Assembly: GCA_963676515.1 (NCBI GenBank)
Contig: OY781061.1
Span: forward strand, 660,776 to 724,775
Direction of reading: 5' to 3'
DNA from: Candidatus Cloacimonadota bacterium
Lineage (GTDB): Bacteria > Cloacimonadota > Cloacimonadia > G963667145
Length of the DNA stretch: 64,000 nt
Of the stretch, positions 1 to 64,000 are shown one piece after another (the first letter of the stretch is position 1; every line of letters starts with the position of its first letter). The notes below the pieces were generated by a model. That model saw nothing but the letters and a program-made list of their open reading frames with translations. It searched no databases and had not been told where the DNA came from. Both the position numbers and the translations under genes were made by a program.

Positions 1-89
1 ACAAGGCGTGCGGTGAGCGGAAATGAGGGCTGGTGGTGTGCTTCCTTGCCTTGCTTCCCTCATCCCCGCGAAAGCGGGGATCCAAGGGC
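1..89. repeat. Tail of the 'BA' intergenic repeat unit (window-truncated copy). It reads acaaggcgtgcggtg...ctggtggtgtgcttccttgccttgcttccctcatccccgcgaaagcggggatccaagggc.
   Basis: Near-identical copies lie at 462-553, 40165-40253, 40870-40970 and 53330-53400. It contains a perfect 8-bp hairpin with a GAAA loop. Confidence 0.8.
62..81 (+). other. Hairpin ATCCCCGC-GAAA-GCGGGGAT (GNRA tetraloop), embedded in the BA repeat.
   Basis: Perfect 8-bp inverted repeat read directly from the sequence. Other copies lie at 527-546, 40221-40240, 40938-40957 and 53462-53481. Confidence 0.7.
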
Positions 90-127
90 AGGGATGGGTG
101 GGCTTCACCAGATTGTCAATTCAATAG

Positions 128-350
128 CCTTCGGCTGGACTCCATCTTTTCTTTGAACGCTCAACGAAAAGATAGAGGAGAAAAGAAAACCGCTCCGCTT
201 CAATCCGCCAGAGGGTTGCGTGAGGTGTTTACGGAGTTCCGTGGTGGAGAACACCTCCGAGATTTATTCTTAGCTGTGCATTTTCGATTGCTAGCTTTGC
301 AATGCCATAGATAAAGGTCTGTGTCTCTGGCTCTGCCCGTGAAGCGGAGG
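128..350. repeat. Repeat module 'D', copy 1 (~220 bp). The second copy is at 40415-40639.
   Basis: About 90% identical by eye to 40415-40639 (gctggactccatcttttctttgaacgctcaacgaaaagatagaggagaaaagaaaaccgctccgcttcaatccgccagag...ctctgcccgtgaagcggag). It contains several short internal stems. Confidence 0.8.
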
Positions 351-553
351 TAAGCCCCTACCCATTGATAGCATCGTGTGGGAGAATGGATTCCCGCTTT
401 CGCGGGAATGAGGGCTGGTGGCGATGCGGAGCTGGTGGTGAATAAACATACTGGCGGGTGGTGACACAAGGCGTGCGGTGTGCAGCTATGAGGACTGGTG
501 GTGTGCTTTCTTGCCTTGCTTCCCTCATCCTCGCGAAAGCGGGGATCCAAGGG
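351..553. repeat. 'BA' repeat unit copy. It contains the TTCCCGC-TTTC-GCGGGAA palindrome and the GNRA hairpin.
   Basis: Shares cattgatagcatcgtgtgggagaatggattcccgc...gcgggaatgagggctggtgg...gaataaacatactgg...acaaggcgtgcggtg...ctcatcctcgcgaaagcggggatccaagggc with 40057-40253, 40661-40970 and 53205-53400. Confidence 0.8.
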
Positions 554-644
554 CGAGAGTGAGTGGGAATGAGGGCTGGTGGCAATGCAAAGCAGGTGAT
601 GAGCAAATACAATGGCTGGTGGGAAAGTGATTACCTGCCTAAGC

Positions 645-1646
645 TCATAATGAGGGCTGAGTGGAGGCAAATCGCCAGGTATCGATACAGATTTGCTCCA
701 TTGTCCGTTTCGCTTTCCAATGCAGGTCTTGCATTGCCTTGCTGGAGTCTGCATAGCAGATAGCAATGTCGCCTGCTCTTCTAGGCTCTATTTTGTAAGG
801 GACTTTAACTCCTACCGCTTTTTCAAAAGTTTTGACTATTTGCAAAACAGACACACCTTGCCCTGTGCCCAAATTGTAAGTGTGCAGCCCTACCCCAAGT
901 TTTTGCAATGCGGCCAAATGCCCATCTGCCAAATCACAGACATGGATATAATCTCTAACTCCAGTACCATCTATAGTTGGATAATCATCACCAAATATGT
1001 TCAGAGACTCTCGCCAACCAATAGCCACCTGCCATACATAGGGCATCAAATTATTCGGGATGCCTTGTGGCAATTCGCCTATCAGCCCACTCTCGTGCGA
1101 ACCTACAGGATTAAAATAACGCAACAGAACAACTGACATACCGGGGGAAGAGTTGACAAAGTCGGTCAAAATCCTCTCGCCCATAGCTTTTGTCTCTGCA
1201 TAGGGGTTGGTTGTTGGTAATAGATCCATAGTTTCGGACATCGGAGAAACATTGTCACCATAAACAGTTGCTGACGAGCTAAATACAATTTTATTTACCT
1301 TGAATTTGTGGCACATTTTAGCCACAACCAAAGTAGCATTCAAATTGTTCTTATAATATTTCAAAGGTTGCTCAACGGAGACCCCTACTGCCTTATAGCC
1401 AGCGAAATGGATTACTGCAGCGAAATTGTGCTTCTCAAAGACAGCTTCCATTCGGGCACTATCCGTAACATCCACTTTATAGAAAGTAGGTCTTTTGCTC
1501 GTGATTTGCTCTATATTGTCTATTACCTTTGCGTGGCTATTGCATAGATTGTCGACAATTACCACTTCATACCCAGCCTGCAAAAGCACCACCGCAGTAT
1601 GCGAACCTATATAGCCGGTACCACCGGTAACTAATATTTTGTTCAT
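645..1646 (-). CDS. galE: UDP-glucose 4-epimerase (GalE).
   Basis: 333 aa. N-terminus MNKILVTGGTGYIGSHT, an NAD-binding Rossmann motif. YxxxK and overall GalE-like sequence throughout. Confidence 0.85.
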   Translation of the reverse strand: MNKILVTGGTGYIGSHTAVVLLQAGYEVVIVDNLCNSHAKVIDNIEQITSKRPTFYKVDVTDSARMEAVFEKHNFAAVIHFAGYKAVGVSVEQPLKYYKNNLNATLVVAKMCHKFKVNKIVFSSSATVYGDNVSPMSETMDLLPTTNPYAETKAMGERILTDFVNSSPGMSVVLLRYFNPVGSHESGLIGELPQGIPNNLMPYVWQVAIGWRESLNIFGDDYPTIDGTGVRDYIHVCDLADGHLAALQKLGVGLHTYNLGTGQGVSVLQIVKTFEKAVGVKVPYKIEPRRAGDIAICYADSSKAMQDLHWKAKRTMEQICIDTWRFASTQPSL

Positions 1647-1727
1647 GTAAGTTCCCTATTTATTGATAATTTTAGAATGACCTCTTGTTCTTTTCCCCTT
1701 TACAAACTTAGTCTTAACAGTAGAATA

Positions 1728-2696
1728 TTATCCAATTTTATGAAGATGAAAGTGTCTTTTTTTTACCACAACATAAACTATTGACATGAATGATAAAATA
1801 GCTATTAAAATAAGTAAAGTATTTAGGATACCATAGTCTGACTGCAAAATATATAGTAATAAAAGATTAATTAAAATCTGGATGACGGCATAAATTGTTG
1901 AAACAACTAGATGAGGAATTTTTGCTTCATTTGCCAAAATTTGATAGAGATGTTTGCGATGTGCTACAAAAATATTCTCTTTTAAAATCAATCTATGTAT
2001 TATTGTTAAAACACTGTCCACTCCATATACCGCAAGTAGCAAAACAATAGCAATATTGGGTTCTAAGACAAGCAATTTGCCTATCATAAAAAGAATGATA
2101 AAAACCATTGCCATAGCCCCAACATCACCCGCAAAACATTTAGCTCTTTTTCTAAAGTTATAGAAATTAAAAACCAGAAGCGAAAGGGCTGCACAATAGA
2201 TGAAGCTATTATCTATGAAATGGATATGAAAGGTATTAATCAACCATAAACCGAGAAGAACTGACAGGCTATAAATTCCCGTGATGCCATTAATTCCATC
2301 CATAAAATTATAAGCATTTGTAATCCCAATAGTTAAAACAAAAGCTAATATAACAATCAAAATATTTAGTTCAAATAGACCTAACTGGAAAAACATTAAT
2401 ATCATAGATAACAGATGAACTGTAAGTCTAATTTTATTAGACAAAGTAAACACATCATCTAAAAAACTAATTAAAGTAATAAGAGTTAAACCTATAAAAA
2501 AATAGGGATATTCAAATCCCGATATAAAAAAATAAGCCAAAGCTCCAAAATAGAAAATCACGCCTCCACCTCGGAGTGTTATCGAGGTATGCGAGCTTCT
2601 TTCGTTTGGTTTATCTATTATATTAAAATGATCTGCTAATTTGAAATAGATGTTTATCACCAAAATTAACGATAGAAAGATTATTAGATATATCAT
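1728..2696 (-). CDS. Polyprenyl-phosphate N-acetylhexosamine-1-phosphate transferase, the initiating glycosyltransferase (GT family 4, MraY/WecA/WbpL-like).
   Basis: 322 aa, multi-TM. Carries the motif IDKPNERSSHTSITLRGGGV characteristic of WbpL/WecA-type transferases. Confidence 0.75.
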   Translation of the reverse strand: MIYLIIFLSLILVINIYFKLADHFNIIDKPNERSSHTSITLRGGGVIFYFGALAYFFISGFEYPYFFIGLTLITLISFLDDVFTLSNKIRLTVHLLSMILMFFQLGLFELNILIVILAFVLTIGITNAYNFMDGINGITGIYSLSVLLGLWLINTFHIHFIDNSFIYCAALSLLVFNFYNFRKRAKCFAGDVGAMAMVFIILFMIGKLLVLEPNIAIVLLLAVYGVDSVLTIIHRLILKENIFVAHRKHLYQILANEAKIPHLVVSTIYAVIQILINLLLLYILQSDYGILNTLLILIAILSFMSIVYVVVKKRHFHLHKIG

Positions 2697-2697
2697 G

Positions 2698-3630
2698 TTA
2701 CTTATTAAAAGATTTAATGGTTTTCATCAATCCATCTTCCGCTAAAATTGAGAATGGACCACCAAGAACCTTAGAGATCTTTTTATTAGAAACTACATAA
2801 TTTTCTGTCAATTTCTGCAATCTTACTGTGTTCAAAGGGAGATGCAAAATCGTTCCAATTTTTGCACCCCAAATAATCAGCGACTTAGGTATTTTTAATA
2901 ATCTAGGTCTGATTCCTATAGCTTTTGAAATTATAGATATTAACTTATTCGTTGAAATAGCTTCATCATCAGCTATATTATAGGTTCCATTGGTTACACT
3001 ATTTTCTATAAAATATTTGAATGCAAAACATAAATTACCTACAGATACAAAAGAGCGACTATTCTCGAAAGAAGCCAAAGGCCAAGGAATACCCTTTGAA
3101 ACAATTTTATATAAAAGATTAAGATTACCTTTATTGCCAGGACCGTGAACCATAGCGGGTCTAAAAATATAGAGACTCTTTTGAGAAGAAATCTCGATTG
3201 AATTAAGATAATCTTCTGCCATTACCTTAGATTTACCATAAGCAGTAACAGGATTAGGCTTTGCCAATTCTGTTAATTCTCCTTCAACAACATCTGCTAC
3301 AGCTTTGACAGAACTCATCATAAAGAATTTGGATGCTGTTGATTGATTATACCAATCAAAGATTTTCTTTGTTAAACCATAATTGACATCAATATAAGCT
3401 TGTTCGTCCGAACTATTTTTTAAATCATGAGCCTTACCAGCTAAATGAATAACAGCATCCATATCTTTAATTGCAGACAAATTCTCCCAAGAGTATGTTT
3501 TTTCAACTCCTTCAATAGGATTTGATATAATGTCTAAACCAAATAATTTAAAATTTTCATTTGAGCTGAAATATTGAACAAGGTTTGTCCCTATAAAACC
3601 AGAAATACCTGTTATTAGTATGTTTTTCAT
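2698..3630 (-). CDS. NAD-dependent epimerase/dehydratase family protein.
   Basis: 310 aa. N-terminal GxxGxxG (ITGISGFIGTNL), an SDR-type extended fold. One-base gap from the downstream gene. Confidence 0.65.
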   Translation of the reverse strand: MKNILITGISGFIGTNLVQYFSSNENFKLFGLDIISNPIEGVEKTYSWENLSAIKDMDAVIHLAGKAHDLKNSSDEQAYIDVNYGLTKKIFDWYNQSTASKFFMMSSVKAVADVVEGELTELAKPNPVTAYGKSKVMAEDYLNSIEISSQKSLYIFRPAMVHGPGNKGNLNLLYKIVSKGIPWPLASFENSRSFVSVGNLCFAFKYFIENSVTNGTYNIADDEAISTNKLISIISKAIGIRPRLLKIPKSLIIWGAKIGTILHLPLNTVRLQKLTENYVVSNKKISKVLGGPFSILAEDGLMKTIKSFNK

Positions 3631-4736
3631 TTATATAAAGCTAATGTTTTTTCTATTACACTATCTATAGAAAATTCTCTTTCTGCCAATTTTCTAGATG
3701 CTTCACCCATTTTAATTCTCATAGATTTATCTTTTGCTAATTTCAAAATTTTATCTGCCAACAGCTCGTGATTCTTAATCGGAACTAAATAACCATTAAT
3801 CGAGTCTTGGACACATTCTCTACAACCTGGAGTATCTGTTGTTACTATGGGTCTCCCAATAGCACAAGCTTCTATCAATGATTTAGGCAAACCTTCGCGA
3901 TATGAAGGTAAAACAACAATATCAGCATTTATATATTCAATACTCATATCGTTACTATATCCTTTCCACTCAACACCACATTCTTTTTCAAATTTGTATA
4001 ACTTATTTGTTGAAACAGAACTAAGATTTTGATCATCATTATCTCCAACTAATATAAATCTGATATTAGAAAATCGCTTATTAACAATTTTCGCTGCTAA
4101 ACAAAATTCTTCAACTCCTTTTGTATAAAGCATTCTTGCTGGAAATAACACAGTTAATATATCCTTTTCTACTATCGGAATTGACTTATATTTATTATGA
4201 ATATCTACTCCTGATCCTTTAATTAAGTATGTTAAAGATTTATCATTTAATATACTTAATTTTTTAAACACATCTAAATCATCAGGATTTTGGAATATTG
4301 ATTTCACACTACCATGAAACCCTAATTTAAGCAATTTAGAAAAGAGTCTTTGTTTTAATGTAATTTTATCTGTAGTGAAAAAATAACCTAATCCACTAAT
4401 TGCATTTATTGTTATACAATTTTTAAAAAACCGAGTTGAAATGCCCCCATAAAGACAAGTTTTTAACGCAACATTATGAACAACATCAGGTTTACATCTA
4501 TTTATTAGTTTGAAAATTGTTATAAAAGTTTTAACTTCAACAACTGGATTAATACCTGAGCGTTGTAATTTAATAGGGATATATTTTAAGCCATAGCTTT
4601 CAATCTCTTCTTTTTTACCAGTATCACCTGCAATTACTGTAACATCGTATCCATCTTTTTTAGCTCTCAAAGCAATTGGTAAACGATGTGATAAAAAAAA
4701 CCAATCAACATTAACAATTATAAATAACTTTTTCAT
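3627..4736 (-). CDS. Glycosyltransferase, GT-B fold (GT4 family, WbuB-like).
   Basis: 369 aa. C-terminal EGLPKSLIEACAIGRPIVTTD matches the GT4 E-x7-E region. Sits next to the fnl genes, as L-FucNAc transferases typically do. Confidence 0.65.
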   Translation of the reverse strand: MKKLFIIVNVDWFFLSHRLPIALRAKKDGYDVTVIAGDTGKKEEIESYGLKYIPIKLQRSGINPVVEVKTFITIFKLINRCKPDVVHNVALKTCLYGGISTRFFKNCITINAISGLGYFFTTDKITLKQRLFSKLLKLGFHGSVKSIFQNPDDLDVFKKLSILNDKSLTYLIKGSGVDIHNKYKSIPIVEKDILTVLFPARMLYTKGVEEFCLAAKIVNKRFSNIRFILVGDNDDQNLSSVSTNKLYKFEKECGVEWKGYSNDMSIEYINADIVVLPSYREGLPKSLIEACAIGRPIVTTDTPGCRECVQDSINGYLVPIKNHELLADKILKLAKDKSMRIKMGEASRKLAEREFSIDSVIEKTLALYK

Positions 4737-4749
4737 TATTTTACTCTTT

Positions 4750-6795
4750 TCAATTTTTATCCAAGATTTCTACGAATCTGTTTTCAAGAAATTTCACAAC
4801 TTTCAAAGAACCAGTTTTAGATAAATGCCCTCCATCACTAAAATATATTTCATTATTCTTCTGTCTTAGACAAACTCCATCTTTGCAAAAAGCATCAGAA
4901 GGGTCAATAAAGATTATGTTCTCATTAGACTGAAAATAATCTTTTAAAAATTTATTAAATAAAATTCGATTATGCTTAAAAGTTGAAATTGTTGGAACAA
5001 GACCTAGTAAATATTTTGGACGAAGCAGCTTTTCTATATAATTCAATTCCGAACTGTTCGATGATGGTGTCTCTCCAATAATTATAAAGACTCTGTCAGA
5101 ACCTGACATATTATGAAATTCCCCAATCTTCCGAGCAATTATTTTCCATCCTGTGGAATCATTTTTAATTTTTTTGTATTTTTTCTCAAATTCATCCCAA
5201 GTTTCACATAAGGCAATTTGATCCACCCAAGAATGGCTTAAAATAACTATAGAAGAAGGATGATTATTAATAAACTCCAAATTCTCTTTAAATAGTTTTT
5301 TACTAGTCTCAGAATATCCATCTCTATCATTACGAATGATTTCAGGAAGTTTTAAAGTAGAAAACCAATTTGATATATATATATTCTGTCTATTTTTTTT
5401 AACCATAACTGAATCCAAACCATATAGATAATGTGCTGCATGAGAATCTCCTAACCAAATCATATCTGGCTCTATTCCCTCTTTTGGTTGTTTTCCTACC
5501 CACCCTACTTTATATCCTGCCCCCCCCCAATTATTTTTATGATAATCTTTAGGTACGCCAATCTTTTCTATAAGCACTAAATTCTCATCACTTAATCGCC
5601 ATAAGCACCCTTGAGCATAATTAACTTTTAGTTTAACAATATAAACAGATAAAATAGCAATAATAAGCATTAATAGTAGTGACCTATTCGATTTAATGCT
5701 AAACTTTGCTGTTTTATACCTTAAAGAATTTTCATAATATTTATAGATCAGCGATGAGAGCAAAATCATGACAACAAACATTGCTATTTGTTCCATTGGG
5801 TTAAATTCTCCATCAAAGAGGTAACGATAAAATACAATAACAACCCAGTGGATTAAATAGAGAGTATAACTTATTTCCCCAATATACCTTAGAAACTTAT
5901 TGTTAAAAATGAATTTCAGGTGTTTTGAGGGAGGAAATAACAAGAGTAAACCTGCTCCTATACATGGAAATAAATTAAGAGAACCTAAATAGGGCGTATT
6001 TTTGTTGAATATCATTGCAAAAGCAACAATCATAGTTAACCCTAATAAATTTAGGCTTAACTTAAAATATTCTGATTTTATTTTTTGCACTTGTACAAGT
6101 GCAATTATGCCTCCTATGAGAAACTCAAACATTCTAAAAGGAAGTAGGTAAAATTGTAATGAAGATACTCCTGATGAAATGTCACCTTTAGGAAGGAAGA
6201 AATTAGCAAAATTACTAGGCACGCCACATTTAGAAGTGTAAATTGTAATAAAAAGACTGAATGCAAATATAGCAGACATACTAATTATCACTCCCCTTTT
6301 CTTTTTTGAAAACAATTTCATTAAAAGAAGCAGTGTGACCGGATAAAGTAGATAAAATTGTTCTTCTATTCCTAAAGACCAGGTATGAAGCAACGGTTTA
6401 AAATGTGATGCAATATCAAAATAATCTGAGAGCCCTAAAAAATGAAAATTTGATAGAGCGACAGAACTCATAAACATTGATTTTGTTGCATTCATAAAGT
6501 CGGAAGGAGAAAACGCCAAAAATGTTAGAATGAATACTAAGGAAATTGTTAAAAAAAGGGTGGGCATGAGTCGCCTAACTCTACGAACATAAAAAGTCTT
6601 AAAATTGATTTTCCCAGTTTGCACAAATTCGTGATTCAACAATCTTGTAATTAAGAAACCACTTATCACAAAAAATACATCAACCCCTATAAATCCACCT
6701 TGGAATAGACTTAAATCAAGATGATATAAAACAACTAATAATACTGCTACTGCTCTTATTGAATCGATATGACTCAAATAACTCATTTTTTTCAT
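4750..6795 (-). CDS. Membrane acyltransferase-3 domain fused to a C-terminal SGNH hydrolase domain (OafA/OatA-like O-acetyltransferase).
   Basis: 681 aa. N-terminal multi-TM AT3 region (VLYHLDLS...GFIGVDVFFVISGFLITR). C-terminal GDSHAAH (SGNH) region. Confidence 0.75.
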   Translation of the reverse strand: MKKMSYLSHIDSIRAVAVLLVVLYHLDLSLFQGGFIGVDVFFVISGFLITRLLNHEFVQTGKINFKTFYVRRVRRLMPTLFLTISLVFILTFLAFSPSDFMNATKSMFMSSVALSNFHFLGLSDYFDIASHFKPLLHTWSLGIEEQFYLLYPVTLLLLMKLFSKKKRGVIISMSAIFAFSLFITIYTSKCGVPSNFANFFLPKGDISSGVSSLQFYLLPFRMFEFLIGGIIALVQVQKIKSEYFKLSLNLLGLTMIVAFAMIFNKNTPYLGSLNLFPCIGAGLLLLFPPSKHLKFIFNNKFLRYIGEISYTLYLIHWVVIVFYRYLFDGEFNPMEQIAMFVVMILLSSLIYKYYENSLRYKTAKFSIKSNRSLLLMLIIAILSVYIVKLKVNYAQGCLWRLSDENLVLIEKIGVPKDYHKNNWGGAGYKVGWVGKQPKEGIEPDMIWLGDSHAAHYLYGLDSVMVKKNRQNIYISNWFSTLKLPEIIRNDRDGYSETSKKLFKENLEFINNHPSSIVILSHSWVDQIALCETWDEFEKKYKKIKNDSTGWKIIARKIGEFHNMSGSDRVFIIIGETPSSNSSELNYIEKLLRPKYLLGLVPTISTFKHNRILFNKFLKDYFQSNENIIFIDPSDAFCKDGVCLRQKNNEIYFSDGGHLSKTGSLKVVKFLENRFVEILDKN
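5520..5528 (-). repeat. Homopolymeric C9 tract on the + strand (G9 on the coding strand) inside the acyltransferase CDS. Candidate slipped-strand phase-variation tract.
   Basis: Read directly: ctgc-ccccccccc-aatt. It encodes W-G-G-A (TGG GGG GGG GCA) at about codon 422. The flanking CDS is only ~30% GC. Confidence 0.7.
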
Positions 6796-6874
6796 TTATA
6801 TACCTAATTAACTAAGCTACATTTTTTTGGGAAAGTATTGTCTTAGCAATTCTTAGTATTTTCATTTTGTCCTC

Positions 6875-6902
6875 TTTCCCAAGCTTAGTAAGGCTTGGGA
6901 AA
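6875..6902. repeat. REP-like hairpin TTTCCCAAGC-ttagtaag-GCTTGGGAAA in the intergenic gap of the operon.
   Basis: Perfect 10-bp arms. The arms match the palindrome TTCCCAAGC..GCTTGGGAA in the 'C' spacer module at 40353-40374, 41069-41090, 52508-52529 and 53173-53194. Confidence 0.65.
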
Positions 6903-7018
6903 ATATGAGTCACAAGCATGTTCTCTGGCAAGCTCTTTATGCTTGCTTATCTTGATAGTCTTTCTTGTCTGCATTTCTAGCCAATTCCCGAGAAACAGTG
7001 CTTTGATTCTGATTAAGA

Positions 7019-8197
7019 TCAAAAAAAATCAAATAATTTTTCAAAATCACTTAAATATTCTGTGTAATTAAAGGTTTTATTCGATTCACATTCTAGTTTC
7101 ATCTCTTTAATTTTATTCTGGTTGCATAAAAAAACTTGATCAAAAGATTCAATTAATGAATCAATAGTAGAAATATCCATCAGAAAACCATTTATGCCAT
7201 TTATTAAATAATCTTTAACATTACTAGATTCATTAGTTAAAACAGGTATACCTGAAGAGATAGCTTCAACAAATTTGGTTGGGAAGCCTGCTCTTGTTAC
7301 AAGATTGTCCTCCCTTATAAATACTGAAAAGTCTGCTTCTTTTAGTTTATTTATAACATCTTGGTTTGAGAGTCTTCCATGAAATCTAATATTCTCTTTT
7401 AATGAAAATGGTACTGGGTTTTCTGCCCATATTTCATTATAGTCTTCAAATGATATCCCAATAATGTCTAAATAAAAATCTCTATTAGATTTATTCTTAA
7501 TAGCACCTAATGCAGAAATAATTATTCCAAGAGAATCTTTCATCTTACCTCCAGGAGAACCAGCATATATAAATTTAATTGCCGTATTATCTTTTTTTGA
7601 ACCCTTGTTTTCCCATTTAGGATTTTTCAAATCAACCAAAGGAGGGACTAATATCACATTGTTATTTTGAATTGAATAAAAATCATATAAAAACTTACTT
7701 ATAGTAATAATGCCATCTAATTTTGGTTGAATAATTTTCATTCTAAAGAACGAGTCTAATCCTTTTATCGATTTAAAAAGAAGATTACCCTCTGCCAGAT
7801 ACCACTCTGTACAATCAGATATAATTTTAATATTGTTCCTTTTACAATATTTAAAAAGCCGATATAGAGCTAGAGCAGGATAATTATATGCAATAACAAT
7901 CTTAATTTTGTTCTGTTCAATTATTTTTATAATTTCTGATATTTTCCCTAAATATTTTAACCAGCCTATTTTACTATTAGGGTATTTAACTTTATAATCA
8001 GTTCCATAATTTGATGTAGATTTTGTCGCAAAAATATCTCTGCTACAACTTTTATTATGAGAGACTCCTATATAGATTATTTTATAACCTAAAGTACTAA
8101 GTATTTTTCCATTTGACAATACCCTATGAGCAGCAGCATTTAGATCAGGCAATTCAAATCCACCAATGTATAATATATTCCCTTTCGTGTTCTTCAT
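7019..8197 (-). CDS. Glycosyltransferase, GT-B fold (GT4-like).
   Basis: 392 aa. C-terminal FPTKFVEAISSGIPVL (E-x7-E-like) motif. Confidence 0.6.
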   Translation of the reverse strand: MKNTKGNILYIGGFELPDLNAAAHRVLSNGKILSTLGYKIIYIGVSHNKSCSRDIFATKSTSNYGTDYKVKYPNSKIGWLKYLGKISEIIKIIEQNKIKIVIAYNYPALALYRLFKYCKRNNIKIISDCTEWYLAEGNLLFKSIKGLDSFFRMKIIQPKLDGIITISKFLYDFYSIQNNNVILVPPLVDLKNPKWENKGSKKDNTAIKFIYAGSPGGKMKDSLGIIISALGAIKNKSNRDFYLDIIGISFEDYNEIWAENPVPFSLKENIRFHGRLSNQDVINKLKEADFSVFIREDNLVTRAGFPTKFVEAISSGIPVLTNESSNVKDYLINGINGFLMDISTIDSLIESFDQVFLCNQNKIKEMKLECESNKTFNYTEYLSDFEKLFDFF

Positions 8198-8203
8198 TCT
8201 AAT

Positions 8204-9334
8204 TTATTTACTCCAAACAACTCGGTTAATATAATCAGTATAAGACAAAATAATCCTCACAACTTTGTCTGAAACATTTGGCATAGAGTAATCGTAAACA
8301 GGACGAAGAGTTCTCTTTTCTCCTCTTTTTTGTTTGTCTATAACTTTCAAGGCTTGCATAATTCGCTCTGGATTCAGCCCAATCATCATAACTGAAGCCT
8401 CTTCCATCGCTTCTGGGCGCTCATGAGCTTCCCTAATATTTAATGCTGGGAAATTCATGATAGATGACTCTTCTGAAATAGTGCCACTATCGGACAAAAC
8501 AACTTTTGCGTATTTCTGCAAGTGGTTATAGTCATGAAAACCGAGTGGTTTCATTAATTGAACCAAAGAATTAAATTGAACACCTGTTACTTTAATTTTA
8601 TTTCTAGTACGAGGATGCGTCGAGACAATGATTGGAAGATTATAAATTTCAGCAATCTTATTTAAAGACTCCACAAGTTTTATAAAATTATCTGAATTAA
8701 TGTTTTCCTCTCTATGAGCCGAAACTAAAAAATATTCCCCTTTTTGTAAATTAAGTTTAGCCAAGACATCAGAAGCATCTATTTTGTCCATATAAGCATG
8801 CACAACCTCATAAATGGGAGAACCCGTTTTGATAATTCTATCGGCAGACAAACCTTCTCTCAACAGATATTCTCTAGCTATATCAGAATAAGTAAGATTA
8901 ATATCACTTATATGATCAACTATTTTTCTATTTGTTTCTTCGGGAACTCTTTGATCAAAACAACGATTTCCTGCTTCCATATGGAATATAGGAATTTCCC
9001 GTTTCTTTGCAGCAATAGCACATAAACAAGAGTTGGTATCTCCTAATACAAGAAAAGCGTCAGGATTAACCTCTTCTAAAACAGGATCAATCTTTATTAA
9101 TATTTGTCCAGCTGTAGTTGTAGCATTTCCACCAGCAGCATTTAAGAAAAAATCTGGCTTTCTAAGACCTAAATCTTTAAAAAACACCTCATTCAATTCA
9201 TAATCGTAATTCTGTCCAGTATGAACAAGTATATGCTCAATACTTTCTGTTTTATCTAATTTCAAAAGCACTCTAGACAATCTAATTATCTCTGGACGAG
9301 TACCTACAACTGTTAAAACTTTTAATTTCTTCAT
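8204..9334 (-). CDS. fnlC: UDP-N-acetylglucosamine 2-epimerase, non-hydrolysing (FnlC/CapG/WecB family).
   Basis: 376 aa. MKKLKVLTVVGTRPEIIRLS N-terminus and HTGQNYD motif. Lies immediately downstream of fnlA/fnlB. Confidence 0.8.
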   Translation of the reverse strand: MKKLKVLTVVGTRPEIIRLSRVLLKLDKTESIEHILVHTGQNYDYELNEVFFKDLGLRKPDFFLNAAGGNATTTAGQILIKIDPVLEEVNPDAFLVLGDTNSCLCAIAAKKREIPIFHMEAGNRCFDQRVPEETNRKIVDHISDINLTYSDIAREYLLREGLSADRIIKTGSPIYEVVHAYMDKIDASDVLAKLNLQKGEYFLVSAHREENINSDNFIKLVESLNKIAEIYNLPIIVSTHPRTRNKIKVTGVQFNSLVQLMKPLGFHDYNHLQKYAKVVLSDSGTISEESSIMNFPALNIREAHERPEAMEEASVMMIGLNPERIMQALKVIDKQKRGEKRTLRPVYDYSMPNVSDKVVRIILSYTDYINRVVWSK

Positions 9335-9343
9335 TTTGTTAAT

Positions 9344-10480
9344 TTAAACCTTTTCAAAATAAGTATCGCCATCCTCTGCATTATACCATTCATTTATCCA
9401 AAACTGAGTATATAGAACATCTTCCCCTACATTAGTAATATTATGAGTGTACCATATTGGCATATCTACATAGGACGGATTCGCTCCATCTAATTCAAAA
9501 TTCAGCACTTCATCTGTGCCTATTTTTCTAAGTTGAATTCTAGCTTTCCCCTTTATAACAGTAAATCTTTCAATTTTTCTAATATGATAATGATTGCCTC
9601 TTGTAATTCCAGGTACAGTTGTTGAAAAAGAGACCTGACCTCCTACACCTAATTTAATAGTCTCGATAAAAGCTCCTCTTTCATCTGTATGTTGAAGAAG
9701 TTTTACTGGGAAATGCTTTGCATTATCTATATAAGAACGAAATGTATTAAAAAGATTTATCTCATTCATATCTTTAAGTGGAGGGATTATACCTTTTTCA
9801 AAATACAACTCTTTGCATAATTCAAAAAATGATAAAATCTCACTTACTTTTTTCTCAAAATCATAGGAAACTTCTTCCCTTTCGATGCTACTATCAGCAT
9901 CTTTAGCAATTACATCAAAAATAAATTTAACCAACGAACCCACATAAATCAAATTAACAAGACCATCAACCTGAATCTGAGGATTTTCCTCATGTGTTAA
10001 CTGATGACAAAATGTAGATATAAAAGAGTTATAATAAGGTCTACCAAAAGGGCCATAAACATTTGGAATTACTAGACCCGAAAATCTTGCTCCTACCTTA
10101 GTAGCCCAATCTTCAAATAGTTTTCTCCCTTCAAGCTTAGATTTACCATAAACACTATCTTTGCTCTCTTGAATAGAAGAAGAAAACAAAATGTGTGGTG
10201 TGGCTTTCTCGGATTCCAGAGTAGCAATTAATTTATTTGTAAGTCCTATATTTGTATCATAAATAACCTGAGGATCTTCATGACGATTCATGGCTGCCAA
10301 ATGAACAATAACATCACATGAACGAACAAATTCGCGTAATTTATTATCATCATCAAAATAATCATCGGCAAAAGGAACCAGATCTACTCCTTCTTGCAAA
10401 GCAAGATAATTATAGAGATGAGTTCCCACAAAACCCGCCTGACCTGTAATACCTATTTTTTTTGAAACTGAATTACCCAT
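9344..10480 (-). CDS. fnlB: FnlB/CapF-like bifunctional reductase/epimerase of the UDP-L-FucNAc pathway (SDR domain + C-terminal cupin).
   Basis: 378 aa. N-terminal GxxGxxG. The C-terminal ~110 aa are cupin-like. Overlaps fnlA by 8 nt. Confidence 0.7.
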   Translation of the reverse strand: MGNSVSKKIGITGQAGFVGTHLYNYLALQEGVDLVPFADDYFDDDNKLREFVRSCDVIVHLAAMNRHEDPQVIYDTNIGLTNKLIATLESEKATPHILFSSSIQESKDSVYGKSKLEGRKLFEDWATKVGARFSGLVIPNVYGPFGRPYYNSFISTFCHQLTHEENPQIQVDGLVNLIYVGSLVKFIFDVIAKDADSSIEREEVSYDFEKKVSEILSFFELCKELYFEKGIIPPLKDMNEINLFNTFRSYIDNAKHFPVKLLQHTDERGAFIETIKLGVGGQVSFSTTVPGITRGNHYHIRKIERFTVIKGKARIQLRKIGTDEVLNFELDGANPSYVDMPIWYTHNITNVGEDVLYTQFWINEWYNAEDGDTYFEKV

Positions 10481-11495
10481 TCTTTATATCCGCTCTAATC
10501 ATTGATAATTTAAGCAATAATTTTTTAGTACCATCTAAATCTAATCTATTAGTATTGTGAGAATGATAATCTTCGATTTTCGAAATATCTTCTTTTCCTT
10601 CAGAAAAATACTTTTCGTAATTCAAATCTCTATTGTCAGCAGGGACTCTGTAATAATCGCCCATATCAATAGCTTTTGCCATCTCTTCTCTGTTTACCAG
10701 AGTTTCATATAGCTTTTCTCCATGCCTTGTTCCAATTACTCTTATGCCCGAATCTGATTTATACAACTCCTTAAGTGCCTGAGCCAAATGTCCAATAGTA
10801 GAAGCTGGTGCTTTTTGAACAAAAATATCCCCATTGCTTCCATGCTCAAAAGCGTATAAAACCAAATCTACGGCATCCTCAAGAGTCATCATAAAACGAG
10901 TCATATTTGGGTCGGTAACAGTTAAGTCTTTGCCTTCTTTCATTAGACCAGCAAAAAGTGGGATTACAGAGCCCCTAGATGCCATGACATTCCCATACCT
11001 TGTTCCACAAAATACAGTATCAATAGATTCTGGAATATTTCTTGATTTTGCGATCATTACTTTTTCCATCATTGCTTTAGAAATTCCCATAGCATTAATC
11101 GGATAACAAGCTTTATCTGTACTGAGCACAACAACTCGTTTAACTCCATTCTCCAAAGCAGAATCTAGTACATTTTCAGTTCCTAAAACATTTGTTTTAA
11201 CCGCTTCCACAGGAAAAAATTCACAAGAAGGTACTTGTTTAAGAGCTGCAGCATGAAAAATATAATCAACACCCCTCATTACAGTATCGACAGAACGCTT
11301 ATCTCTAACATTCCCGATATAAAATTTCACTTTAGGATTGTTTAATTTATGACGCATATCATCTTGCTTTTTCTCATCACGAGAAAAAATGCGAATTTCT
11401 TTTATTTCTGTATCTAAAAATCTTTTCAATACAGCATTACCGAAGGAACCTGTTCCGCCAGTAATTAATAGAATTTTATTTTTGAATAGACTCAT
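10473..11495 (-). CDS. fnlA: UDP-N-acetylglucosamine 4,6-dehydratase/5-epimerase (FnlA/CapE/WbjB).
   Basis: 340 aa. MSLFKNKILLITGGTGSFGNAVLKRFL...IRIFSRDEKKQDD...AALKQVPSCEF...STDKACYPINAMGISKAMMEK is near-identical in pattern to CapE/FnlA enzymes. Confidence 0.85.
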   Translation of the reverse strand: MSLFKNKILLITGGTGSFGNAVLKRFLDTEIKEIRIFSRDEKKQDDMRHKLNNPKVKFYIGNVRDKRSVDTVMRGVDYIFHAAALKQVPSCEFFPVEAVKTNVLGTENVLDSALENGVKRVVVLSTDKACYPINAMGISKAMMEKVMIAKSRNIPESIDTVFCGTRYGNVMASRGSVIPLFAGLMKEGKDLTVTDPNMTRFMMTLEDAVDLVLYAFEHGSNGDIFVQKAPASTIGHLAQALKELYKSDSGIRVIGTRHGEKLYETLVNREEMAKAIDMGDYYRVPADNRDLNYEKYFSEGKEDISKIEDYHSHNTNRLDLDGTKKLLLKLSMIRADIKNG

Positions 11496-11530
11496 TTTAA
11501 TATTATTATTCCCTTATATTTTTATAAAAA

Positions 11531-12580
11531 TTAATCAAAAATTGAAGATAGTGGTAATATCCTAGTAGGCAAGCCTTCTATTGGAGTATTAATTAAACTA
11601 AATACAAAGATTGAAAAAAACACTACTACTACTAATGAATTTATTAATAGACCACGATTATCCCCTTTAATTCTGTATATCTTAGCCAAAAAAGTAAATT
11701 CTATCATTAAAAAAATAAGAAAGAAAAGACTCAACCTTTGAAAAATAAGGTTAGCTCTCGAAATATTATAGAAAAACAAAGATAAAAAACCTAAATTAAA
11801 GACAGCATTTCCATATTTTAATTTTAATATTTCTTTTCTTTTTAATAAACAAAATAGCCAAAGAATATTATAAATTAAAATTAAATATGAAAAACTTGCT
11901 TTTTCATAACTAATTAAATAACCTATATATTTCAAAGGTAAAATTTTGCTGATTATTATAACAATATAACTATTTATAAAGTCATAACATAATGAAAGCA
12001 AATATAAAAGAATGAAAAAGAATGTCGAAATCTGTATTTTGGCATAAAAATAGACCGGAATCAAGATAAAAGATGAAAAGTGGGACGTCATTGCTAGCAA
12101 TATAGATAAAAGATACTTTTTCTTTTGGCTGTTTACAATATATCTAAAGGCAAAAAAGAAAATTGATGACGCAAACATTTGGCGTACAACATTAAAGCTT
12201 TGACCATATAAACTAGAATTAAACAAGTATAACAATATAATAACAAAAGAAGACATAAAAAAATATGAAGATCGAATAAATAAAAAATGTGTTACTGTTG
12301 CAAAAAAAACAAAAAATAATACATAGCTAAAAACCGTGTTTTTAATTATGATGGACAAAATGGCACGCATGGGTTCTAAAAAACTCAAAACTAGGTTATA
12401 ATCTATACTTCTCACATAGTTATGATAATCTTGTCCTAATGCATCTCTAAAACCAGTAAAATATATTGCAGAAAGAATTAATAAAGTAACACCTAACTTT
12501 CTTACAAGTTTATTAGAAGAATAAACTGATAAAAATGCAAAAAAAACATAAGTTAATATAAAAACTATCCAAATTAACAT
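11531..12580 (-). CDS. Integral membrane protein, probably an O-antigen/EPS polymerase (Wzy/EpsG-like).
   Basis: 349 aa, about 10 predicted TM segments, very hydrophobic. Lies inside the polysaccharide operon. No conserved catalytic motif recognised. Confidence 0.45.
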   Translation of the reverse strand: MLIWIVFILTYVFFAFLSVYSSNKLVRKLGVTLLILSAIYFTGFRDALGQDYHNYVRSIDYNLVLSFLEPMRAILSIIIKNTVFSYVLFFVFFATVTHFLFIRSSYFFMSSFVIILLYLFNSSLYGQSFNVVRQMFASSIFFFAFRYIVNSQKKKYLLSILLAMTSHFSSFILIPVYFYAKIQISTFFFILLYLLSLCYDFINSYIVIIISKILPLKYIGYLISYEKASFSYLILIYNILWLFCLLKRKEILKLKYGNAVFNLGFLSLFFYNISRANLIFQRLSLFFLIFLMIEFTFLAKIYRIKGDNRGLLINSLVVVVFFSIFVFSLINTPIEGLPTRILPLSSIFD

Positions 12581-12587
12581 ATCTACT

Positions 12588-13640
12588 TCAAATTTTAATC
12601 AATTTTAAATATTCATTCCACTCACCTATATCCGTCCAAGAATTCTCAGCTACAGGAAATACCCCTACACGTCCTCCTCTCTTCATCACTTTATCTATCA
12701 AATGTGTTATATGAAACATCTTGTTTATTGGAATTTCATCTATTAGATGTGGCTCTAATATATAAATTCCTGTATTAATCTGATAAATATATTCTGGCTT
12801 TTCCTCCATATTTTGCAACAATCCATGATTACTCGTATTGACTATCCCATAAGGAATTTTGTAGTTTTTTAGAGCCGATATAATCGTTATTTCATTATTA
12901 TTCGTCTTATGATATTTATAAACTTCTCTATAATCTTGTTCCACAAGAATGTCACAATTAGAAACAAAGAAAGTTGACTTGATTTTATTTTTTAATAGCG
13001 AAACACTCCCTATTGTACCTAATGGCTTATCCTCCTTAAAATAAGAAATATTGTAATTAAAATCATTCAAGTAGTATTCAAGTATTTCAGACTTGTAATT
13101 TACTGACAAATGAAAGTCAGAACAACCGATAGACTCAAACTTATCTAATATTGTTTCAATGATAGTTTTCTTACCAATAGGGATTAATGGTTTTGGAATA
13201 ACATTTGTTAGTGGCTTTAATCTTGTACCTTGCCCACCAGCCATAATGACCACAGGGATGTTTAATGGTTCATGTATTTCACCTCTCTTTTCTTCAAAAA
13301 GGTCTTTCCAATAAAGAATATTTACAAGTTCTTTATTTTGATTAATAATTGGCATTAATTCAAAACGTTGTTCTAACATTTTATTCTTAATAACGCTTAA
13401 ATCTTCACCCTCATTGGCTATTGTGATATCAGAACGCAATGTGTCTAAAATAGACGAATCTAAAGGCTTTTTATTAATTATTGCTCTTTGCACATCACCA
13501 ATACTTACAATATTGATAAACTTAATTCCATCCACAATAATGAGAACCTTACAGTCCTTATTATCCATAATTTTCAATACAGACAAAATTGTTTCGTTTT
13601 TAGATATAACAGGAGCTGTATTATAATTTATCATTTTCAT
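12588..13640 (-). CDS. Sugar-phosphate nucleotidyltransferase with an N-terminal tandem CBS domain.
   Basis: 350 aa. The N-terminal ~115 aa are CBS-like. Followed by VVIMAGGQGTRLKPLTNVIPKPLIPIG (NTP-transferase G-x-G-T-R-L motif). Confidence 0.7.
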   Translation of the reverse strand: MKMINYNTAPVISKNETILSVLKIMDNKDCKVLIIVDGIKFINIVSIGDVQRAIINKKPLDSSILDTLRSDITIANEGEDLSVIKNKMLEQRFELMPIINQNKELVNILYWKDLFEEKRGEIHEPLNIPVVIMAGGQGTRLKPLTNVIPKPLIPIGKKTIIETILDKFESIGCSDFHLSVNYKSEILEYYLNDFNYNISYFKEDKPLGTIGSVSLLKNKIKSTFFVSNCDILVEQDYREVYKYHKTNNNEITIISALKNYKIPYGIVNTSNHGLLQNMEEKPEYIYQINTGIYILEPHLIDEIPINKMFHITHLIDKVMKRGGRVGVFPVAENSWTDIGEWNEYLKLIKI

Positions 13641-14844
13641 ATTTTTTTAAAACCCTAGAGTAAATTTCAATTAAATTGTCATATATCTTTTGATTACTAA
13701 ATTTTGTATTAATTAAATCAAAAGCATTATTTTTTAATCGATTTTGTATGTCGTTACTTTTGAGAACTTGGAAAATTGAATTCGCAAGCTGATTAACATC
13801 TCCTTTTTCAACTAATTTAACACATTCATGTTCATTATTTAATTCAGGAATACCGCCAACATTATTAGCAATAATTGGGACACCTAATTTCATTGTTTCT
13901 CTTAAACTCCCAGGCATACTATCGAAGTGTGTTGGTAAAACAAAAACTTTAGCACTTGCCACAATTTTATGTGCTTCAGTTTGTGTTTTTTGAAATCCTG
14001 CAAAAGTTACATTATCAGTAATTTTTAATTCCTCACACTTATTTATTAAAAATTCTAAATAAGAGGGATTGGATCCACCAACAATAATTAAAGAAATATT
14101 ATTCAATTTACTTTTCAATATCCCGACGGCATCCAAAAGATCTTCTATACCTTTTTCATAGGTAACTCGTGCAAAAAAAACCAAGTCTTTTTTTTTCTCA
14201 ATCTCATAAAAATCAAAATTTACATCTTCATATGTGGGTATTTGAAAATCATACAATACTGCTTCAGGGTTAAATCTAGACCTCAAAACATTAATTGTAT
14301 CTTCAATACCATCAGCATAGTTTGTACAATACGAATTAATTGATTTTTCATACTTTACACGCTCTTTATGTACTATTTTACTAAGTATATTCCCTTTAGG
14401 AGTCGCAGATGAAATAAAACCTTGGATAGTTATAAGAGATCTATATGTATCTTTCAATTCATTAAATGCAACTGAATACGATGTGTTTTCTGACCCAAAT
14501 AAATGAATTAAAGATGGCTGAATCTTTTCGACTATTTTTTTAACATTGTTTTTCTGATAAGAATAATTAGTTAACAACATTGTTAACTGGTTCTTTATGT
14601 GCCCTGCATCTAATAAGGTATATTTATAAAAAAAATAATTTATCCCTTTTAGAGAAAAGTTAACATTCTTGTTATTATAATAGTTTGGAGAAATTATATA
14701 AACATCAATTTCTTCTTTATTTTCAAATAACTTTATCATATCTGTCATCCAAGGTGCCATACTAGAAGCTTCTCTTCCTCCAATTATATCCCCTATCTCT
14801 GAATTAACAAAATGACAAAGCCAAACAACTTTTATTTTATGCAT
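13621..14844 (-). CDS. Glycosyltransferase, GT4 family.
   Basis: 407 aa. FVLPTHFDSMPGSLRETMKLGVPIIANNVGGIPEL (E-x7-E). Contains A9 and T8 homopolymer runs at 14173-14196. Confidence 0.7.
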   Translation of the reverse strand: MHKIKVVWLCHFVNSEIGDIIGGREASSMAPWMTDMIKLFENKEEIDVYIISPNYYNNKNVNFSLKGINYFFYKYTLLDAGHIKNQLTMLLTNYSYQKNNVKKIVEKIQPSLIHLFGSENTSYSVAFNELKDTYRSLITIQGFISSATPKGNILSKIVHKERVKYEKSINSYCTNYADGIEDTINVLRSRFNPEAVLYDFQIPTYEDVNFDFYEIEKKKDLVFFARVTYEKGIEDLLDAVGILKSKLNNISLIIVGGSNPSYLEFLINKCEELKITDNVTFAGFQKTQTEAHKIVASAKVFVLPTHFDSMPGSLRETMKLGVPIIANNVGGIPELNNEHECVKLVEKGDVNQLANSIFQVLKSNDIQNRLKNNAFDLINTKFSNQKIYDNLIEIYSRVLKKYENDKL

Positions 14845-16042
14845 TATTTAAAATCTTATAATTAAAATAGGTTACTTTATCACTAACAATTTTACCTACA
14901 TTATCTAATATTTTTATATAATCTGATATATTTTCAGCTTGAATGATTACAAAGCCATACCTATCCAAACTTGATTTTATTATAGGTATTTGATCTCCAA
15001 CATTTAAAGAAAAATTAAAATATTTCACTCCCTTAATTTTTGTAATAGCAGACAAATCTCCAATATTTTGAATTAACCCTGGGTTTAATACAAAATATTC
15101 TATACCTGAAACATTCTTTTCAGGTAATAAAATCTTCTCTTTAAAATCTCCCAAACAAATCTGCATTAGAGACTCTTCAACATCTACACCCGTTGATAAT
15201 TGTGTTAGTTTTGATGTAATGTAATCTCCCCCTAAACGAGGACTTGTCTCTATAACAGTTATGCCTTTATGGGATATTTTCAATTCCGTGTGGGATGCAC
15301 AATAACGAAAGTCAAAAGCCTTAGCTATTTTCCTAATAATTTCATAAATCTCTTGCTTAATGCTATATTCAATATTTGCTGGTTGAATATGCCCCAATTC
15401 GACATTATAAGGGAACAATGTAGTCTTTTTTTCTGTAATTTGAATAATATGAGTTCTACTCTCTGTGTGCAAAGCCTCAATACTGTATTCTTTACCTTCA
15501 ATGTATTCCTCAACTAAAATAGATGATTTTTTAGTGTATCTTATAGTCTCTTTAAAAAAATCGTTAAGCTGATTTTTACTTTCACATAAAACAACTCCTC
15601 TACTTCCAGAATTATCTCTTGGTTTAAGAATTATTGGATAATCAATACAGACCTGATCAGGCGAATTAATATCAAATCCTATAGCATGTGGAATCTTATT
15701 TTCAGAAAACCGCTGCTTCATCAAAAATTTGTCGGTGCATAAAATAGCAGTTTCCTCACTGAATAAACACAAATTAAATTCTTGGGCGATTTTTGCCATT
15801 ACAACAAGTGGTTTGTCTGTAGCTGCCGTAACAAAAGCTGACACATTATACTTAATTACCAGATCTCGAGCAACTTCATATTCATTATTTGAAAATGAAA
15901 CAAACAAACTTGCAAATTTACTACAAAATGCATTAGGATTAGGATCGATTACGATCGTAAACAATCCCATGGAATTACAAACATTAATAATTGATTCCTG
16001 TAAAACTCCACCTCCAAAAATAAGTACTGATTTTTGCTTCAT
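14837..16042 (-). CDS. ATP-grasp domain protein (carboxylate-amine ligase type).
   Basis: 401 aa. ILKPRDNSGSRGV plus an ATP-grasp-like central domain. 8-nt overlap with the upstream gene. Confidence 0.65.
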   Translation of the reverse strand: MKQKSVLIFGGGVLQESIINVCNSMGLFTIVIDPNPNAFCSKFASLFVSFSNNEYEVARDLVIKYNVSAFVTAATDKPLVVMAKIAQEFNLCLFSEETAILCTDKFLMKQRFSENKIPHAIGFDINSPDQVCIDYPIILKPRDNSGSRGVVLCESKNQLNDFFKETIRYTKKSSILVEEYIEGKEYSIEALHTESRTHIIQITEKKTTLFPYNVELGHIQPANIEYSIKQEIYEIIRKIAKAFDFRYCASHTELKISHKGITVIETSPRLGGDYITSKLTQLSTGVDVEESLMQICLGDFKEKILLPEKNVSGIEYFVLNPGLIQNIGDLSAITKIKGVKYFNFSLNVGDQIPIIKSSLDRYGFVIIQAENISDYIKILDNVGKIVSDKVTYFNYKILNNA

Positions 16043-16045
16043 AAT

Positions 16046-17179
16046 TTATTCTGACAAAATTTCATTTAAGGTATTTGCAATAAATTCGATGTCTTCATTT
16101 TTTAGTGCAGCAAACATGGGTAATGTGATTTCATTATCAGCAATATACTCAGTAATGGGAAGGTCAACATCTAAATCTTTATACATCGAAAATTTATGAA
16201 CTGCAGGATAATGTACACTTGTTTGAATACCAGCTTTGTGCAATTCATTTCTCACTGCATCCCTTTTTCCCGCGGTAGAATCTTTAAGGACAATAGGCAT
16301 AATATAATTTGACACAAATTCTGTATTAGCCTCAAAAGGAATATAAATACCTTTAATGTTGGATAAACAGTCAACATATTTAGCTCGAACCGACAATCTT
16401 TTTTCCAAATCGGATTGTAATTTATTCATCTGTACAACCCCTATAGAAGCTCTAATATCATCCATCCTATAATTATACCCAAGTTCAACAACATCATATA
16501 CAGTTGCATGCCCCTCAGCTCTCTGATAAGACATCGTCGTCATCCCATGTGACCTTAATAATTTTATTTTATTAGCAATTTTTTCATCAGAAGTAATTAC
16601 CATTCCTCCTTCACCGGTACTGATATTTTTATTCGAGAAAAAACTAAAACATCCAACATCTCCGATGGCACCTAATTTCTCACCTTTATACTCAGACAAA
16701 GGACCATGACAGGAGTCTTCTATTATTTTAAGATTGTATTTTAATGCTAAACTCTTGATAGCATCCATATTACAAGGGAAACCAGCAAAATGTACAACTA
16801 AAATAGCCTTTGTCTTTTTAGTTATTAATGTTTCAATTTTATCGGGATCAATATTAAAATTATCATATCCAACGACATCACAAAAAATAGGGTTGGCGCC
16901 AACATATTTAATAGCATTGGCAGATGCAACAAAAGTTAAAGATGGACAAATTACTTCATCATCGACACCAATATTCATAGCCATTAAGGCCAAATGCAAA
17001 GCTGAGGTACAACTAGAAACACTTATCGCATATCTTGCTCTAAAGTTATCAATAAATATCTGTTCCAACTCTCCACATTTAGGTCCAGTTGAAATCCAAT
17101 TAGATGTAATTGTCTCAGCAACAGCATTTATTTCTTTTTGATCAAAATTAAGATCAAATAAAGGTATTTTATAACTCAT
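16046..17179 (-). CDS. DegT/DnrJ/EryC1/StrS family PLP-dependent sugar aminotransferase.
   Basis: 377 aa. FSFFSNKNISTGEGGMVITSD contains the PLP-lysine region typical of the family. Confidence 0.8.
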   Translation of the reverse strand: MSYKIPLFDLNFDQKEINAVAETITSNWISTGPKCGELEQIFIDNFRARYAISVSSCTSALHLALMAMNIGVDDEVICPSLTFVASANAIKYVGANPIFCDVVGYDNFNIDPDKIETLITKKTKAILVVHFAGFPCNMDAIKSLALKYNLKIIEDSCHGPLSEYKGEKLGAIGDVGCFSFFSNKNISTGEGGMVITSDEKIANKIKLLRSHGMTTMSYQRAEGHATVYDVVELGYNYRMDDIRASIGVVQMNKLQSDLEKRLSVRAKYVDCLSNIKGIYIPFEANTEFVSNYIMPIVLKDSTAGKRDAVRNELHKAGIQTSVHYPAVHKFSMYKDLDVDLPITEYIADNEITLPMFAALKNEDIEFIANTLNEILSE

Positions 17180-18120
17180 AATAATTCCCCTTTAAAACTT
17201 ATTCCCAATAACAGCATTAATCTCTTAATCACAATTTTAATTTTTTCTTTAAGATTTTCTTTAGGATATGATTTTTCTTTTGCTGTAAATATACTTTTAT
17301 CATCAAATAAAGCGTTACCACTATAACTAAAATCAAGATTAACATCTATATTTTGTTTTAAAAACACATCTTCCTTCATTCCATTACAATGGATACCTGA
17401 TCCATCATGGCCATGATTTCTAACTTTAGATATAGTAGGATATAAACAATAAGTATTATCTTTTACCATATCTATTGCAATTGCACCATCACCTACCATA
17501 TCTTTATTTCTTATTATATATGAAAGAATGCCACTATAGAATCTAGGATAATATAATTTGATTTGTTTTAATAATGATTTGTTTTTCACAACCTCTTTTA
17601 ATTGATTTGGCTTATATATAAAAGTCTTAGCTCGATCTCTCCACATTCCATATCCCCATGCTGAAAATCCTTTTAGATAATAATAATTACAAGAATAATC
17701 TAGAGGAACTTTAAATAGGTAACAATGACCACAAATTCCAACAATACGTTTATCATTCTCAAACTTCTCTAATCCCTTGTTGATATATTCCAAAAAATTA
17801 GGGGAAAATTCATTATCGTCTTCTGAAACTATAATTCTATCATATTTCTCAAAAAGAGCTTTTTTCCCTTCTCTACTATTTAATATCGCTCCAAAATTCT
17901 TTTCCCTTTTAATAATGATAACAGATTCAAAACCCTCAATATTATCAACATATTTAAGAATTTTATTATAACCGTCCCAATGTGAATCTTTCAATGGGTA
18001 GTCTAAAGCAATATATAGTTCAGAATCTTTAGCATAACTATTTTTCGCTAAAGACTCAACACATTTTTTAAAGTGTTCATACCTACATAAAGTCAGTATA
18101 AAAATTGGTGCATACCTCAT
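17176..18120 (-). CDS. Hypothetical protein, possibly a GT-A-fold glycosyltransferase.
   Basis: 314 aa. The N-terminus (IFILTLCRYEHFKKCVESLAKN) resembles GT2 openings. A possible DxD motif (VSEDDNEF). Weak assignment. Confidence 0.35.
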   Translation of the reverse strand: MRYAPIFILTLCRYEHFKKCVESLAKNSYAKDSELYIALDYPLKDSHWDGYNKILKYVDNIEGFESVIIIKREKNFGAILNSREGKKALFEKYDRIIVSEDDNEFSPNFLEYINKGLEKFENDKRIVGICGHCYLFKVPLDYSCNYYYLKGFSAWGYGMWRDRAKTFIYKPNQLKEVVKNKSLLKQIKLYYPRFYSGILSYIIRNKDMVGDGAIAIDMVKDNTYCLYPTISKVRNHGHDGSGIHCNGMKEDVFLKQNIDVNLDFSYSGNALFDDKSIFTAKEKSYPKENLKEKIKIVIKRLMLLLGISFKGELL

Positions 18121-19640
18121 TATTTTCTACCTTTTGTCAATAAACTTAATTTATTTTTTACAATTTCTCTTTCTTTTGTTTCAATACCAACTACATATAT
18201 CGAAACCAATATGTACAACCCCGATAAGAACACGAAACTACTAAACCTAAGAAAACTAGATTCTATAAAACTATGAATATAAAACAGGGGCAAAATAGAT
18301 AAACTAACATATAATATTCTAAGATAAGATATCCTTAGCAATTTTTCAATATCAAAATTTACTATTTTTTTCAATAGTATCAAGCGCATAATTGCATTTA
18401 AAACTCCTATACAAATTATAATTACCAGTATAGTATAAGGTTCATATCCATTCTTAAAGAAAACATAGGCTATTGGTAAACTCAACAACATAGCTGAACT
18501 CATTATAATTTGAAACCATTTTATTTTTCCAGTTGCCTGAACGATGGAAACAACTCCATCTCCCAAAGTATCCAATAAAGCTTTAATTATCATCAATTTA
18601 GTAAAAATAACGGTATATTTCGGAACAACTCCTAACCACAATTTAAGTAAATATTCTGTTTCAAGAAAAATAGGTAACCCTAAAATAAGAAGTAAAAAAA
18701 AACAATACTTACTAGTATAACAAACTAGTTGCTCCGTTCTAGCATGATTACCACCACTGTAATTCTTAGTTATTTGTGGAACAACAGCCTGACCTAAATT
18801 ACCAGCAAACATTTTAAGAAAAGCATTAACCTGATTAGCAATACCAAAAGAAGCATTTAAAACAGTACTAAAGAATGAATTAATTATAAGAGCAGAACCT
18901 TGTACTTGCCCAACACTAGCGGCTGCACCAAACATAATCCAACCAGAAAATTGCAACATCTCTTTATATTTTGTTTTATCTCTTTGAAATACCCACCTAA
19001 CCTGCGAATAATAATTCCTTCTACAATAAAAAATAAAAAGAGATGAATAAATAGCCAAAGCACAAGCCATGAATACAGAATATAATCTTAATTTATCACC
19101 ATCATAAATGAACAACAAACAAACCAAAATCAATGTTAAAATACTTTTTATAGTCTCAATAGAAGCCCTTACTAAGAAATTTTCTTTAGCTGTAACTAAT
19201 CCTTGATAAGGAATACTAAAAATATTAAATAGTGTAGCCAAAATTGACATCCTAAAAACAAAAAAAGCGTCATCAATCCTATTTATATCTACATTCAACT
19301 TATTAAAAATATACCATCGCCCAAGGGTTTCTGCCAAAATAATCAATAGTAATGCAATACTAATGTGAATTACCAAGCTAATATTAAATATTTTATTTAT
19401 TCCAATATCACTTCCCTTGCCCATTTCAAAAGCAATAAAACGATAGGTGGTTGATACCATTACTATATTCAGAAATGCCATTAATGTGACAATTCCTCCA
19501 ACAACACTATACAAACCAAAATCATAAACACCAAGATTTTGTAATAGTAAACGAGACACCAATAACCCTACAATAGAAGTTATTATCAATCGGATATATA
19601 ATATTATACTATTTTTAAATATTAGCTTATTGCTATTCAT
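18120..19640 (-). CDS. wzx: Oligosaccharide flippase (Wzx, MOP superfamily).
   Basis: 506 aa, about 12-14 TM helices, polysaccharide-biosynthesis-protein-like. Lies within the operon. Confidence 0.6.
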   Translation of the reverse strand: MNSNKLIFKNSIILYIRLIITSIVGLLVSRLLLQNLGVYDFGLYSVVGGIVTLMAFLNIVMVSTTYRFIAFEMGKGSDIGINKIFNISLVIHISIALLLIILAETLGRWYIFNKLNVDINRIDDAFFVFRMSILATLFNIFSIPYQGLVTAKENFLVRASIETIKSILTLILVCLLFIYDGDKLRLYSVFMACALAIYSSLFIFYCRRNYYSQVRWVFQRDKTKYKEMLQFSGWIMFGAAASVGQVQGSALIINSFFSTVLNASFGIANQVNAFLKMFAGNLGQAVVPQITKNYSGGNHARTEQLVCYTSKYCFFLLLILGLPIFLETEYLLKLWLGVVPKYTVIFTKLMIIKALLDTLGDGVVSIVQATGKIKWFQIIMSSAMLLSLPIAYVFFKNGYEPYTILVIIICIGVLNAIMRLILLKKIVNFDIEKLLRISYLRILYVSLSILPLFYIHSFIESSFLRFSSFVFLSGLYILVSIYVVGIETKEREIVKNKLSLLTKGRK

Positions 19641-19821
19641 GTTTTCCTATATCTCTCTATTAAAATACAACTTCAATATTCATTTTTGCAAATGAAAATT
19701 CTGGAAGCGTTCATCTAACATTACAAATTCCTCTCCATTACTCTTTCTAAACACTGTCTAATATATTTCTCATAATGACAGGCTAAACAGCAAATAATTA
19801 ATGCAATTCGTTCTTACAATT

Positions 19822-20262
19822 TCAGTAATTATATTGCACGATTATTGAAAAATCTCGAGTCTCACTAATAGAAAATCCATGTTTCCTATAAAAAGATCTT
19901 GCTTTAAAATTTACCTTTTTAACTTCCAAATTGACCTTGTAAAACATATTAACTTTACCAAAATCTAAACATAAATTTAAAAGTTTCTTTGCTATTCCAA
20001 TTCCTTCATATTTTTCAAGTACACTTACATTAGTTATAAACATAATTTTTGTTTTATCATTACAATATACAGCCACAAGCCCAATTAAATCTTCACCTTT
20101 CCATGCTTCAAATGTTATGGCTTTTTTAAATAATTTTTCAGAATAATCTTTTAAAACCACATAAGTATTTAAGGCAGGTATAAACAAATCAGAACATTCC
20201 TCCAAATGTGATTTAATTTTAACTTTAGAAGCTAAATTTATTCTGTATTCAATATTATTCAT
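19822..20262 (-). CDS. GNAT family N-acetyltransferase.
   Basis: 146 aa. Acetyl-CoA motif region EGIGIAKKLLNLCLDFGK and ...YRKHGF. Confidence 0.6.
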   Translation of the reverse strand: MNNIEYRINLASKVKIKSHLEECSDLFIPALNTYVVLKDYSEKLFKKAITFEAWKGEDLIGLVAVYCNDKTKIMFITNVSVLEKYEGIGIAKKLLNLCLDFGKVNMFYKVNLEVKKVNFKARSFYRKHGFSISETRDFSIIVQYNY

Positions 20263-20290
20263 GTTTGTATTTTTTAAAAAAAATATATTA

Positions 20291-21589
20291 TTAAAATAAT
20301 GTTTTTATTAATTTAAAATTCTCTTTCGCTTTTTCTTTAGTTTGAGGAATTTTAATATTCAAAATAGATCTATATTCTTGCAAATTATTCCAACATTGAT
20401 CAATTTTTTCTATTAAATCTTTTCCATTTGCAGGATTGGCTACAAAATTTTCTGCTCCAGCTTCGATTGCAAAACCTAATAATTTATGAGCTTTAGGCTC
20501 ATGACCATAATCAATTATTACTGTTGGGACACACTGGCTTAATCCTGAAACAGCAGCATGTATTCTTCCACTTACTAACATATCAAATTTACCAATGATT
20601 GCCTTTGTTGTCCAGCTATCATAAACCCCATCTAAAGCAAATACATTTTTAGCAATTCCCCTTTTCCTAACAACATCTTGTAATTGCTTAGTAATTGGAT
20701 AATCTCTACCATGAATTAATTCAAACGTTTCTTTACCTGGAATAAATCCATTTGAATGGGACATCAAACAAACAGTTGCTCCAAGAGACTCTAGATGTTC
20801 AACAGCTTCTGCAAAAACACAATAGTCTGAGTCATTTCTTGTCCATTTGTCGAAAGGTCCTTCAATAAAATTCCAACCACATAAAATAAAACCAACAATT
20901 GGATTATCTAATTTTTTAATTCCTTCTTCTCCAAAAAATTCATTTGAATTAATTAATTGATTAGGCTCAAATAGAAATGCTGGACATGCCAAATCATGCA
21001 ACTTAGCAATATCAAAACCATTATCTTCAAGTATCTTTCTACTTAAACTTTCTCTATTTGTAATAAGATCAAATCCTTTAAATACTTCTTTAGCAAATTC
21101 AAGATTTTTATTAGGTGAAAATGGGCCTGGAGAACCTGCAATCATTATTGATTTTTTATTTAAAAGTTGAGCCACTCTATCTTTACATAAACCAACATAA
21201 AATCTATCATTCCCAAGAAAATCAGCATTATCTCCCCAAATATCACCACTGAAGTCTATCACTAAGTTGCTTTTCAATACTTCATCAATATATGGTGTAG
21301 TTTTATTTATAACACCTGTAGTGGCATATTCTTTAGCTATATTTAATTCCTTTTCAGCATCAGAAAGATCATTACCTGACCATGAATAATACAAATCCAT
21401 TGGAAGGACACCAACACCTTCTCTATTGCAAAATCCTGATGACATTTGCATAGTTGTATTTATTTCACATTCAGGAAATATTTTTTTCAACTCTCTTACA
21501 AAAGGTTCAATAATGTAATAGTTCCCAATATTTCCAAATTCCATTCTTCCCCAATGTAAAGTACATTGTCCTATTATTAATATTTTCAT
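20291..21589 (-). CDS. Polysaccharide pyruvyl transferase family protein (CsaB/WcaK-like).
   Basis: 432 aa. N-terminal GNIGNYYI and C-terminal SGRIHAAVSGLSQCVPTVIIDYGHEPK resemble PS_pyruv_trans motifs. Confidence 0.5.
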   Translation of the reverse strand: MKILIIGQCTLHWGRMEFGNIGNYYIIEPFVRELKKIFPECEINTTMQMSSGFCNREGVGVLPMDLYYSWSGNDLSDAEKELNIAKEYATTGVINKTTPYIDEVLKSNLVIDFSGDIWGDNADFLGNDRFYVGLCKDRVAQLLNKKSIMIAGSPGPFSPNKNLEFAKEVFKGFDLITNRESLSRKILEDNGFDIAKLHDLACPAFLFEPNQLINSNEFFGEEGIKKLDNPIVGFILCGWNFIEGPFDKWTRNDSDYCVFAEAVEHLESLGATVCLMSHSNGFIPGKETFELIHGRDYPITKQLQDVVRKRGIAKNVFALDGVYDSWTTKAIIGKFDMLVSGRIHAAVSGLSQCVPTVIIDYGHEPKAHKLLGFAIEAGAENFVANPANGKDLIEKIDQCWNNLQEYRSILNIKIPQTKEKAKENFKLIKTLF

Positions 21590-21599
21590 TTCTTTTATA

Positions 21600-22304
21600 T
21601 TATCCTATATTACAAGAATTTAGCATTTTTAAAATTTCATCTTTATGATTAAACATCATAACATCAATAATAGATAGTCCTGGTTTAAACTCATCATCCA
21701 ATTGCTGATATTTAGGCAAACTATGTTCTAAAAACATGAGGTTAACATCGTTCTCTTCAAACTCTTTTTTATCATATAAACTATGTCCTCCAAATGGATT
21801 TATATAACAATCTGCTTTTTGATTTTTATAAATATCAAAAACTCGGTACTTATTCTTTAAATTATGATTCAATGGCAAGTTAGAAGATCTAATTAAATTT
21901 GTTTTAATATTAAGATAATCCAGTATGTTCAATAGAGAATTATATATGTATTCAAATAAATTTTCATTCTGATATTCAAAACATTTTTTAACAATCGGGT
22001 AAGCTTCATTAAAATATTTTGCTTTACTATAATTTAGTTTAATTTTCCTTAATATCTTTGGCATTTCTTTCTCAAAATAAAATGGAGAGATTTTTCTGTC
22101 ACATACATCTAAGTAATCAGAATCCTTAGCTATATTAATTGTAAAATATTCTATTTTATTATTAAACAATAACCTATTTCGGTTAAACCATCCTTTTTTT
22201 GTAAACTGAACATTATCATAAACTATAAAAGTCTCAACTGCATTTATCAGCTGGAAATACCCTATATAAGGGAAAAAATATGGTTGCATTATTGCTAATT
22301 TCAT
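21600..22304 (-). CDS. WbqC-like family protein.
   Basis: 234 aa. N-terminus MKLAIMQPYFFPYIGYFQLI is the signature opening of the WbqC-like family. Confidence 0.75.
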   Translation of the reverse strand: MKLAIMQPYFFPYIGYFQLINAVETFIVYDNVQFTKKGWFNRNRLLFNNKIEYFTINIAKDSDYLDVCDRKISPFYFEKEMPKILRKIKLNYSKAKYFNEAYPIVKKCFEYQNENLFEYIYNSLLNILDYLNIKTNLIRSSNLPLNHNLKNKYRVFDIYKNQKADCYINPFGGHSLYDKKEFEENDVNLMFLEHSLPKYQQLDDEFKPGLSIIDVMMFNHKDEILKMLNSCNIG

Positions 22305-23440
22305 CTTAAAAACACCTTTACAATTCTACAAATTTCATTTATATTTTCTTTCAATAAATCAGGATAAATAGGCAAACAAATAACCTGTTTTGTTACACCT
22401 TCAGCGATTGATAAGTTGCCAAGAGCGGCAGATGGCAAACCACTATAGGTTGGGAATTGCGATATCAGAGGATAAAAATATCTTCTTCCATAGATATTAT
22501 GTTTTTTTAATTCCTCATATAAATCATCTCTTGATTTTCCATACTTCTTTTTATCAATAAATATTGGAAAATAAGCATAATTGTGTTTTACTCCTTCTAT
22601 ATCTTTAAGAAAAGTAATTCCATCAACATCAGTTAATAAATTCCTATACAAATCTGCAATATATTTTCTTTTAGATATTGCTTCATCAATATGTTCTAAT
22701 TGTAGCAAACCATAAGCAGCTTGCAATTCATTCATCTTAGCATTTATACCTGGCGCAATTACTTTTGTCTCTCCCGCAAAACCGAAATTCTTTAGATAGT
22801 CTATTCTCTTCTTAGTCGCTTCATCGTTACAAATTATAGCTCCACCCTCAATAGTATTAAAAACTTTTGTGGCATGAAAACTCAGAATAGACATATCCCC
22901 ATAATTCAAAACAGAATTACCATTTACATCAACATCAAAAGCATGAGCAGCATCGTAAATTACTTTTAGTCCATAAGTATCAGCAATTTCCTTGATTGCT
23001 TCAACATTACAAGGTGTTCCATATACATGAACAGGCATAATAGCCGTGGTTTTTGGTGTTATCGCTGCCTCTATCTTCTTAGGATCAAGATTAAGAGTTA
23101 TAGGATCAATATCTGCAAACACAGGCTTTATACCATTCCAATGCAATGCATGTGTGGTAGCAACAAAACTGTAAGGAGTAGTTATAACTTCACCAGTAAT
23201 TCTCATTACCTGTAAAGCACTAATCAGTGCTAAAGTCCCATTAGAGAACAATGAAACATATTTCACTCCCAAATGTTTAGCTAGAGCTTTTTCAAAATCT
23301 TGATGAAACTGACCATTATTTGTCAACCATTTGCAATCCCAAATCTTTTCAAGGGACTTTACAAACTCTTCCAATGGTGGAAGAACTGGCTGAGTAACTA
23401 ATATTCGTTTTTTATTTTTTCTATTATTTGATTTACACAT
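22301..23440 (-). CDS. DegT/DnrJ/EryC1/StrS aminotransferase (dTDP-4-keto-6-deoxyhexose 4-aminotransferase type).
   Basis: 379 aa. Family-typical sequence (SFHATKVFNTIEGGAI). Lies immediately downstream of rfbB/rfbA. Confidence 0.8.
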   Translation of the reverse strand: MCKSNNRKNKKRILVTQPVLPPLEEFVKSLEKIWDCKWLTNNGQFHQDFEKALAKHLGVKYVSLFSNGTLALISALQVMRITGEVITTPYSFVATTHALHWNGIKPVFADIDPITLNLDPKKIEAAITPKTTAIMPVHVYGTPCNVEAIKEIADTYGLKVIYDAAHAFDVDVNGNSVLNYGDMSILSFHATKVFNTIEGGAIICNDEATKKRIDYLKNFGFAGETKVIAPGINAKMNELQAAYGLLQLEHIDEAISKRKYIADLYRNLLTDVDGITFLKDIEGVKHNYAYFPIFIDKKKYGKSRDDLYEELKKHNIYGRRYFYPLISQFPTYSGLPSAALGNLSIAEGVTKQVICLPIYPDLLKENINEICRIVKVFLR

Positions 23441-23475
23441 ATAATGTTTTTTAACCTTTTAATTATTAATCAAAT

Positions 23476-24363
23476 CTATTTTATTAAACTTAATAAATAT
23501 TGCCCATATTCATTTTTACACATTGATTTTGCAATCTCTTTTATTCTTTCAGACGATATCCAACCCTTTTCAAAAGCTATCTCTTCTAAGCAAGCAATCT
23601 GTAATCCTTGGCGTTTTTCAATTGTTTCAATAAAATTAGAAGCTAACGCTAAAGATTCATGAGTCCCTGTATCTAGCCACGCAAAACCACGACCCAACAA
23701 CTGCATCTTCAAATTACCCTGCTCTAAATATTCGCGATTTACAGTTTTTATTTCCAACTCTCCCCTCTCAGAAGGTTTTATATTTTTAGCTATATTAATT
23801 ACAGAATTAGGATAAAAATAAAGCCCAACTACAGCATAATTTGACTTTGGATTTTTAGGCTTTTCCTCTAAACTCAAAACTTTGCCATTCTCGTTAAATT
23901 CAGCCACACCAAAATCTTCTGGCTGACTAACTCTATAACCAAAAACTGTAGCTTTATTTTCTTCTTCCGCCATTCTCAAAGATTCCTCAAGCATTGGACT
24001 AAAGCCTTGTCCATAAAAAACATTGTCGCCTAAAACCAAGCAGACAGCATCATTACCGATGAACTCCTCTCCAATTATAAAAGCTTGAGCCAATCCATCA
24101 GGGGAAGGTTGTTCTGCATAAGTAAATTCAACACCATAATTTGAACCATCACCCAAAAGTCTTTTGAACCCAGGTAAATCATCAGGTGTGGAAATTATTA
24201 ATATATCTCTTATTCCTGCCAACATCAAAACAGATATTGGATAATAAATCATTGGTTTATCATATATAGGAAGCAACTGTTTAGATACGCCTTTTGTTAT
24301 TGGATATAGTCTCGTGCCGCTACCACCTGCTAATACTATTCCTTTCATCTTATTTGTCCCCAT
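23476..24363 (-). CDS. rfbA: Glucose-1-phosphate thymidylyltransferase.
   Basis: 295 aa. [37 protein letters not shown] is canonical RfbA/RmlA. Confidence 0.9.
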
Positions 24364-25402
24364 ACATATCTTTATAATAATCTTGATAATCGCCTGATGT
24401 AATGTTATCCATCCACTCTTGATTATCCATATACCAATCGATTGTTTTTTCTATTCCCTCTTCAAATTGAAGGGATGGTTTCCAACCCATTTCGTTAGAT
24501 AATTTTGTGGAATCTATTGCATAACGCATATCGTGACCCAATCTATCTTTAATAAAAGTGATAAGTTTCTCAGAAGTTCCAACTTCTCGTCCAAGTTTCT
24601 TATCCATTGTTTTACAAATAGTTTTAATTAAATCGATGTTAGTCCACTCGTTAAAGCCACCAATGTTATATGTTTCCCCTACTTTCCCATTGTGAAAAAC
24701 CACATCTATAGCTTTGGCATGGTCTTCAACATATAACCAATCTCTAATATTTAATCCCTCTCCATAAACAGGTAAAGGCTTGTTATTTCTGATATTGTTG
24801 ATAAATAGAGGTATCAGCTTTTCTGGAAATTGATTAGCTCCATAGTTATTTGAGCAGTTTGTAATAACTGTAGGCAGGTTAAAAGTATTGTTATAAGCTC
24901 GAACAAAGTGGTCAGAACTCGCTTTTGCAGCTGAGTAAGGAGACTTTGGATCATAAGGAGTCTCTTCTAAGAAAAAACCTTCTTCTCCCAAAGAACCGTA
25001 AACTTCGTCTGTTGAAATATGATAGAAAAGTTTACCATCAAGATTATCTTTCCAGCTCTCTTTCGCTTGGTTCAAAAGTGTTAAAGTTCCCATAATATTT
25101 GTTTGAGCAAACTCAAAAGGATTAGTTATAGAACGGTCAACATGAGATTCTGCTGCCAAATGAATAACAGCGTCTATTGAATATTTCTCGAAGATTCCTT
25201 TTACTTTTTCAATATCACAGATATCAGCTTTAACAAATTCATAATTAGAAGCATTTTCAACCTCTTTTAAATTTTCAAGATTACCTGCATAAGTAAGACT
25301 ATCCATGTTAATAATCCTGTAATTAGGGTATTTATTAACAAATAATTTCACCACATGGCAACCAATAAATCCAGCTCCACCAGTTATTAAAACATTTTTC
25401 AT
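24350..25402 (-). CDS. rfbB: dTDP-glucose 4,6-dehydratase.
   Basis: The track ORF extends to 25531 (393 aa). The conserved RmlB N-terminus [18 protein letters not shown] begins at the internal Met (codon 44). The 43-aa extension has no homology pattern, so 25402 is chosen as the start. The alternative start is 25531. Confidence 0.8.
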
Positions 25403-25545
25403 CTCTAGGCATTCGTTTACATTTTTTTTCTCTTCCCCCGCAAAAATTGGAGCATGAAGAGGGATAAAAGCCTTAGGGGTTTTATATAAAATTCTTATAA
25501 AGTCTATTATTGTATTATATTTTATTTTCATTATGTTTTATCCGT

Positions 25546-26745
25546 TTACATCTTTGAATCTAGAGTCTTATCCAACTCTTTGTGGTTAAAGTTAACTAAA
25601 AAATCTTTCATAATTTTAACTATATCAGATTTTGATGTTTCCATTGAATCGAAAGCTTTTTCAAATTTCTGTAAAAGTGTTTCAATTTCTGAAATTGGTT
25701 TGATATTAAGATCTGAAACAACTCCTAAAGCACTATATCTATCCATAGAGACTTTTTCGGTATTAGTATAAAACTCCTCGTAAGGTTTCTCACCTGTTGT
25801 ATTACTTTCCGAGAAATGGACTGGATATTTCTCCATTTTTTGCACGCTTTTATCTAAAGCTTCTTCATCAGAACAACACAAATCCAAATCATAACCAACT
25901 TCATTTAAAAGTTTTTCTGCCATGTTAGAGAAAGTCATCACCTGCTCTTTTTGCAACTTGGGAAAATAGATTTCGCCACTATTTCCTAAAATACAGGCTA
26001 GAAGACAAATTTGTCCACTTTCACTTGGTGAAACAAAATAACGAATCACATCACTAGGTGCCGAAATAGGTTGTTTCTTAGAGATTCGCTCAAGAAATCC
26101 TGCTGGCAGAGACCCATTCGAGAAAGCCACATTTGCAAAACGCGCCGTTGTTATAGGATATTTTGTGGAGTATGTCATTATCATCTCCTCCATAATCTTC
26201 TTAGAGCCGCCCATAATATTTACAGGATTGGCAGCTTTGTCCGTTGAAACACAGAAAAAATGCTTCGGTGGAAATTGCTCTAGAAGATCTAATAATATTT
26301 TAGCATTCATAACATTATTACGAATAAGAGCCTCAACAGAATATTTATCTTTCTCACTGCGCACATGTTTGTGTGCCGAGAAATTTGCAACGATATCAAA
26401 ACCTCCCTTGCTTATAAACATCTTCTTAAAAACTGAATCGGCGTAACTCATTGGGTAAGTTACAAATTCATCCGACACAAACAGCCCCTTTGTGCTTCTT
26501 AAATCTCTTACTAATTCTGTAAGCCCATTTTCATTAATGTCTACTACTGTTAAAGATTTTGGCTTAAATGGCAATAAAGCTCTAATATAAGAGCTCCCAA
26601 TAGTTCCAGCACCGCCAATTACCAAAACTGATCTTCCTTCAATCTCTTTTAAAAGTTGTTCTCCATTTTTTTCTAAATCTTCAAAAAACATACTCTGATC
26701 ACGCTTAGTCACATACTTTGAAATAAAATCATTTATATTTATCAT
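25546..26745 (-). CDS. CapD/PglF/WbpM-family NDP-sugar 4,6-dehydratase (polysaccharide biosynthesis protein), soluble catalytic domain.
   Basis: 399 aa. VLVIGGAGTIGSS Rossmann motif and FISKGGFDIVANFSAHKHV region. Confidence 0.6.
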   Translation of the reverse strand: MININDFISKYVTKRDQSMFFEDLEKNGEQLLKEIEGRSVLVIGGAGTIGSSYIRALLPFKPKSLTVVDINENGLTELVRDLRSTKGLFVSDEFVTYPMSYADSVFKKMFISKGGFDIVANFSAHKHVRSEKDKYSVEALIRNNVMNAKILLDLLEQFPPKHFFCVSTDKAANPVNIMGGSKKIMEEMIMTYSTKYPITTARFANVAFSNGSLPAGFLERISKKQPISAPSDVIRYFVSPSESGQICLLACILGNSGEIYFPKLQKEQVMTFSNMAEKLLNEVGYDLDLCCSDEEALDKSVQKMEKYPVHFSESNTTGEKPYEEFYTNTEKVSMDRYSALGVVSDLNIKPISEIETLLQKFEKAFDSMETSKSDIVKIMKDFLVNFNHKELDKTLDSKM

Positions 26746-26894
26746 ATAATCCCTAAATTTAGAATTTATTGTGAAAATTAAAAGTTCTTTTAATTTTACT
26801 CTTATTTAATGCCTACTAACAATGTCTTTTAGCTTTGGTATATAATCTTTTGTCTCTACAAGTTTAATATAACACCCTCTATTATAACTAAAGA

Positions 26895-27905
26895 CTATTT
26901 CTTTTGCAAATTCTCCCAATACCACTCACAAGCTTCTTCTAAACCTTGCTTAACACTATATTGTGGATTGTAATTTAATGTCTCTCTTGATTTGTTTATA
27001 TTTGCCAAAGAATGAGGGATATCCCCTGCTCTATTTGAGCCATGAACTATGTCAACATTAGCAATTCTTGAATCAAATTTTGAAAGATTTCTTTTCAAGA
27101 TTTCAACCAATTCATTCAAATTTGTTCGTTCTCCGAAAGCTACATTAAAGACAGAAAAGCTGTTTTTTTCTACAGATTTCACCTTTTCATAATCAACTAA
27201 TCCTGCACATTGATTTGCTTGAAGAACATTCTCAATGTAAGTAAAATCTCTTGAATAGCTTCCATCACCATTAATCACAGGATTTTCATGCTTCATCAAT
27301 TGCATTACAAATTTAGGAATAACAGCGGCATAAGCTCCATTAGTGTCCTGTTTTCTTCCAAAGACATTAAAGTATCTTAATCCAATAGTTTCAATTCCAT
27401 AGGTATTGTAAAAGTTTTCTGCAATAAGTTCGTCAGTATATTTTGTGATTGCATAAGGAGATAGTGGCTTGCCAATAACATGTTCAACCTTAGGCATATT
27501 TGTTGAATCTCCATAAGTTGAAGAACTTGCAGCATAAACAAATCTTTTTACACCAGCCTCTTTAGCAGCAAAAAGTATTTTTACAAATCCTCCAATATTC
27601 ACATCCGTACTTGTTATAGGATCCACAATAGAACGAGGAACAGAACCTAACGCTGCCTCATGGAAAACAAGATCACAGCCTTCTACAGCCTTTACACAAT
27701 CCTCATAATTTCTAATATCACCTTCTATTAGAGTGAAATTTGAATTAGTTAAAAAAGATTCTACATTATATCTATGACCAGTTGCAAAATTATCTAAACA
27801 AACAACTCTATTATTTTGTTCTAAAAGTTTATTACATAGATTAGATCCAATAAATCCAGCACCACCAGTAACTAAAATCTTTTTATTTTTTATTTCTAAA
27901 CTCAT
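26895..27905 (-). CDS. UDP-GlcNAc(A) C4-epimerase (WbpP/TviC-like SDR).
   Basis: 336 aa. [44 protein letters not shown] is typical WbpP/TviC. Paired with the adjacent dehydrogenase. Confidence 0.75.
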   Translation of the reverse strand: MSLEIKNKKILVTGGAGFIGSNLCNKLLEQNNRVVCLDNFATGHRYNVESFLTNSNFTLIEGDIRNYEDCVKAVEGCDLVFHEAALGSVPRSIVDPITSTDVNIGGFVKILFAAKEAGVKRFVYAASSSTYGDSTNMPKVEHVIGKPLSPYAITKYTDELIAENFYNTYGIETIGLRYFNVFGRKQDTNGAYAAVIPKFVMQLMKHENPVINGDGSYSRDFTYIENVLQANQCAGLVDYEKVKSVEKNSFSVFNVAFGERTNLNELVEILKRNLSKFDSRIANVDIVHGSNRAGDIPHSLANINKSRETLNYNPQYSVKQGLEEACEWYWENLQKK

Positions 27906-27934
27906 AAAAATTACACTCTAAAATTAATAAACAT

Positions 27935-29236
27935 TTACAATCTTCCGTCAACCTTTTGTCTATCCCAAAGTCCTTTTATATCATAAATTATTGAATCTTT
28001 ACTTTTACTGTATTTATCAATATTAAAATCAATAAATTCATTATGAGATACAGCTAAGACAATGCTATCATACTTGTTTTCTTTAGGTTTATCTATCAAA
28101 TCTAAATTATATTCATGCTTAACTTCATCAACACTAGCCCATGAATCATAAACATCAACATCACATCCAAACGCTTTTAATTCATTAATTACATCTACAG
28201 CTTTTGTATTACGAATATCAGGACAATTTTCCTTAAAAGTAATACCAAGAACTAAAATCTTAGCTTTTTTAACCTTAAGCTCTTTATTAATCATTAATTT
28301 GATAATCTCTGAAACTACCCATTCACCCATACCATCATTCATTCTTCTACCTGCTAATATAATCTCTGGATTATACCCTACTTCCTGCGCCTTTTGAGCA
28401 AGATAATATGGATCAACACCAATACAATGTCCTCCAACCAAACCTGGTTTAAACGGCAAAAAATTCCATTTTGTACCCGCAGCCTCAAGAACATCACTAG
28501 TATCTATTTCAAGTTTATTAAAAATTTTGGAAAGTTCATTTACAAAAGCAATATTTATATCTCTTTGAGAATTTTCAATAACCTTAGCAGCCTCAGCAAC
28601 TTTGATTGAAGAAGCCTTGTGAGTTCCTGCAACAATAACTGATTTATAAATATTATCAACCAATTCTGCAATTTCAGGAGTTGATCCTGAGGTAACTTTC
28701 AAAATTTTTGTAACGGTATGTTCTTTATCTCCTGGGTTTATTCTTTCTGGCGAATATCCCACAAAAAAATCCACATTATATTCCAATCCAGAGACTTTTT
28801 CTAAAACAGGCACACATTCGTCTTCTGTAGCTCCTGGATAAACAGTAGATTCATAAACAACCACATCTCCATTTTTTAAAACTTTACCAACTGTTTCACT
28901 TGCTTTATAAAGTGGAGTTAAAACTGGCCTATTATTCTTATCTGTAGGCGTAGGAACTGTAACTATATAAAAATTAGAATTTTTAATATCCTCAATATCT
29001 GTAGAAAATTTAATCCCTACTTTCTCATTAGATTCTTCAACAACCTTTTTGAGATATGAATCAGAGATTTCAAGAGTGGAATCTTTCCCACTTTTTAACT
29101 CATCAACTCTAGCTTTATTAATATCAAATCCAATAGTTTTGAATTTTCTTCCAAATTCAACCGCTAACGGTAAACCAACATAACCTAATCCTATTACTGC
29201 TATTTTTGGTTCTTTATTTGCTACTTTATTGGTCAT
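27935..29236 (-). CDS. UDP-N-acetyl-D-glucosamine 6-dehydrogenase (WbpO/TviB-like nucleotide-sugar dehydrogenase).
   Basis: 433 aa. KIAVIGLGYVGLPLAVEF N-terminus. Central GGHCIGVDPYY-type catalytic Cys region. Confidence 0.8.
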   Translation of the reverse strand: MTNKVANKEPKIAVIGLGYVGLPLAVEFGRKFKTIGFDINKARVDELKSGKDSTLEISDSYLKKVVEESNEKVGIKFSTDIEDIKNSNFYIVTVPTPTDKNNRPVLTPLYKASETVGKVLKNGDVVVYESTVYPGATEDECVPVLEKVSGLEYNVDFFVGYSPERINPGDKEHTVTKILKVTSGSTPEIAELVDNIYKSVIVAGTHKASSIKVAEAAKVIENSQRDINIAFVNELSKIFNKLEIDTSDVLEAAGTKWNFLPFKPGLVGGHCIGVDPYYLAQKAQEVGYNPEIILAGRRMNDGMGEWVVSEIIKLMINKELKVKKAKILVLGITFKENCPDIRNTKAVDVINELKAFGCDVDVYDSWASVDEVKHEYNLDLIDKPKENKYDSIVLAVSHNEFIDFNIDKYSKSKDSIIYDIKGLWDRQKVDGRL

Positions 29237-29255
29237 TTTTTATTCCTTATTTTTT

Positions 29256-29588
29256 TTATCGGCAAAACTGAAGATCCGCCTTAACTTCTTGGATTTCTTT
29301 GTGCAACTCGTTATACTCAAGTTCCTTAATTTGCAAAAAAGCTTTAGTTATTCTCATTTTTTCTGTTATCCCTATCGGTGTTAACACATAAAGATAATTA
29401 CTCTTATTATCACTTTCGGCAAAATTGTGTAGTTTTAGAAATCCTTTCTTCCCAAGTTCCTTAAGTAAAAAATTCACTTTGCCCAAACTGAAACCTAAGC
29501 TATGAGCTAAAGACCTTTGGTTATGGTGTGGCTCTCTTTCTATTGCACTCAAAACCTTATAACTATTTTCTATTTCATTCTTGTTCAT
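29256..29588 (-). CDS. Small winged-helix DNA-binding protein (MarR/PadR-like). First gene of the polysaccharide operon.
   Basis: 110 aa. HNQRSLAHSLGFSLGKVNFLLKELGKKGFL resembles a wHTH recognition helix plus wing. Function inferred only from position. Confidence 0.45.
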   Translation of the reverse strand: MNKNEIENSYKVLSAIEREPHHNQRSLAHSLGFSLGKVNFLLKELGKKGFLKLHNFAESDNKSNYLYVLTPIGITEKMRITKAFLQIKELEYNELHKEIQEVKADLQFCR

Positions 29589-29703
29589 GGGTTGAACGAA
29601 AAAGGAAAGTATTTAATGTCAATAAAAAGTCTTCATAATAAAAAATGAGAGCAAAGAAATCCTCCGCTTACTACCAGAACTCTCTGGATGGTAAATGCTG
29701 AAC

Positions 29704-29740
29704 ATAAAAAAAGTGGACACGAACTCTATCGTATCCACTT
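29704..29740 (-). terminator. Rho-independent terminator of giant gene 1 (module E variant).
   Basis: On the minus strand: AAGUGGAUACGAUAGAGUUCGUGUCCACUU followed by U7. Lies 30 bp past the stop codon. Confidence 0.75.
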
Positions 29741-29770
29741 CTTCTTTAAAATTTACTTTTCATATATAAT

Positions 29771-32700
29771 TTAAAAAGGTTTATAAGAATCCCACCATTT
29801 TTCAGCACCCAAGTCATAGTTAGCATACCTTTCTTCATCAAGACTAGTTAGCTTACTCTTCCAACCACTAAGGTTTATATTGAAAGCTTTAGCAAACATA
29901 AACATAGCACTCATCCATTCAACATTGCCTACATTCCAAGCAGAAATATTACCATTAAATTTCGTTGCCCCAGCAAACATATAATTCATATTGGTGACAC
30001 TGTCTACATCCCAAGAGTTTAAATCCTTATTAAAAGCTTTTGCTCCATCAAACATATAACTCATATTGGTAACGCTACTAACATCCCAGCCATTAATGTC
30101 GCCGTTAAACATGGTATCATTAAAAAACATAAAGCTCATATTTGTAACACTGCCTACTTCCCAAGAATTCAAATTCTGATTAAAAGTTTCTGCTCCGGAA
30201 AACATATGAAGCATATTTTCAACTTTACTTACATTCCAATTAGAAATATTACTATTAAATAAAATTGCATTAGAAAACATACCTTGCATAGTCTGCACAT
30301 TGCTCACATCCCAGCCACTGATATCCCCATTAAATTCCTTAGCTCCACTAAACATATAATTCATAATCGTTACATTGCTTACATCCCAGCCACTGATATC
30401 TTGATTGAATGTTGAATCACTACTAAATAAAGATTCCATATTAGTGATCCCAGCTGTATTGACCTGAGTGACATCATCGCGATCGGCTATCATAGCTTTC
30501 AAGGTGTTTAGCGTGATATATGTCGTGGCACTGTCGATACTGGAGAAAGCAGATTGCCCAGCGTCGCTATAAGCTGCTATTTTGTAGAAGCGTTTGCTGT
30601 TTTCACTGAGGCTGGTGATGCTGTAGTTGGAGACAAGCCCCACGGTTGTCGTGTCATAGCTCCCTTCACTACTGGTGGCTGTACACAGGTAATAACCTGT
30701 AGCTCCAGCGACTTCGCTCCAAGATATGTCTATTTGTGTAGGGCTCGCGGCACTATCGGACAAAATGGTAGGAGTAGCAACAATTGTGGTAACACTTACG
30801 CTATCAGAAAGACTGGATGTATCCACAGCGTTATAAGCTTGGATCTTGTAAAAATGCTTGGAGTTGGCATTAAGTCCTTTGTTTTGGTAAATGATGTCAT
30901 CAATATCACCGATTGGACTGAAATTTTCACCACTAGAGTCTGCATGATATATCGTGTATCCTTCTGCCCCGCTAACTTTGTCCCACGATATGTCTATTTG
31001 GGAAAAGCTCTTGGCTTCCGCAAAAACATTGGCAGGAGCGTTTACATTTATTTTCCCTATTACAACTGCAGAGAAATCGGATACACCGCGTCCATGATAG
31101 GATCGTACCTTGTAATAATACTCTGTGTCTGAATTGAGTCCCATGCTGCTGTAGAATGTATCGGTTCTAACAATTGAGTCGCCATAGTGCTCTCCATCGT
31201 CTGATATGTAGAGATAATAGCCATCTGCTCCCGCGGCTGTGCTCCACGATATTCTTATTTGGGAAGAGTCTACCGCACTCGCCTTTAGGTCAGCTGGAGC
31301 GGCGACAATCGTGGTGTCGCTCAATATGTCAGAGAAAACGCTGTAACCGTTGCCGTTGTAAGCCTTCAGCTTGTAAGTGTAGACTGTGTAAGCGGAAAGC
31401 CCTGTGTCGCTGTAAGAGTTGCTACTGATGTCGCCAACACTACCGTATTCTCCATTAGTGGTATCTAATCGATAAATCTTGTATCTGGCTGCTCCAGGGA
31501 CGGTGTCCCATCGCAAATCTATGCGTGATGCACTAACGACACTGCTCTCAAGATTGCTCGGAGCTAAGACGATTGTGGTGTCGCTTATTCCGCTGGAGAA
31601 CGCACTGTAACCGCTACCATTATAAGCCTTCACCTTGTAAAAGTACTCTGTGTTTGCGGCGAGTCCTGTGCTGTAATAAGTGGTGCTATTGGTGTCGCCG
31701 ATTGAAATGTAGTCTCCACTAATGGTATCTAATCGGTATATTGCATAGCTGGTTGCTCCAGCGACTGCGTGCCAACTCAGGTTTATCTGTGATGCACTCA
31801 CGACACTGTCGGTGAGATTCGTGGGAGACGCGACAATCGTGAAAATCCTCAATGTGTCGGAGAAATCACTATAGCCTTTCGTATTATGAGCACTCACTCT
31901 GTAGAAATACTTCGTGTTTGCAGTGAGACCTGTGTCGCTGTAGGTGGTGACATTCCCCAAAGTTGTGTCGCTGTATGTCCGCCCGCTGTCTACAGAGAAC
32001 GAGAGGCGATAGCCTGCCGCTCCATCTACTTCGCTCCATTTCAAATCTATGCGTGAAGCACTCACGACGCTGTCGGTGAGATTGCTCGGAGCTAAGACGA
32101 TTGTGGTGTCGCACAATATGTCGGAGAAGGCACTATTGCCTTTCCCGTTACGGGCTAACACCTTGTAGTAATGCACACTGTTTGCAGCGAGTCCTGTGTC
32201 GCTGTAGGAAGTGTCATTGCCAAGAATTGTGTCGCTGTAAGCAGTGCCATCTTCTGAGTAAGAGAGAGAATAGCTCGTTGCTCCATCGACTGTGTTCCAA
32301 AACAGCTTTATCTGTGATGAACTAATGACACTGTCGGTGAGGCTCTTAGGAGCATCAATAATCGTTGTGTCGCTCACGGTGTTCGAGAAAATACTGTAGC
32401 CGTTGTTATTATAAGCTAGTACCTTGTAGGAATAGACGGTGAAAGCGGAAAGCCCTGTGTCGCTGTAAGAATTGCTATTGGCAACACCAACACTGTCGTA
32501 GTCTCCACTAGTGGTATCTAATCGGTAAATCTTATAGCTGGCTGCTCCAGGAACGGTGTCCCATCGCAAATCTATGCGTGAAGCACTGACGACGCTGTCG
32601 ACAAGGTTAGCAGGAGCGGCAACGATTGTGGTGTCGCACAATATGTCGGAGAAGGCACTATTGCCTTTCCCGTTACGGGCTAACACCTTGTAGTAGTGCA

Positions 32701-35700
32701 CACTATTTGCAGTGAGTCCTGTGTGGCTATAGGTGGTGACATTGCCCAATGCTGTGTCGCTGTAGTTTGTGCCATCGCCTGAGTAAGAGAGAGAATAGCT
32801 CGTTGCTCCATCGACTGAGTTCCAAAACAGTTTTATCTGTGATGAACTAATGACACTGTCGGTGAGGCTCTTAGGAGCATCGACAATCGTGGTATCGCTC
32901 AATATGTCAGAGAATTCACTGTCGCCATTTCCATTGTAAGCTAAAACTTTGTAATAATGCACACTATTTGCAGCGAGTCCCTTGTCGCTGTAGGTGGTGA
33001 CATCCCCCAAAGTTGTGTCGCTGTATGTCCGCCCGCTGTCTATAGAGAACGCGAGGCGATAGCCTGTCGCTCCCTCTACTTCGCTCCATTTCAAATCTAT
33101 GCGTGACGCACTGACGACGCTGTCGGCTAGATTACTCGGAGCTGCGACGATTGTGGTGTCACTCAATGTGCCGGAGAATTCGCCAAAGCCTTTTGTATTA
33201 TAGGCTCGCACTTTGTAGAAATACTCTGTGTTTGCGGTGAGCCCTGTGCTGTAATAAGTGGTGCTATTGGTGTCGCCGATTGAAATATAGTCTCCACTAA
33301 TGGTATCTAATCGGTATATTGCATAGCTGGTTGCTCCAGCGACTGTGTTCCAAAACAGTTTTATCTGTGATGAGCTGATGACACTGTCGGTGAGGTTGCT
33401 CGGAGCATCGACCTTCGTGGTGTCGCTCAATGTGTCAGAGAATTTGCTTTCGCCGTTGTTATTATAAGCTAGTACCTTGTAGGAATAGACGGTGTAAGCG
33501 GAAAGCCCTTTGTCGCTGTAGGAGTTGATACTGGCAACGCCAACACTGTCGTATTTTTTACTAGTGGTGTCTAATCGGTAAATCTTGTAGCTGGCTGCTC
33601 CGGGGACGGTGTCCCATTTCAAATCTATCTGTGACGCACTCATGACACTGTCACTGAGGTTGCTCGGATGTGTGACGATTGTGGTGTCGCTTATTACGCT
33701 GGAGAACGCACCGAAGCCTTTTGTATTATAGGCTTGCACCTTGTAGAAATACTCTGTGTTTGCGGTGAGTCCTGTGCTCAGATAATTAGTTTCATTGGTT
33801 GCTCCGATTTTGTTGTCGCCTACATTTATAATTGTGTCCCTATAAATATAATAGCTATCTGCACCAGCGACTGTGTTCCAGTATAGATTTATCTGTGACT
33901 TACTCACGACACTGTCGGTGAGGTTGCTCGGAGCATCGACAATAGTGGTGTCGCTCAATATGTCAGAGAAAATACTATAGCCGTTGCCATTGTGAGCCTT
34001 CAGCTTGTAGAAGTAAGCTGTGTTAGCGGAGAGGTTTTCGATACTAAATGTGGTGCCATCTGTTGTTTCTTTTCGGTCATAATTTCCGCTTATAATTGTG
34101 TCTATATAAACGACATAGCCTGCCGCTCCCTCTACTTCGCTCCAGCTCAAATCTATGCGTGAAGCACTAACGACGCTGTCGGTGAGATTCCTTGGAGGTG
34201 CAACGATTGTGGTGTCGCACAATGTGCTAGAGAACTCTCCGTCGCCTTTGCCATTGTAGGCTAGCACTTTGTAGTAGTGCACGCTATTTGCGAAAAGTCC
34301 TGTGTCGCTGTAGAAAGTGTCGGTTGCCTCTTTCATTGAAGCATATGCTCCATCGCTGATTGTGTCCATGTAGACATAATAGCCAGATGCACCAGCGACT
34401 GTGTTCCAGAAAAGTTTTATCTGTGATGCACTGATGACACTGTCGGTGAGGTTGCTCGGAGCATCGACAATAGTGGTGTCGCTCAATATGTCAGAGATTT
34501 CACTGTCGCCATTGTTATTATAAGCTAGTACCTTGTAGGAATAGACGGTGTTCGCACTGAGGCTTTCGATACTAAAGACGGTGTCTTCTGCGTTCTCTTC
34601 TCGGGTATAGTTCCCATCTCCACTTGTGTCTATATAAACGACATAGCCTGCCGCTCCATCTACTTCGCTCCATTTCAAATCTATGCGTGAAGCACTCACG
34701 ACACTGTCGGTGAGATTGCTCGGAGCTAAGACGATTGTGGTGTCGCTTATTACGCTGGAGAACGCACCGAAGCCTTTTGTATTATAGGCTAGCACCTTGT
34801 AGAAATACTCTGTGTTTGCGGTGAGTCCTGTGCTCAGATAAATAGTGTCATCGGTTGCCCCGATTTTGTTGTCGCCTACATTTATAACTGTGTCCCTATA
34901 AATATAATAGCTATCTGCACCAGCGACTGTGTTCCAATATAGATTTATCTGTGACTTACTCACGACACTGTCGGTGAGGTTGCTCGGAGCGGCGACAATC
35001 GTGGTATCGCTCAATATGTCAGAGAATTCACTGTCGCCATTGTTATTATAAGCTAGTACCTTGTAGGAATAGACGGTGTAAGCGGATAGCCCTGTGTCGC
35101 TGTAGAAATTGCTACTGATGTCGCCAACACTACCGTATTCTCCATTAGTAGTATCTAATCGGTAAATCTTGTAGCTGGCTGCTCCAGGGACGGTGTCCCA
35201 TTGCAAATCTATGCGTGACGCACTGACGACGCTGTCGGTGAGATTGCTCGGATGTGTGACGATTGTGGTGTCGCTTATTACGCTGGAGAACGCACCGAAG
35301 CCTTTTGTATTATAGGCTTTCACCTTGTAGTAATGCACACTGTTTGCGGCGAGTCCTGTGTCGCTGTAGGTGGTGACATTGCCAAGAATTGTGTCGCTGT
35401 AAGCAGTGCCATCTTCTGAGTAAGAAAGAGAATAGCTCGTTGCACCAGCGACTGAGTTCCAATATAGATTTATCTGTGATTTACTCACGACACTGTCGGT
35501 GAGGTTGCTCGGAGCAGCAACCTTCGTGGTGTCGCTCACGGTTTTCGAGAAAATACTGTAGCCGTTGCCATTATAAGCCTTCAGCTTGTAAGAATAGACT
35601 GTGTAAGCAGTGAGACCTGTGTCGCTGTAGGTGGTGACATTCCCCAAAGTTGTGTCACTGTATGTCTGCCCGCTGTCTATAGAGAACGCGAGGCGATAGC

Positions 35701-38700
35701 CTGCCGCTCCCTCTACTTCGCTCCATTTCAAATCTATCTGTGACGCACTGACGACACTGTCGGTGAGATTTCTCGGAGCTAAGACGATTGTGGTGTCGCT
35801 CAGTACGCTAGAGAACTCTCCGTTGCCTTTGCCGTTGTAGGCTAGCACTTTGTAATAGTGCACACTATTTGCGGCGAGACCTGTGTCGCTGTAGGAAGTG
35901 TCATTGCCAAGAATTGTGTCGCTGTAAGCAGTGCCATCTTCTGAGTAAGAGAGAGAATAGCTCGTTGCTCCATCGACTGTGTTCCAGAACAGCTTTATCT
36001 GTGATGAACTAATGACACTGTCGGTGAGGCTCTTAGGAGCATCGACCTTCGTGGTGTCGCTCAATATGTCAGAGAATTCACTGTAGCCGTTGCCATTGTG
36101 AGCCTTCAGCTTGTAGAAGTAAGCTGTGTTAGCGGAGAGACCTGTGTCGCTGTAGGAGTTGATGCTGGCAACGCCAACACTGTCGTAACCTCCTCCAATG
36201 GTGGTATCTCTATAAATTGTGTAGCTGGCTGCTCCAGGGACGGTGTCCCATTGCAAATCTATGCGTGACGCACTCACGACACTGTCGGTGAGGTTGCTCG
36301 GATATGTGACGATTGTGGTGTCGCTTATTACGCTGGAGAACACACCGAAGCCTTTTGTATTATAGGCTTGCACCTTATAGAAATGCACACTATTTGCGAA
36401 AAGACCTGTGTGGCTGTAGGTGGTGACATTGCCCAATGCTGTGTCGCTATAGTTTGTGCCATCGCCTGAGTAAGAGAGAGAATAGCTCGTTGCACCAGCG
36501 ACTGAGTTCCAAAACAGTTTTATCTGTGATGAACTGATGACACTGTCGGTGAGGGTGCTCGGAGCGGCGACCATCGTGGTGTCGCTCAATATGTTAGAGA
36601 ATTCACTGTCGCCATTTCCGTTGTAAGCTAAAACTTTGTAGTAATGCACACTATTTGCAGCGAGTCCCTTGTCGCTGTAGGTGGTGACATCCCCCAAAGT
36701 TGTGTCGCTGTATGTCTGCCCGCTGTCTATAGAGAACGCGAGGCGATAGCCTTTCGCTCCATCAACTGCGTTCCATCTCAAATCTATTTGTGATGCACTA
36801 ACGACGCTGTCGGTGAGATTGCTCGGATGTGTGACGATTGTGGTGTCGCTCAGTGTGCTAGAGAACTCTCCGTTGCCTTTGCCATTGTAGGCTAGCACTT
36901 TGTAATAGTGCACGCTATTTGCGGCGAGTCCTGTGTCGCTGTAGGTGGTGACATTGCCCAATGCTGTGTCGCTGTAGTTTGTGCCATCGCCTGAGTAAGA
37001 GAGAGAATAGCCGTCTGCTCCAGCGACTGTGTTCCAGAAAAGTTTTATCTGTGATGCGCTGATGACACTGTCGGTGAGATTCTTAGGAGCATCAACCTTC
37101 GTGGTGTCAAATAATATGCCAGAAAATTCGCTATTACCGTTACCATTGTAAGCCTTTAGCTTGTAAGTGTAGACGGTGTAAGCGGAAAGGGCTGTGTCGC
37201 TGTAGGAGTTGATACTGGCAACGCCAACACTGTCGTATTTTTTACTAGTGGTATTTAATCGGTAAATCTTGTAGCTGGCTGCTCCGGGGACTGTGTCCCA
37301 TTGCAAATCTATGCGTGACGCACTCACGACACTGTCACTGAGGTTGCTCGGAGCGGCGACGATTGTGGTGTCGCTTACGATGCTAGAAGCTTTACTCTCT
37401 CCGACTGTATTATAAGCTGTCACTTTGTAGAAATATTCTGTGTTTGCGGCGAGACCTGTGTTGCAGTAGGAAGTGCTACTGGTGTCAACTAATAAGTTGT
37501 TGCTGCCTACATTTCCCGTTGTGTCCATGTAAACTCTATAGCGTTCTGCTCCTTCCACTTCGTCCCACGATATGTCGATTCGGGAAGAGCTTTTGGATTT
37601 GGCGGATACATTCGTCGGAGCAGCGACGATCGTGAAGAGACTCAATGTGTCGGAGTAATCACTATAGCCTTTGTAATTGTAGGCTCGCACTGTGTAGAAA
37701 TACTTCGTATTTGCGTTGAGACCTGTGCTGTAGTAGAAAGTGTCCGTGCCGACAGAGGTGTCTATATAAGTTCGCCCGCTGTCTATAGAGTAAGAGACAT
37801 AATAACATGATGCACCATCGACTGAGCTCCAGAACAAGTTTATTTGAGAAGAGTCTACGACACTATCGCAGAAATTGGCAGGAGCGGCGACCATAGTGGT
37901 GTCGCACAATGTGTCCGAGAAGCCAGATTCCCCTGCGTCACTATAAGCTGTGACTTTGTAGGTATAGCTTGTGAAAGCGGTGAGTCCTGTGTCATTGCAA
38001 GAAGTAACCTCGCCAATAAGCGTATGCTTGTAATCGGCACTACTTGGGGATGAGCGATATATTGTGTAGCCATCTGCTCCCTCGACTGAGTTCCAAGATA
38101 AATTTATTTGTGATGCACTGATGACAATGTCGGCGAGACCAGTCGGAGCTAAGACCTTTGTGGTGATGATCAATGTGTCGGAAAATTCACTGTCGCCGTT
38201 GCCATTGTAAGCTAGTATTTTATAGTAATATTTACTATTTGCCGTGAGACCTGTGTCGCTGTAGGAAGTGACCTTCTCGATTGCTGTGTCGCAATAGTTA
38301 TTGCCATCGTCTGCAGATATATAGAGGCGATAGCCTGCTGCTCCATCGACTGCGTCCCATTGCAAATCTATCTGAGAAAAGCTGACGACAGTATCGGAGA
38401 AACCAGCTGGAGGTGCGACGATGGTGGTGTCGCTTGCGATGTTAGCGTAATCTATATTACTACTACCAGCTTTGTTAAAAGCTATTACCTTGTAAAAATA
38501 CTCGGTGTTTGCGGCAAGCTCATTGCTACGATAAGCGGTGTCAGCGGTCTCTCCAATTTTGGTGTAAGTCCCATTACTAAAGTTTGGTGACATGAATACT
38601 CTGTAGCTATCTGCTCCACTGACTACATCCCAAGACAAATCTATCTCTGAGGCGCTTATGGATTTGGCTGTTAGGTTTTCAGGGTTAGTTACATGTATTC

Positions 38701-39847
38701 TTCCTTTTACGATTTGGGAAAACTCGGATGTGTCCACAGCGTTATAGGCTTTTATTTTATAATAATACATTGTATCTGCAGAGGCAACTTTATGACTGTA
38801 AGAGGTGACATTCTCAATAGTTGTAGGGGAATAATTATTGCCATCGTCTGAGATATAGAGGTAATAGCCTGCCGCTCCACAAGTTACAGTCCAAGACAAA
38901 CCTATCTGTGTCGAGTTCAGAACTCTAAGTGAGAGCCCTTCTGGATCCAAGAGTTTTACTCTCGATTTTACGGTGGCAGAAAAGTCTGAACTCCTAGAGG
39001 ATCTATAAGCTTTTAGTTTGTAGGAATATTCTATGTGTGGATCGGACACTGTGTCCGTGTAAAAGAGAACATTGCCGACATCTATCTGAGCGTAAGCCTC
39101 AATGCTGGCAGTATCTTTGTAGAGAGTGTAGCCATCGGCACCATCGACAGCATCCCACGACAAAAATATTTGTGAAATACTTACAGCTTTAGCGGCTAAA
39201 TTGCTGGGAGCTGCGACTATCGTGGTGTCACCTGCGATGTTGGAATATTCACTCTCACCACTTTCGTTATACGCTTTCACCTTATAGAAACAAGCTGTGT
39301 TTGCCTTGAGTCCTGTGTTACTATAAAAATTGCTGTTGACATTTCCAATAGGGTTGTAAGCTCCGCCCAGCGAAGATGATTTGTATATTCTGTAGTTTGC
39401 TTCTCCACTCACTGCGTTCCATGATAAATCTATTCGAGAAGAGCTTATAGCTTTTGCCGTTAGGTTGGTAGGAGTGGAAACAATCGTGATGGCACTTACG
39501 ATATCGGAAAATTCGCTATAACCATCAGCATTATAAGCTGTCACTTTGTAGTAATATTTTGTGTTTGCACTAAGCCCCGTGCTGGAACATAAATTGCTAC
39601 TGACATTGTTAATTTCGCTGTAATCTCCATCAAGAGCTGTTGCTTGGTGTACTTTATAACCTGTGGCTGTGCTCACGACATACCAAGACAAATCTATTTG
39701 CGAAGAATCTACGACAGTCGCCTCTAGATTGGTAGGAGCAGCTGGGAGAATCAGTTCCTCTGCATCGTCGTTTCCAGAAGGGCTGGTGCAGGTGACGAAA
39801 ATGACCAAGCTAAATATGATCGCTAAAAGTTTGAAACAATTCTTCAC
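29771..39847 (-). CDS. Giant surface lipoprotein. Signal peptide with lipobox, then about 30 tandem fibronectin-type-III-like modules, then a C-terminal block of 25-residue BspA/DUF285-type LRR repeats (~7 copies, 29771-30500).
   Basis: ORF 29771-39880 in the track. A GTG at 39847 is preferred as the start. It is preceded by AGAGGA 7 nt upstream and gives MKNCFKLLAIIFSLVIFVTC, parallel to paralog 2 (MKNWLKILVIIFSSVVFVTC). The repeats carry FN3 hallmarks (P-x-L...W...Y-x-[VI]-Y...Y-x-Y-x-V-x-A-x-N). The C-terminus is FNQDISGWDVSNVTIMNYMFSGA x7. Confidence 0.8.
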   Translation of the reverse strand: MKNCFKLLAIIFSLVIFVTCTSPSGNDDAEELILPAAPTNLEATVVDSSQIDLSWYVVSTATGYKVHQATALDGDYSEINNVSSNLCSSTGLSANTKYYYKVTAYNADGYSEFSDIVSAITIVSTPTNLTAKAISSSRIDLSWNAVSGEANYRIYKSSSLGGAYNPIGNVNSNFYSNTGLKANTACFYKVKAYNESGESEYSNIAGDTTIVAAPSNLAAKAVSISQIFLSWDAVDGADGYTLYKDTASIEAYAQIDVGNVLFYTDTVSDPHIEYSYKLKAYRSSRSSDFSATVKSRVKLLDPEGLSLRVLNSTQIGLSWTVTCGAAGYYLYISDDGNNYSPTTIENVTSYSHKVASADTMYYYKIKAYNAVDTSEFSQIVKGRIHVTNPENLTAKSISASEIDLSWDVVSGADSYRVFMSPNFSNGTYTKIGETADTAYRSNELAANTEYFYKVIAFNKAGSSNIDYANIASDTTIVAPPAGFSDTVVSFSQIDLQWDAVDGAAGYRLYISADDGNNYCDTAIEKVTSYSDTGLTANSKYYYKILAYNGNGDSEFSDTLIITTKVLAPTGLADIVISASQINLSWNSVEGADGYTIYRSSPSSADYKHTLIGEVTSCNDTGLTAFTSYTYKVTAYSDAGESGFSDTLCDTTMVAAPANFCDSVVDSSQINLFWSSVDGASCYYVSYSIDSGRTYIDTSVGTDTFYYSTGLNANTKYFYTVRAYNYKGYSDYSDTLSLFTIVAAPTNVSAKSKSSSRIDISWDEVEGAERYRVYMDTTGNVGSNNLLVDTSSTSYCNTGLAANTEYFYKVTAYNTVGESKASSIVSDTTIVAAPSNLSDSVVSASRIDLQWDTVPGAASYKIYRLNTTSKKYDSVGVASINSYSDTALSAYTVYTYKLKAYNGNGNSEFSGILFDTTKVDAPKNLTDSVISASQIKLFWNTVAGADGYSLSYSGDGTNYSDTALGNVTTYSDTGLAANSVHYYKVLAYNGKGNGEFSSTLSDTTIVTHPSNLTDSVVSASQIDLRWNAVDGAKGYRLAFSIDSGQTYSDTTLGDVTTYSDKGLAANSVHYYKVLAYNGNGDSEFSNILSDTTMVAAPSTLTDSVISSSQIKLFWNSVAGATSYSLSYSGDGTNYSDTALGNVTTYSHTGLFANSVHFYKVQAYNTKGFGVFSSVISDTTIVTYPSNLTDSVVSASRIDLQWDTVPGAASYTIYRDTTIGGGYDSVGVASINSYSDTGLSANTAYFYKLKAHNGNGYSEFSDILSDTTKVDAPKSLTDSVISSSQIKLFWNTVDGATSYSLSYSEDGTAYSDTILGNDTSYSDTGLAANSVHYYKVLAYNGKGNGEFSSVLSDTTIVLAPRNLTDSVVSASQIDLKWSEVEGAAGYRLAFSIDSGQTYSDTTLGNVTTYSDTGLTAYTVYSYKLKAYNGNGYSIFSKTVSDTTKVAAPSNLTDSVVSKSQINLYWNSVAGATSYSLSYSEDGTAYSDTILGNVTTYSDTGLAANSVHYYKVKAYNTKGFGAFSSVISDTTIVTHPSNLTDSVVSASRIDLQWDTVPGAASYKIYRLDTTNGEYGSVGDISSNFYSDTGLSAYTVYSYKVLAYNNNGDSEFSDILSDTTIVAAPSNLTDSVVSKSQINLYWNTVAGADSYYIYRDTVINVGDNKIGATDDTIYLSTGLTANTEYFYKVLAYNTKGFGAFSSVISDTTIVLAPSNLTDSVVSASRIDLKWSEVDGAAGYVVYIDTSGDGNYTREENAEDTVFSIESLSANTVYSYKVLAYNNNGDSEISDILSDTTIVDAPSNLTDSVISASQIKLFWNTVAGASGYYVYMDTISDGAYASMKEATDTFYSDTGLFANSVHYYKVLAYNGKGDGEFSSTLCDTTIVAPPRNLTDSVVSASRIDLSWSEVEGAAGYVVYIDTIISGNYDRKETTDGTTFSIENLSANTAYFYKLKAHNGNGYSIFSDILSDTTIVDAPSNLTDSVVSKSQINLYWNTVAGADSYYIYRDTIINVGDNKIGATNETNYLSTGLTANTEYFYKVQAYNTKGFGAFSSVISDTTIVTHPSNLSDSVMSASQIDLKWDTVPGAASYKIYRLDTTSKKYDSVGVASINSYSDKGLSAYTVYSYKVLAYNNNGESKFSDTLSDTTKVDAPSNLTDSVISSSQIKLFWNTVAGATSYAIYRLDTISGDYISIGDTNSTTYYSTGLTANTEYFYKVRAYNTKGFGEFSGTLSDTTIVAAPSNLADSVVSASRIDLKWSEVEGATGYRLAFSIDSGRTYSDTTLGDVTTYSDKGLAANSVHYYKVLAYNGNGDSEFSDILSDTTIVDAPKSLTDSVISSSQIKLFWNSVDGATSYSLSYSGDGTNYSDTALGNVTTYSHTGLTANSVHYYKVLARNGKGNSAFSDILCDTTIVAAPANLVDSVVSASRIDLRWDTVPGAASYKIYRLDTTSGDYDSVGVANSNSYSDTGLSAFTVYSYKVLAYNNNGYSIFSNTVSDTTIIDAPKSLTDSVISSSQIKLFWNTVDGATSYSLSYSEDGTAYSDTILGNDTSYSDTGLAANSVHYYKVLARNGKGNSAFSDILCDTTIVLAPSNLTDSVVSASRIDLKWSEVDGAAGYRLSFSVDSGRTYSDTTLGNVTTYSDTGLTANTKYFYRVSAHNTKGYSDFSDTLRIFTIVASPTNLTDSVVSASQINLSWHAVAGATSYAIYRLDTISGDYISIGDTNSTTYYSTGLAANTEYFYKVKAYNGSGYSAFSSGISDTTIVLAPSNLESSVVSASRIDLRWDTVPGAARYKIYRLDTTNGEYGSVGDISSNSYSDTGLSAYTVYTYKLKAYNGNGYSVFSDILSDTTIVAAPADLKASAVDSSQIRISWSTAAGADGYYLYISDDGEHYGDSIVRTDTFYSSMGLNSDTEYYYKVRSYHGRGVSDFSAVVIGKINVNAPANVFAEAKSFSQIDISWDKVSGAEGYTIYHADSSGENFSPIGDIDDIIYQNKGLNANSKHFYKIQAYNAVDTSSLSDSVSVTTIVATPTILSDSAASPTQIDISWSEVAGATGYYLCTATSSEGSYDTTTVGLVSNYSITSLSENSKRFYKIAAYSDAGQSAFSSIDSATTYITLNTLKAMIADRDDVTQVNTAGITNMESLFSSDSTFNQDISGWDVSNVTIMNYMFSGAKEFNGDISGWDVSNVQTMQGMFSNAILFNSNISNWNVSKVENMLHMFSGAETFNQNLNSWEVGSVTNMSFMFFNDTMFNGDINGWDVSSVTNMSYMFDGAKAFNKDLNSWDVDSVTNMNYMFAGATKFNGNISAWNVGNVEWMSAMFMFAKAFNINLSGWKSKLTSLDEERYANYDLGAEKWWDSYKPF

Positions 39848-39914
39848 TTTTATTCCTCTATTTCCAAAACAATTTCCCAAATAATGTCAACTTTGTTACA
39901 CTTTTGGAATTTGT

Positions 39915-39922
39915 CAAATATA
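39915..39922 (-). promoter_or_regulatory. Candidate promoter element TATATTTG(ACAA) (minus strand), 68 bp upstream of the giant gene 1 start.
   Basis: The same TA(A/T)ATTTGACAA motif sits at an equivalent distance (66 bp) upstream of giant gene 2 (52193-52200). It matches the TAnnTTTG (-7) consensus of Bacteroidota and also contains a TTGACA hexamer. Confidence 0.35.
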
Positions 39923-40056
39923 GTTATGGATTTTTAACTGAAAAATCAAAACAAGTTTGAAAGAGCAGAGCAAAAGTGTCTAGGATTTGGGGTTCATATC
40001 AGGATGTAAGGAAACAGAAACCGCAGATAGACACAGATGACTACAGATGACTGCCC

Positions 40057-40253
40057 CTTTTGTGCATCGTGTGGGAGAATGGATTCCCGCTTCCGCGGGA
40101 ATGAGGGCTGGGTGGCGATGCAGAGCTGGTGGTGAATAAACATACTGGCTGATGAAGGCACAAGGCGTGCGGTGTGCAGGAATGGGGACTGGTGGTGTGC
40201 TTCCTTGCCTTGCTTGCCTCATCCTCGCGAAAGCGGGGATCCAAGGGCGGGTG
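40057..40253. repeat. 'BA' repeat unit copy.
   Basis: Contains the TTCCCGC-TTCC-GCGGGAA palindrome, two Chi-like GCTGGTGG octamers and the GNRA hairpin at 40221-40240. Confidence 0.8.
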
Positions 40254-40384
40254 TAAACACCAGCAGAAATTTTGCGTCTTCAGCGTGCGAGGTAGGTTTA
40301 GATTTTAGATTTCGGCTTTGGTTTTTTGACTGTATGCTTTGTTTCGTATGCATTCCCAAGCTGGAGCTTGGGAACGAGGGGAAA
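40254..40384. repeat. 'C' repeat module copy.
   Basis: cagcagaaattttgcgtcttc...tttgactgtatgctttgtttcgtatgcaTTCCCAAGCTGGAGCTTGGGAAcgagggg. Copies lie at 40971-41099 and 52410-52530, with a variant at 53040-53200. Confidence 0.8.
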
Positions 40385-40414
40385 TCCCTCTGATAAGAGA
40401 AGATACCTGCTTTT

Positions 40415-40639
40415 TAGCTTTCAGCTGGACTCCATCTTTTCTTTGAACGCTCAACGAAAAGATAGAGGAGAAAAGAAAACCGCTCCGCTTCAATCCGCCA
40501 GAGAGATGGCGTGAGGTGTGTAGGCTGTCCGTGGTGGAGAGCACCTCCGATATTTGTTCTTAGCTGTGCATTTTCAATTGCTGGCATTGCAGTGCCATAG
40601 ATAAAGGTCTGTGTCTCTGGCTCTGCCCGTGAAGCGGAG
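40415..40639. repeat. Repeat module 'D', copy 2.
   Basis: About 90% identical to 128-350. Confidence 0.8.
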
Positions 40640-40660
40640 AAATTCCCCATCCTAGCTAGC

Positions 40661-40970
40661 AGGTAAGACCGCCCTTCCCTACCCATTGATAGCATCGTGT
40701 GGGAGAATGGATTCCCGCTTCCGCGGGAATGAGGGCTGGTGGCGATGCAGAGCTGGTGGTGAATAAACATACTGGCTGATGAAGGCACAAGGCGTGTGGT
40801 GTGCAGGAATGGGGACTGGAGGGAACACAGAGGAGACAGTAACCGCAGATGGACACAGATGAGGGCGGGTGGTGACACAAGGCGTGCGGTGTGCAGGAAT
40901 GGGGACTGGTGGTGTGCTTCCTTGCCTTGCTTGCCTCATCCTCGCGAAAGCGGGGATCCAAGGGCGGGTG
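40661..40970. repeat. 'BA' repeat unit copy with an internal ~48-bp partial duplication (40821-40868).
   Basis: Aligns to 40057-40253 except for the inserted segment gggaacacagaggagacagtaaccgcagatggacacagatgagggcgggtggtgac, which is itself related to 40012-40050. Confidence 0.75.
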
Positions 40971-41099
40971 CTAAACACCAGCAGAAATTTTGCGTCTTCG
41001 GCGTGCGGATCGTTTAGAATTTAGCTTACAGCTTTGGTTTTTTGACTGTATGCTTTGTTTCGTATGCATTCCCAAGCTGGAGCTTGGGAACGAGGGGAA
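40971..41099. repeat. 'C' repeat module copy.
   Basis: Aligns to 40254-40384. Palindrome at 41069-41090. Confidence 0.8.
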
Positions 41100-41137
41100 A
41101 AAAATCCTTGCTGCCCAAACAGAAATGAACGAAGCAT

Positions 41138-41173
41138 AAAAAAAGTGAACACGGTCTCTAGTCGTATCCACTT
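41138..41173 (-). terminator. Rho-independent terminator of giant gene 2 (module E).
   Basis: Hairpin agtgaacacggtctctagtcgtatccact with an A7 run on the + strand (U-tract on the minus strand), about 20 bp past the stop codon. Near-identical copy at 53567-53603. Confidence 0.75.
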
Positions 41174-41192
41174 CTTCTTCTAAATTTAAAAT

Positions 41193-44100
41193 CTAGTCAC
41201 TAAAGTAAGGTTGATAATACACATTCCACGCTGGATAAGTATTGAGAGAAAAACTATCGTGACTGGTTACCTTGCTCACATCCCAATTTCCAAGATTTTG
41301 GAAAAAGAGTTTTGCTCCGTTAAACATATGAGCCATATCTGTGACACTACTCACATTCCAATCACTGATGTCTTGGTTAAAAATATATGCAGAAAAAAAC
41401 ATCTTAACCATTTTTGTGACACTACTCACATTCCAACCACGGATGGGTTGGTTAAAAGCATATGCATTACTAAACATATAACTCATGTCTGTGACATTGC
41501 TTACATCCCAATAATTTATGTTTTGGTTAAATGCTTCAGCCTGACAAAACATATTTTTCATAGTGGTGACATTATATACATGCCAACTACCTATGTGTTT
41601 GTTAAAAGAAAGTGCCTTATAAAACATATAACTCATATCTGTGACATTCTTTGTTTCCCAGAAATTTAAGGTTTGGTTAAAAGAAGTTGCACTATAAAAC
41701 ATATAACTCATATCTTTAACATTGCTTACATCCCAACCACCTATGTCTTGGTTAAAAGCACCTGCATAATAAAACATATAACTCATATCTTTGACATTGC
41801 TTACGACCCAACCACCTATGTCTTGGTTAAAAGCACTTGCACCATAAAACATTTGATTCATATCAGTAACATTGCTCACATCCCAACCACTGATATCTTG
41901 ATTGAATGTTGTGTTATTTAAAAACAAGCTAGACATATCTGTAATCATGCCTGTATTTACTTCGCTAACATCATTATCAGCAGTTATCCTAGCCCGCAAA
42001 ACAGTTTTCGAGATATATGGCTTTTTGTATACGGCAGTAGAGTAGTCAGATAGCCCTGCATCGCTATAAGCTTTCACTTTGTAATAATAATTTTGGGTTA
42101 CTCCAATCCCTGTGTCGTCGTAGGTGGTGCTAGTGACACTAGTAATTAACTCATAAGAATCATAGAGAGAGGTTGCTCGGTATATGTTGTATTTTGTAGC
42201 TCCACTGACTGAGTTCCAAGATAAGTCTATTTGCTCAAAGGTTGTAGTTTTAGCTGATAAATTAGTCGGAGCGAGCACATTCGTGGTGACACTCAATAAG
42301 TTAGAATACCCACTTTCGCCGTTTGCATCGCAAGCTGTTACTTTGTAATAATAGGTTGTATTGGCGGAGAGTCCTTTGCTCGCGCCAGACTCGCTAGTGA
42401 CACTAGTGACATAAGTGTCAGGTCCACCACTAGAGGTTGATCTGTATATCTTGTAGCTAGTGGCACCGGCAACTGAGCTCCAGCTCAGGGTTATTTGAGA
42501 AGAGCTGGAATAATCTTTAGCTAGATTGATGGGAGCTGCCAGAATCGTGGTCGCACTTACTTGGCTAGAACTCTCAGATTCCCCTACATCACTGTAGGCT
42601 GTCACCTTGTAGTAATAGGTTGTGCTCACACTGAGCCCTGTGTTAGAGTAAGACTCGCTACTGACACTAATTAGGAGAGTGAGAGTCTCACCACTAGAGG
42701 TTGACCTGTATATCTTGTAACCTTTTGCTCCTGCGACTTTGCCCCACGATAAGTTTATTTGTGAAGAGTTCGTGGCTGTAGCAGAGAAACCCGTGGGAGC
42801 GGCGACGATAGTGGTAGCACTCACCGTGTCGGAGTATTCACTGTTGCCATTTGTGTTGTAGGCTCGCACTGTGTAGAGGTACTCTGTGCCTGCACTGAGC
42901 CCTGTGCTGTGGCAGAGAGTGTCTGTGACAATTTCAGTTTTGAGGTAACTCCCATCGCTATCTAGTCGGTCAACTTTGTAACCTGTAGCTCCTGCGACTG
43001 AGTCCCACGCTATGTCTATCTTAAAGGAGCTGATGACATTACTGGTGAGGTTAGTAGGTGCTAAGACTATCGTGGTGTCCTTCAGGATGTCAGAGTAATC
43101 CGATTCCCCTGCATCATTCTGGGCAGTCACTTTGTAATAATACTCCGTATTTGCAGTGAGCCCTGTGTCGCTGTAAGAGGTGTCCATGCCCACAGCTGTG
43201 TCGAGATAATCTACACCATCTGCAGAGTAATAGAGGCAATAGCTCGTCGCACCAACGACTGAGTCCCATCGCAAATCTATGCGTGATGCACTGACGACGC
43301 TGTCGGTAAGATTGGCTGGAGCTAAGACTCTAGTGGTAGCAATCAGTGTGTCGGAGTATTCGCCATCGCCCTTCGCATTGCGAGCCTTCACCTTGTAATA
43401 GTACTCTGTGTTTGCGGCTAGCCCTGTGCTGTAGTAGGTGGTAACAGTCGTATCGCCAATCTTGGCATACTCTCCATCACGAGAGGGTGCTCGGTATATT
43501 GCGTAGCTCGTCGCTCCAGCGACTGCCTCCCAGCTCAAATCTATGCGTGATGAGCTAAATGCACTGCTGGTGAGGTTAGCAGGAGCTGCGACCATCGTGG
43601 TGTCTGTGAGTATGGCAGAGTATTGACTATAGCCGCCTACATTGTGTGCCCTCACTTTGTAATGATACACCGTGTAAGCTGTGAGTCCCGTGTCGCTGTA
43701 GGAGGTGACATCGCCCACTGCTGTGTCGCTGTAGTGTGTGCCATCTGTGGAGTAAGAGAGGTAATAGCTCGTCGCACCAGCGACTGCCTCCCATTTCAAA
43801 TCGATGCGTGACTCGCTCACGACACTGTCGGTGAAATTGGCAGGAGCGAGGAAAATCGTGGTATCGCTCACTACGCTGGAGAATACGGACTCTCCAGAAG
43901 CACTGTAAGCTAGCACCTTGTAAGAGTAGACTGTATTTGCCGTGAGCCCTGTGCTGTAGTAGGGGGCATCGCTGGTATCGCCGATTTCGCTGTAAGTTCC
44001 ATCACTCTGTAATTGGTGTATGCGATAACCTGTCGCTCCCTCGACTTCGCTCCAAGCTATGTCAATTTGGGAAGAGCTAGTGGCAGTAGCAGAAACGGTA

Positions 44101-47100
44101 GCAGGAGCTAGCACTCTTGTGGTCGCACTAATTGTGTCGGACTCTTCACTGTCGCCATTTCCATTGTGAGCTTTCACCTTGTAAATATACCTTGTGGCTG
44201 CGGCGAGTTCTGTGCTGTGATAGGTAGTAGCAGTTGTGTCGCCTATTTCAGTGTAATACTTGTCACTAAAGAGTGCACGAGATATTTTGTAGCTGGTAGC
44301 CCCGGGGACTGTGTCCCACGATACATCTATCTGTGAGGCACTAACGATGCTGTCCGTGAGGTTACTCGGAGCTACAACGATGGTGGTGTCGCTGGCTACG
44401 CTAGAGAGTGCAGACTGCCCTGCATCACTATAAGCAGATACTTTGTAGAAATACTCTGTGTTTGCGACGAGATTTTTGCTGTGGTAAACTAGCGTTGCAT
44501 AAAGGTCAGTTTCGTCGTAAGTTCCATCACTCTGTAGTTGGTGTATCTTGTAACCTGTCGCTCCTTTAACTTCGCTCCAAGTTATGTCAATTTGGGAAGA
44601 GCTCGTGGCAGTGGCAGAAACATCGGCAGGAACTAACACTCTTGTGGTCACTTTTTTGGCTTGCGAGGCTTCACTATCGCCATTTCCATTGCAAGCTGTT
44701 ACCTTGTAAAGATACTCTGTGTCTGCGATGAGCCCTTTGCTGTCGTCGTAGGACTCACTACTGGCGACACCAACACTGTCGTAATCTCCATCACTAGCGA
44801 GTGCTCGGTATATTTTGTAGCTGGTAGCTCCAGCGACTTCTTGCCAGCTCAGATTCGTCTGTGTAGCACCAGAGGCAATGACTGTGAGACTCGTGGGAGG
44901 CAAGAGTCTCGTGGTGTCGCTCACTACGCTAGAGAGTGCAGATTCGCCTGCATCGCTGTGGGCACTCACTTGGTAATAATACTCTGTGTTTGAAGCAAGC
45001 TCTGTGCTGTGATAGATGAGGCTGTCGGTTGTGCCAAGCTCGCTGTAAATCCCATCACTGCCCAAAATATAGATGCTATAATCTGTCGCTCCCTCTACGA
45101 GAGCCCAAGAGATGTCAATTTGGGAGGAACTCTGAGGCGTAGCCAAAACGCTACTCGGAGCTACGACAATGGTCGTCACTCTCAATGAATCAGAAAATTC
45201 GCTGTCGCCCTTTGTGTTGTGGGCTTTCACCTTGTAGAGGTAGGTTGTGTTTGCGGTGAGCCCTGTGCTGTAGTAGTAGGCAGTGGTCGTATCGCCAATC
45301 TCGGTGTAATCCCCGCCACTAGCGAGTGCTCGGTATATTTTGTAGCTTGTCGCTCCATCTACTTTGCCCCAGCTCAGATCTATGCGTGACTCACTGATGA
45401 CACTGTCGGTAAGTCCCTTCGGAGCTGCGACTATAGTGGTGTCGCTTAAAATTTGGGAAGGCTCGCTCTCGCCGCTTCCATTATCAGCTGTCACTTTGTA
45501 ATAATAAACTGTGTTTGGAGCAAGCTCTGTGCTCTGGTAAGAAGTGTCAGAGGTCGAGTCAATCCCAGCGTAATCTCCATCGATAGAGGAGGCTCGGTAT
45601 ATTTTGTAAATCTGGGCTCCATCGACTTCGTTCCAACTTAGATTTATTTGTGAGGAGCTGACAACACTATCGGTGAGATCGGCAGGAGCTAACACTCTTG
45701 TGGTCGCTTTGATTTCTGAGGCTGCACCATCGCCGTTTACATTGGTAGCTATCACCTTGTAAGAATACTTCGTGTTTGCACTGAGCCCCATGCTCCCATA
45801 GGAAGTTGTATAAACCTCAACTACTCTGCCGTCACTAGAAGGCGTTCGAGATATTTTGTAGCTGGTAGCTCCAAACACTGAGTCCCATTGCAAATCTATG
45901 CGTATCGCACTCACGACATCGTAGGCAAGATTAGCAGGAGTTGCCACTCTTGTGGTCGCACTTTTGCTTTCGGAGGAGTCACTCTCGCCGCCTACATTGT
46001 GAGCGGTTACTCTGTAATAATACTCCGTGTGTGCTGTAAGTCCTACGCTGTCCTCGTAGGACTCGCTACTGGCACTATCCACATAATTGTAATCCCCAAC
46101 CATCGAGAGTGCTCGGTATATTCTGTAGCTCGTGGCTCCATCGACTGAGCTCCAAGATAAACCTATTCGTGAGGAGCTTTCGCTGGTCACTAAAAGATTA
46201 GCAGGAGCCAAGAAAATCGTGGTGTCACTTGCGACATCAGAAGGTACACTCTCACCGCTGGCACTACTAGCACTCACCATATAGAAGTACTCTTTGTTTG
46301 CTGCGAGTCCAGTGCTATCATTGTAATACTCGCTACTGGTCACGCCGACACTGTCGTAGTCTCCATCACTAGAGGATGCTCGGTATATTGCGTAGCTCGT
46401 GGCTCCGCCGACTTCGCCCCAAGCTAAGTCTATTTGGTAAAAGCTTTTGGCAGTAGCTACTAAATTTACAGGAGCTAACACTCTTGTGGTCACTTCTATA
46501 ATTTCTGAGTCTTTGCTGCTACCCTTTGCGTTGTGAGCGTTCAGCTTATAGAAATAAGCTGTGTTCGCACTGAGTCCTGAGTTGTCGAAGTAAACCAAGC
46601 CAGTGCCTCCACCCATTTGCCAATAATCTCCGCCAATAGTGGATGCTCGATGAATTGTGTAGTTGGTAGCTCCAGCCACTAAGTCCCAGCTCAGCTTTAT
46701 TTGTGATGAGCTGATGGCTCTGTCGATGATGTTACTAGGAGCTGCCACCATCGTGGTGTCGGTAGCTATCTCAGAGTATGCGGACTTCCCTGCATCGCTG
46801 TAGGCTTTCACCATGTAAGAGTAGCCTGTGTATGGGCTAAGCCCAGTGCTGTCAGCGTAAAAATCGCTGCTGTCCACGCCAATGCTGTCGTAAGCTCCAC
46901 CAGCAGAGGGTGCTCGGTATATTATATAGCTCGATACTCCGGGGACGGTGTCCCATGCCAAATCTATGCGTGAGGCACTTTTGGTAATGGCTGTCAGATT
47001 ATCAGGGGCTAACACTCTTGTCCTCACAGTCGATACGCCAGAGGCTTCGCTCTCGCCGTTTCCATTGTATGCTGTTACTTTGTAGGAATAATCCGTATCT

Positions 47101-50100
47101 GCACTGAGTCCTGTGCTGTCATCGTAGGACTCGCTACTGACATCCCCAATTGGCTTGTATTCCCCATCACTAGGGTCTAATCGGTACACTTTGTAGTCTG
47201 TGGCTCCATCGACTTTGTCCCAAGATAAATTTATTTGTAATGCACTGAAAGCACTACCGCTAAGATTCGTGGGAGCTAAGACGATCGTGGTATCGCTTGC
47301 CATATCAGAGTAATCGGACTCCCCTACTCCGTTATAAGCTCGGACTTTGTAGTAATACTTTTTGTTTGCGATGAGCTCTATACTGTCCTCGTAGGACTCG
47401 CTACTGGCAACGCCCACACTGTCGTAAGGTCCACTAATATGGGATGCTCGGTATATTTTGTAGCCCTCTATTCCAGCGACTGTGTCCCAAACTAAGTCTA
47501 TTTGTGATGAACTTTTGGCTATGGTAGATAAACCCGTGGGCACAGCGACAATCGTGGTTGCTCTCAAGGTGTCGGAAAAGTCACCCTCGCCGTTTGCATT
47601 TTTAGCTCGGACATAGTAAAAATATTCCTCGTTTGCATCGAGTTCTTTGCTGTCGTAGGTAGTACTCGTGGAGACAAATATAGAAGAGTAATCTGTATCC
47701 TTATTTTTGGAGTAAAAGATATAATAGCCAGTTGCTCCCTTGACTGGGTCCCAAGACAGATTTATCTGTGATGCACTCACGACACTGTAAGAGAAATTGC
47801 TAGGAGCGGCGACGAGCGTGGTTTTGCTCACGGTGCTAGAGGCTTCCGACTCTCCCGCATCGCTATAGGCGGTGACTTTGTAGGAGTAATCTGTGTATGG
47901 GCTGAGCCCTGTGCTCTCGTAAGCGAGCTCCCCAATAACATCGCCGATTTCAGTGCTATCTCCAACACTATTTAGTTGGTAAATTTTGTAGCCTGTAGCT
48001 CCAGCGACTTCGCCCCAAGCTAGGTCAATCTGAGAGGAGCTTTCGACTGTGGCAGACAAACTCGTCGGGGCTGCGACGAGTGTGGTGACAATCAATGTGT
48101 AAGAAAATTCGCTGTCGCCTTTGCCATTGTAGGCTAGCACTTTGTAGTAATGCTCGCTATTTGCGGCGAGTCCTGTGTTGCTGTAGGTGGTGACATTGCC
48201 TACTGCTATCTCGCTGTAAGATTGACCGCTGTCTGCAGAGAAAGCGAGGCGATAGCCCGTTGCTCCGTCGACTTCGTCCCAGCTCAGGTCTATCTGCGAT
48301 GAGCTAACTACACTGTCGCTGAGGTTGCTCGGAGCGGCGACCTTCGTGGTGTCGCTCAGTGTGTCGGAAAACACGCTGTAGCCGTTGCCATTGTAAGCCA
48401 GCACCTTGTAGAAGTAGGCTGTGTTTGCACTAAGCCCTGTGCTGTGGTAGATGAGGCTGTTGGTGTCGCCGATTACCTTGTACTCCCCACCAATGGCGGG
48501 TGCTCGGTAAATTGCGTAGCTGGCTGCTCCAGCGACTGAGTCCCATCGCAAATCTATGCGTGATGCACTGACGACGCTGTCGGCAAGATTGGTTGGAGCT
48601 AGGACGATTGTGGTGTCGCACAATGTGCTAGAGAACGCACCATCGCCTTTGCCATTGTAGGCTAGCACTTTGTAGTAGTGCACGCTATTTGCGGTGAGTC
48701 CCGCGTGGCTGTAGGTGGTGACGGCACAATCTACTGTGTCGCCATAAGTTACGCCGTCTGCCGAGATTGCGAGGAGATAACCATCTGCTCCGTCCACTGC
48801 GTCCCAGCTCAGGTCTATCTGCGATGAGCTGACGACACTGTCGGTGAAATTACTCGGCGCGGCGACGATAGTGATGTCACTCACGACGCTAGAGGTGTCT
48901 GATTCCCCTGCTCCGCTGTAGGCTGTCACCTTGTAGAAGTAGGTTGTGTTTGGGCTGAGTCCTATGCTGTGGTAGAGAGTGTCTGCGATAAGGTCAATGC
49001 CAACATAAGTCCCAGCACTATTTAATTGGTAAACTTTGTAGCCTGTCGCTCCAGCAACTTTGCCCCAAGATAAGTCTATTCGCTCAGAACTTCGGGTTGT
49101 GGCAGCTAGCTTACTCGGAGCGGCGACAATCGTGGTGTCGCTCAGTATGGCAGAGAAATTGCTGTAACCTTTTGTGTTGTATGCCCTTACCTTGTAGTAA
49201 TGCACGCTATTTGCGGCGAGTCCTGTGTCGCTGTAGGTGGTGACATTGCCCACTGCTGTGTCGCTGTATGTCCGCCCGCTGTCTACAGAGAACGAGAGGC
49301 AATAGCCATTAGCACCAGTGACTGCATCCCAATAGAGATCAATCTGTGATGCACTGCTGACACCATTGGTGAGATTGCTCGGAGCGGCGACGATTGTGGT
49401 GTCGCTCAGTGTGCTAGAAAATTCGCTATAACCATTGCTATTGTAAGCCTTTAGCTTGTAGATGTAGACTGTGAAAGCGGCGAGTCCTGTGTCGCTGTAG
49501 AAGTTGCTACTGGCAACGCCGACACTGTCGTTCACTCCACCACTGGCGGGTGTGCGGTATATTGTGTAGCTGGCAGCTCCGGGGACTGTGTCCCATCGCA
49601 AATCTATGCGTGATGCACTCACGACGCTGTCACTGAGGTTGCTCGGCGGTGCAACGATGGTGGTGTCGCTCACCGTGCTGGAGGCTTTGCTGTCGCCAAC
49701 TGCACTGTATGCCCTCACCCTGTAGAAGTACTCGGTGTTTGCGGTGAGTCCTGTGCTTTGGTAGGCGGTGACATTGCCTAGAATGGTGTCAAACTGGATA
49801 CCAGCAGTGGTGGACTGGGTTAGTTTATAGCCGTCTGCTCCTTCCACTTCGCTCCACGATATGTCGATTCGAGATGAGCTCTTGCTTTTGGCGGAGATAT
49901 TTTTCGGTGTCAAGACCATCGTGTAGGTGCTCAAGGTGTCCGAGAATTCGCTATAGCCTCTCAGATTGTAGGCTCGCACTGCGTAGAAATACTTCGTGTT
50001 TGCCTCGAGACCTGTGCTGGGGTAGAGAGTGTCCGTGCCGATAGGTGTGTCGCTGTAAGTTTGACCGTTGTCGGCAGAGAAAGAAAGATAATATTCAGTT

Positions 50101-52127
50101 GCTCCATCGACTTTGCTCCACGACAAATCTATCTTTGAAGAATCTACAACACGATAGGAGAAATTGGCAGGGACTGCGACCATCGTGGTGTCGCTCACGA
50201 TGTCAGAGGCATCAGATTCCCCAGCGGCACTGTAAGCTGCCACTTTGTAGTAGTAGCCTGTGTTCGCGGTAAGCCCTTTGCTCTGGTAAAAAGTAGCTTT
50301 GCCAAGGTCAACGCCGCTGTAAACTCCACTGCTAGAGTCTGATGTGTATATTATGTAGCCAGTAGCTCCAGCGACTGAGTTCCAAGACAAATTTATTTGT
50401 GCTGCACTGACGACACTATCGGTGAGGTTCGTCGGAGCGAGGACCTTTGTGGTGACTATCAATGTGTCAGAAAATTCGCTATCGCCCTTTTCATTGTAAG
50501 CCATAACTTTGTAGCGGTAGGCTTTGTCGGCGGTGAGCCCTGTAGAGTGATAAGTGGTGAGCTTGCCAACTGCTGTGTCGCTGTAAGAGAGCCCATCGTT
50601 TGCGGAGAAATAGAAATAATAGCCATCTGCACCCTCGACTGCATGCCAAGATATGTCTATTTGAGAAGAACTGACAACCGTGTCGGACAAACCAGCAGGA
50701 GCTGCGACCACCGTGGTTTCAGTCACTATGCTAGAAAATTCACTATTGTGGGCATTATTATAAGCTTGAATCTTGTAGGAATACTCTGTATTTGCTTTGA
50801 GCCCTGTGCTGTGGTGAAAGGTATCGTTGACTATGGTTATGTCATCAAATTTTACACCGTCTGTTGATCTGTGGAGGTAATAGCCTCGTGCTCCATCGAC
50901 TGCATCCCAAGATAGGTCTATTAGCGAAGAGCTTTTGGTTTCCGCCGTTAAATTCTCAGGGGTGTTTACATTTATTTTCCCCTTTACTATTTCGGAGAAC
51001 TCAGATGTGTCCACAGCGTTATAAGCTTCTATCTTGTAAAAATACTCTATCTCTCGCTCGGAGACGACATCACTGTAAGAGAGGACATTACCAATATCTC
51101 TGGCGATATAACTATTGCCCTGGTTTGCGGATCTATGGAGGAAATAACCCGTCACTCCACTGGATTTATACCAAGACAAACTTATATGTATCGAGTCTTG
51201 AACGAAAAGGGAAAGTCCTTCTGGTTTCAATAGACTCAATCTCACATCTACGGTATTAGAAAAATCCGAAATCTTAGTAGATCTATAAGCTTTTAATTTG
51301 TAAAAATATTTTATTTGTGGGTTGGAAACTGTGTCTGTGTAGCAAGTAGCACTGCCGTCATATATCTGGATGTACTCATCGCTGATGGTAGAAGATCTGT
51401 AGAGATAATAGCCTTCTGCACCCTCGACAGTGTCCCACGACAGATATATTTGTGATAAACTTGTAGCTGCAGCGGCTAGATTGGTAGGATCTGTGACAAT
51501 GGTGGTGTCGCTCGCGATGTTAGAGTAATCGCCATTGCCACCAGTGTTGTACGCTTTTACCTTGTAATAATAGACGGTGTTTGGTTTGAGTCCTGTGTTA
51601 CTATAAAAATTGTCACTGCCATCACCAATTTTATTGTAAGTCCCATATAGAGAAGAGGACTTGTATATTCTATAGTTTGCTTCCCCATTCACTGCACCCC
51701 AAGATAGATCTATTTGAGAAGAGCTCACAGAAGTAGCCGTTAAGTTGCTAGGAGTAGAAACAAATGTGAGAGCACTTGCGACATTCGAAAATTCACTCTC
51801 CCCGTTAACATTATACGCTTTCACCTTGTAATAATATTCTGTGTTCGAACTGAGTCCAATGTTGGTATAGGAGTTGCTACTAATATTGTTAATTTCGCTG
51901 TAAACGCCATCAATGATTGTTGATCGATATACTTTATAACCTGTCGCTCCACTGACTACATACCAAATTATATCTATTTGAGAAGAATCTACGGCAGTCA
52001 CGACGAGATTTGTAGGAACAGCTGGAAGAGGGATTTCCTCTGTATCTTCATCCTCATAGGTGGTGGTGCAGGTCACAAAGACCACCGAACTAAATATGAT
52101 AACTAAAATTTTTAACCAGTTTTTCAA
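41193..52127 (-). CDS. Giant surface lipoprotein paralog 2 (3,644 aa). Lipoprotein signal, about 32 FN3-like modules and a C-terminal BspA/DUF285-type LRR block (~10 repeats, 41193-41990).
   Basis: Uninterrupted 10.9-kb ORF. N-terminus MKNWLKILVIIFSSVVFVTC-TTTYEDEDTEE, a lipobox Cys followed by an acidic stretch. Same module pattern as paralog 1. Large blocks are near-identical to paralog 3. Confidence 0.85.
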   Translation of the reverse strand: MKNWLKILVIIFSSVVFVTCTTTYEDEDTEEIPLPAVPTNLVVTAVDSSQIDIIWYVVSGATGYKVYRSTIIDGVYSEINNISSNSYTNIGLSSNTEYYYKVKAYNVNGESEFSNVASALTFVSTPSNLTATSVSSSQIDLSWGAVNGEANYRIYKSSSLYGTYNKIGDGSDNFYSNTGLKPNTVYYYKVKAYNTGGNGDYSNIASDTTIVTDPTNLAAAATSLSQIYLSWDTVEGAEGYYLYRSSTISDEYIQIYDGSATCYTDTVSNPQIKYFYKLKAYRSTKISDFSNTVDVRLSLLKPEGLSLFVQDSIHISLSWYKSSGVTGYFLHRSANQGNSYIARDIGNVLSYSDVVSEREIEYFYKIEAYNAVDTSEFSEIVKGKINVNTPENLTAETKSSSLIDLSWDAVDGARGYYLHRSTDGVKFDDITIVNDTFHHSTGLKANTEYSYKIQAYNNAHNSEFSSIVTETTVVAAPAGLSDTVVSSSQIDISWHAVEGADGYYFYFSANDGLSYSDTAVGKLTTYHSTGLTADKAYRYKVMAYNEKGDSEFSDTLIVTTKVLAPTNLTDSVVSAAQINLSWNSVAGATGYIIYTSDSSSGVYSGVDLGKATFYQSKGLTANTGYYYKVAAYSAAGESDASDIVSDTTMVAVPANFSYRVVDSSKIDLSWSKVDGATEYYLSFSADNGQTYSDTPIGTDTLYPSTGLEANTKYFYAVRAYNLRGYSEFSDTLSTYTMVLTPKNISAKSKSSSRIDISWSEVEGADGYKLTQSTTAGIQFDTILGNVTAYQSTGLTANTEYFYRVRAYSAVGDSKASSTVSDTTIVAPPSNLSDSVVSASRIDLRWDTVPGAASYTIYRTPASGGVNDSVGVASSNFYSDTGLAAFTVYIYKLKAYNSNGYSEFSSTLSDTTIVAAPSNLTNGVSSASQIDLYWDAVTGANGYCLSFSVDSGRTYSDTAVGNVTTYSDTGLAANSVHYYKVRAYNTKGYSNFSAILSDTTIVAAPSKLAATTRSSERIDLSWGKVAGATGYKVYQLNSAGTYVGIDLIADTLYHSIGLSPNTTYFYKVTAYSGAGESDTSSVVSDITIVAAPSNFTDSVVSSSQIDLSWDAVDGADGYLLAISADGVTYGDTVDCAVTTYSHAGLTANSVHYYKVLAYNGKGDGAFSSTLCDTTIVLAPTNLADSVVSASRIDLRWDSVAGAASYAIYRAPAIGGEYKVIGDTNSLIYHSTGLSANTAYFYKVLAYNGNGYSVFSDTLSDTTKVAAPSNLSDSVVSSSQIDLSWDEVDGATGYRLAFSADSGQSYSEIAVGNVTTYSNTGLAANSEHYYKVLAYNGKGDSEFSYTLIVTTLVAAPTSLSATVESSSQIDLAWGEVAGATGYKIYQLNSVGDSTEIGDVIGELAYESTGLSPYTDYSYKVTAYSDAGESEASSTVSKTTLVAAPSNFSYSVVSASQINLSWDPVKGATGYYIFYSKNKDTDYSSIFVSTSTTYDSKELDANEEYFYYVRAKNANGEGDFSDTLRATTIVAVPTGLSTIAKSSSQIDLVWDTVAGIEGYKIYRASHISGPYDSVGVASSESYEDSIELIANKKYYYKVRAYNGVGESDYSDMASDTTIVLAPTNLSGSAFSALQINLSWDKVDGATDYKVYRLDPSDGEYKPIGDVSSESYDDSTGLSADTDYSYKVTAYNGNGESEASGVSTVRTRVLAPDNLTAITKSASRIDLAWDTVPGVSSYIIYRAPSAGGAYDSIGVDSSDFYADSTGLSPYTGYSYMVKAYSDAGKSAYSEIATDTTMVAAPSNIIDRAISSSQIKLSWDLVAGATNYTIHRASTIGGDYWQMGGGTGLVYFDNSGLSANTAYFYKLNAHNAKGSSKDSEIIEVTTRVLAPVNLVATAKSFYQIDLAWGEVGGATSYAIYRASSSDGDYDSVGVTSSEYYNDSTGLAANKEYFYMVSASSASGESVPSDVASDTTIFLAPANLLVTSESSSRIGLSWSSVDGATSYRIYRALSMVGDYNYVDSASSESYEDSVGLTAHTEYYYRVTAHNVGGESDSSESKSATTRVATPANLAYDVVSAIRIDLQWDSVFGATSYKISRTPSSDGRVVEVYTTSYGSMGLSANTKYSYKVIATNVNGDGAASEIKATTRVLAPADLTDSVVSSSQINLSWNEVDGAQIYKIYRASSIDGDYAGIDSTSDTSYQSTELAPNTVYYYKVTADNGSGESEPSQILSDTTIVAAPKGLTDSVISESRIDLSWGKVDGATSYKIYRALASGGDYTEIGDTTTAYYYSTGLTANTTYLYKVKAHNTKGDSEFSDSLRVTTIVVAPSSVLATPQSSSQIDISWALVEGATDYSIYILGSDGIYSELGTTDSLIYHSTELASNTEYYYQVSAHSDAGESALSSVVSDTTRLLPPTSLTVIASGATQTNLSWQEVAGATSYKIYRALASDGDYDSVGVASSESYDDSKGLIADTEYLYKVTACNGNGDSEASQAKKVTTRVLVPADVSATATSSSQIDITWSEVKGATGYKIHQLQSDGTYDETDLYATLVYHSKNLVANTEYFYKVSAYSDAGQSALSSVASDTTIVVAPSNLTDSIVSASQIDVSWDTVPGATSYKISRALFSDKYYTEIGDTTATTYHSTELAAATRYIYKVKAHNGNGDSEESDTISATTRVLAPATVSATATSSSQIDIAWSEVEGATGYRIHQLQSDGTYSEIGDTSDAPYYSTGLTANTVYSYKVLAYSASGESVFSSVVSDTTIFLAPANFTDSVVSESRIDLKWEAVAGATSYYLSYSTDGTHYSDTAVGDVTSYSDTGLTAYTVYHYKVRAHNVGGYSQYSAILTDTTMVAAPANLTSSAFSSSRIDLSWEAVAGATSYAIYRAPSRDGEYAKIGDTTVTTYYSTGLAANTEYYYKVKARNAKGDGEYSDTLIATTRVLAPANLTDSVVSASRIDLRWDSVVGATSYCLYYSADGVDYLDTAVGMDTSYSDTGLTANTEYYYKVTAQNDAGESDYSDILKDTTIVLAPTNLTSNVISSFKIDIAWDSVAGATGYKVDRLDSDGSYLKTEIVTDTLCHSTGLSAGTEYLYTVRAYNTNGNSEYSDTVSATTIVAAPTGFSATATNSSQINLSWGKVAGAKGYKIYRSTSSGETLTLLISVSSESYSNTGLSVSTTYYYKVTAYSDVGESESSSQVSATTILAAPINLAKDYSSSSQITLSWSSVAGATSYKIYRSTSSGGPDTYVTSVTSESGASKGLSANTTYYYKVTACDANGESGYSNLLSVTTNVLAPTNLSAKTTTFEQIDLSWNSVSGATKYNIYRATSLYDSYELITSVTSTTYDDTGIGVTQNYYYKVKAYSDAGLSDYSTAVYKKPYISKTVLRARITADNDVSEVNTGMITDMSSLFLNNTTFNQDISGWDVSNVTDMNQMFYGASAFNQDIGGWVVSNVKDMSYMFYYAGAFNQDIGGWDVSNVKDMSYMFYSATSFNQTLNFWETKNVTDMSYMFYKALSFNKHIGSWHVYNVTTMKNMFCQAEAFNQNINYWDVSNVTDMSYMFSNAYAFNQPIRGWNVSSVTKMVKMFFSAYIFNQDISDWNVSSVTDMAHMFNGAKLFFQNLGNWDVSKVTSHDSFSLNTYPAWNVYYQPYFSD

Positions 52128-52192
52128 TTTTTCCTTCTCTTTTTAAAAAAATCCCAAGTTAAGTTCCACAGTACTAGACTTTTAAAAGTTGT

Positions 52193-52200
52193 CAAATTTA
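52193..52200 (-). promoter_or_regulatory. Candidate promoter element TAAATTTG(ACAA), 66 bp upstream of the giant gene 2 start.
   Basis: Shared motif and spacing with 39915-39922. Confidence 0.35.
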
Positions 52201-52309
52201 GAAGTAATTTTTTCTCTAAAAAAGACAAAAATGAGCTTGGAATTTCACTGAAAAAAAGAAAAGAGGATTTTATTCACAAATAAAAAATAGTAGTTAAAAT
52301 GGGACACCG

Positions 52310-52390
52310 CCCTTTCCTGCCCATTGAAGGCATCGTGTGGGGGAATGGATTCCCGCTTCCGCGGGAATGAGGGCTGGTGGGAACGCAAGG
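52310..52390. repeat. Head fragment of the 'BA' unit.
   Basis: cattgaaggcatcgtgtgggggaatggattcccgcttccgcgggaatgagggctggtgg. Confidence 0.7.
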
Positions 52391-52409
52391 CGAGTGGTGA
52401 GCGGAGAAC

Positions 52410-52530
52410 TGTAGAGACGCAAAATTTTGCGTCTTCGGTGTGCGGGGTTGGTTTAGAATTTAGCTTTCGACTTTGGTATTTTGACTGTATGCTTTGTTTC
52501 GTATGCATTCCCAAGCTGGAGCTTGGGAAC
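52410..52530. repeat. 'C' repeat module copy.
   Basis: Contains an 18-bp perfect palindrome GACGCAAAATTTTGCGTC (52416-52433) and TTCCCAAGCTGGAGCTTGGGAA (52508-52529). Confidence 0.8.
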
Positions 52531-52544
52531 GAGGGGAAAGGGGA

Positions 52545-52610
52545 CTGCCCTGCCCTGCCCCTTTTGTGCATCGTGTGGGAGAATGGATTCCCGCTTCCGC
52601 GGGAATGAGG
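52545..52610. repeat. Head fragment of the 'BA' unit.
   Basis: ctgccctgccccttttgtgcatcgtgtgggagaatggattcccgcttccgcgggaatgagg. Confidence 0.7.
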
Positions 52611-53039
52611 ATGAAAAACTAAAACCTGAAAAACTTACCTATTACTGTGGTTTCTCTTACCAGAGTGGTTTTCATTTTTCTTTTGTAACCAAAGGAAAAA
52701 CCGAAACAAAAAGAAAAGTTCCTTTTGGCATAAACTCGCTATAAGGGCGGCGAGAGGAGAGTGAGGCAAACCAACGGAGTAGAGCTCCTTCCGTGTAATG
52801 TCCATAAGCTTTGTTGTTATCTGGAGGTGTCGTCTGACGGTGAATAGATACTGGTTTTTTCTTATGCTCAAACTTATGCCAAAAGTGATACCACCCAGCC
52901 CCAGAGCGTGCTAAGGGGAAAGTTGGGCTAGCAAATACTTAAAGCAGGAAGCGTGAAATTCGTTAACCGCCCAGAGCTACGCTGACGACGAAGTGCTATA
53001 TCACCTATAAAATGACAGATGAGATTCATAGCACGAGGC

Positions 53040-53200
53040 TGAGAGCGTGCGAGGTCGGTTTAGAATTTAGATTTCGGCTTTGGTATTTTGATTTTTTCTT
53101 TCGTTACATTTATTTTTGCTCAGGCAAAAAGAAAGGTAAATCCCTCTGATAAGAGAGGATACAGAGTATGCATTCCCAAGCTGGAGCTTGGGAACGAGGA
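53040..53200. repeat. 'C' module variant with about 60 bp of inserted unique sequence.
   Basis: ggtttagaatttagatttcggctttggtattttg...atgcaTTCCCAAGCTGGAGCTTGGGAAcgagg. Shares aaatccctctgataagaga with 40381-40400. Confidence 0.65.
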
Positions 53201-53204
53201 GAAA

Positions 53205-53490
53205 GGGGGCTGCCCCTGCCCTGCCCCTTTTGTGCATCGTGTGGGAGAATGGATTCCCGCTTCCGCGGGAATGAGGGCTGGGTGGCGATGCAGAGCTGGT
53301 GGTGAATAAACATACTGGCTGATGAAGGCACAAGGCGTGCGGTGTGCAGAAATGGGGGCTGGTGGTGTGCTTCCTTGCCTTGCTTCCCTCATCCTCGCGT
53401 AAGCGGGAATGAGGGCTGGTGGGAACGCAGAGCGTGTGGTGCTTCTTGCTTCTCTTGCCTCATCCTCGCGGAAGCGGGGATCCAAGGACA
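53205..53490. repeat. 'BA' unit plus a partial tail duplication.
   Basis: Aligns to 40057-40253. At 53391-53410 the A-hairpin 5' arm is fused to the B-palindrome 3' arm (cctcgcgtaagcgggaatgagggctggtgg), a module chimera. A second hairpin with a GGAA loop lies at 53462-53481. Confidence 0.75.
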
Positions 53491-53566
53491 AGAGCGAGTG
53501 GGCTTCGCTCGGTTATCAGCTGACACCTCCAGCGTGTGAGGAAATGAACAAAGCATAAAAAAAAGT

Positions 53567-53603
53567 GAACACGGTCTCTGGTCGTATTCACTTCTTCTTC
53601 TAA
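53567..53603 (-). terminator. Rho-independent terminator of giant gene 3 (module E).
   Basis: An A8 run on the + strand (U8 on the minus strand) follows a 10-bp imperfect stem. Lies 10 bp past the stop codon. Confidence 0.75.
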
Positions 53604-53612
53604 ATTTAAAAT

Positions 53613-56600
53613 CTAGTCACTAAAGGGAGGTCTCTTTTGAAAAGACCAATTATAAGCTCCTACATCATAATCTTCATGACTGGTAACTTTTTCTACATCC
53701 CATCCACTTAAGTCAAAAATAAAACAAGATACACCATAAAACATATAATCCATATCCGTGACACTACTCACATCCCAACCACCTATGTCTCGGTAAAAAG
53801 CAACTGCACTATAAAACATGCCTTCCATATCTGTGACCTTATTCACCGTCCAATCACTTATGTCTTGATTAAAATCTTTTGCTGCACAAAACATATAACG
53901 CATATTTGTGACACTACTCACATTCCAACCACCTATGTCTTGGTTAAAAGCATCTGCCCCATAAAACATATAACTCATATTTGAGGCACTACTAACAGCC
54001 CAATCACCTATGTCTTGGTTAAAAGCATCTGCCCCATAAAACATATAACTCATATTTGAGGCACTATTAACAGCCCAACCACCTATGTCTTGGTTAAAAG
54101 CAGATGCCTCATAAAACATATGACTCATATCTGTGACCATCAACATTCTCCAACTATATATACTCTTATTAAATGCATATGCACGATAGAACATATAACT
54201 CGTATTTGTGAGCTTCTCTGTATCCCAGCCACCTATATATTGGTTAAAAACAGATGCCTCAGAAAACATATAACTCATATCCGTGACATTAGACACTTTC
54301 CAACCACCTATATATTGGTTAAAAGCAGATGCCCCAGAAAACATATACCTCATAGTTGTGACATTACCTACGACCCAATCACCTATGTCTTGGTTAAAAG
54401 CAGATGCATTACAAAACATAAAACTCATATTTGTGACTTTGCTCACATTCCAGCCACCTATGTCTTGGTTAAAAGCAAATGCAGACTGAAACATAGAATT
54501 CATATTTGTGACATTATTAACATCCCATCCACCTATGTCTTGGTTAAAAGCTTTTGCGAAAAAAAACATTTTTTCCATATTCGTGACACTATTCATTTGC
54601 CAACCACCTATGTCTTGGTTAAAAGCATCTGCTGCATAAAACATCTCGCTCATATCCGTAACTTTACTCACATCCCACTTGCTTATATCTTGATTGAATT
54701 TTGTTTTATCATAAAACAAACCAGACATATCTGTAATTCCGCCTGTATTGACTAGGGTGACATCATCACCAGCAGCTACCTTACTCCGCAAAGTAGCTTC
54801 CGTGATATATGTCGTGGCATTTGCGATATTGGAGTCGGCAGATTCCCCTGCTGCTGCAGTATAAGCTTTCACTTTGTAATAATACTCTTGGTTTTCGCTA
54901 AGCCATGTATCGTTGTAGGAAGTGCCAGCGACATTACCGATTGGGGAGTAACTGCTATATTCAGAGTCTGCTCGGTATATGTAGTATTGTGTAACTCCTT
55001 GCACTGAGCTCCAAGATAAGTTTATTTGCCCAAAGGTTGTGGTTTTAGCTGATAAATTAGTCGGAGCATCAACTTTTGTGGTGACAATCAATGTATTCGA
55101 TACTTCACTATCCCCCTTCTCATTATAAGCTATCACCTTGCAGTGATAGATTGTGTTTGAGGTGAGTTCTTTTTTTGTGCAGGAAGTAACATTCCCAACG
55201 CTTGTGCCGGCGAAACTTAGATTGCCGTCTGCGAAGTAGAAATAATAGCCTGTAGCTCCCTCGACTTTGTTCCAAGATATCGTTATTTGGGAAGAGGTAG
55301 CAGATGTTTTGGTTAGATTAGTCGGAGCAGCTACCATCGTGGTTTCACTCGCCTTGCTAGAGTACTCAGATTCCCCTGCATCGCTGTAGGCTGTCACTTT
55401 GTAGTAGTAGGTTGTATTGGCGGAGAGTTCTTTGCTCTGGTAAGTTGTATCCGTGATATCGTCAATTTCGCTGTAAGTTCCATCACTAGAGGCTGATCTG
55501 TATATTTTATAGCCAGTCTTCCCTTCAACTTCGCTCCAAGATAAATCTATTTGGAAAGCACTTTTGGTAGTAGCGGAAAAGCCCGTTGGAGCTAACACTC
55601 TTGTGGTCGCCCTCAATTCGTCAGAAAATTCGCTATTGCCCTTTGTATTGTGAGCTAGCACCTTGTAATAATACTCTGTGTCAGCAATGAGTCCTGTGTG
55701 GCTGTAAGAAGTGACATTGCCGACTGCTGTGTCGGTGTATGTCTTGCCGCTATCGGCAGAGTAAGCGAGGTAATAATCTGTCGCTCCGACGACTGTGTCC
55801 CAATATATGTCTATCTGTGAGGAACTGGTGATAGTGTCGATTAGGTTGACTGGAGCTGCAACGATGGTGGTGTCGCTCAGTGTGTCAGAAAATTCACTCT
55901 CACCGTTCCCATTGTGTGCTAGCACCTTGTAAAAATACACGGTATTCGCAATAAGGCTTTCGATGCTAAAGCTGGTGTCAGTGGTAGCCTCTTTTCGGGT
56001 ATAGTTTCCGTCTCTGCTTGTGTCTATATAAATATCGTAGCCTGCTGCTCCAGCGACTAGACTCCAGCTCAAATCTATCTGCGATGCACTGATGACGCTG
56101 TCGGTGAGATTAGCAGGAGCTGCAACGATGGTGGTATCGAGCAATGTGCTGGAGAACTCACTCTTGCCGTTCCCATTGTGAGCTTGCACCTTGTAATAGT
56201 GCTCTGTGTTTGCACTGAGCCCTGTGTGGCTGTAGGTAGTGACATCGCCCACTGCTGTGTCGGTGTAGCTACTACCATCGACTGAGTAAGAGAGGTAATA
56301 ACTTGTAGCTCCAACGACTGTGTCCCAGCTCAGATCGATGCGTGACTCGCTCACGACACTATCGGCTAAATTGGTAGGAGCTGCAACGATGGTGGTGTCA
56401 CTGGCGAATATAGAGTAATCACTCTCGCCGCTTGCATTCTTGGCTGTCACTTTGTAGAAATACTCTTTGTTTGCGGCTAGCCCTGTGGTGTCCTCGTAGG
56501 ACTCGCTACTGGCAACACCAACATCTATGTATTCGCCATCTCTAGTGGGTGCTCGGTATATTTTATAGTCATCAGCATCCGTGACTGCATCCCAAGCTAA

Positions 56601-59600
56601 GTCTATTTGTGTGGAGCTTTGGGAAGTAGCTACAAGGTTAGCCGGAGCTAGCACTTTTGTGGTGGCACCCAGCGAATCAGAAAATCCACTCTCGCTGTTT
56701 GCATCGTAAGCTTTCACCTTGTAATAATACTCTTTGTTTGCAATGAGTCCTGAGTGAAAGTAGAAAGTATCATTGCCAACTGTTGCATCTCTATAAGTTT
56801 GACCACCGTCTATGGAAAAATAGCACCTGTAGCTTGTTGCTCCAGCGACTTTGTTCCAATATATGTTTATTTGTTTTGCACTGACGATACTGTCGGTGAG
56901 ATGCGTAGGAGTTGCGACAATAGTGAAATCGCTCACTATGAGAGAGAACTCAGACTTTCCAGCATTACTATAAGATTTCACCTTGTAGAAATACTCTGTG
57001 CTAGAAGTGAGATCTGTGCTGTCATAGTAAAAGTCGCTACTGCTAACGCCAACACTGTCGTAAGCCCCATCAGTAGTGGTGGCTCTGTAGATTATGTAGC
57101 TCTTAGCTTGCTCCACTTCGTTCCAAGCTAAGTCTATTCGAGAGGAACTCTTAGCTATAGCGGAGACATTGGTGGGAGCTTGCACTATTATGGTCACTTC
57201 TTTAGCTTGCGAGTATTCACTCTCGCCATTCCCATTGTTAGCGGTTACTTTGTAGAGGTAAGCTGTGTTTGCGGCTAGCCCTGTGCTATAGTAGTAGGCA
57301 GTGGTCGTATCGCCGATGGGCTGGTAAACTCCATTACTAGCGAGTGCTCGATATATCGTGTAGCTGGTAGCTCCAGCGACCTTGCTCCAGCTCAGATTTA
57401 TCTGCGAGGAGCTGACGATGCTGTCGGCTAGATTCGTGGGAGCTAAGACTCTCGTGGTGTCACTGGCTCTGCTAGAGAATGCAGACTCGCCTGCATCATT
57501 ATTAGCTGTTACTTTGTAAAAATATTTTGTGTTCGCACTGAGCCCTGTGCTGTCCTCATAGGACTCGCTAGTGGCACTATCAATATAGGCGTAAGTGCCA
57601 GTACTAGTGAGTGCTCGGTATATTTTGTAGCTCATGACATCCGTGACGGGGTCCCAAGTTAAATCTAATTGTGAGGAGCTTTTGGGGGTAACTAACAGAC
57701 TAGTCGGAGCGTTCAGCCTTGTGGTCGCTGTCAACACACTAGAGGCTTCGCTCTCGCCGTTTGTATTGATAGCTGTCACCTTATAGACATACTCTGTATT
57801 CGGGGTGAGTCCTTGGATATTATGGAAAGTGTCCTTTATCCCTTTAGTCTCGATATCGCCACTAGAGGATGACTGATATACCTTGTAGGTCGTGGCTCCC
57901 TGCACGGTGCTCCAGCTCAGGTCTATCTGCTTAGCACTCGCTACACTGTCGGCAAAATTAGTAGGAGCTGCGACGATTGTGGTGTCGCTTGCCATATTAG
58001 AGTATTCGGACTTCCCTGCTCCGCTGTAGGCTTTCACCATATAATAATAAACCGTATTTGGAGCGAGCCCTGTGCTGTCTTCGTAACTCTTGGTAGTGGC
58101 AACGCCGACACTGTCGTAAACTCCATTACTAGAGGGTGCTCGGTATATTATGTAGCCATCTTTCCCCATGACTTCGTCCCAAGCCAAAGCAATTTTGGAG
58201 GAGCTTTTGGAAGTAGCTGACAGATTAGCAGGAGCTAACACTCTTGTGGTCACTTTGATTTCTGAGGCAGCACCATCGCCGTTTGCATTAGTAGCTGTTA
58301 CCTTGTAGGAATACTCTGTATTTGCACTGAGCCCTGTGCTCTCATAGTAATTTGTGCTAATCTTAATTACGCTAACATCGCTGGAAGGTTCGCGAGATAT
58401 TTTGTAGCTGGTAGCTCCAACCACTGAGTCCCATTTCAGATTTATCTGCTTAGCACTCACGACTTCGTAGGTAAGATTAGCAGGAGCAGCCACTATTGTG
58501 GTCGCACTTTGGGTTTCGGAGGAGTCACTCTCGCCGCCAGCATTGTAAGCGGTTACTCTGTAAAAATACTCCGTGTGTGCACTGAGTTCTGTATTATCCT
58601 CGTAGGAGTCGCTACTGGCAGTCCCTGCTGGCTGGTAGTCTCCATTACTAGCGGTTGCTCGGTATATATTGTAGCTCGTAGCTCCAGCCACTGAGCTCCA
58701 AGATAAGCCTATTTGCGAAGAGCTTTGGGCAGTAACTACCAGATTGGTAGGAGCTAAGAAAATCGTGGTGTCGCTTGCGACATCAGAAAGCACACTCTCG
58801 CCACTGGCACTGCTAGCTGTCACCTTGTAAAAATACTCTATATTTGCTGTGAGCCCTGTGCTGTCATTGTACTGCTCGCTGCTGGTCACGCCGACACTGG
58901 AATAATCTTTATCACTAGAAAGTGACCTGTAGATTATGTAGTCATCTGCTCCTTTGACTTTGCTCCAAGCTAAGTCTATTTGAGAAGGACTTTTGGCAGT
59001 AGCCACTAGATCGGTAGGAGCGAGCACTCTTGTGGTCACTTTTATAATTTCTGAGTCTTCACTATCGCCTTTTGCGTTGTGAGCTTTCACCTTATAGAAA
59101 TAATCTGTAGCTGCGATAAGTTCGGAGTAGTCGCTGTAGGATTCTTCAGTGACTCGCCCAATTTGGCTATAATCTCCACCAATAGTGGATGCTCGATGTA
59201 TTGTGTAGTTGATAGCTCCAGGCACTAAGTCCCAGCTCAGTTTTATTTGTGTAGCACTGATGACACTGTCGATGATATTACTAGGAGCTGCCACCATCGT
59301 GGTGTCCATTGCCATATTAGAGTATGCGGACTTCCCTGCATCGCTGTAGGCTTTCACCTTGTAGTAATAAGATGTGTATGAGCTGAGTCCAGTGCTGTCA
59401 GCGTAAAACTCGCTGCTGTCCACGCCAATGCTATCGTAAGCTCCACCAATAGCAGGTGCTCGGTATATTGCGTAGCTCGATGCTCCCGATACTTCGTCCC
59501 ATGCCAAATCTATGCGTGAGGCACTTTGGGTAGTAGCTGTTAGACCAGCAGGAGCTAACACTCTTGTTCTCGTAGTCAATACGCTAGAGGCTTCACTCTC

Positions 59601-62600
59601 GCCGTTTCCATTGTAAGCTATTACTTTGTAGGAATACTCCGTATCTGCAGTGAGTCCCAAGATGTCAGCGTAGAAGTTGCTACTAATGTCACTAGCTATC
59701 TTGTATTTTGTACTGCTCGCGGCTCGACGATACACTTTGTAGTCTGTGGCGCCATCGACTTCGCCCCAAGATAAATTTATTTGTGATGAGCTAACGACAC
59801 TGTCAGTGAGATTCTCAGGAGGCGAAACAACTGTGGTGTCACTTGCGATATTAGAGTAATCGGACTCCCCTACTCCGTTATAAGCTCGGATTTTGTAGTA
59901 ATACTCTGTGTTTGCGATGAGTCCTGTGCTGTCACTGTAGGACTCGCTACTGGCAACGCCCACACTGTCGTAAATCCCACTAGCGGAGAGTGATCTGTAT
60001 ATTTTGTAGCCGTCTATTCCAGCGACTGGTCCCCAAACTAAGTCTATTTGCGAAGAGCTTTTGGATGTGGCAGACAAGCCCGCAGGTGCTGAGACAATCG
60101 TGGTTGCTCTCAAGGTGTCGGAATATTCACCATCGCCGTTTACATTGTAAGCTAGCACTTTGTAACTATACTCCTTGTTTGCGTGGAGCTCTGTGCTTTG
60201 CCAGGTAGTGCTCGTGCCGAGAGTTGTGATGTTAAAAGTATTACCGTCGTCTGCAGAGAACCAGACGCGATAACCAGTCGCTCCCTTGACTGAGTCCCAA
60301 GACAGGTTTATTTGAGAAGAGTCTACAACACTATCGGTGAAATTGAGCGGAACTGCGACGAGCGTGGTCTTGCTCACGGTGCTAGAGGCTTCCGACTCTC
60401 CCGCATCGCTATAGGCGGTCACTTGGTAGGAGTACTCGGTGTCTGCTACAAGCTCTTTGCTTTCGTAAGCGAGCTCCCCAGTAACATCGCCGATTTCAGT
60501 GCTATCTCCAGCACTATTTAATAGGTAAATTTTGTAACCCTTAGCTCCAGCGACTTCGCTCCAAGCTAGGTCAATCTGAGAGGAGCTTTCGGCTGTGGCA
60601 GTCACGCTTGCTGGGGTTGCGACGATTGTGGTGACAATCAATGTGTAAGAAAATTCGCTGTCGCCTTTGCCATTGTAGGCTAGCACTTTGTAATGGTAGG
60701 TCGCGTTCGGAGCAAGTCCCGTGCTCTGGTAGGTGGTGACATTGCCTACTGCTATCTCGCTGTAAGATTGACCGCTGTCTGCAGAGAAAGCGAGGCGATA
60801 GCCCGTTGCTCCAGCGACCGAGCTCCAGCTCAGGTCTATCTGCGATGAGCTGATAACACTGTCGGTGAGGTTGCTCGGAGCGGCGACCTTCGTGGTGTCG
60901 CTCAGTGTGTCGGAAAATTCACTCTCGCCGTTGCCATTGTAAGCCAGCACCTTGTAGAAGTAAGCTGTATTCGCACTGAGCCCTGTGCTGTGGTAGATGA
61001 GGCTGTTGGTGTCGCCGATTACCTTGTACTCTCCACCAATGGCGGGTGCTCGGTATATTGCATAGCTGGCTGCTCCAGCGACGATATTCCATCGCAAATC
61101 TATGCGTGATGCACTCACGACGCTGTCGGTGAGATTACTCGGAGCTAGGACGATTGTGGTGTCGCACAATGTGCTAGAGAACGCACCATCGCCTTTGCCA
61201 TTGTAGGCTAGCACTTTGTAGTAGTGCACGCTATTTGCGGTGAGTCCCGCGTGGCTGTAGGTGGTGACGACACAATCTACTGTGTCGTCATAAGTTACGC
61301 CGTCTGCAGAGATTGCGAGACGATAGCCATCTGCTCCGTCGACTTTGCCCCAAAACAGCTTTATCTGTGATGAGCTGACGACACTGTCGATAAAATTACT
61401 CGGCGCGGCGACGATAGTGATGTCACTCACGACGCTAGAGGTGTCTGACTCTCCTGCTCCGCTGTAGGCTGTCACCTTGTAGGAGTAGGTTGTGTTTGGG
61501 CTGAGCCCTGTGCTGTGGCAAATCGTATCTGTGACAAGGTCAACTTCGGTGTAACCTCCATCGCTATTTAATTGGTAAATTTTGTAGCCTGTCGCTCCAG
61601 CGACTTTGCCCCAAGATAAGTCTATTCGCTCAGAACTTCGGGTTGTGGCGAAAACGGAACTCGGAGCGACAACAATAGTGGTATCGCTCAGTATGGCAGA
61701 GAATTTGCTGTAACCTTTTGTATTATATGCCCTTACCTTGTAGTAATGCACGCTATTTGCGGCAAGTCCTGTGTCGCTGTAGGTGGTTACATTGCCTACT
61801 GCTGTGTCGCTGTATGTCCGCCCGCTATCTACAGAGAACGAGAGGGAGTAGCCGTCTGCACCAGTGACTGCATCCCAATAGAGATCAATCTGCGATGCAC
61901 TGCTGACACTATTGGTGAGATTGCTCGGAGCGGCGACGATTGTGGTGTCGCTCACTATGCTGGAATATTTGCTATCGCCATTACCATTCGAGGCTTTCAC
62001 CTTGTAGGAATAGACTGTGTTCGCCGTGAGCCCTGTGTCGCTGTAGAAGTTGCTACTGATACCGCCGACACTGTCGTTCACTCCACCACTGGCGGGTGTG
62101 CGGTATATTGTGTAGCTGGCAGCTCCGGGGACTGTGTCCCATCGCAAATCTATGCGTGAAGCACTCACGACGCTGTCACTGAGATTGCTCGGCGGTGCGA
62201 CGATGGTGGTGTCGCTCACTGTGCTGGAGGCTTTGCTGTCGCCGACTGCACTGTATGCTCTCACCCTGTAGAAGTACTCGGTATTTGCAGTGAGTCCTGT
62301 GCTTTGGTAGGCGGTGACATTGCCCAGAATGGTGTCTAGGTAATTTATATCATCGTCTGAGAAAGAGAGAGAATAGCCGTCTGCTCCATCCACTTCGCTC
62401 CACGATATGTCGATTCGAGATGAGCTCTTGCTTTTGGCAGTTACATTCCTCGGTGTCAAGACCATCGTGTAGGTGCTCAAGGTGTCCGAGAATTTGCTAT
62501 AGCCTCTCAGATTGTAGGCTCGCACTGCGTAGAAATACTTCGTGTTTGCCTCGAGACCTGTGCTGTGGTAGAGAGTGTCCGTGCCGACAGGTGTGTAACT

Positions 62601-64000
62601 GTAAGTTTGACCGCTGTCGGCAGAGAAAGAAAGATAATATTCTGTGGCACCAGCGACTTTGCTCCACGACAAATCTATCTTTGAAGAGTCTACAACTTTA
62701 TAGGAAAAATTGGCAGGTACTGCGACAATCGTGGTGTCGCTCACGATGTCAGAGAAGCCAGATTCCCCAGCGGCACTGTAAGCTGTCACTTTGTAGTAGT
62801 AGCCTGTGTTCGCTGCGAGTCCCGTGCTCTGGTAGGAAGTAACTTTGCCAAGGTCAACTCCGCTGTAAACTCCACTGCTAGAGTCTGATGTGTATATTAT
62901 GTAGCCAGTAGCTCCAGCGACTTTGCCCCATGATATGTTTATTTGAGTTGAGCTTTTAGTTTTCGCTAATACACTAGTCGGAGCTAAGACCTTTGTGGTG
63001 ACTATAAATCTGTCAGAAAATTCGCTATAGCCGTTATTATTGTATGCCTGAACCTTGTAGTGGTAGGCTTTATTGGCGGTGAGTCCTGTGAAGTGATAAG
63101 TGGTGGTGCTATCGACCACAGGGGTGATACTGTAAGTTTCCCCATCGTCTGCAGATAAATAGAGAGAATAGCCCTCTGCTCCCGCGACTGTATCCCAAGA
63201 TATGTTTATTTGAGAAGAACTAACGACAGTATCGGATAAACCAGTAGGAGCGGCTACAATCGTGGTTTTACTTATTATGCTAGAGTTTCCACTGGTGTGG
63301 GCATTATTAGAAGACTGCACCTTGTAAAAATACTTCGTGTTTGCACTGAGCAATGTGTCGTGGTAAACTGTATCTTTGACTATAACTATATCGCTAAAAG
63401 TTACGCTGTCTTTTGATGCGTGGAGACGATATTCCGCTGCACCACTGACTGCGTCCCAAGATATGTCTATTTGAGAGGAGCTTTTGGCTATGGCAGTTAC
63501 ATTTTCAGGGGTAATTACATTTATTCTCCCTTTTACTACTTCCGAGAACTCCGATGTGTCCGCAGCGTTATAAGCTTCCAACTTGTAAAAATATTCTATA
63601 TCCGGATAGGAAACAAGGTCATTGTAAGAAAGAACACTGCCAATATTTTTAGCGGTATAGCTCTTGCCATTGTCTGCCGATTTATAGAGAAAATAACCTG
63701 TTACTCCACTGGCGATATCCCAAGACAATCTTATATGTGTCTGGTCCTGAACGACAAGAGAAAGTCCTTCTGGTTTCAATAGACTCAATCTCACATCTAC
63801 GGTATTTGAAAAATCCGAAACTTTAGTCGCCCTATAAGCTTTTAATCTGTAAAAATATTTTATGTATGAATTGGAAATTATATCTGTGTAGGAAATCTCA
63901 CTGCCGACATCTATCTGGGTGTATATCTCGCTGGTGGTAGAATGTCTGTAGAGATAGTAACCTTCTGCACCATCGACAGCGTCCCACGACAAAGATATTT
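53613..64000 (-). CDS. Giant surface lipoprotein paralog 3, 5'-truncated by the window edge (more than 3,460 aa visible). FN3-like modules and a C-terminal BspA/DUF285-type LRR block (~16 repeats, 53613-54800).
   Basis: The ORF is open to the window end; the 'M' given in the track is only the first in-frame Met. It is co-linear with paralog 2 and locally ~90% DNA-identical to it (e.g. 60900-61380 vs 48360-48840). Confidence 0.8.
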   Translation of the reverse strand, partial: ISLSWDAVDGAEGYYLYRHSTTSEIYTQIDVGSEISYTDIISNSYIKYFYRLKAYRATKVSDFSNTVDVRLSLLKPEGLSLVVQDQTHIRLSWDIASGVTGYFLYKSADNGKSYTAKNIGSVLSYNDLVSYPDIEYFYKLEAYNAADTSEFSEVVKGRINVITPENVTAIAKSSSQIDISWDAVSGAAEYRLHASKDSVTFSDIVIVKDTVYHDTLLSANTKYFYKVQSSNNAHTSGNSSIISKTTIVAAPTGLSDTVVSSSQINISWDTVAGAEGYSLYLSADDGETYSITPVVDSTTTYHFTGLTANKAYHYKVQAYNNNGYSEFSDRFIVTTKVLAPTSVLAKTKSSTQINISWGKVAGATGYIIYTSDSSSGVYSGVDLGKVTSYQSTGLAANTGYYYKVTAYSAAGESGFSDIVSDTTIVAVPANFSYKVVDSSKIDLSWSKVAGATEYYLSFSADSGQTYSYTPVGTDTLYHSTGLEANTKYFYAVRAYNLRGYSKFSDTLSTYTMVLTPRNVTAKSKSSSRIDISWSEVDGADGYSLSFSDDDINYLDTILGNVTAYQSTGLTANTEYFYRVRAYSAVGDSKASSTVSDTTIVAPPSNLSDSVVSASRIDLRWDTVPGAASYTIYRTPASGGVNDSVGGISSNFYSDTGLTANTVYSYKVKASNGNGDSKYSSIVSDTTIVAAPSNLTNSVSSASQIDLYWDAVTGADGYSLSFSVDSGRTYSDTAVGNVTTYSDTGLAANSVHYYKVRAYNTKGYSKFSAILSDTTIVVAPSSVFATTRSSERIDLSWGKVAGATGYKIYQLNSDGGYTEVDLVTDTICHSTGLSPNTTYSYKVTAYSGAGESDTSSVVSDITIVAAPSNFIDSVVSSSQIKLFWGKVDGADGYRLAISADGVTYDDTVDCVVTTYSHAGLTANSVHYYKVLAYNGKGDGAFSSTLCDTTIVLAPSNLTDSVVSASRIDLRWNIVAGAASYAIYRAPAIGGEYKVIGDTNSLIYHSTGLSANTAYFYKVLAYNGNGESEFSDTLSDTTKVAAPSNLTDSVISSSQIDLSWSSVAGATGYRLAFSADSGQSYSEIAVGNVTTYQSTGLAPNATYHYKVLAYNGKGDSEFSYTLIVTTIVATPASVTATAESSSQIDLAWSEVAGAKGYKIYLLNSAGDSTEIGDVTGELAYESKELVADTEYSYQVTAYSDAGESEASSTVSKTTLVAVPLNFTDSVVDSSQINLSWDSVKGATGYRVWFSADDGNTFNITTLGTSTTWQSTELHANKEYSYKVLAYNVNGDGEYSDTLRATTIVSAPAGLSATSKSSSQIDLVWGPVAGIDGYKIYRSLSASGIYDSVGVASSESYSDSTGLIANTEYYYKIRAYNGVGESDYSNIASDTTVVSPPENLTDSVVSSSQINLSWGEVDGATDYKVYRRAASSTKYKIASDISSNFYADILGLTADTEYSYKVIAYNGNGESEASSVLTTRTRVLAPAGLTATTQSASRIDLAWDEVSGASSYAIYRAPAIGGAYDSIGVDSSEFYADSTGLSSYTSYYYKVKAYSDAGKSAYSNMAMDTTMVAAPSNIIDSVISATQIKLSWDLVPGAINYTIHRASTIGGDYSQIGRVTEESYSDYSELIAATDYFYKVKAHNAKGDSEDSEIIKVTTRVLAPTDLVATAKSPSQIDLAWSKVKGADDYIIYRSLSSDKDYSSVGVTSSEQYNDSTGLTANIEYFYKVTASSASGESVLSDVASDTTIFLAPTNLVVTAQSSSQIGLSWSSVAGATSYNIYRATASNGDYQPAGTASSDSYEDNTELSAHTEYFYRVTAYNAGGESDSSETQSATTIVAAPANLTYEVVSAKQINLKWDSVVGATSYKISREPSSDVSVIKISTNYYESTGLSANTEYSYKVTATNANGDGAASEIKVTTRVLAPANLSATSKSSSKIALAWDEVMGKDGYIIYRAPSSNGVYDSVGVATTKSYEDSTGLAPNTVYYYMVKAYSGAGKSEYSNMASDTTIVAAPTNFADSVASAKQIDLSWSTVQGATTYKVYQSSSSGDIETKGIKDTFHNIQGLTPNTEYVYKVTAINTNGESEASSVLTATTRLNAPTSLLVTPKSSSQLDLTWDPVTDVMSYKIYRALTSTGTYAYIDSATSESYEDSTGLSANTKYFYKVTANNDAGESAFSSRASDTTRVLAPTNLADSIVSSSQINLSWSKVAGATSYTIYRALASNGVYQPIGDTTTAYYYSTGLAANTAYLYKVTANNGNGESEYSQAKEVTIIVQAPTNVSAIAKSSSRIDLAWNEVEQAKSYIIYRATTTDGAYDSVGVSSSDFYYDSTDLTSSTEYFYKVKSYSNAGKSEFSLIVSDFTIVATPTHLTDSIVSAKQINIYWNKVAGATSYRCYFSIDGGQTYRDATVGNDTFYFHSGLIANKEYYYKVKAYDANSESGFSDSLGATTKVLAPANLVATSQSSTQIDLAWDAVTDADDYKIYRAPTRDGEYIDVGVASSESYEDTTGLAANKEYFYKVTAKNASGESDYSIFASDTTIVAAPTNLADSVVSESRIDLSWDTVVGATSYYLSYSVDGSSYTDTAVGDVTTYSHTGLSANTEHYYKVQAHNGNGKSEFSSTLLDTTIVAAPANLTDSVISASQIDLSWSLVAGAAGYDIYIDTSRDGNYTRKEATTDTSFSIESLIANTVYFYKVLAHNGNGESEFSDTLSDTTIVAAPVNLIDTITSSSQIDIYWDTVVGATDYYLAYSADSGKTYTDTAVGNVTSYSHTGLIADTEYYYKVLAHNTKGNSEFSDELRATTRVLAPTGFSATTKSAFQIDLSWSEVEGKTGYKIYRSASSDGTYSEIDDITDTTYQSKELSANTTYYYKVTAYSDAGESEYSSKASETTMVAAPTNLTKTSATSSQITISWNKVEGATGYYFYFADGNLSFAGTSVGNVTSCTKKELTSNTIYHCKVIAYNEKGDSEVSNTLIVTTKVDAPTNLSAKTTTFGQINLSWSSVQGVTQYYIYRADSEYSSYSPIGNVAGTSYNDTWLSENQEYYYKVKAYTAAAGESADSNIANATTYITEATLRSKVAAGDDVTLVNTGGITDMSGLFYDKTKFNQDISKWDVSKVTDMSEMFYAADAFNQDIGGWQMNSVTNMEKMFFFAKAFNQDIGGWDVNNVTNMNSMFQSAFAFNQDIGGWNVSKVTNMSFMFCNASAFNQDIGDWVVGNVTTMRYMFSGASAFNQYIGGWKVSNVTDMSYMFSEASVFNQYIGGWDTEKLTNTSYMFYRAYAFNKSIYSWRMLMVTDMSHMFYEASAFNQDIGGWAVNSASNMSYMFYGADAFNQDIGDWAVSSASNMSYMFYGADAFNQDIGGWNVSSVTNMRYMFCAAKDFNQDISDWTVNKVTDMEGMFYSAVAFYRDIGGWDVSSVTDMDYMFYGVSCFIFDLSGWDVEKVTSHEDYDVGAYNWSFQKRPPFSD

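Follow-up and report, generated by a model that had tools for sequence, protein, structure and literature searches.

What kind of DNA fills the spacers between the giant genes of this Cloacimonadota genome, and is it an element in its own right or a residue of gene duplication? The window (the whole 64-kb stretch of DNA analysed) holds a low-GC glycan island of 29 kb and three giant Fn3-DUF285 lipoprotein genes of 10-11 kb each; the paralogues that flank the repeat arrays are 72-85% identical to each other. The sequence-only reading of this DNA had proposed that two spacers, 39848-41192 and 52128-53612, are built from the same modules as the window start, 1-644, and self-BLASTN bears this out, with many matches of 40-409 nt at 81-100% identity. 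By the window annotation, the arrays border the glycan cluster and the surface lipoprotein genes. The setting is as follows.

29771-39847, minus strand: giant lipoprotein gene 1, with about 35 Fn3 repeats and a C-terminal DUF285.
41193-52127 and 53613 to beyond 64000, both minus strand: paralogues of giant gene 1.
645-1646, minus strand: galE-like gene at the edge of the glycan cluster, with array S0 downstream of it.
41122-41192, minus strand: T, a terminator-like hairpin with a T-run that follows immediately on the giant gene 2 stop codon.
53541-53612 and 29703-29755: paralogous copies of T.
39900-39919, minus strand: conserved promoter-like box ATTTGACAAnTTnnAAAAGT, about 55 nt upstream of a giant-gene start codon.
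52178-52197, minus strand: second copy of the promoter-like box ATTTGACAAnTTnnAAAAGT.

Module T is co-duplicated with the giant-gene 3' ends, and the AT-rich, promoter-proximal parts of the spacers cannot be aligned with each other. A homologue search with the giant-gene N-terminus returned just generic Fn3 proteins of at most 37% identity, so that there are no orthologous giant-gene loci for comparison of the spacers; the closest relative found has a GalE of 68% identity, and the array is absent at that site. The 64 kb contain no GIY-YIG, transposase or recombinase gene of any kind, tblastn with Ssn proteins detected no ssn gene in them, and a scan of the window for tRNA and tmRNA found none.

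The core units of the arrays are 15 hairpins and one chimera, on a plan of CCTC tag, 8-bp stem beginning with AT, 4-nt loop and CCA tail, and all 16 copies in the 64 kb sit inside the three arrays. Two hairpins previously listed apart, one with a TTCC loop and one with a GNRA loop, turn out to be a single element in opposite orientations (H1 and H2), the loops of both being GNRA (GGAA or GAAA) when read from tag to tail. The folding energies of the hairpins as DNA lie between -6.4 and -9.6 kcal/mol (z-scores -3 to -5).

40080-40106, minus strand: H1 hairpin, minus-strand CCTC-ATTCCCGC-GGAA-GCGGGAAT-CCAT, which fits dRS3 ATTCCC-N8-GGGAAT.
387-413, 40708-40734, 52346-52372, 52584-52610 and 53250-53276: other copies of H1.
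40217-40243, plus strand: H2 hairpin, CCTC-ATCCTCGC-GAAA-GCGGGGAT-CCAA.
58-84, 523-549, 40934-40960 and 53458-53484: other copies of H2.
40349-40379, minus strand: E hairpin, a longer-stem variant with the same CCTC tag, CCTC-GTTCCCAAGC-TCCA-GCTTGGGAAT-GCAT.
41065-41095, 52504-52534 and 53169-53199: other copies of E.
52411-52434, plus strand: D, the single complete GTAG-tagged REP, GTAG-AGACGCAA-AATT-TTGCGTCT.
40267-40290 and 40985-41008: right-half copies of D.
53387-53414: chimeric hairpin, H2 left arm and H1 right arm, with tags at both ends.

The palindromes are as strong as first described: there are 13 matches to GGATYCCCGC-N4-GCGRGRATGAGG and 4 to TTCCCAAGCTGGAGCTTGGGAA, where shuffles give an expectation of 0.00 for each. 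The palindrome GACGCAAAATTTTGCGTC survives this scrutiny in part, the only full copy being that at 52411-52434; of the two in spacer 1, just the right half is present. The chimera, formerly placed at 53391-53410, is real; it reads CCTCATCCTCGC-GTAA-GCGGGAATGAGG, and we take it to be what remained after a deletion had joined the two members of a tail-to-tail hairpin pair.

Between and around the hairpins the modules are laid out as follows.

1-644: array S0, G2-H2-(unique)-X-B-H1-G1-G2-H2-g, its left end cut by the window edge.
40051-41100: array S1, with a full unit B-H1-G1-G2-H2-J-D(half)-F-E-Y-X at 40051-40691.
40692-41100: partial unit of array S1, with K inserted in G2.
52306-52610: left part of array S2, B-H1-g-D(full)-F-E-B-H1.
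52611-53040: unique insert inside array S2, 430 nt, 43% GC, longest ORF at most 78 aa.
53041-53540: right part of array S2, F'-(other cassette)-Y-E-B-H1-G1-G2-chimera-g-H2.
40107-40216, plus strand: G1-G2, a conserved G-rich stretch of 110 nt between H1 and H2 of the tag-to-tag pair, carrying GCTGGTGG motifs.
414-522 and 53277-53386: other copies of G1-G2, with a disrupted copy at 40735-40933.
40415-40650: X cassette, closed by a 10-bp stem, CTCCGCTTCA/TGAAGCGGAG, and carrying a 5' polypurine/polypyrimidine hairpin.
125-349: second copy of the X cassette.

Modules shared by the spacers are 85-100% identical, and those of the arrays 92-100%, as against 72-85% for the adjoining genes. All module matches have the same orientation, minus-strand matches being confined to the palindromes themselves, and a module-by-module search of the window found no copies outside the three array regions other than T, behind each giant gene. 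The modules had been said to recur in different orders, as fragments and as chimeras. Fragments and a chimera there are, but not free permutation: the order is largely collinear, a periodic B-H1-G1-G2-H2-J-D-F-E-Y-X with deletions and replacements, and the sole clear permutation is E-Y in spacer 1 versus Y-E in spacer 2. The composite unit, about 640 nt long, seems to have been repeated and then eroded by deletions, and breakpoints of two kinds, the chimeric hairpin and the half-D copies, fall at palindrome centres.

The architecture that emerges is one of hairpin pairs around conserved segments of about 110 nt, alternating with variable cassettes. The three intact H1-G1-G2-H2 pairs have spacers of 109-110 nt that are 92-98% identical, and a fourth pair is interrupted by module K; the tail-to-tail intervals hold D, F, E, Y, X and the 430-nt unique insert, which matches nothing in the window or in the hairpin loci fetched from elsewhere. 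G1-G2, J-D-F, Y and B constitute repeat families between hairpins, and GC content is 0.60 in hairpins versus 0.52 between them. Cassette X folds better than shuffled controls (z-scores -3.6 and -4.5), and a Cloacimonadota locus (L104) matches its 5' 68 nt at 97% identity. A decayed ssn gene was considered as the origin of X, and tblastn of Ssn proteins found no match in it. The spacers have no matches in coding sequence, and a template/variable-repeat relation of the DGR type between them and the giant genes was rejected on that ground. The arrays also generate spurious ORFs, at 200-766 and 40414-40878.

To which class do such arrays belong? The earlier comparison was with BOX, BIME and Correia-like modular REPs, and a mosaic of palindromic units of the BIME/REP type is indeed what we find, but the closest relatives are more specific: the superfamily of CGTC/CCTC-tagged REPs (Di Nocera 2013, PMC3733652), equivalent to the dRS3/NTS hairpin that was originally reported from Neisseria. 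CGTC-1 REPs are defined by an unpaired CGTC tag (variants TGTC, CCTC), an 8-bp stem from A-T, a 4-nt loop and a tail of approximately CCA; the units, tens to thousands of them spread over a genome, are mostly inverted dimers around a conserved spacer (PMC3733652). The tag is CCTC in 15/15 hairpins here, and the 11 copies of H1 and H2 read AT(T/C)C(C/T)CGC / 4-nt loop / CCA(A/T), while the four E copies deviate in having a 9-10-bp stem and a GCA tail. Taking the 'head' of that paper to be the tagged end, the tag-to-tag pairs with their conserved spacer are its inverted dimers; variable tail-to-tail intervals and the presence of GTAG-tagged REPs alongside are further points of likeness. There are differences too: CGTC REPs are rarely clustered outside Neisseria and Wolbachia (PMC3733652), whereas every copy seen here is clustered; with 110 nt, the spacers come close to the upper limit of published lengths; and Cloacimonadota is absent from the phyla listed in that study.

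At the level of the array, the counterpart is the NIME, in which dRS3 hairpins flank RS elements and which is associated with surface genes (Bentley et al. 2007, PMC1797815); syntenic NIME arrays differ from strain to strain, and the genes beside them are more divergent. The 20-bp dRS3 string ATTCCC-N8-GGGAAT has six exact matches, all of them copies of H1; H2 and E depart from the strict string. The segments between the hairpins fall into repeat families, as do the RS elements of about 50-150 bp in NIMEs. In NIMEs as here, repeat segments of 20-300 nt forming families separate the hairpins, repeats of further types intervene, the hairpins are richer in GC than the DNA between them, and the arrays lie beside surface-protein genes. 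Here, however, the host is Cloacimonadota and not Neisseria, the tag is CCTC and not CGTC, and a repeated composite unit takes the place of a wide assortment of RS families. The BIMEs and REPINs of E. coli, with their RAYT, share the intergenic mosaic, the inverted REP hairpins, the conserved linkers, the position downstream of genes and, in one copy, a GTAG-tagged REP, but the main hairpins here carry CCTC and not GTAG, and no RAYT association is seen here or in the literature for the CCTC/CGTC class. Rfam yielded chance-level matches only, both at gathering thresholds on the whole window and at E<=5 on the two spacers. The explanation that best accommodates these observations is that the spacers are NIME-type arrays of CCTC-tagged CGTC-1 REP hairpins, of the Neisseria dRS3/NTS class, to which we assign a probability of roughly 0.7. 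The arrays extend a known REP class to a distant lineage of bacteria and do not constitute a new kind of element.

The NTS hairpins, and the related SRM, are the targets of Ssn, a single-domain GIY-YIG (cd10448) ssDNA nuclease of about 95 aa, which binds the hairpins as folded in ssDNA and cleaves immediately upstream of the tag; of all positions, the C that follows the palindrome was found to matter most to the binding of SsnA (Chenal et al. 2025, PMC11893778). Between H1 and the 28-nt NTS consensus CGTCATTCCCGCGMAVGCGGGAATCYRG there are 2-3 substitutions, and H1 keeps this C. The window hairpins resemble NTS/SRM in the palindrome core, ATTCCCGC-N4-GCGGGAAT followed by C, in being directional, with the direction set by the upstream tag, and in forming clusters that adjoin membrane or surface genes. 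They differ in lying 2-4 mismatches from the NTS consensus (in the window, 0 matches at <=1 mismatch, 1 at <=2 and 6 at <=3), in a G to C change that falls within the 3 nt important for cleavage in N. meningitidis, and in having no ssn gene in the window with them. The published degenerate SRM pattern has 0 matches in the window, and 1 if tag position 2 is freed, the tag having C where G is required and GGAA loops breaking one position.

Outside the window, the exact 26-nt hairpin pattern occurs at more than 114 loci in many phyla, where by our own estimate fewer than one would be expected by chance. Among ORFs within 800 nt of a hairpin in the fetched loci, two families recur, each in three loci: an ABC-transporter ATPase, discounted as ubiquitous, and a GIY-YIG protein of about 98 aa (L030, L036 and L069). 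In other, unrelated genomes (L030, L069 and L124-127) inverted CCTCAT hairpins lie on both sides of the GIY-YIG gene, and the published architecture is likewise SRM-ssnA-SRM (PMC11893778). An adjacent Ssn-like gene is nevertheless present in just 3/114 hairpin loci. No RAYT, IS110 or other transposase family recurs near the hairpin in the 114 loci. The best 120 of 2388 Ssn homologue matches include no protein of the source contig, a result that is uninformative. Because no such gene lies in the window, the link to Ssn here is one that we infer from other genomes and from the literature: the partner of these arrays is likely to be a small Ssn-family GIY-YIG ssDNA nuclease.

Related arrays are present in two other Cloacimonadota genomes in unrelated contexts, adjoining ssrA or sitting between thrC and dinB, with segments B-H1, G2-H2 and X in common. 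The view that such modules are concentrated between huge paralogous genes does not generalise, therefore, the more so as S0 lies downstream of the galE-like gene. Searches further afield, a metagenome scan with the array-specific 20-mer GCGRGRATGAGGGCTGGTGG (8 unrelated loci, no relatives), a viral scan for X and a plasmid BLAST with array S1, found no relatives.

Could the arrays be a passive by-product, a 'giant gene plus spacer' duplicated in tandem and then reworked by local unequal crossing-over, with palindromes that are incidental and served by no dedicated enzyme or function? The same orientation and largely collinear order of the modules would suit such a history, as would the co-duplication of T with gene 3' ends, the lack of a mobility enzyme in the window and the lack of visible target-site duplications; indeed, plain tandem amplification would account for the collinear order and the uniform orientation no less well than an enzyme-driven process. 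We nevertheless consider it unlikely, in view of modules that are 92-100% identical beside coding DNA at 72-85% and promoter-proximal AT-rich parts that do not align, of an array (S0) that is not between giant genes, of B-H1, G2-H2 and X segments in unrelated contexts of other Cloacimonadota genomes, and of a tagged and tailed hairpin at more than 114 loci across phyla, where it flanks GIY-YIG genes. Under mobilisation, another alternative, the H1...H2 pairs, some 164 nt in length and with inverted ends of 26 nt, would be moved as RAYT-dependent REPINs by a tyrosine (HUH) transposase or as conventional MITEs by a DDE enzyme. Tag-to-tag pairs with a conserved spacer do resemble REPIN doublets, and one complete REP of the RAYT-associated GTAG class (PMC3733652), GTAG-AGACGCAAAATTTTGCGTCT at 52411, is present. 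But no RAYT or other transposase is encoded within the 64-kb window, none recurs near the hairpin in the 114 loci, and CGTC/CCTC-tagged REPs are reported to have no association with RAYT or other transposases (PMC3733652). The flanks of H1...H2, inspected by eye, read ..gagaatG|GAT.. and ..ATCC|aaggg.. and show no target-site duplication, so the features of a conventional MITE, one of the roles suggested earlier, are absent; mobilisation of either kind is very improbable.

Alternatively, the arrays might act as RNA, being transcribed as mRNA 3'-end stabilisers, terminators or small RNAs. The GNRA loops (GGAA/GAAA) of H1 and H2 read tag to tail would be appropriate to this, X folds better than its shuffled controls, and REPs, which as a rule lie downstream of ORFs, are believed often to be transcribed (PMC3733652). 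Ahead of the array, however, each giant gene has a hairpin and T-run terminator of its own, and beyond the array stands a conserved promoter-like box, which makes the suggested role in stabilising mRNA ends unlikely; hairpins are present in both orientations, so that only half would present the same RNA; Rfam has no match even at E<=5; and SsnA acts on ssDNA, not RNA. Action as RNA thus strikes us as decidedly unlikely.

Returning to NIME-type arrays of tagged hairpins, we can sketch how they might arise and act. The arrays would function at the DNA level, as single-strand hairpins, with an Ssn-family nuclease as the probable protein partner. The composite unit of about 640 nt would have been amplified within and between spacers, its similarity kept or created by recombination or gene conversion, and later eroded by deletions, of which at least two kinds would have broken at palindrome centres through hairpin-mediated slippage or cleavage. 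By analogy with what has been proposed for Neisseria, the arrays may affect recombination or transformation at the surface-structure loci beside them, which in this window are the glycan island and the three giant Fn3-DUF285 lipoprotein genes; of the three functions put forward in the sequence-only reading, that of recombination substrate is the best. A bolder version, which we regard as unlikely, is that the arrays are a functional counterpart of NTS/NIME in an uncultivated anaerobe, in which the CCTC-tagged hairpins and a cognate Ssn-type nuclease would fence off surface cassettes (the 29-kb glycan island and each giant gene) and govern their exchange. Hairpin-centred breakage and rejoining would then shuffle the arrays, leaving the chimera and the half palindromes as traces, and the tail-to-tail slot, occupied elsewhere by ssnA, would carry non-coding passengers such as X and the 430-nt insert. 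If so, hairpin pairs would be able to carry arbitrary cargo.

At a practical level, the arrays are a warning for annotation: they yield spurious ORFs and can break short-read assemblies. More generally, NIME arrays were described in 2007 as a speciality of Neisseria tied to surface-antigen variation (PMC1797815), and in 2025 a new family of nucleases specific for ssDNA was connected with their hairpin (PMC11893778). Here the same hairpin class and array architecture stand beside surface-structure genes in a genome of about 1.6 Mb that is phylogenetically distant, and this provides an independent case in which to ask whether bacteria in general may place hairpin arrays next to surface genes as a strategy.

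All genes in the window are carried by the minus strand, and three hairpin arrays adjoin them, S0 at the window start (1-644), S1 in spacer 1 (40051-41100) and S2 in spacer 2 (52306-53540). The other features are:

645-29236, minus strand: surface-glycan biosynthesis cluster (glycosyltransferases, sugar epimerases/dehydratases, aminotransferases, EpsG-type polymerase, acyltransferase)
29771-39847, 41193-52127 and 53613 to window end, minus strand: giant paralogous genes 1, 2 and 3
55-70 nt directly behind each giant gene, minus strand: terminator module T, from the module search
39900-39919 and 52178-52197, minus strand: promoter-like box ATTTGACAAnTTnnAAAAGT of giant genes 1 and 2, which have GTG/TTG starts
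52611-53040, within S2: unique 430-nt insert, 43% GC
40415-40650 and 125-349, and 2640-2870 (minus strand) of locus L104 in another Cloacimonadota genome: X cassette, three copies
Six copies, minus strand: hairpin H1, tag to tail CCTC-ATTCCCGC-GGAA-GCGGGAAT-CCAT
Five copies, plus strand: hairpin H2, tag to tail CCTC-ATCCTCGC-GAAA-GCGGGGAT-CCAA
Four copies: hairpin E, CCTC-GTTCCCAAGC-TCCA-GCTTGGGAAT-GCAT, a longer-stem variant with the H1/H2 tag
Palindrome D: GTAG-AGACGCAA-AATT-TTGCGTCT

Each giant gene product combines a lipoprotein-type signal with about 35 Fn3 repeats and, at its C terminus, DUF285; a homologue search found no usable relatives. GC content steps sharply, from 30.7% in the glycan cluster to 46-47% in the giant genes and 53-55% in the arrays, and the cluster has the look of a surface-glycan island that was acquired horizontally or can be exchanged, with S0 bounding one side. 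The intergenic region between it and giant gene 1 holds no array; a 110-aa ORF there (29256-29588, minus strand) resembles, by eye, a winged-helix regulator. Giant genes 2 and 3 have a 5.8-kb block in common at 84.5% nucleotide identity (45676-51451 vs 58222-64000); identity falls to ~73-75% in their 3' parts and for gene 1, an unevenness that points to staggered duplication of the paralogues or partial gene conversion between them.

Comparison of the three array regions with the window by BLASTN gave dozens of matches (81-100% identity, all co-oriented), bearing out the sequence-only reading that both spacers and the window start share modules; a module-by-module search found these nowhere else in the 64 kb, except T behind each giant gene. 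The 26-nt pattern GGATYCCCGC-N4-GCGRGRATGAGG occurs 13 times in the window and the TTCCCAAGC...GCTTGGGAA palindrome four times, against 0.00 in shuffles for each. The two main hairpins, previously taken for separate types, are one element in opposite orientations, and the GACGCAAAATTTTGCGTC palindrome does exist but is complete only once, both spacer 1 copies being right halves. Folded computationally as ssDNA, H1, H2 and E reach -6.4 to -9.6 kcal/mol (z-scores -3 to -5). H1 and H2 are paired, tags facing, around a conserved 109-110-nt G-rich spacer, G1-G2, while the tail-facing intervals vary, being filled by modules J, D, F, E and Y and the 236-nt X cassette, and in spacer 2 also by the 430-nt insert. 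The order B-H1-G1-G2-H2-J-D-F-E-Y-X has a period of about 640 nt (40051-40691): spacer 1 holds one full and one partial unit, and the window start and spacer 2 follow the same order with deletions and replacements. The earlier description of modules reused in different orders thus overstates their freedom; there is one clear permutation, E-Y in spacer 1 vs Y-E in spacer 2, but the arrays are otherwise largely periodic and collinear, and a composite unit that was repeated and worn down by indels fits better than free reordering.

The X cassette has a polypyrimidine/polypurine hairpin (CATCTTTTCTTTGA...TCAACGAAAAGATAG) on its 5' side, then a run of purines; its variable core of ~150 nt lies within a 10-bp long-range stem, CTCCGCTTCA/TGAAGCGGAG. 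Between genomes its 5' 68 nt are 97% identical, the core only ~45%; folding gives z-scores of -3.6 and -4.5. X occupies the tail-to-tail slot where other genomes have ssnA, has no Rfam match and no likeness to Ssn, and may be an ncRNA, a mobile cassette or a DNA structure. The 430-nt insert of S2, which has no credible ORF and no match in the available sequences, could be a further passenger cassette or what remains of a gene. The E. coli Chi octamer, GCTGGTGG, is present 16 times in the window vs ~1 expected, although the host lineage's Chi may differ; the arrays account for 12 of the 16, every one on the plus strand and mostly just after a hairpin tag (GAGGGCTGGTGG), and as parts of repeated modules these copies are not independent. 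Long spurious ORFs cross the arrays (200-766 and 40414-40878, minus strand; 52324-52608, plus strand), and translated hairpins yield peptides such as MDSRFRGNE, GFPLPRE and SFPRKRES, one of which recurs within an over-extended Ssn ORF at locus L069; such ORFs probably give rise to false "hypothetical proteins".

Neither the hairpin class nor the array type is new to the literature. The CGTC-tagged REP superfamily was defined by Di Nocera et al. (2013, PMC3733652); its family 1, known in Neisseria as dRS3, has 8-bp stems beginning A-T, 4-nt loops and a CCA tail, and CGTC REPs occur mainly as inverted dimers. Every listed family feature is present in H1 and H2, and six H1 copies match the dRS3 string ATTCCC-N8-GGGAAT exactly. 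Palindrome D is of the second superfamily, whose GTAG-tagged REPs are associated with RAYT and coexist with CGTC REPs in several species (PMC3733652). Bentley et al. (2007, PMC1797815) described NIMEs, in which dRS3 inverted repeats flank families of ~50-150-bp RS elements, as clustered arrays next to surface-antigen genes, with no example observed beyond Neisseria; the window arrays have the same architecture and kind of neighbourhood. What is new is the CCTC-tagged occurrence in a Cloacimonadota genome, and the context, a glycan island and giant Fn3-DUF285 lipoprotein genes with arrays at their borders.

Modules are 92-100% identical between the spacers (95.6% for 40051-40253 vs 53221-53421; 100% for B-H1 and E), flanking paralogous coding DNA only 72-85%, which suggests that the arrays spread or were homogenised after the gene duplications. 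This contrast, the S0 array and recurrence across genomes all make it improbable that the spacers were passively co-duplicated with the genes and nothing more. Rfam, metagenome, viral and plasmid scans gave no usable match for the arrays. Parts of them recur in other Cloacimonadota chromosomes. OY781092.1 (L104) has 68 nt of X at 97% identity and the B-H1 segment in common with the window, and the Cloacimonadales chromosome OZ223280.1 (L008/L083) has G2-H2 and an array that likewise mixes GTAG-tagged and CCTC/CGTC-tagged hairpins. One related array lies upstream of a tmRNA gene and one between thrC and dinB, so that in this lineage arrays are not specific to giant genes; at L083 a mixed array (438-804) directly precedes the tmRNA gene (tag peptide GNDNYAMAA).

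A function at the RNA level is less probable still. Module T, a hairpin plus T-run, lies immediately past the stop codon of each giant gene, and the box ATTTGACAAnTTnnAAAAGT, common to both spacers (2 sites vs 0.02 expected), lies about 55 nt upstream of each start codon, where it is the only alignable part of otherwise divergent, AT-rich promoter-proximal leaders. The arrays are thus placed between a terminator and the next promoter, which argues against a primary role as mRNA-end stabilisers, one of the functions suggested; read-through transcription into them is possible. Transposition of RAYT or MITE type, the latter also proposed earlier, is very unlikely: the arrays lack target-site duplications and are not associated with a transposase, nor has such an association been reported for this tag class. 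Breakpoints of two kinds fall at palindrome centres, the chimeric hairpin, confirmed at 53387-53414, and two half-D copies. The chimera is tagged at both ends, the outcome expected when a tail-to-tail H2...H1 pair loses all sequence from one loop to the other, and such breakpoints would fit hairpin-mediated slippage or cleavage at extruded hairpins.

A candidate protein partner is suggested by work on Neisseria. The NTS motif (CGTCATTCCCGCGMAVGCGGGAATCYRG), which is longer than dRS3 and encompasses it, is bound as ssDNA; SsnA, a 94-aa GIY-YIG protein, cuts it a few nucleotides upstream; NTS clusters near membrane-protein genes, and across phyla ssn genes are typically hairpin-flanked (Chenal et al. 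2025, PMC11893778). Our scan of 185,579 species genomes found the exact 26-nt pattern at at least 114 loci in many phyla, where we estimate below one by chance. Clustering every ORF up to 800 nt from the hairpin at the 114 loci listed showed two families that recurred in three loci among these matches, an ABC-transporter ATPase, discounted as ubiquitous, and a ~98-aa GIY-YIG protein (L030, L036, L069); no RAYT, IS110 or other transposase family did so. Inverted CCTCAT hairpins, nearly the same as H1/H2, lie on both sides of the GIY-YIG gene in L030, L069 and the set L124-127. Many Ssn-like proteins (best 120 of 2388 homologues) are recorded only on contigs of 500-1500 bp, as would be expected if a hairpin-flanked ssn gene is repeated or breaks short-read assemblies. 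No window hairpin matches the published degenerate SRM pattern or comes within one mismatch of the NTS consensus, a G to C change in the window tag falls among the three nucleotides important for cleavage in N. meningitidis (PMC11893778), and the 64-kb window has no GIY-YIG gene; the case for Ssn thus comes from other genomes, and we put its partnership with the window hairpins at slightly under even odds.

We therefore favour, with a probability of about 0.7 for classification and DNA-level action together, NIME-type arrays of CCTC-tagged CGTC-1 REPs. The tagged hairpins would act as ssDNA hairpins; a composite unit would have been amplified and the arrays reshaped by recombination and hairpin-centred deletions, and they would probably modulate recombination or uptake at the adjoining surface-structure loci. 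The 2007 view of NIME arrays as confined to Neisseria is modestly extended, and the Ssn/NTS hypothesis could be tested independently on the window arrays.

What the first reader, a model, noticed from the sequence alone, without database searches (positions are those of the whole stretch)
48300..49700. Evidence for gene conversion between giant paralogs 2 and 3, and homogenised internal repeats in paralog 1.
Paralogs 2 and 3 are co-linear. Long blocks are about 90% or more identical at the DNA level by eye (for example 48360-48840 vs 60900-61380; protein runs such as TMVLTP.N..AKSKSSSRIDISWSEV.GADGY...IVAPPSNLSDSVVSASRIDLRWDTVPGAASYTIYRTPASGGVNDSVG). Other blocks have diverged. Inside paralog 1, many ~290-bp modules are near-identical (for example 32101-32210 vs 32621-32730; the motif gtgttccaaaacagctttatctgtgatgaactaatgacactgtcggtgaggctcttaggagcatc recurs at least 5 times). 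Such a patchwork is the substrate and footprint of recombination-driven variation: module gain or loss and segment swapping between paralogs. It is a plausible antigenic or size-variation mechanism. It is also a warning that short-read assemblies of this region may be collapsed or chimeric.
Basis: seen in the sequence. Interest (0 to 1): 0.6.

Follow-up and report, generated by a model that had tools for sequence, protein, structure and literature searches.

The report
Recombining giant surface-protein gene family
Three neighbouring 10-11 kb genes for repetitive cell-surface lipoproteins carry a real, statistically supported patchwork left by past recombination between their repeat modules, which is the ordinary way such genes evolve and not evidence of a programmed variation system.

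Summary
P1 (29771-39847), P2 (41193-52127) and P3 (53613->64000) lie on the minus strand. Each encodes a lipoprotein-like signal, 35-38 FN3 modules of 87-89 aa (about 264 nt, not 290) and a C-terminal PARCEL/DUF285 tract.

P2 and P3 match module for module only over P2 modules 3-24, and again at the last module plus tail. Within that part, modules 7-16 (47826-50363 vs 60372-62909) are 90.0% identical. Their 4-fold-site distance is 0.15, against 0.30-0.35 in the flanks and 0.69 in modules 25-37. With P1 as outgroup, the drop is specific to the P2-P3 pair (Fisher p=0.001), so it is not a locally slow rate.

P1 modules 10-32 form an amplified array with a four-module (1053 nt) higher-order unit. 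Same-type modules are 76-96% identical. The closest relative changes every 90-300 nt, and the PHI recombination test gives p<0.001.

A fourth paralog on the same 1.58-Mb contig has a much more homogenised array.

There are no silent cassettes, recombinase genes or simple-sequence switches. The minimum dS is about 0.07 and the longest exact repeat is 129 nt. This is concerted evolution over evolutionary time, a known kind. Antigenic or size variation remains untested, and the risk of assembly collapse here is low.

The parts
29771..39847 (-). P1: giant FN3(35)-PARCEL surface lipoprotein gene, 3358 aa from a GTG start. The open frame extends upstream to a TTG at 39880.
   Evidence: ORF list. Pfam/NCBIfam FN3, DUF285 and PARCEL. 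Start codon from the alignment with the P2 5' region. The database copy of this protein, P0364, is 3358 aa.
31313..37366 (-). P1 amplified array, modules 10-32. The higher-order unit is four modules [A C B C] = 1053 nt. Tracts of about 90-300 nt are shared in a mosaic among non-adjacent modules.
   Evidence: Module identity matrix and clusters. Self-blast offsets 528, 1053, 1578 and 3690. PHI p<0.001. Polymorphic-site display. Nearest-partner map.
29774..30499 (-). P1 PARCEL/DUF285 tract, about 9 units of 25 aa
41193..52127 (-). P2: giant FN3(38)-PARCEL surface lipoprotein gene, 3644 aa, TTG start
   Evidence: Its database copy is P0363.
47826..50363 (-). P2 modules 7-16: the block of young shared ancestry with P3. 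It is 90.0% identical to 60372-62909 and contains the finding span.
   Evidence: Scan test. NG86 dS 0.225 against 0.45-0.47 in the flanks. 4-fold JC distance 0.15 against 0.30-0.35. Outgroup control. Ungapped identity 2285/2538.
60372..62909 (-). P3 counterpart of the young block (offset +12546)
45702..51503 (-). P2 modules 3-24: the part that matches P3 modules 1-22 (58248-63998) one to one
   Evidence: 73-94% per module; high-identity tracts are nearly all positional
42285..45701 (-). P2 modules 25-37: no demonstrable positional match to P3. 4-fold JC distance 0.69, dS about 1.06.
48141..48188 (-). Divergent island in P2 module 15. It is 45/48 identical to P2 module 11 (49191-49238) but only 28/48 to collinear P3: a candidate short-tract ectopic conversion.
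41196..41996 (-). P2 PARCEL/DUF285 tract, about 10 units of 25 aa
53613..64000 (-). P3: giant FN3(>=35)-PARCEL gene. About 226 N-terminal residues lie beyond the window end.
53616..54788 (-). P3 PARCEL/DUF285 tract, about 15 units of 25 aa
41125..41180 (-). Conserved terminator-like hairpin plus U-run just after the P2 stop. Homologous copies lie after the P1 stop (29700-29755) and the P3 stop (53545-53600).
   Evidence: Alignment. Folds of -17.6 to -23.4 kcal/mol, z = -3.9 to -7.3.
39881..41192 (.). Spacer between P1 and P2, built of REP/MITE-like composite repeats. The P2-P3 spacer, 52128-53612, is built the same way.

Best explanation
The window holds three tandem, same-strand, complete genes for giant cell-surface lipoproteins. 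A fourth member lies elsewhere on the same contig. Each protein has a signal peptide ending in Cys, 35-38 FN3 modules and a C-terminal PARCEL/DUF285 (BspA-type) repeat tract.

Their roughly 264-nt modules give homologous recombination plenty of substrate, and the family has evolved by concerted evolution in three ways:
(a) An in-register exchange between P2 and P3 over modules 7-16 (about 2.5 kb). This was gene conversion or an equivalent later partial re-duplication. It left that block with about half the silent divergence of the flanking collinear modules.
(b) In P1, amplification of a four-module unit into a 23-module array, followed by repeated short-tract (about 100-300 nt) exchange or unequal crossing-over among modules.
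(c) In-frame gain and loss of whole FN3 and PARCEL units.

Shown: the mosaic itself, its statistical support, and the module indels. Inferred: that RecA-type homologous recombination made it, and that selection on a variable surface structure maintains it. The events are old (silent divergence 0.07 or more everywhere). The data do not show a programmed or high-frequency switch.
For: Architecture: 34 FN3 stretches (803 bits), DUF285 (314 bits), TIGR02167 PARCEL (79 bits).

Module map and positional matches.

P2-P3 silent divergence is uneven: 10.7% vs 22.8% of silent codons differ (0 of 300 permutations); identical runs of 129, 97 and 84 nt against a null 99th percentile of 64. dS is 0.225 against 0.45-0.47 and 1.06, while dN/dS stays at 0.33-0.45. 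4-fold JC distances are 0.15 against 0.30-0.35 and 0.69.

Outgroup control: P2-P3 4-fold differences fall from 0.33 (modules 4-6) to 0.14 (modules 7-10), p=0.001. P1-P2 (0.38 to 0.33) and P1-P3 (0.45 to 0.34) do not change significantly.

Two short segments have P1 closer to P2 than P3 is. One island has an ectopic donor at 45/48.

P1 array: PHI p=0/1000 for families A and C and 0.009 for B, with the calibration. Block sharing is visible directly, for example module 29 = module 15 (5' 190 nt) + module 27 (3' 70 nt). The nearest partner changes every 90-300 nt at 90-99% identity.

Fourth paralog P0368 on the same 1,581,858-bp contig: modules 4-16 are 73-100% identical at the protein level and combine three variable sub-blocks in most pairings.

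Each gene has its own start region and terminator.
Against: Only one genome is available, and no close relative turned up in any collection (best 34-42% identity). Ortholog-versus-paralog comparison, the classic test of concerted evolution, could not be done.

NG86 dS to the outgroup P1 is also lower in modules 7-10 (0.62 vs 1.0). So part of the gradient could be rate or estimation heterogeneity, or three-way exchange. Only the cleaner 4-fold-site test separates the pairs.

Conversion, partial re-duplication and unequal crossing-over leave the same footprint here.

No tract is recent: the longest exact repeat is 129 nt. Ongoing activity is therefore unproven.
Confidence: 0.72

Rival explanations
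1. Segmental duplications of different ages and unequal crossing-over only. Modules 7-16 (or 3-24) were copied later than the rest, and P1's array arose by nested tandem duplications with shifted boundaries. No non-reciprocal conversion was involved.
For: P1 self-similarity is highest at whole-unit offsets, 1053 and 3690 nt. All partner shifts but one are even multiples of a module. High-identity P2-P3 tracts are strictly in register. Whole-module indels exist.
Against: Partners change 2-4 times inside single modules, and flanking modules do not continue the same partnership. Short incongruent patches and a 48-nt island with an ectopic donor lie inside otherwise collinear blocks. A replacement of an internal 2.5-kb block by its paralog is, by definition, a conversion-type event.
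Confidence: 0.18
2. One duplication followed by uniform time but uneven substitution rates: stronger constraint, or a lower mutation rate, in modules 7-16. No recombination.
For: dN and dS rise and fall together. NG86 dS to P1 is also lower in modules 7-10. The high-identity modules have higher GC at 4-fold sites, so composition differs along the gene.
Against: At 4-fold sites the drop is specific to the P2-P3 pair (p=0.001); P1-P2 and P1-P3 do not change significantly. dN/dS is flat at 0.33-0.45. PHI incompatibility in P1 families is not produced by clustered rate heterogeneity in simulations. P2 modules 25-37 have lost positional matches altogether.
Confidence: 0.05
3. Assembly or consensus artefact: reads from different repeat copies or co-existing strains were merged, creating chimeric modules.
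For: The source is an unnamed NCBI+ENA record, probably a metagenome-assembled contig of 1.58 Mb. Repeat arrays are error-prone.
Against: Three uninterrupted reading frames of 10-11 kb. Even the most similar blocks differ by about 10%, and the longest exact repeat is 129 nt, so copies can be told apart. Differences respect codon structure, with dN/dS about 0.3-0.4.
Confidence: 0.04
4. A programmed antigenic-variation system of the pilE/pilS, vlsE, msp2, tprK or MgPa type. One paralog is expressed and the others serve as donor cassettes for frequent conversion.
For: Tandem paralogs of a surface protein with mosaic identity. Repeat-rich spacers with shared 95%-identical elements.
Against: All three copies are full length. 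Conserved signal peptide, ribosome-binding site and start region are seen for P1 and P2, and a terminator for all three; P3's 5' end lies outside the window. No copy is truncated or promoterless. No tract is younger than dS about 0.07, and no identical tract exceeds 129 nt. The scanned ORFs contain no recombinase or invertase, and the 5' regions have no simple-sequence repeats.
Confidence: 0.02

Closest known systems
PARCEL / DUF285 proteins, which NCBI names 'BspA family leucine-rich repeat surface protein' (Roske et al. 2010, PMC2996958)
   Same: Tandem 25-residue amphipathic repeats in variable number at the C-terminus. A membrane-targeting lipoprotein-type signal. Multiple paralogs per genome. 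The paper itself proposes intra-genomic shuffling and recombination between copies. HMM scores are far above the cut-offs. Thousands of relatives match the tail at 40-60% identity.
   Different: Here the PARCEL tract is only the last 7-11% of the protein. The bulk is a 35-38 module FN3 array, and the recombination footprint under study lies in that array. The paper does not mention fibronectin-type domains. DNA dyad symmetry was not detectable by blastn.
Leptospira LigA/LigB and similar paralogous arrays of Ig-like domains (my own knowledge, not checked here)
   Same: Paralogous surface lipoproteins made of tandem beta-sandwich modules of about 90 aa. One part of the array is far more similar between paralogs than the rest, and alleles are mosaic through recombination.
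   Different: The domain family differs (Big_2 vs FN3) and Lig proteins lack a PARCEL tail. The shared Lig region is nearly identical, whereas here the youngest block is 90% identical. No host-interaction data exist for this organism.
Streptococcal Alp/Rib, staphylococcal and RTX-type giant adhesins with tandem identical repeats (my own knowledge)
   Same: Repeat-number change by in-frame recombination between modules, and homogenised arrays. The fourth paralog P0368, with 73-100% identical modules, resembles these most closely.
   Different: P1-P3 arrays are much less homogenised (76-96%), and length variation between isolates has not been observed here.
Programmed gene-conversion systems: M. 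genitalium MgPa/MgPar (PMC2169797), Borrelia vlsE (PMC3828179), Neisseria pilE/pilS
   Same: Segmental exchange between repeated copies of surface-protein sequence.
   Different: Those systems have one expression site plus silent partial cassettes and show variation within clonal populations. Here all copies are complete genes and the exchange is evolutionarily old.
Yeast FLO adhesin paralogs undergoing ectopic recombination (PMC3512402)
   Same: Cell-surface gene duplicates with internal tandem repeats that form chimeric alleles by recombination between paralogs.
   Different: Eukaryotic and subtelomeric, with unrelated domains.

Membership tests
FN3 (PF00041) tandem-module proteins | Significant matches to the FN3 profile in tandem | tested here: met
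   P2 has 34 stretches, 803 bits against a cut-off of 25. Anchoring on the conserved Trp at 87-89 aa spacing gives 35, 38 and >=35 modules.
PARCEL / DUF285 (BspA-type) surface proteins | Tandem 25-residue repeat matching PF03382 / TIGR02167 | tested here: met
   PF03382 314 bits (cut-off 25). TIGR02167 78.8 and 75.6 bits (cut-off 30). Exact 25-aa periodicity with about 9, 10 and 15 units. TRF period 75 nt.
PARCEL / DUF285 (BspA-type) surface proteins | Dyad symmetry of the coding DNA (the 'palindromic' part of the name) | tested here: inconclusive
   The antisense frames are open, with 25-aa periodicity. But blastn of each tract against its own reverse complement found nothing significant.
PARCEL / DUF285 (BspA-type) surface proteins | Membrane or lipoprotein targeting signal | tested here: inconclusive
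   N-termini MKNCFKLLAIIFSLVIFVTC and MKNWLKILVIIFSSVVFVTC have a hydrophobic core ending in Cys. No signal-peptidase II predictor was available, and Thr at -1 is not canonical.
Concerted evolution by homologous recombination in repeat-bearing surface-protein paralogs | Uneven silent divergence between paralogs that is not explained by local rate | tested here: met
Concerted evolution by homologous recombination in repeat-bearing surface-protein paralogs | Phylogenetic incompatibility or mosaic tracts among modules | tested here: met
   PHI p<0.001 (A, C) and 0.009 (B); calibration; tract maps
Concerted evolution by homologous recombination in repeat-bearing surface-protein paralogs | Paralogs or modules within a genome more alike than orthologs between genomes | not testable with these tools
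   No relative above about 42% identity in genome, metagenome or protein collections. The source contig is not in the gene-position index.
Programmed gene-conversion antigenic variation (pilE/pilS, vlsE, msp2, tprK, MgPa) | One expression site plus silent, truncated, promoterless donor cassettes | tested here: not met
   No copy is truncated at its 3' end, and all three have their own terminator. P1 and P2 also have their own ribosome-binding site, start codon and conserved upstream TTGACA box; P3's 5' end lies outside the window.
Programmed gene-conversion antigenic variation (pilE/pilS, vlsE, msp2, tprK, MgPa) | New variants arising within clonal populations | not testable with these tools
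   No reads and no isolates
Phase-variable surface genes (simple-sequence or invertible-promoter switches) | Homopolymer or simple-sequence tract in the 5' region, or an invertase with flanking inverted repeats | tested here: not met
   No homopolymer of 8 or more and no simple-sequence repeat in the 5' regions. No recombinase domain among the scanned ORFs; 16046-17179 was not scanned.

The most novel reading that the evidence does not exclude
The four or more FN3-PARCEL giant lipoprotein genes of this uncultured bacterium (contig of about 1.6 Mb) act as mutual donors in an active, recombination-based system that diversifies the cell surface. Module swapping and copy-number change would then be visible as population-level variants. 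GC-biased gene conversion would be raising GC at silent sites in the exchanging modules. This would be a previously undescribed architecture for such a system.
Probability: 0.2. Interest if true: 0.5.

Novelty: new member of a known kind. Interest (0 to 1): 0.3.

Why it matters
The result documents concerted evolution in a bacterial giant-protein family with an FN3-array plus PARCEL-tail architecture, for which I found no description in the papers searched. It also gives exact module maps and breakpoints that long-read population data could test.

In practice, annotations and comparative analyses of these genes must work module by module, and paralog trees built from whole genes would mislead. 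It does not open a new mechanism. Recombination-driven mosaicism in repetitive surface proteins is well known.

Tried and rejected
- A protein database search with full-length P2 timed out. Fragment searches returned only short, distant FN3 or DUF285 proteins, 42% and about 60% identity at best.
- Scans of genome contigs and metagenome contigs found no close relative, 34-41% at best. Cross-genome tests of concerted evolution were therefore impossible, and the organism could not be named.
- GalE is 100% identical to an unnamed NCBI+ENA protein on a 1,581,858-bp contig. The next relative is 68% identical, on a 2.13-Mb ENA contig.
- Exact look-ups of window proteins in the gene-position index failed, so no DNA was obtained for the P3 N-terminus or the fourth paralog.
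- The NG86 dS outgroup control was ambiguous. I replaced it with counts at 4-fold sites.
- Most divergent islands inside the young block have no convincing donor in the window; only one does.
- The positional profile of P2/P3 amino-acid differences follows the ordinary FN3 alternation of buried and exposed positions, not a targeted hypervariable patch. No reverse transcriptase was found among the scanned ORFs either, so I dropped a diversity-generating retroelement.
- Rfam gathering scan: nothing.
- PDB sequence search with the PARCEL tail: nothing.
- blastn did not detect PARCEL dyad symmetry.
- Promoter and terminator consensus scans of the spacers were no better than shuffles. The terminators were found by alignment and folding instead.
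Full report
LAYOUT. The window holds a 28-kb, low-GC (28-33%) surface-polysaccharide biosynthesis locus on the minus strand. It includes GalE, TviB/TviC-like enzymes, glycosyltransferases, EpsG, aminotransferase and acyltransferase genes. Three giant minus-strand reading frames at 42-53% GC follow: P1 29771-39880, P2 41193-52127, and P3 53613 to the window end.

Pfam and NCBIfam assign about 34 FN3 stretches (803 bits). They also assign a C-terminal DUF285 / PARCEL tract (PF03382 314 bits; TIGR02167 79 bits). Anchoring on the conserved Trp gives FN3 modules of 87-89 aa: 35 in P1, 38 in P2 and at least 35 in P3, whose first ~226 residues lie outside the window. The tails hold about 9, 10 and 15 PARCEL units of exactly 25 aa.

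Aligning the 5' regions shows a conserved TTGACA box, a ribosome-binding site and non-ATG starts: GTG at 39847 for P1 and TTG at 52127 for P2. The database copy of P1 is indeed 3358 aa. A conserved hairpin plus U-run follows each stop codon. Each paralog is therefore a complete, separate gene.

CHECKING THE OBSERVATION. The quoted P2/P3 block is real, at an offset of 12546 rather than 12540. 48360-48840 vs 60906-61386 is 91.9% identical, and the finding span 48300-49700 is 90.8% identical. The quoted peptides occur in both proteins. Overall there is one collinear alignment at 77.8%. In 50-codon windows the identity runs from 53% to 99%.

At module level the 1:1 positional match holds for P2 modules 3-24 against P3 modules 1-22 (73-94%), and again for the last module and the tail. 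P2 modules 25-37 have no positional partner, and their best matches reach only 65-74%. The median over all module pairs is 60% and the 95th percentile is 70%.

In P1 the example pair has a period of 525 and is 93.6% identical. The modules are about 264 nt, not 290. The 65-nt motif is exact once and reaches five copies only when 8 mismatches are allowed.

IS THE P2/P3 PATCHWORK MORE THAN CHANCE OR SELECTION? Within the clearly collinear part, silent codon differences are 10.7% inside P2 aa 589-1434 and 22.8% outside (scan chi2 38.7; 0 of 300 permutations). The longest identical runs, 129, 97 and 84 nt, exceed the null 99th percentile of 64.

By block, P2 against P3:
- Modules 3-6: NG86 dS 0.47, 4-fold JC distance 0.35.
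- Modules 7-16: dS 0.225, JC 0.15.
- Modules 17-24: dS 0.45, JC 0.30.
- Modules 25-37: dS 1.06, JC 0.69.

dN/dS stays flat at 0.33-0.45 across these blocks. That fits segments of different age and not different constraint.

The outgroup control needed care. NG86 dS from P1 is also lower in modules 7-10. Counting only 4-fold third positions gives a cleaner answer. P2-P3 falls from 0.33 to 0.14 (Fisher p=0.001). P1-P2 (0.38 to 0.33) and P1-P3 (0.45 to 0.34) do not change significantly. The site patterns also shift: in modules 4-6 the three paralogs are nearly equidistant, and in modules 7-10 P2 and P3 clearly pair against P1.

Two short segments have P1 closer to P2 than P3 is. One 48-nt island in P2 module 15 matches P2 module 11 at 45/48 but collinear P3 at only 28/48. 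High-identity P2-P3 tracts are otherwise strictly in register.

THE P1 ARRAY. Modules 10-32 (31313-37366) fall into families:
- A: modules 10, 14, 18, 24, 28, 32.
- C: modules 11, 13, 15, 17, 27, 29, with module 21 as a looser relative that was included in the test alignment.
- B: modules 12, 16, 26, 30.
- Three pairs: 19/23, 20/22 and 25/31.

Together they form a four-module higher-order unit [A C B C]. Self-alignments peak at offsets 528, 1053, 1578 and 3690 nt, but at only 72-76% identity over kilobases. Within families the identity is 76-96% and dS is 0.07-0.46. The array is therefore amplified and partly homogenised, not near-identical.

The PHI test gives p=0/1000 for A and C and 0.009 for B. 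My implementation gave 1.7% false positives at p<=0.01, and none at p=0, on 120 tree-like simulations with clustered rate heterogeneity. The polymorphic-site displays show block sharing directly. Module 29 follows module 15 for about 190 nt and then module 27 for about 70 nt. A nearest-partner scan shows the closest relative changing every 90-300 nt at 90-99% identity, and all shifts but one are even multiples of a module.

WIDER FAMILY. An exhaustive profile search returned P2 and P1 themselves plus P0368 (2302 aa), which sits on the same 1,581,858-bp contig. P0368 has the same signal type, 19 FN3 modules, the same linker, a longer PARCEL tract, and P1's C-terminal ...SYKPF ending. Its modules 4-16 are 73-100% identical at the protein level. 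They are built from three variable sub-blocks found in most pairings. This is independent evidence that module shuffling and homogenisation run through the family.

Other top hits come from unrelated organisms: a Vibrio jumbo phage, Capsulimonadaceae, Seonamhaeicola and Saprospiraceae. No relative closer than about 42% exists in the collections searched.

MECHANISM AND LIMITS. The best reading is concerted evolution by homologous recombination. It comprises an in-register conversion-type exchange between P2 and P3, short-tract exchange and unequal crossing-over within arrays, and whole-module indels.

With one genome, conversion cannot be separated from a later partial re-duplication. Nothing indicates a programmed system. 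There are no silent cassettes. None of the ORFs scanned carries a recombinase or reverse transcriptase domain; 16046-17179 was not scanned. There are no simple-sequence switches. No tract is younger than dS about 0.07 or identical for more than 129 nt. That same figure makes assembly collapse unlikely in this region.

COMPARISON. The tail is a bona fide PARCEL/DUF285 tract (Roske et al. 2010, PMC2996958). That paper already proposes intragenomic shuffling of such repeats but does not mention FN3 arrays.

The evolutionary behaviour matches the Lig, Alp/Rib and FLO types of repeat adhesin paralogs (the first two from my own knowledge; FLO from PMC3512402). It differs from cassette systems such as MgPa and vlsE (PMC2169797, PMC3828179).

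VERDICT. A real and well-supported but ordinary phenomenon: a new member of a known kind, interest about 0.3.

Noticed in passing
39881-41192 and 52128-53612; also 62-81 and 390-409: The spacers between the giant genes consist of REP/MITE-like composite units (direct repeats 630-720 nt apart). They carry two perfect palindromes. TTCCCAAGCTGGAGCTTGGGAA has 4 copies. ATTCCCGC-N4-GCGGGAAT has 6 copies in the spacers and 2 more at the far end of the window. The two spacers share 203 nt at 95.6%, including a 129-nt exact repeat. ORFs listed there, such as 40414-40878, are translations of these repeats and match no family.
   Followed up: partly
Protein P0368 (not in the window; same 1,581,858-bp contig): A fourth FN3(19)-PARCEL lipoprotein paralog. 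Its modules 4-16 are 73-100% identical at the protein level (modules 6 and 12 are identical), far more homogenised than P1. Its DNA could not be retrieved.
   Followed up: partly
FN3 modules of all three genes, 29771-64000: GC at 4-fold sites is higher in modules that have a close paralogous partner: P1 0.513 vs 0.422 (Mann-Whitney p=0.0006), P2 0.509 vs 0.458 (p=0.035), P3 not significant. This fits GC-biased gene conversion, but modules are not independent and substitutions were not polarised.
   Followed up: partly
41928-42284 (P2 aa 3282-3400) and the P3 counterpart: The last FN3 module plus the linker before the PARCEL tract has dN/dS of about 1.1 between P2 and P3, against 0.33-0.45 in the rest of the FN3 array. 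This could be relaxed or diversifying selection, or alignment noise over 119 codons.
   Followed up: no
41211-41669 and 54090-54755 (+ strand): Long antisense ORFs lie over the P2 and P3 PARCEL tracts, and their translations have 25-aa periodicity. A third + strand ORF, 30554-31132, lies just next to the P1 tract. They look like a by-product of the repeat's codon pattern (the 'palindromic' property of PARCELs), although blastn found no self-complementarity.
   Followed up: partly
39847 and 52127; 29700-29755, 41125-41180, 53545-53600: P1 and P2 use non-ATG starts (GTG, TTG) behind GAGGA/AAGGA ribosome-binding sites and a conserved TTGACA box. All three genes end with a conserved hairpin plus U7-8 terminator. 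The duplication unit therefore included the regulatory flanks.
   Followed up: yes
1700-29236: A 28-kb polysaccharide (O-antigen or capsule type) locus at 28-33% GC lies directly beside the 42-53% GC giant genes and the 44% GC at the window start. The composition suggests horizontal acquisition.
   Followed up: partly
P3 module 31 (about 55869-56132) and P1 modules 20 and 22: P3 module 31 shares a distinctive module type (GY.VYIDTS.DGNYTR...FSIESL) with P1 modules 20 and 22, at 74-76% nt identity. P2's best match is only 70%. This hints at exchange between P1 and P3, or loss in P2.
   Followed up: no
L113 (ENA ERZ25068633 ctg160132_47x_c, 2.10 Mb): Another small circular genome carries three tandem giant genes (1944, 3583 and >3290 aa). 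The first two combine DUF285 with PKD arrays, and the third has FG-GAP and PKD arrays with no DUF285 among the hits listed. A phage-integrase-like gene lies beside them. The organisation parallels this window, with a different beta-sandwich module.
   Followed up: no
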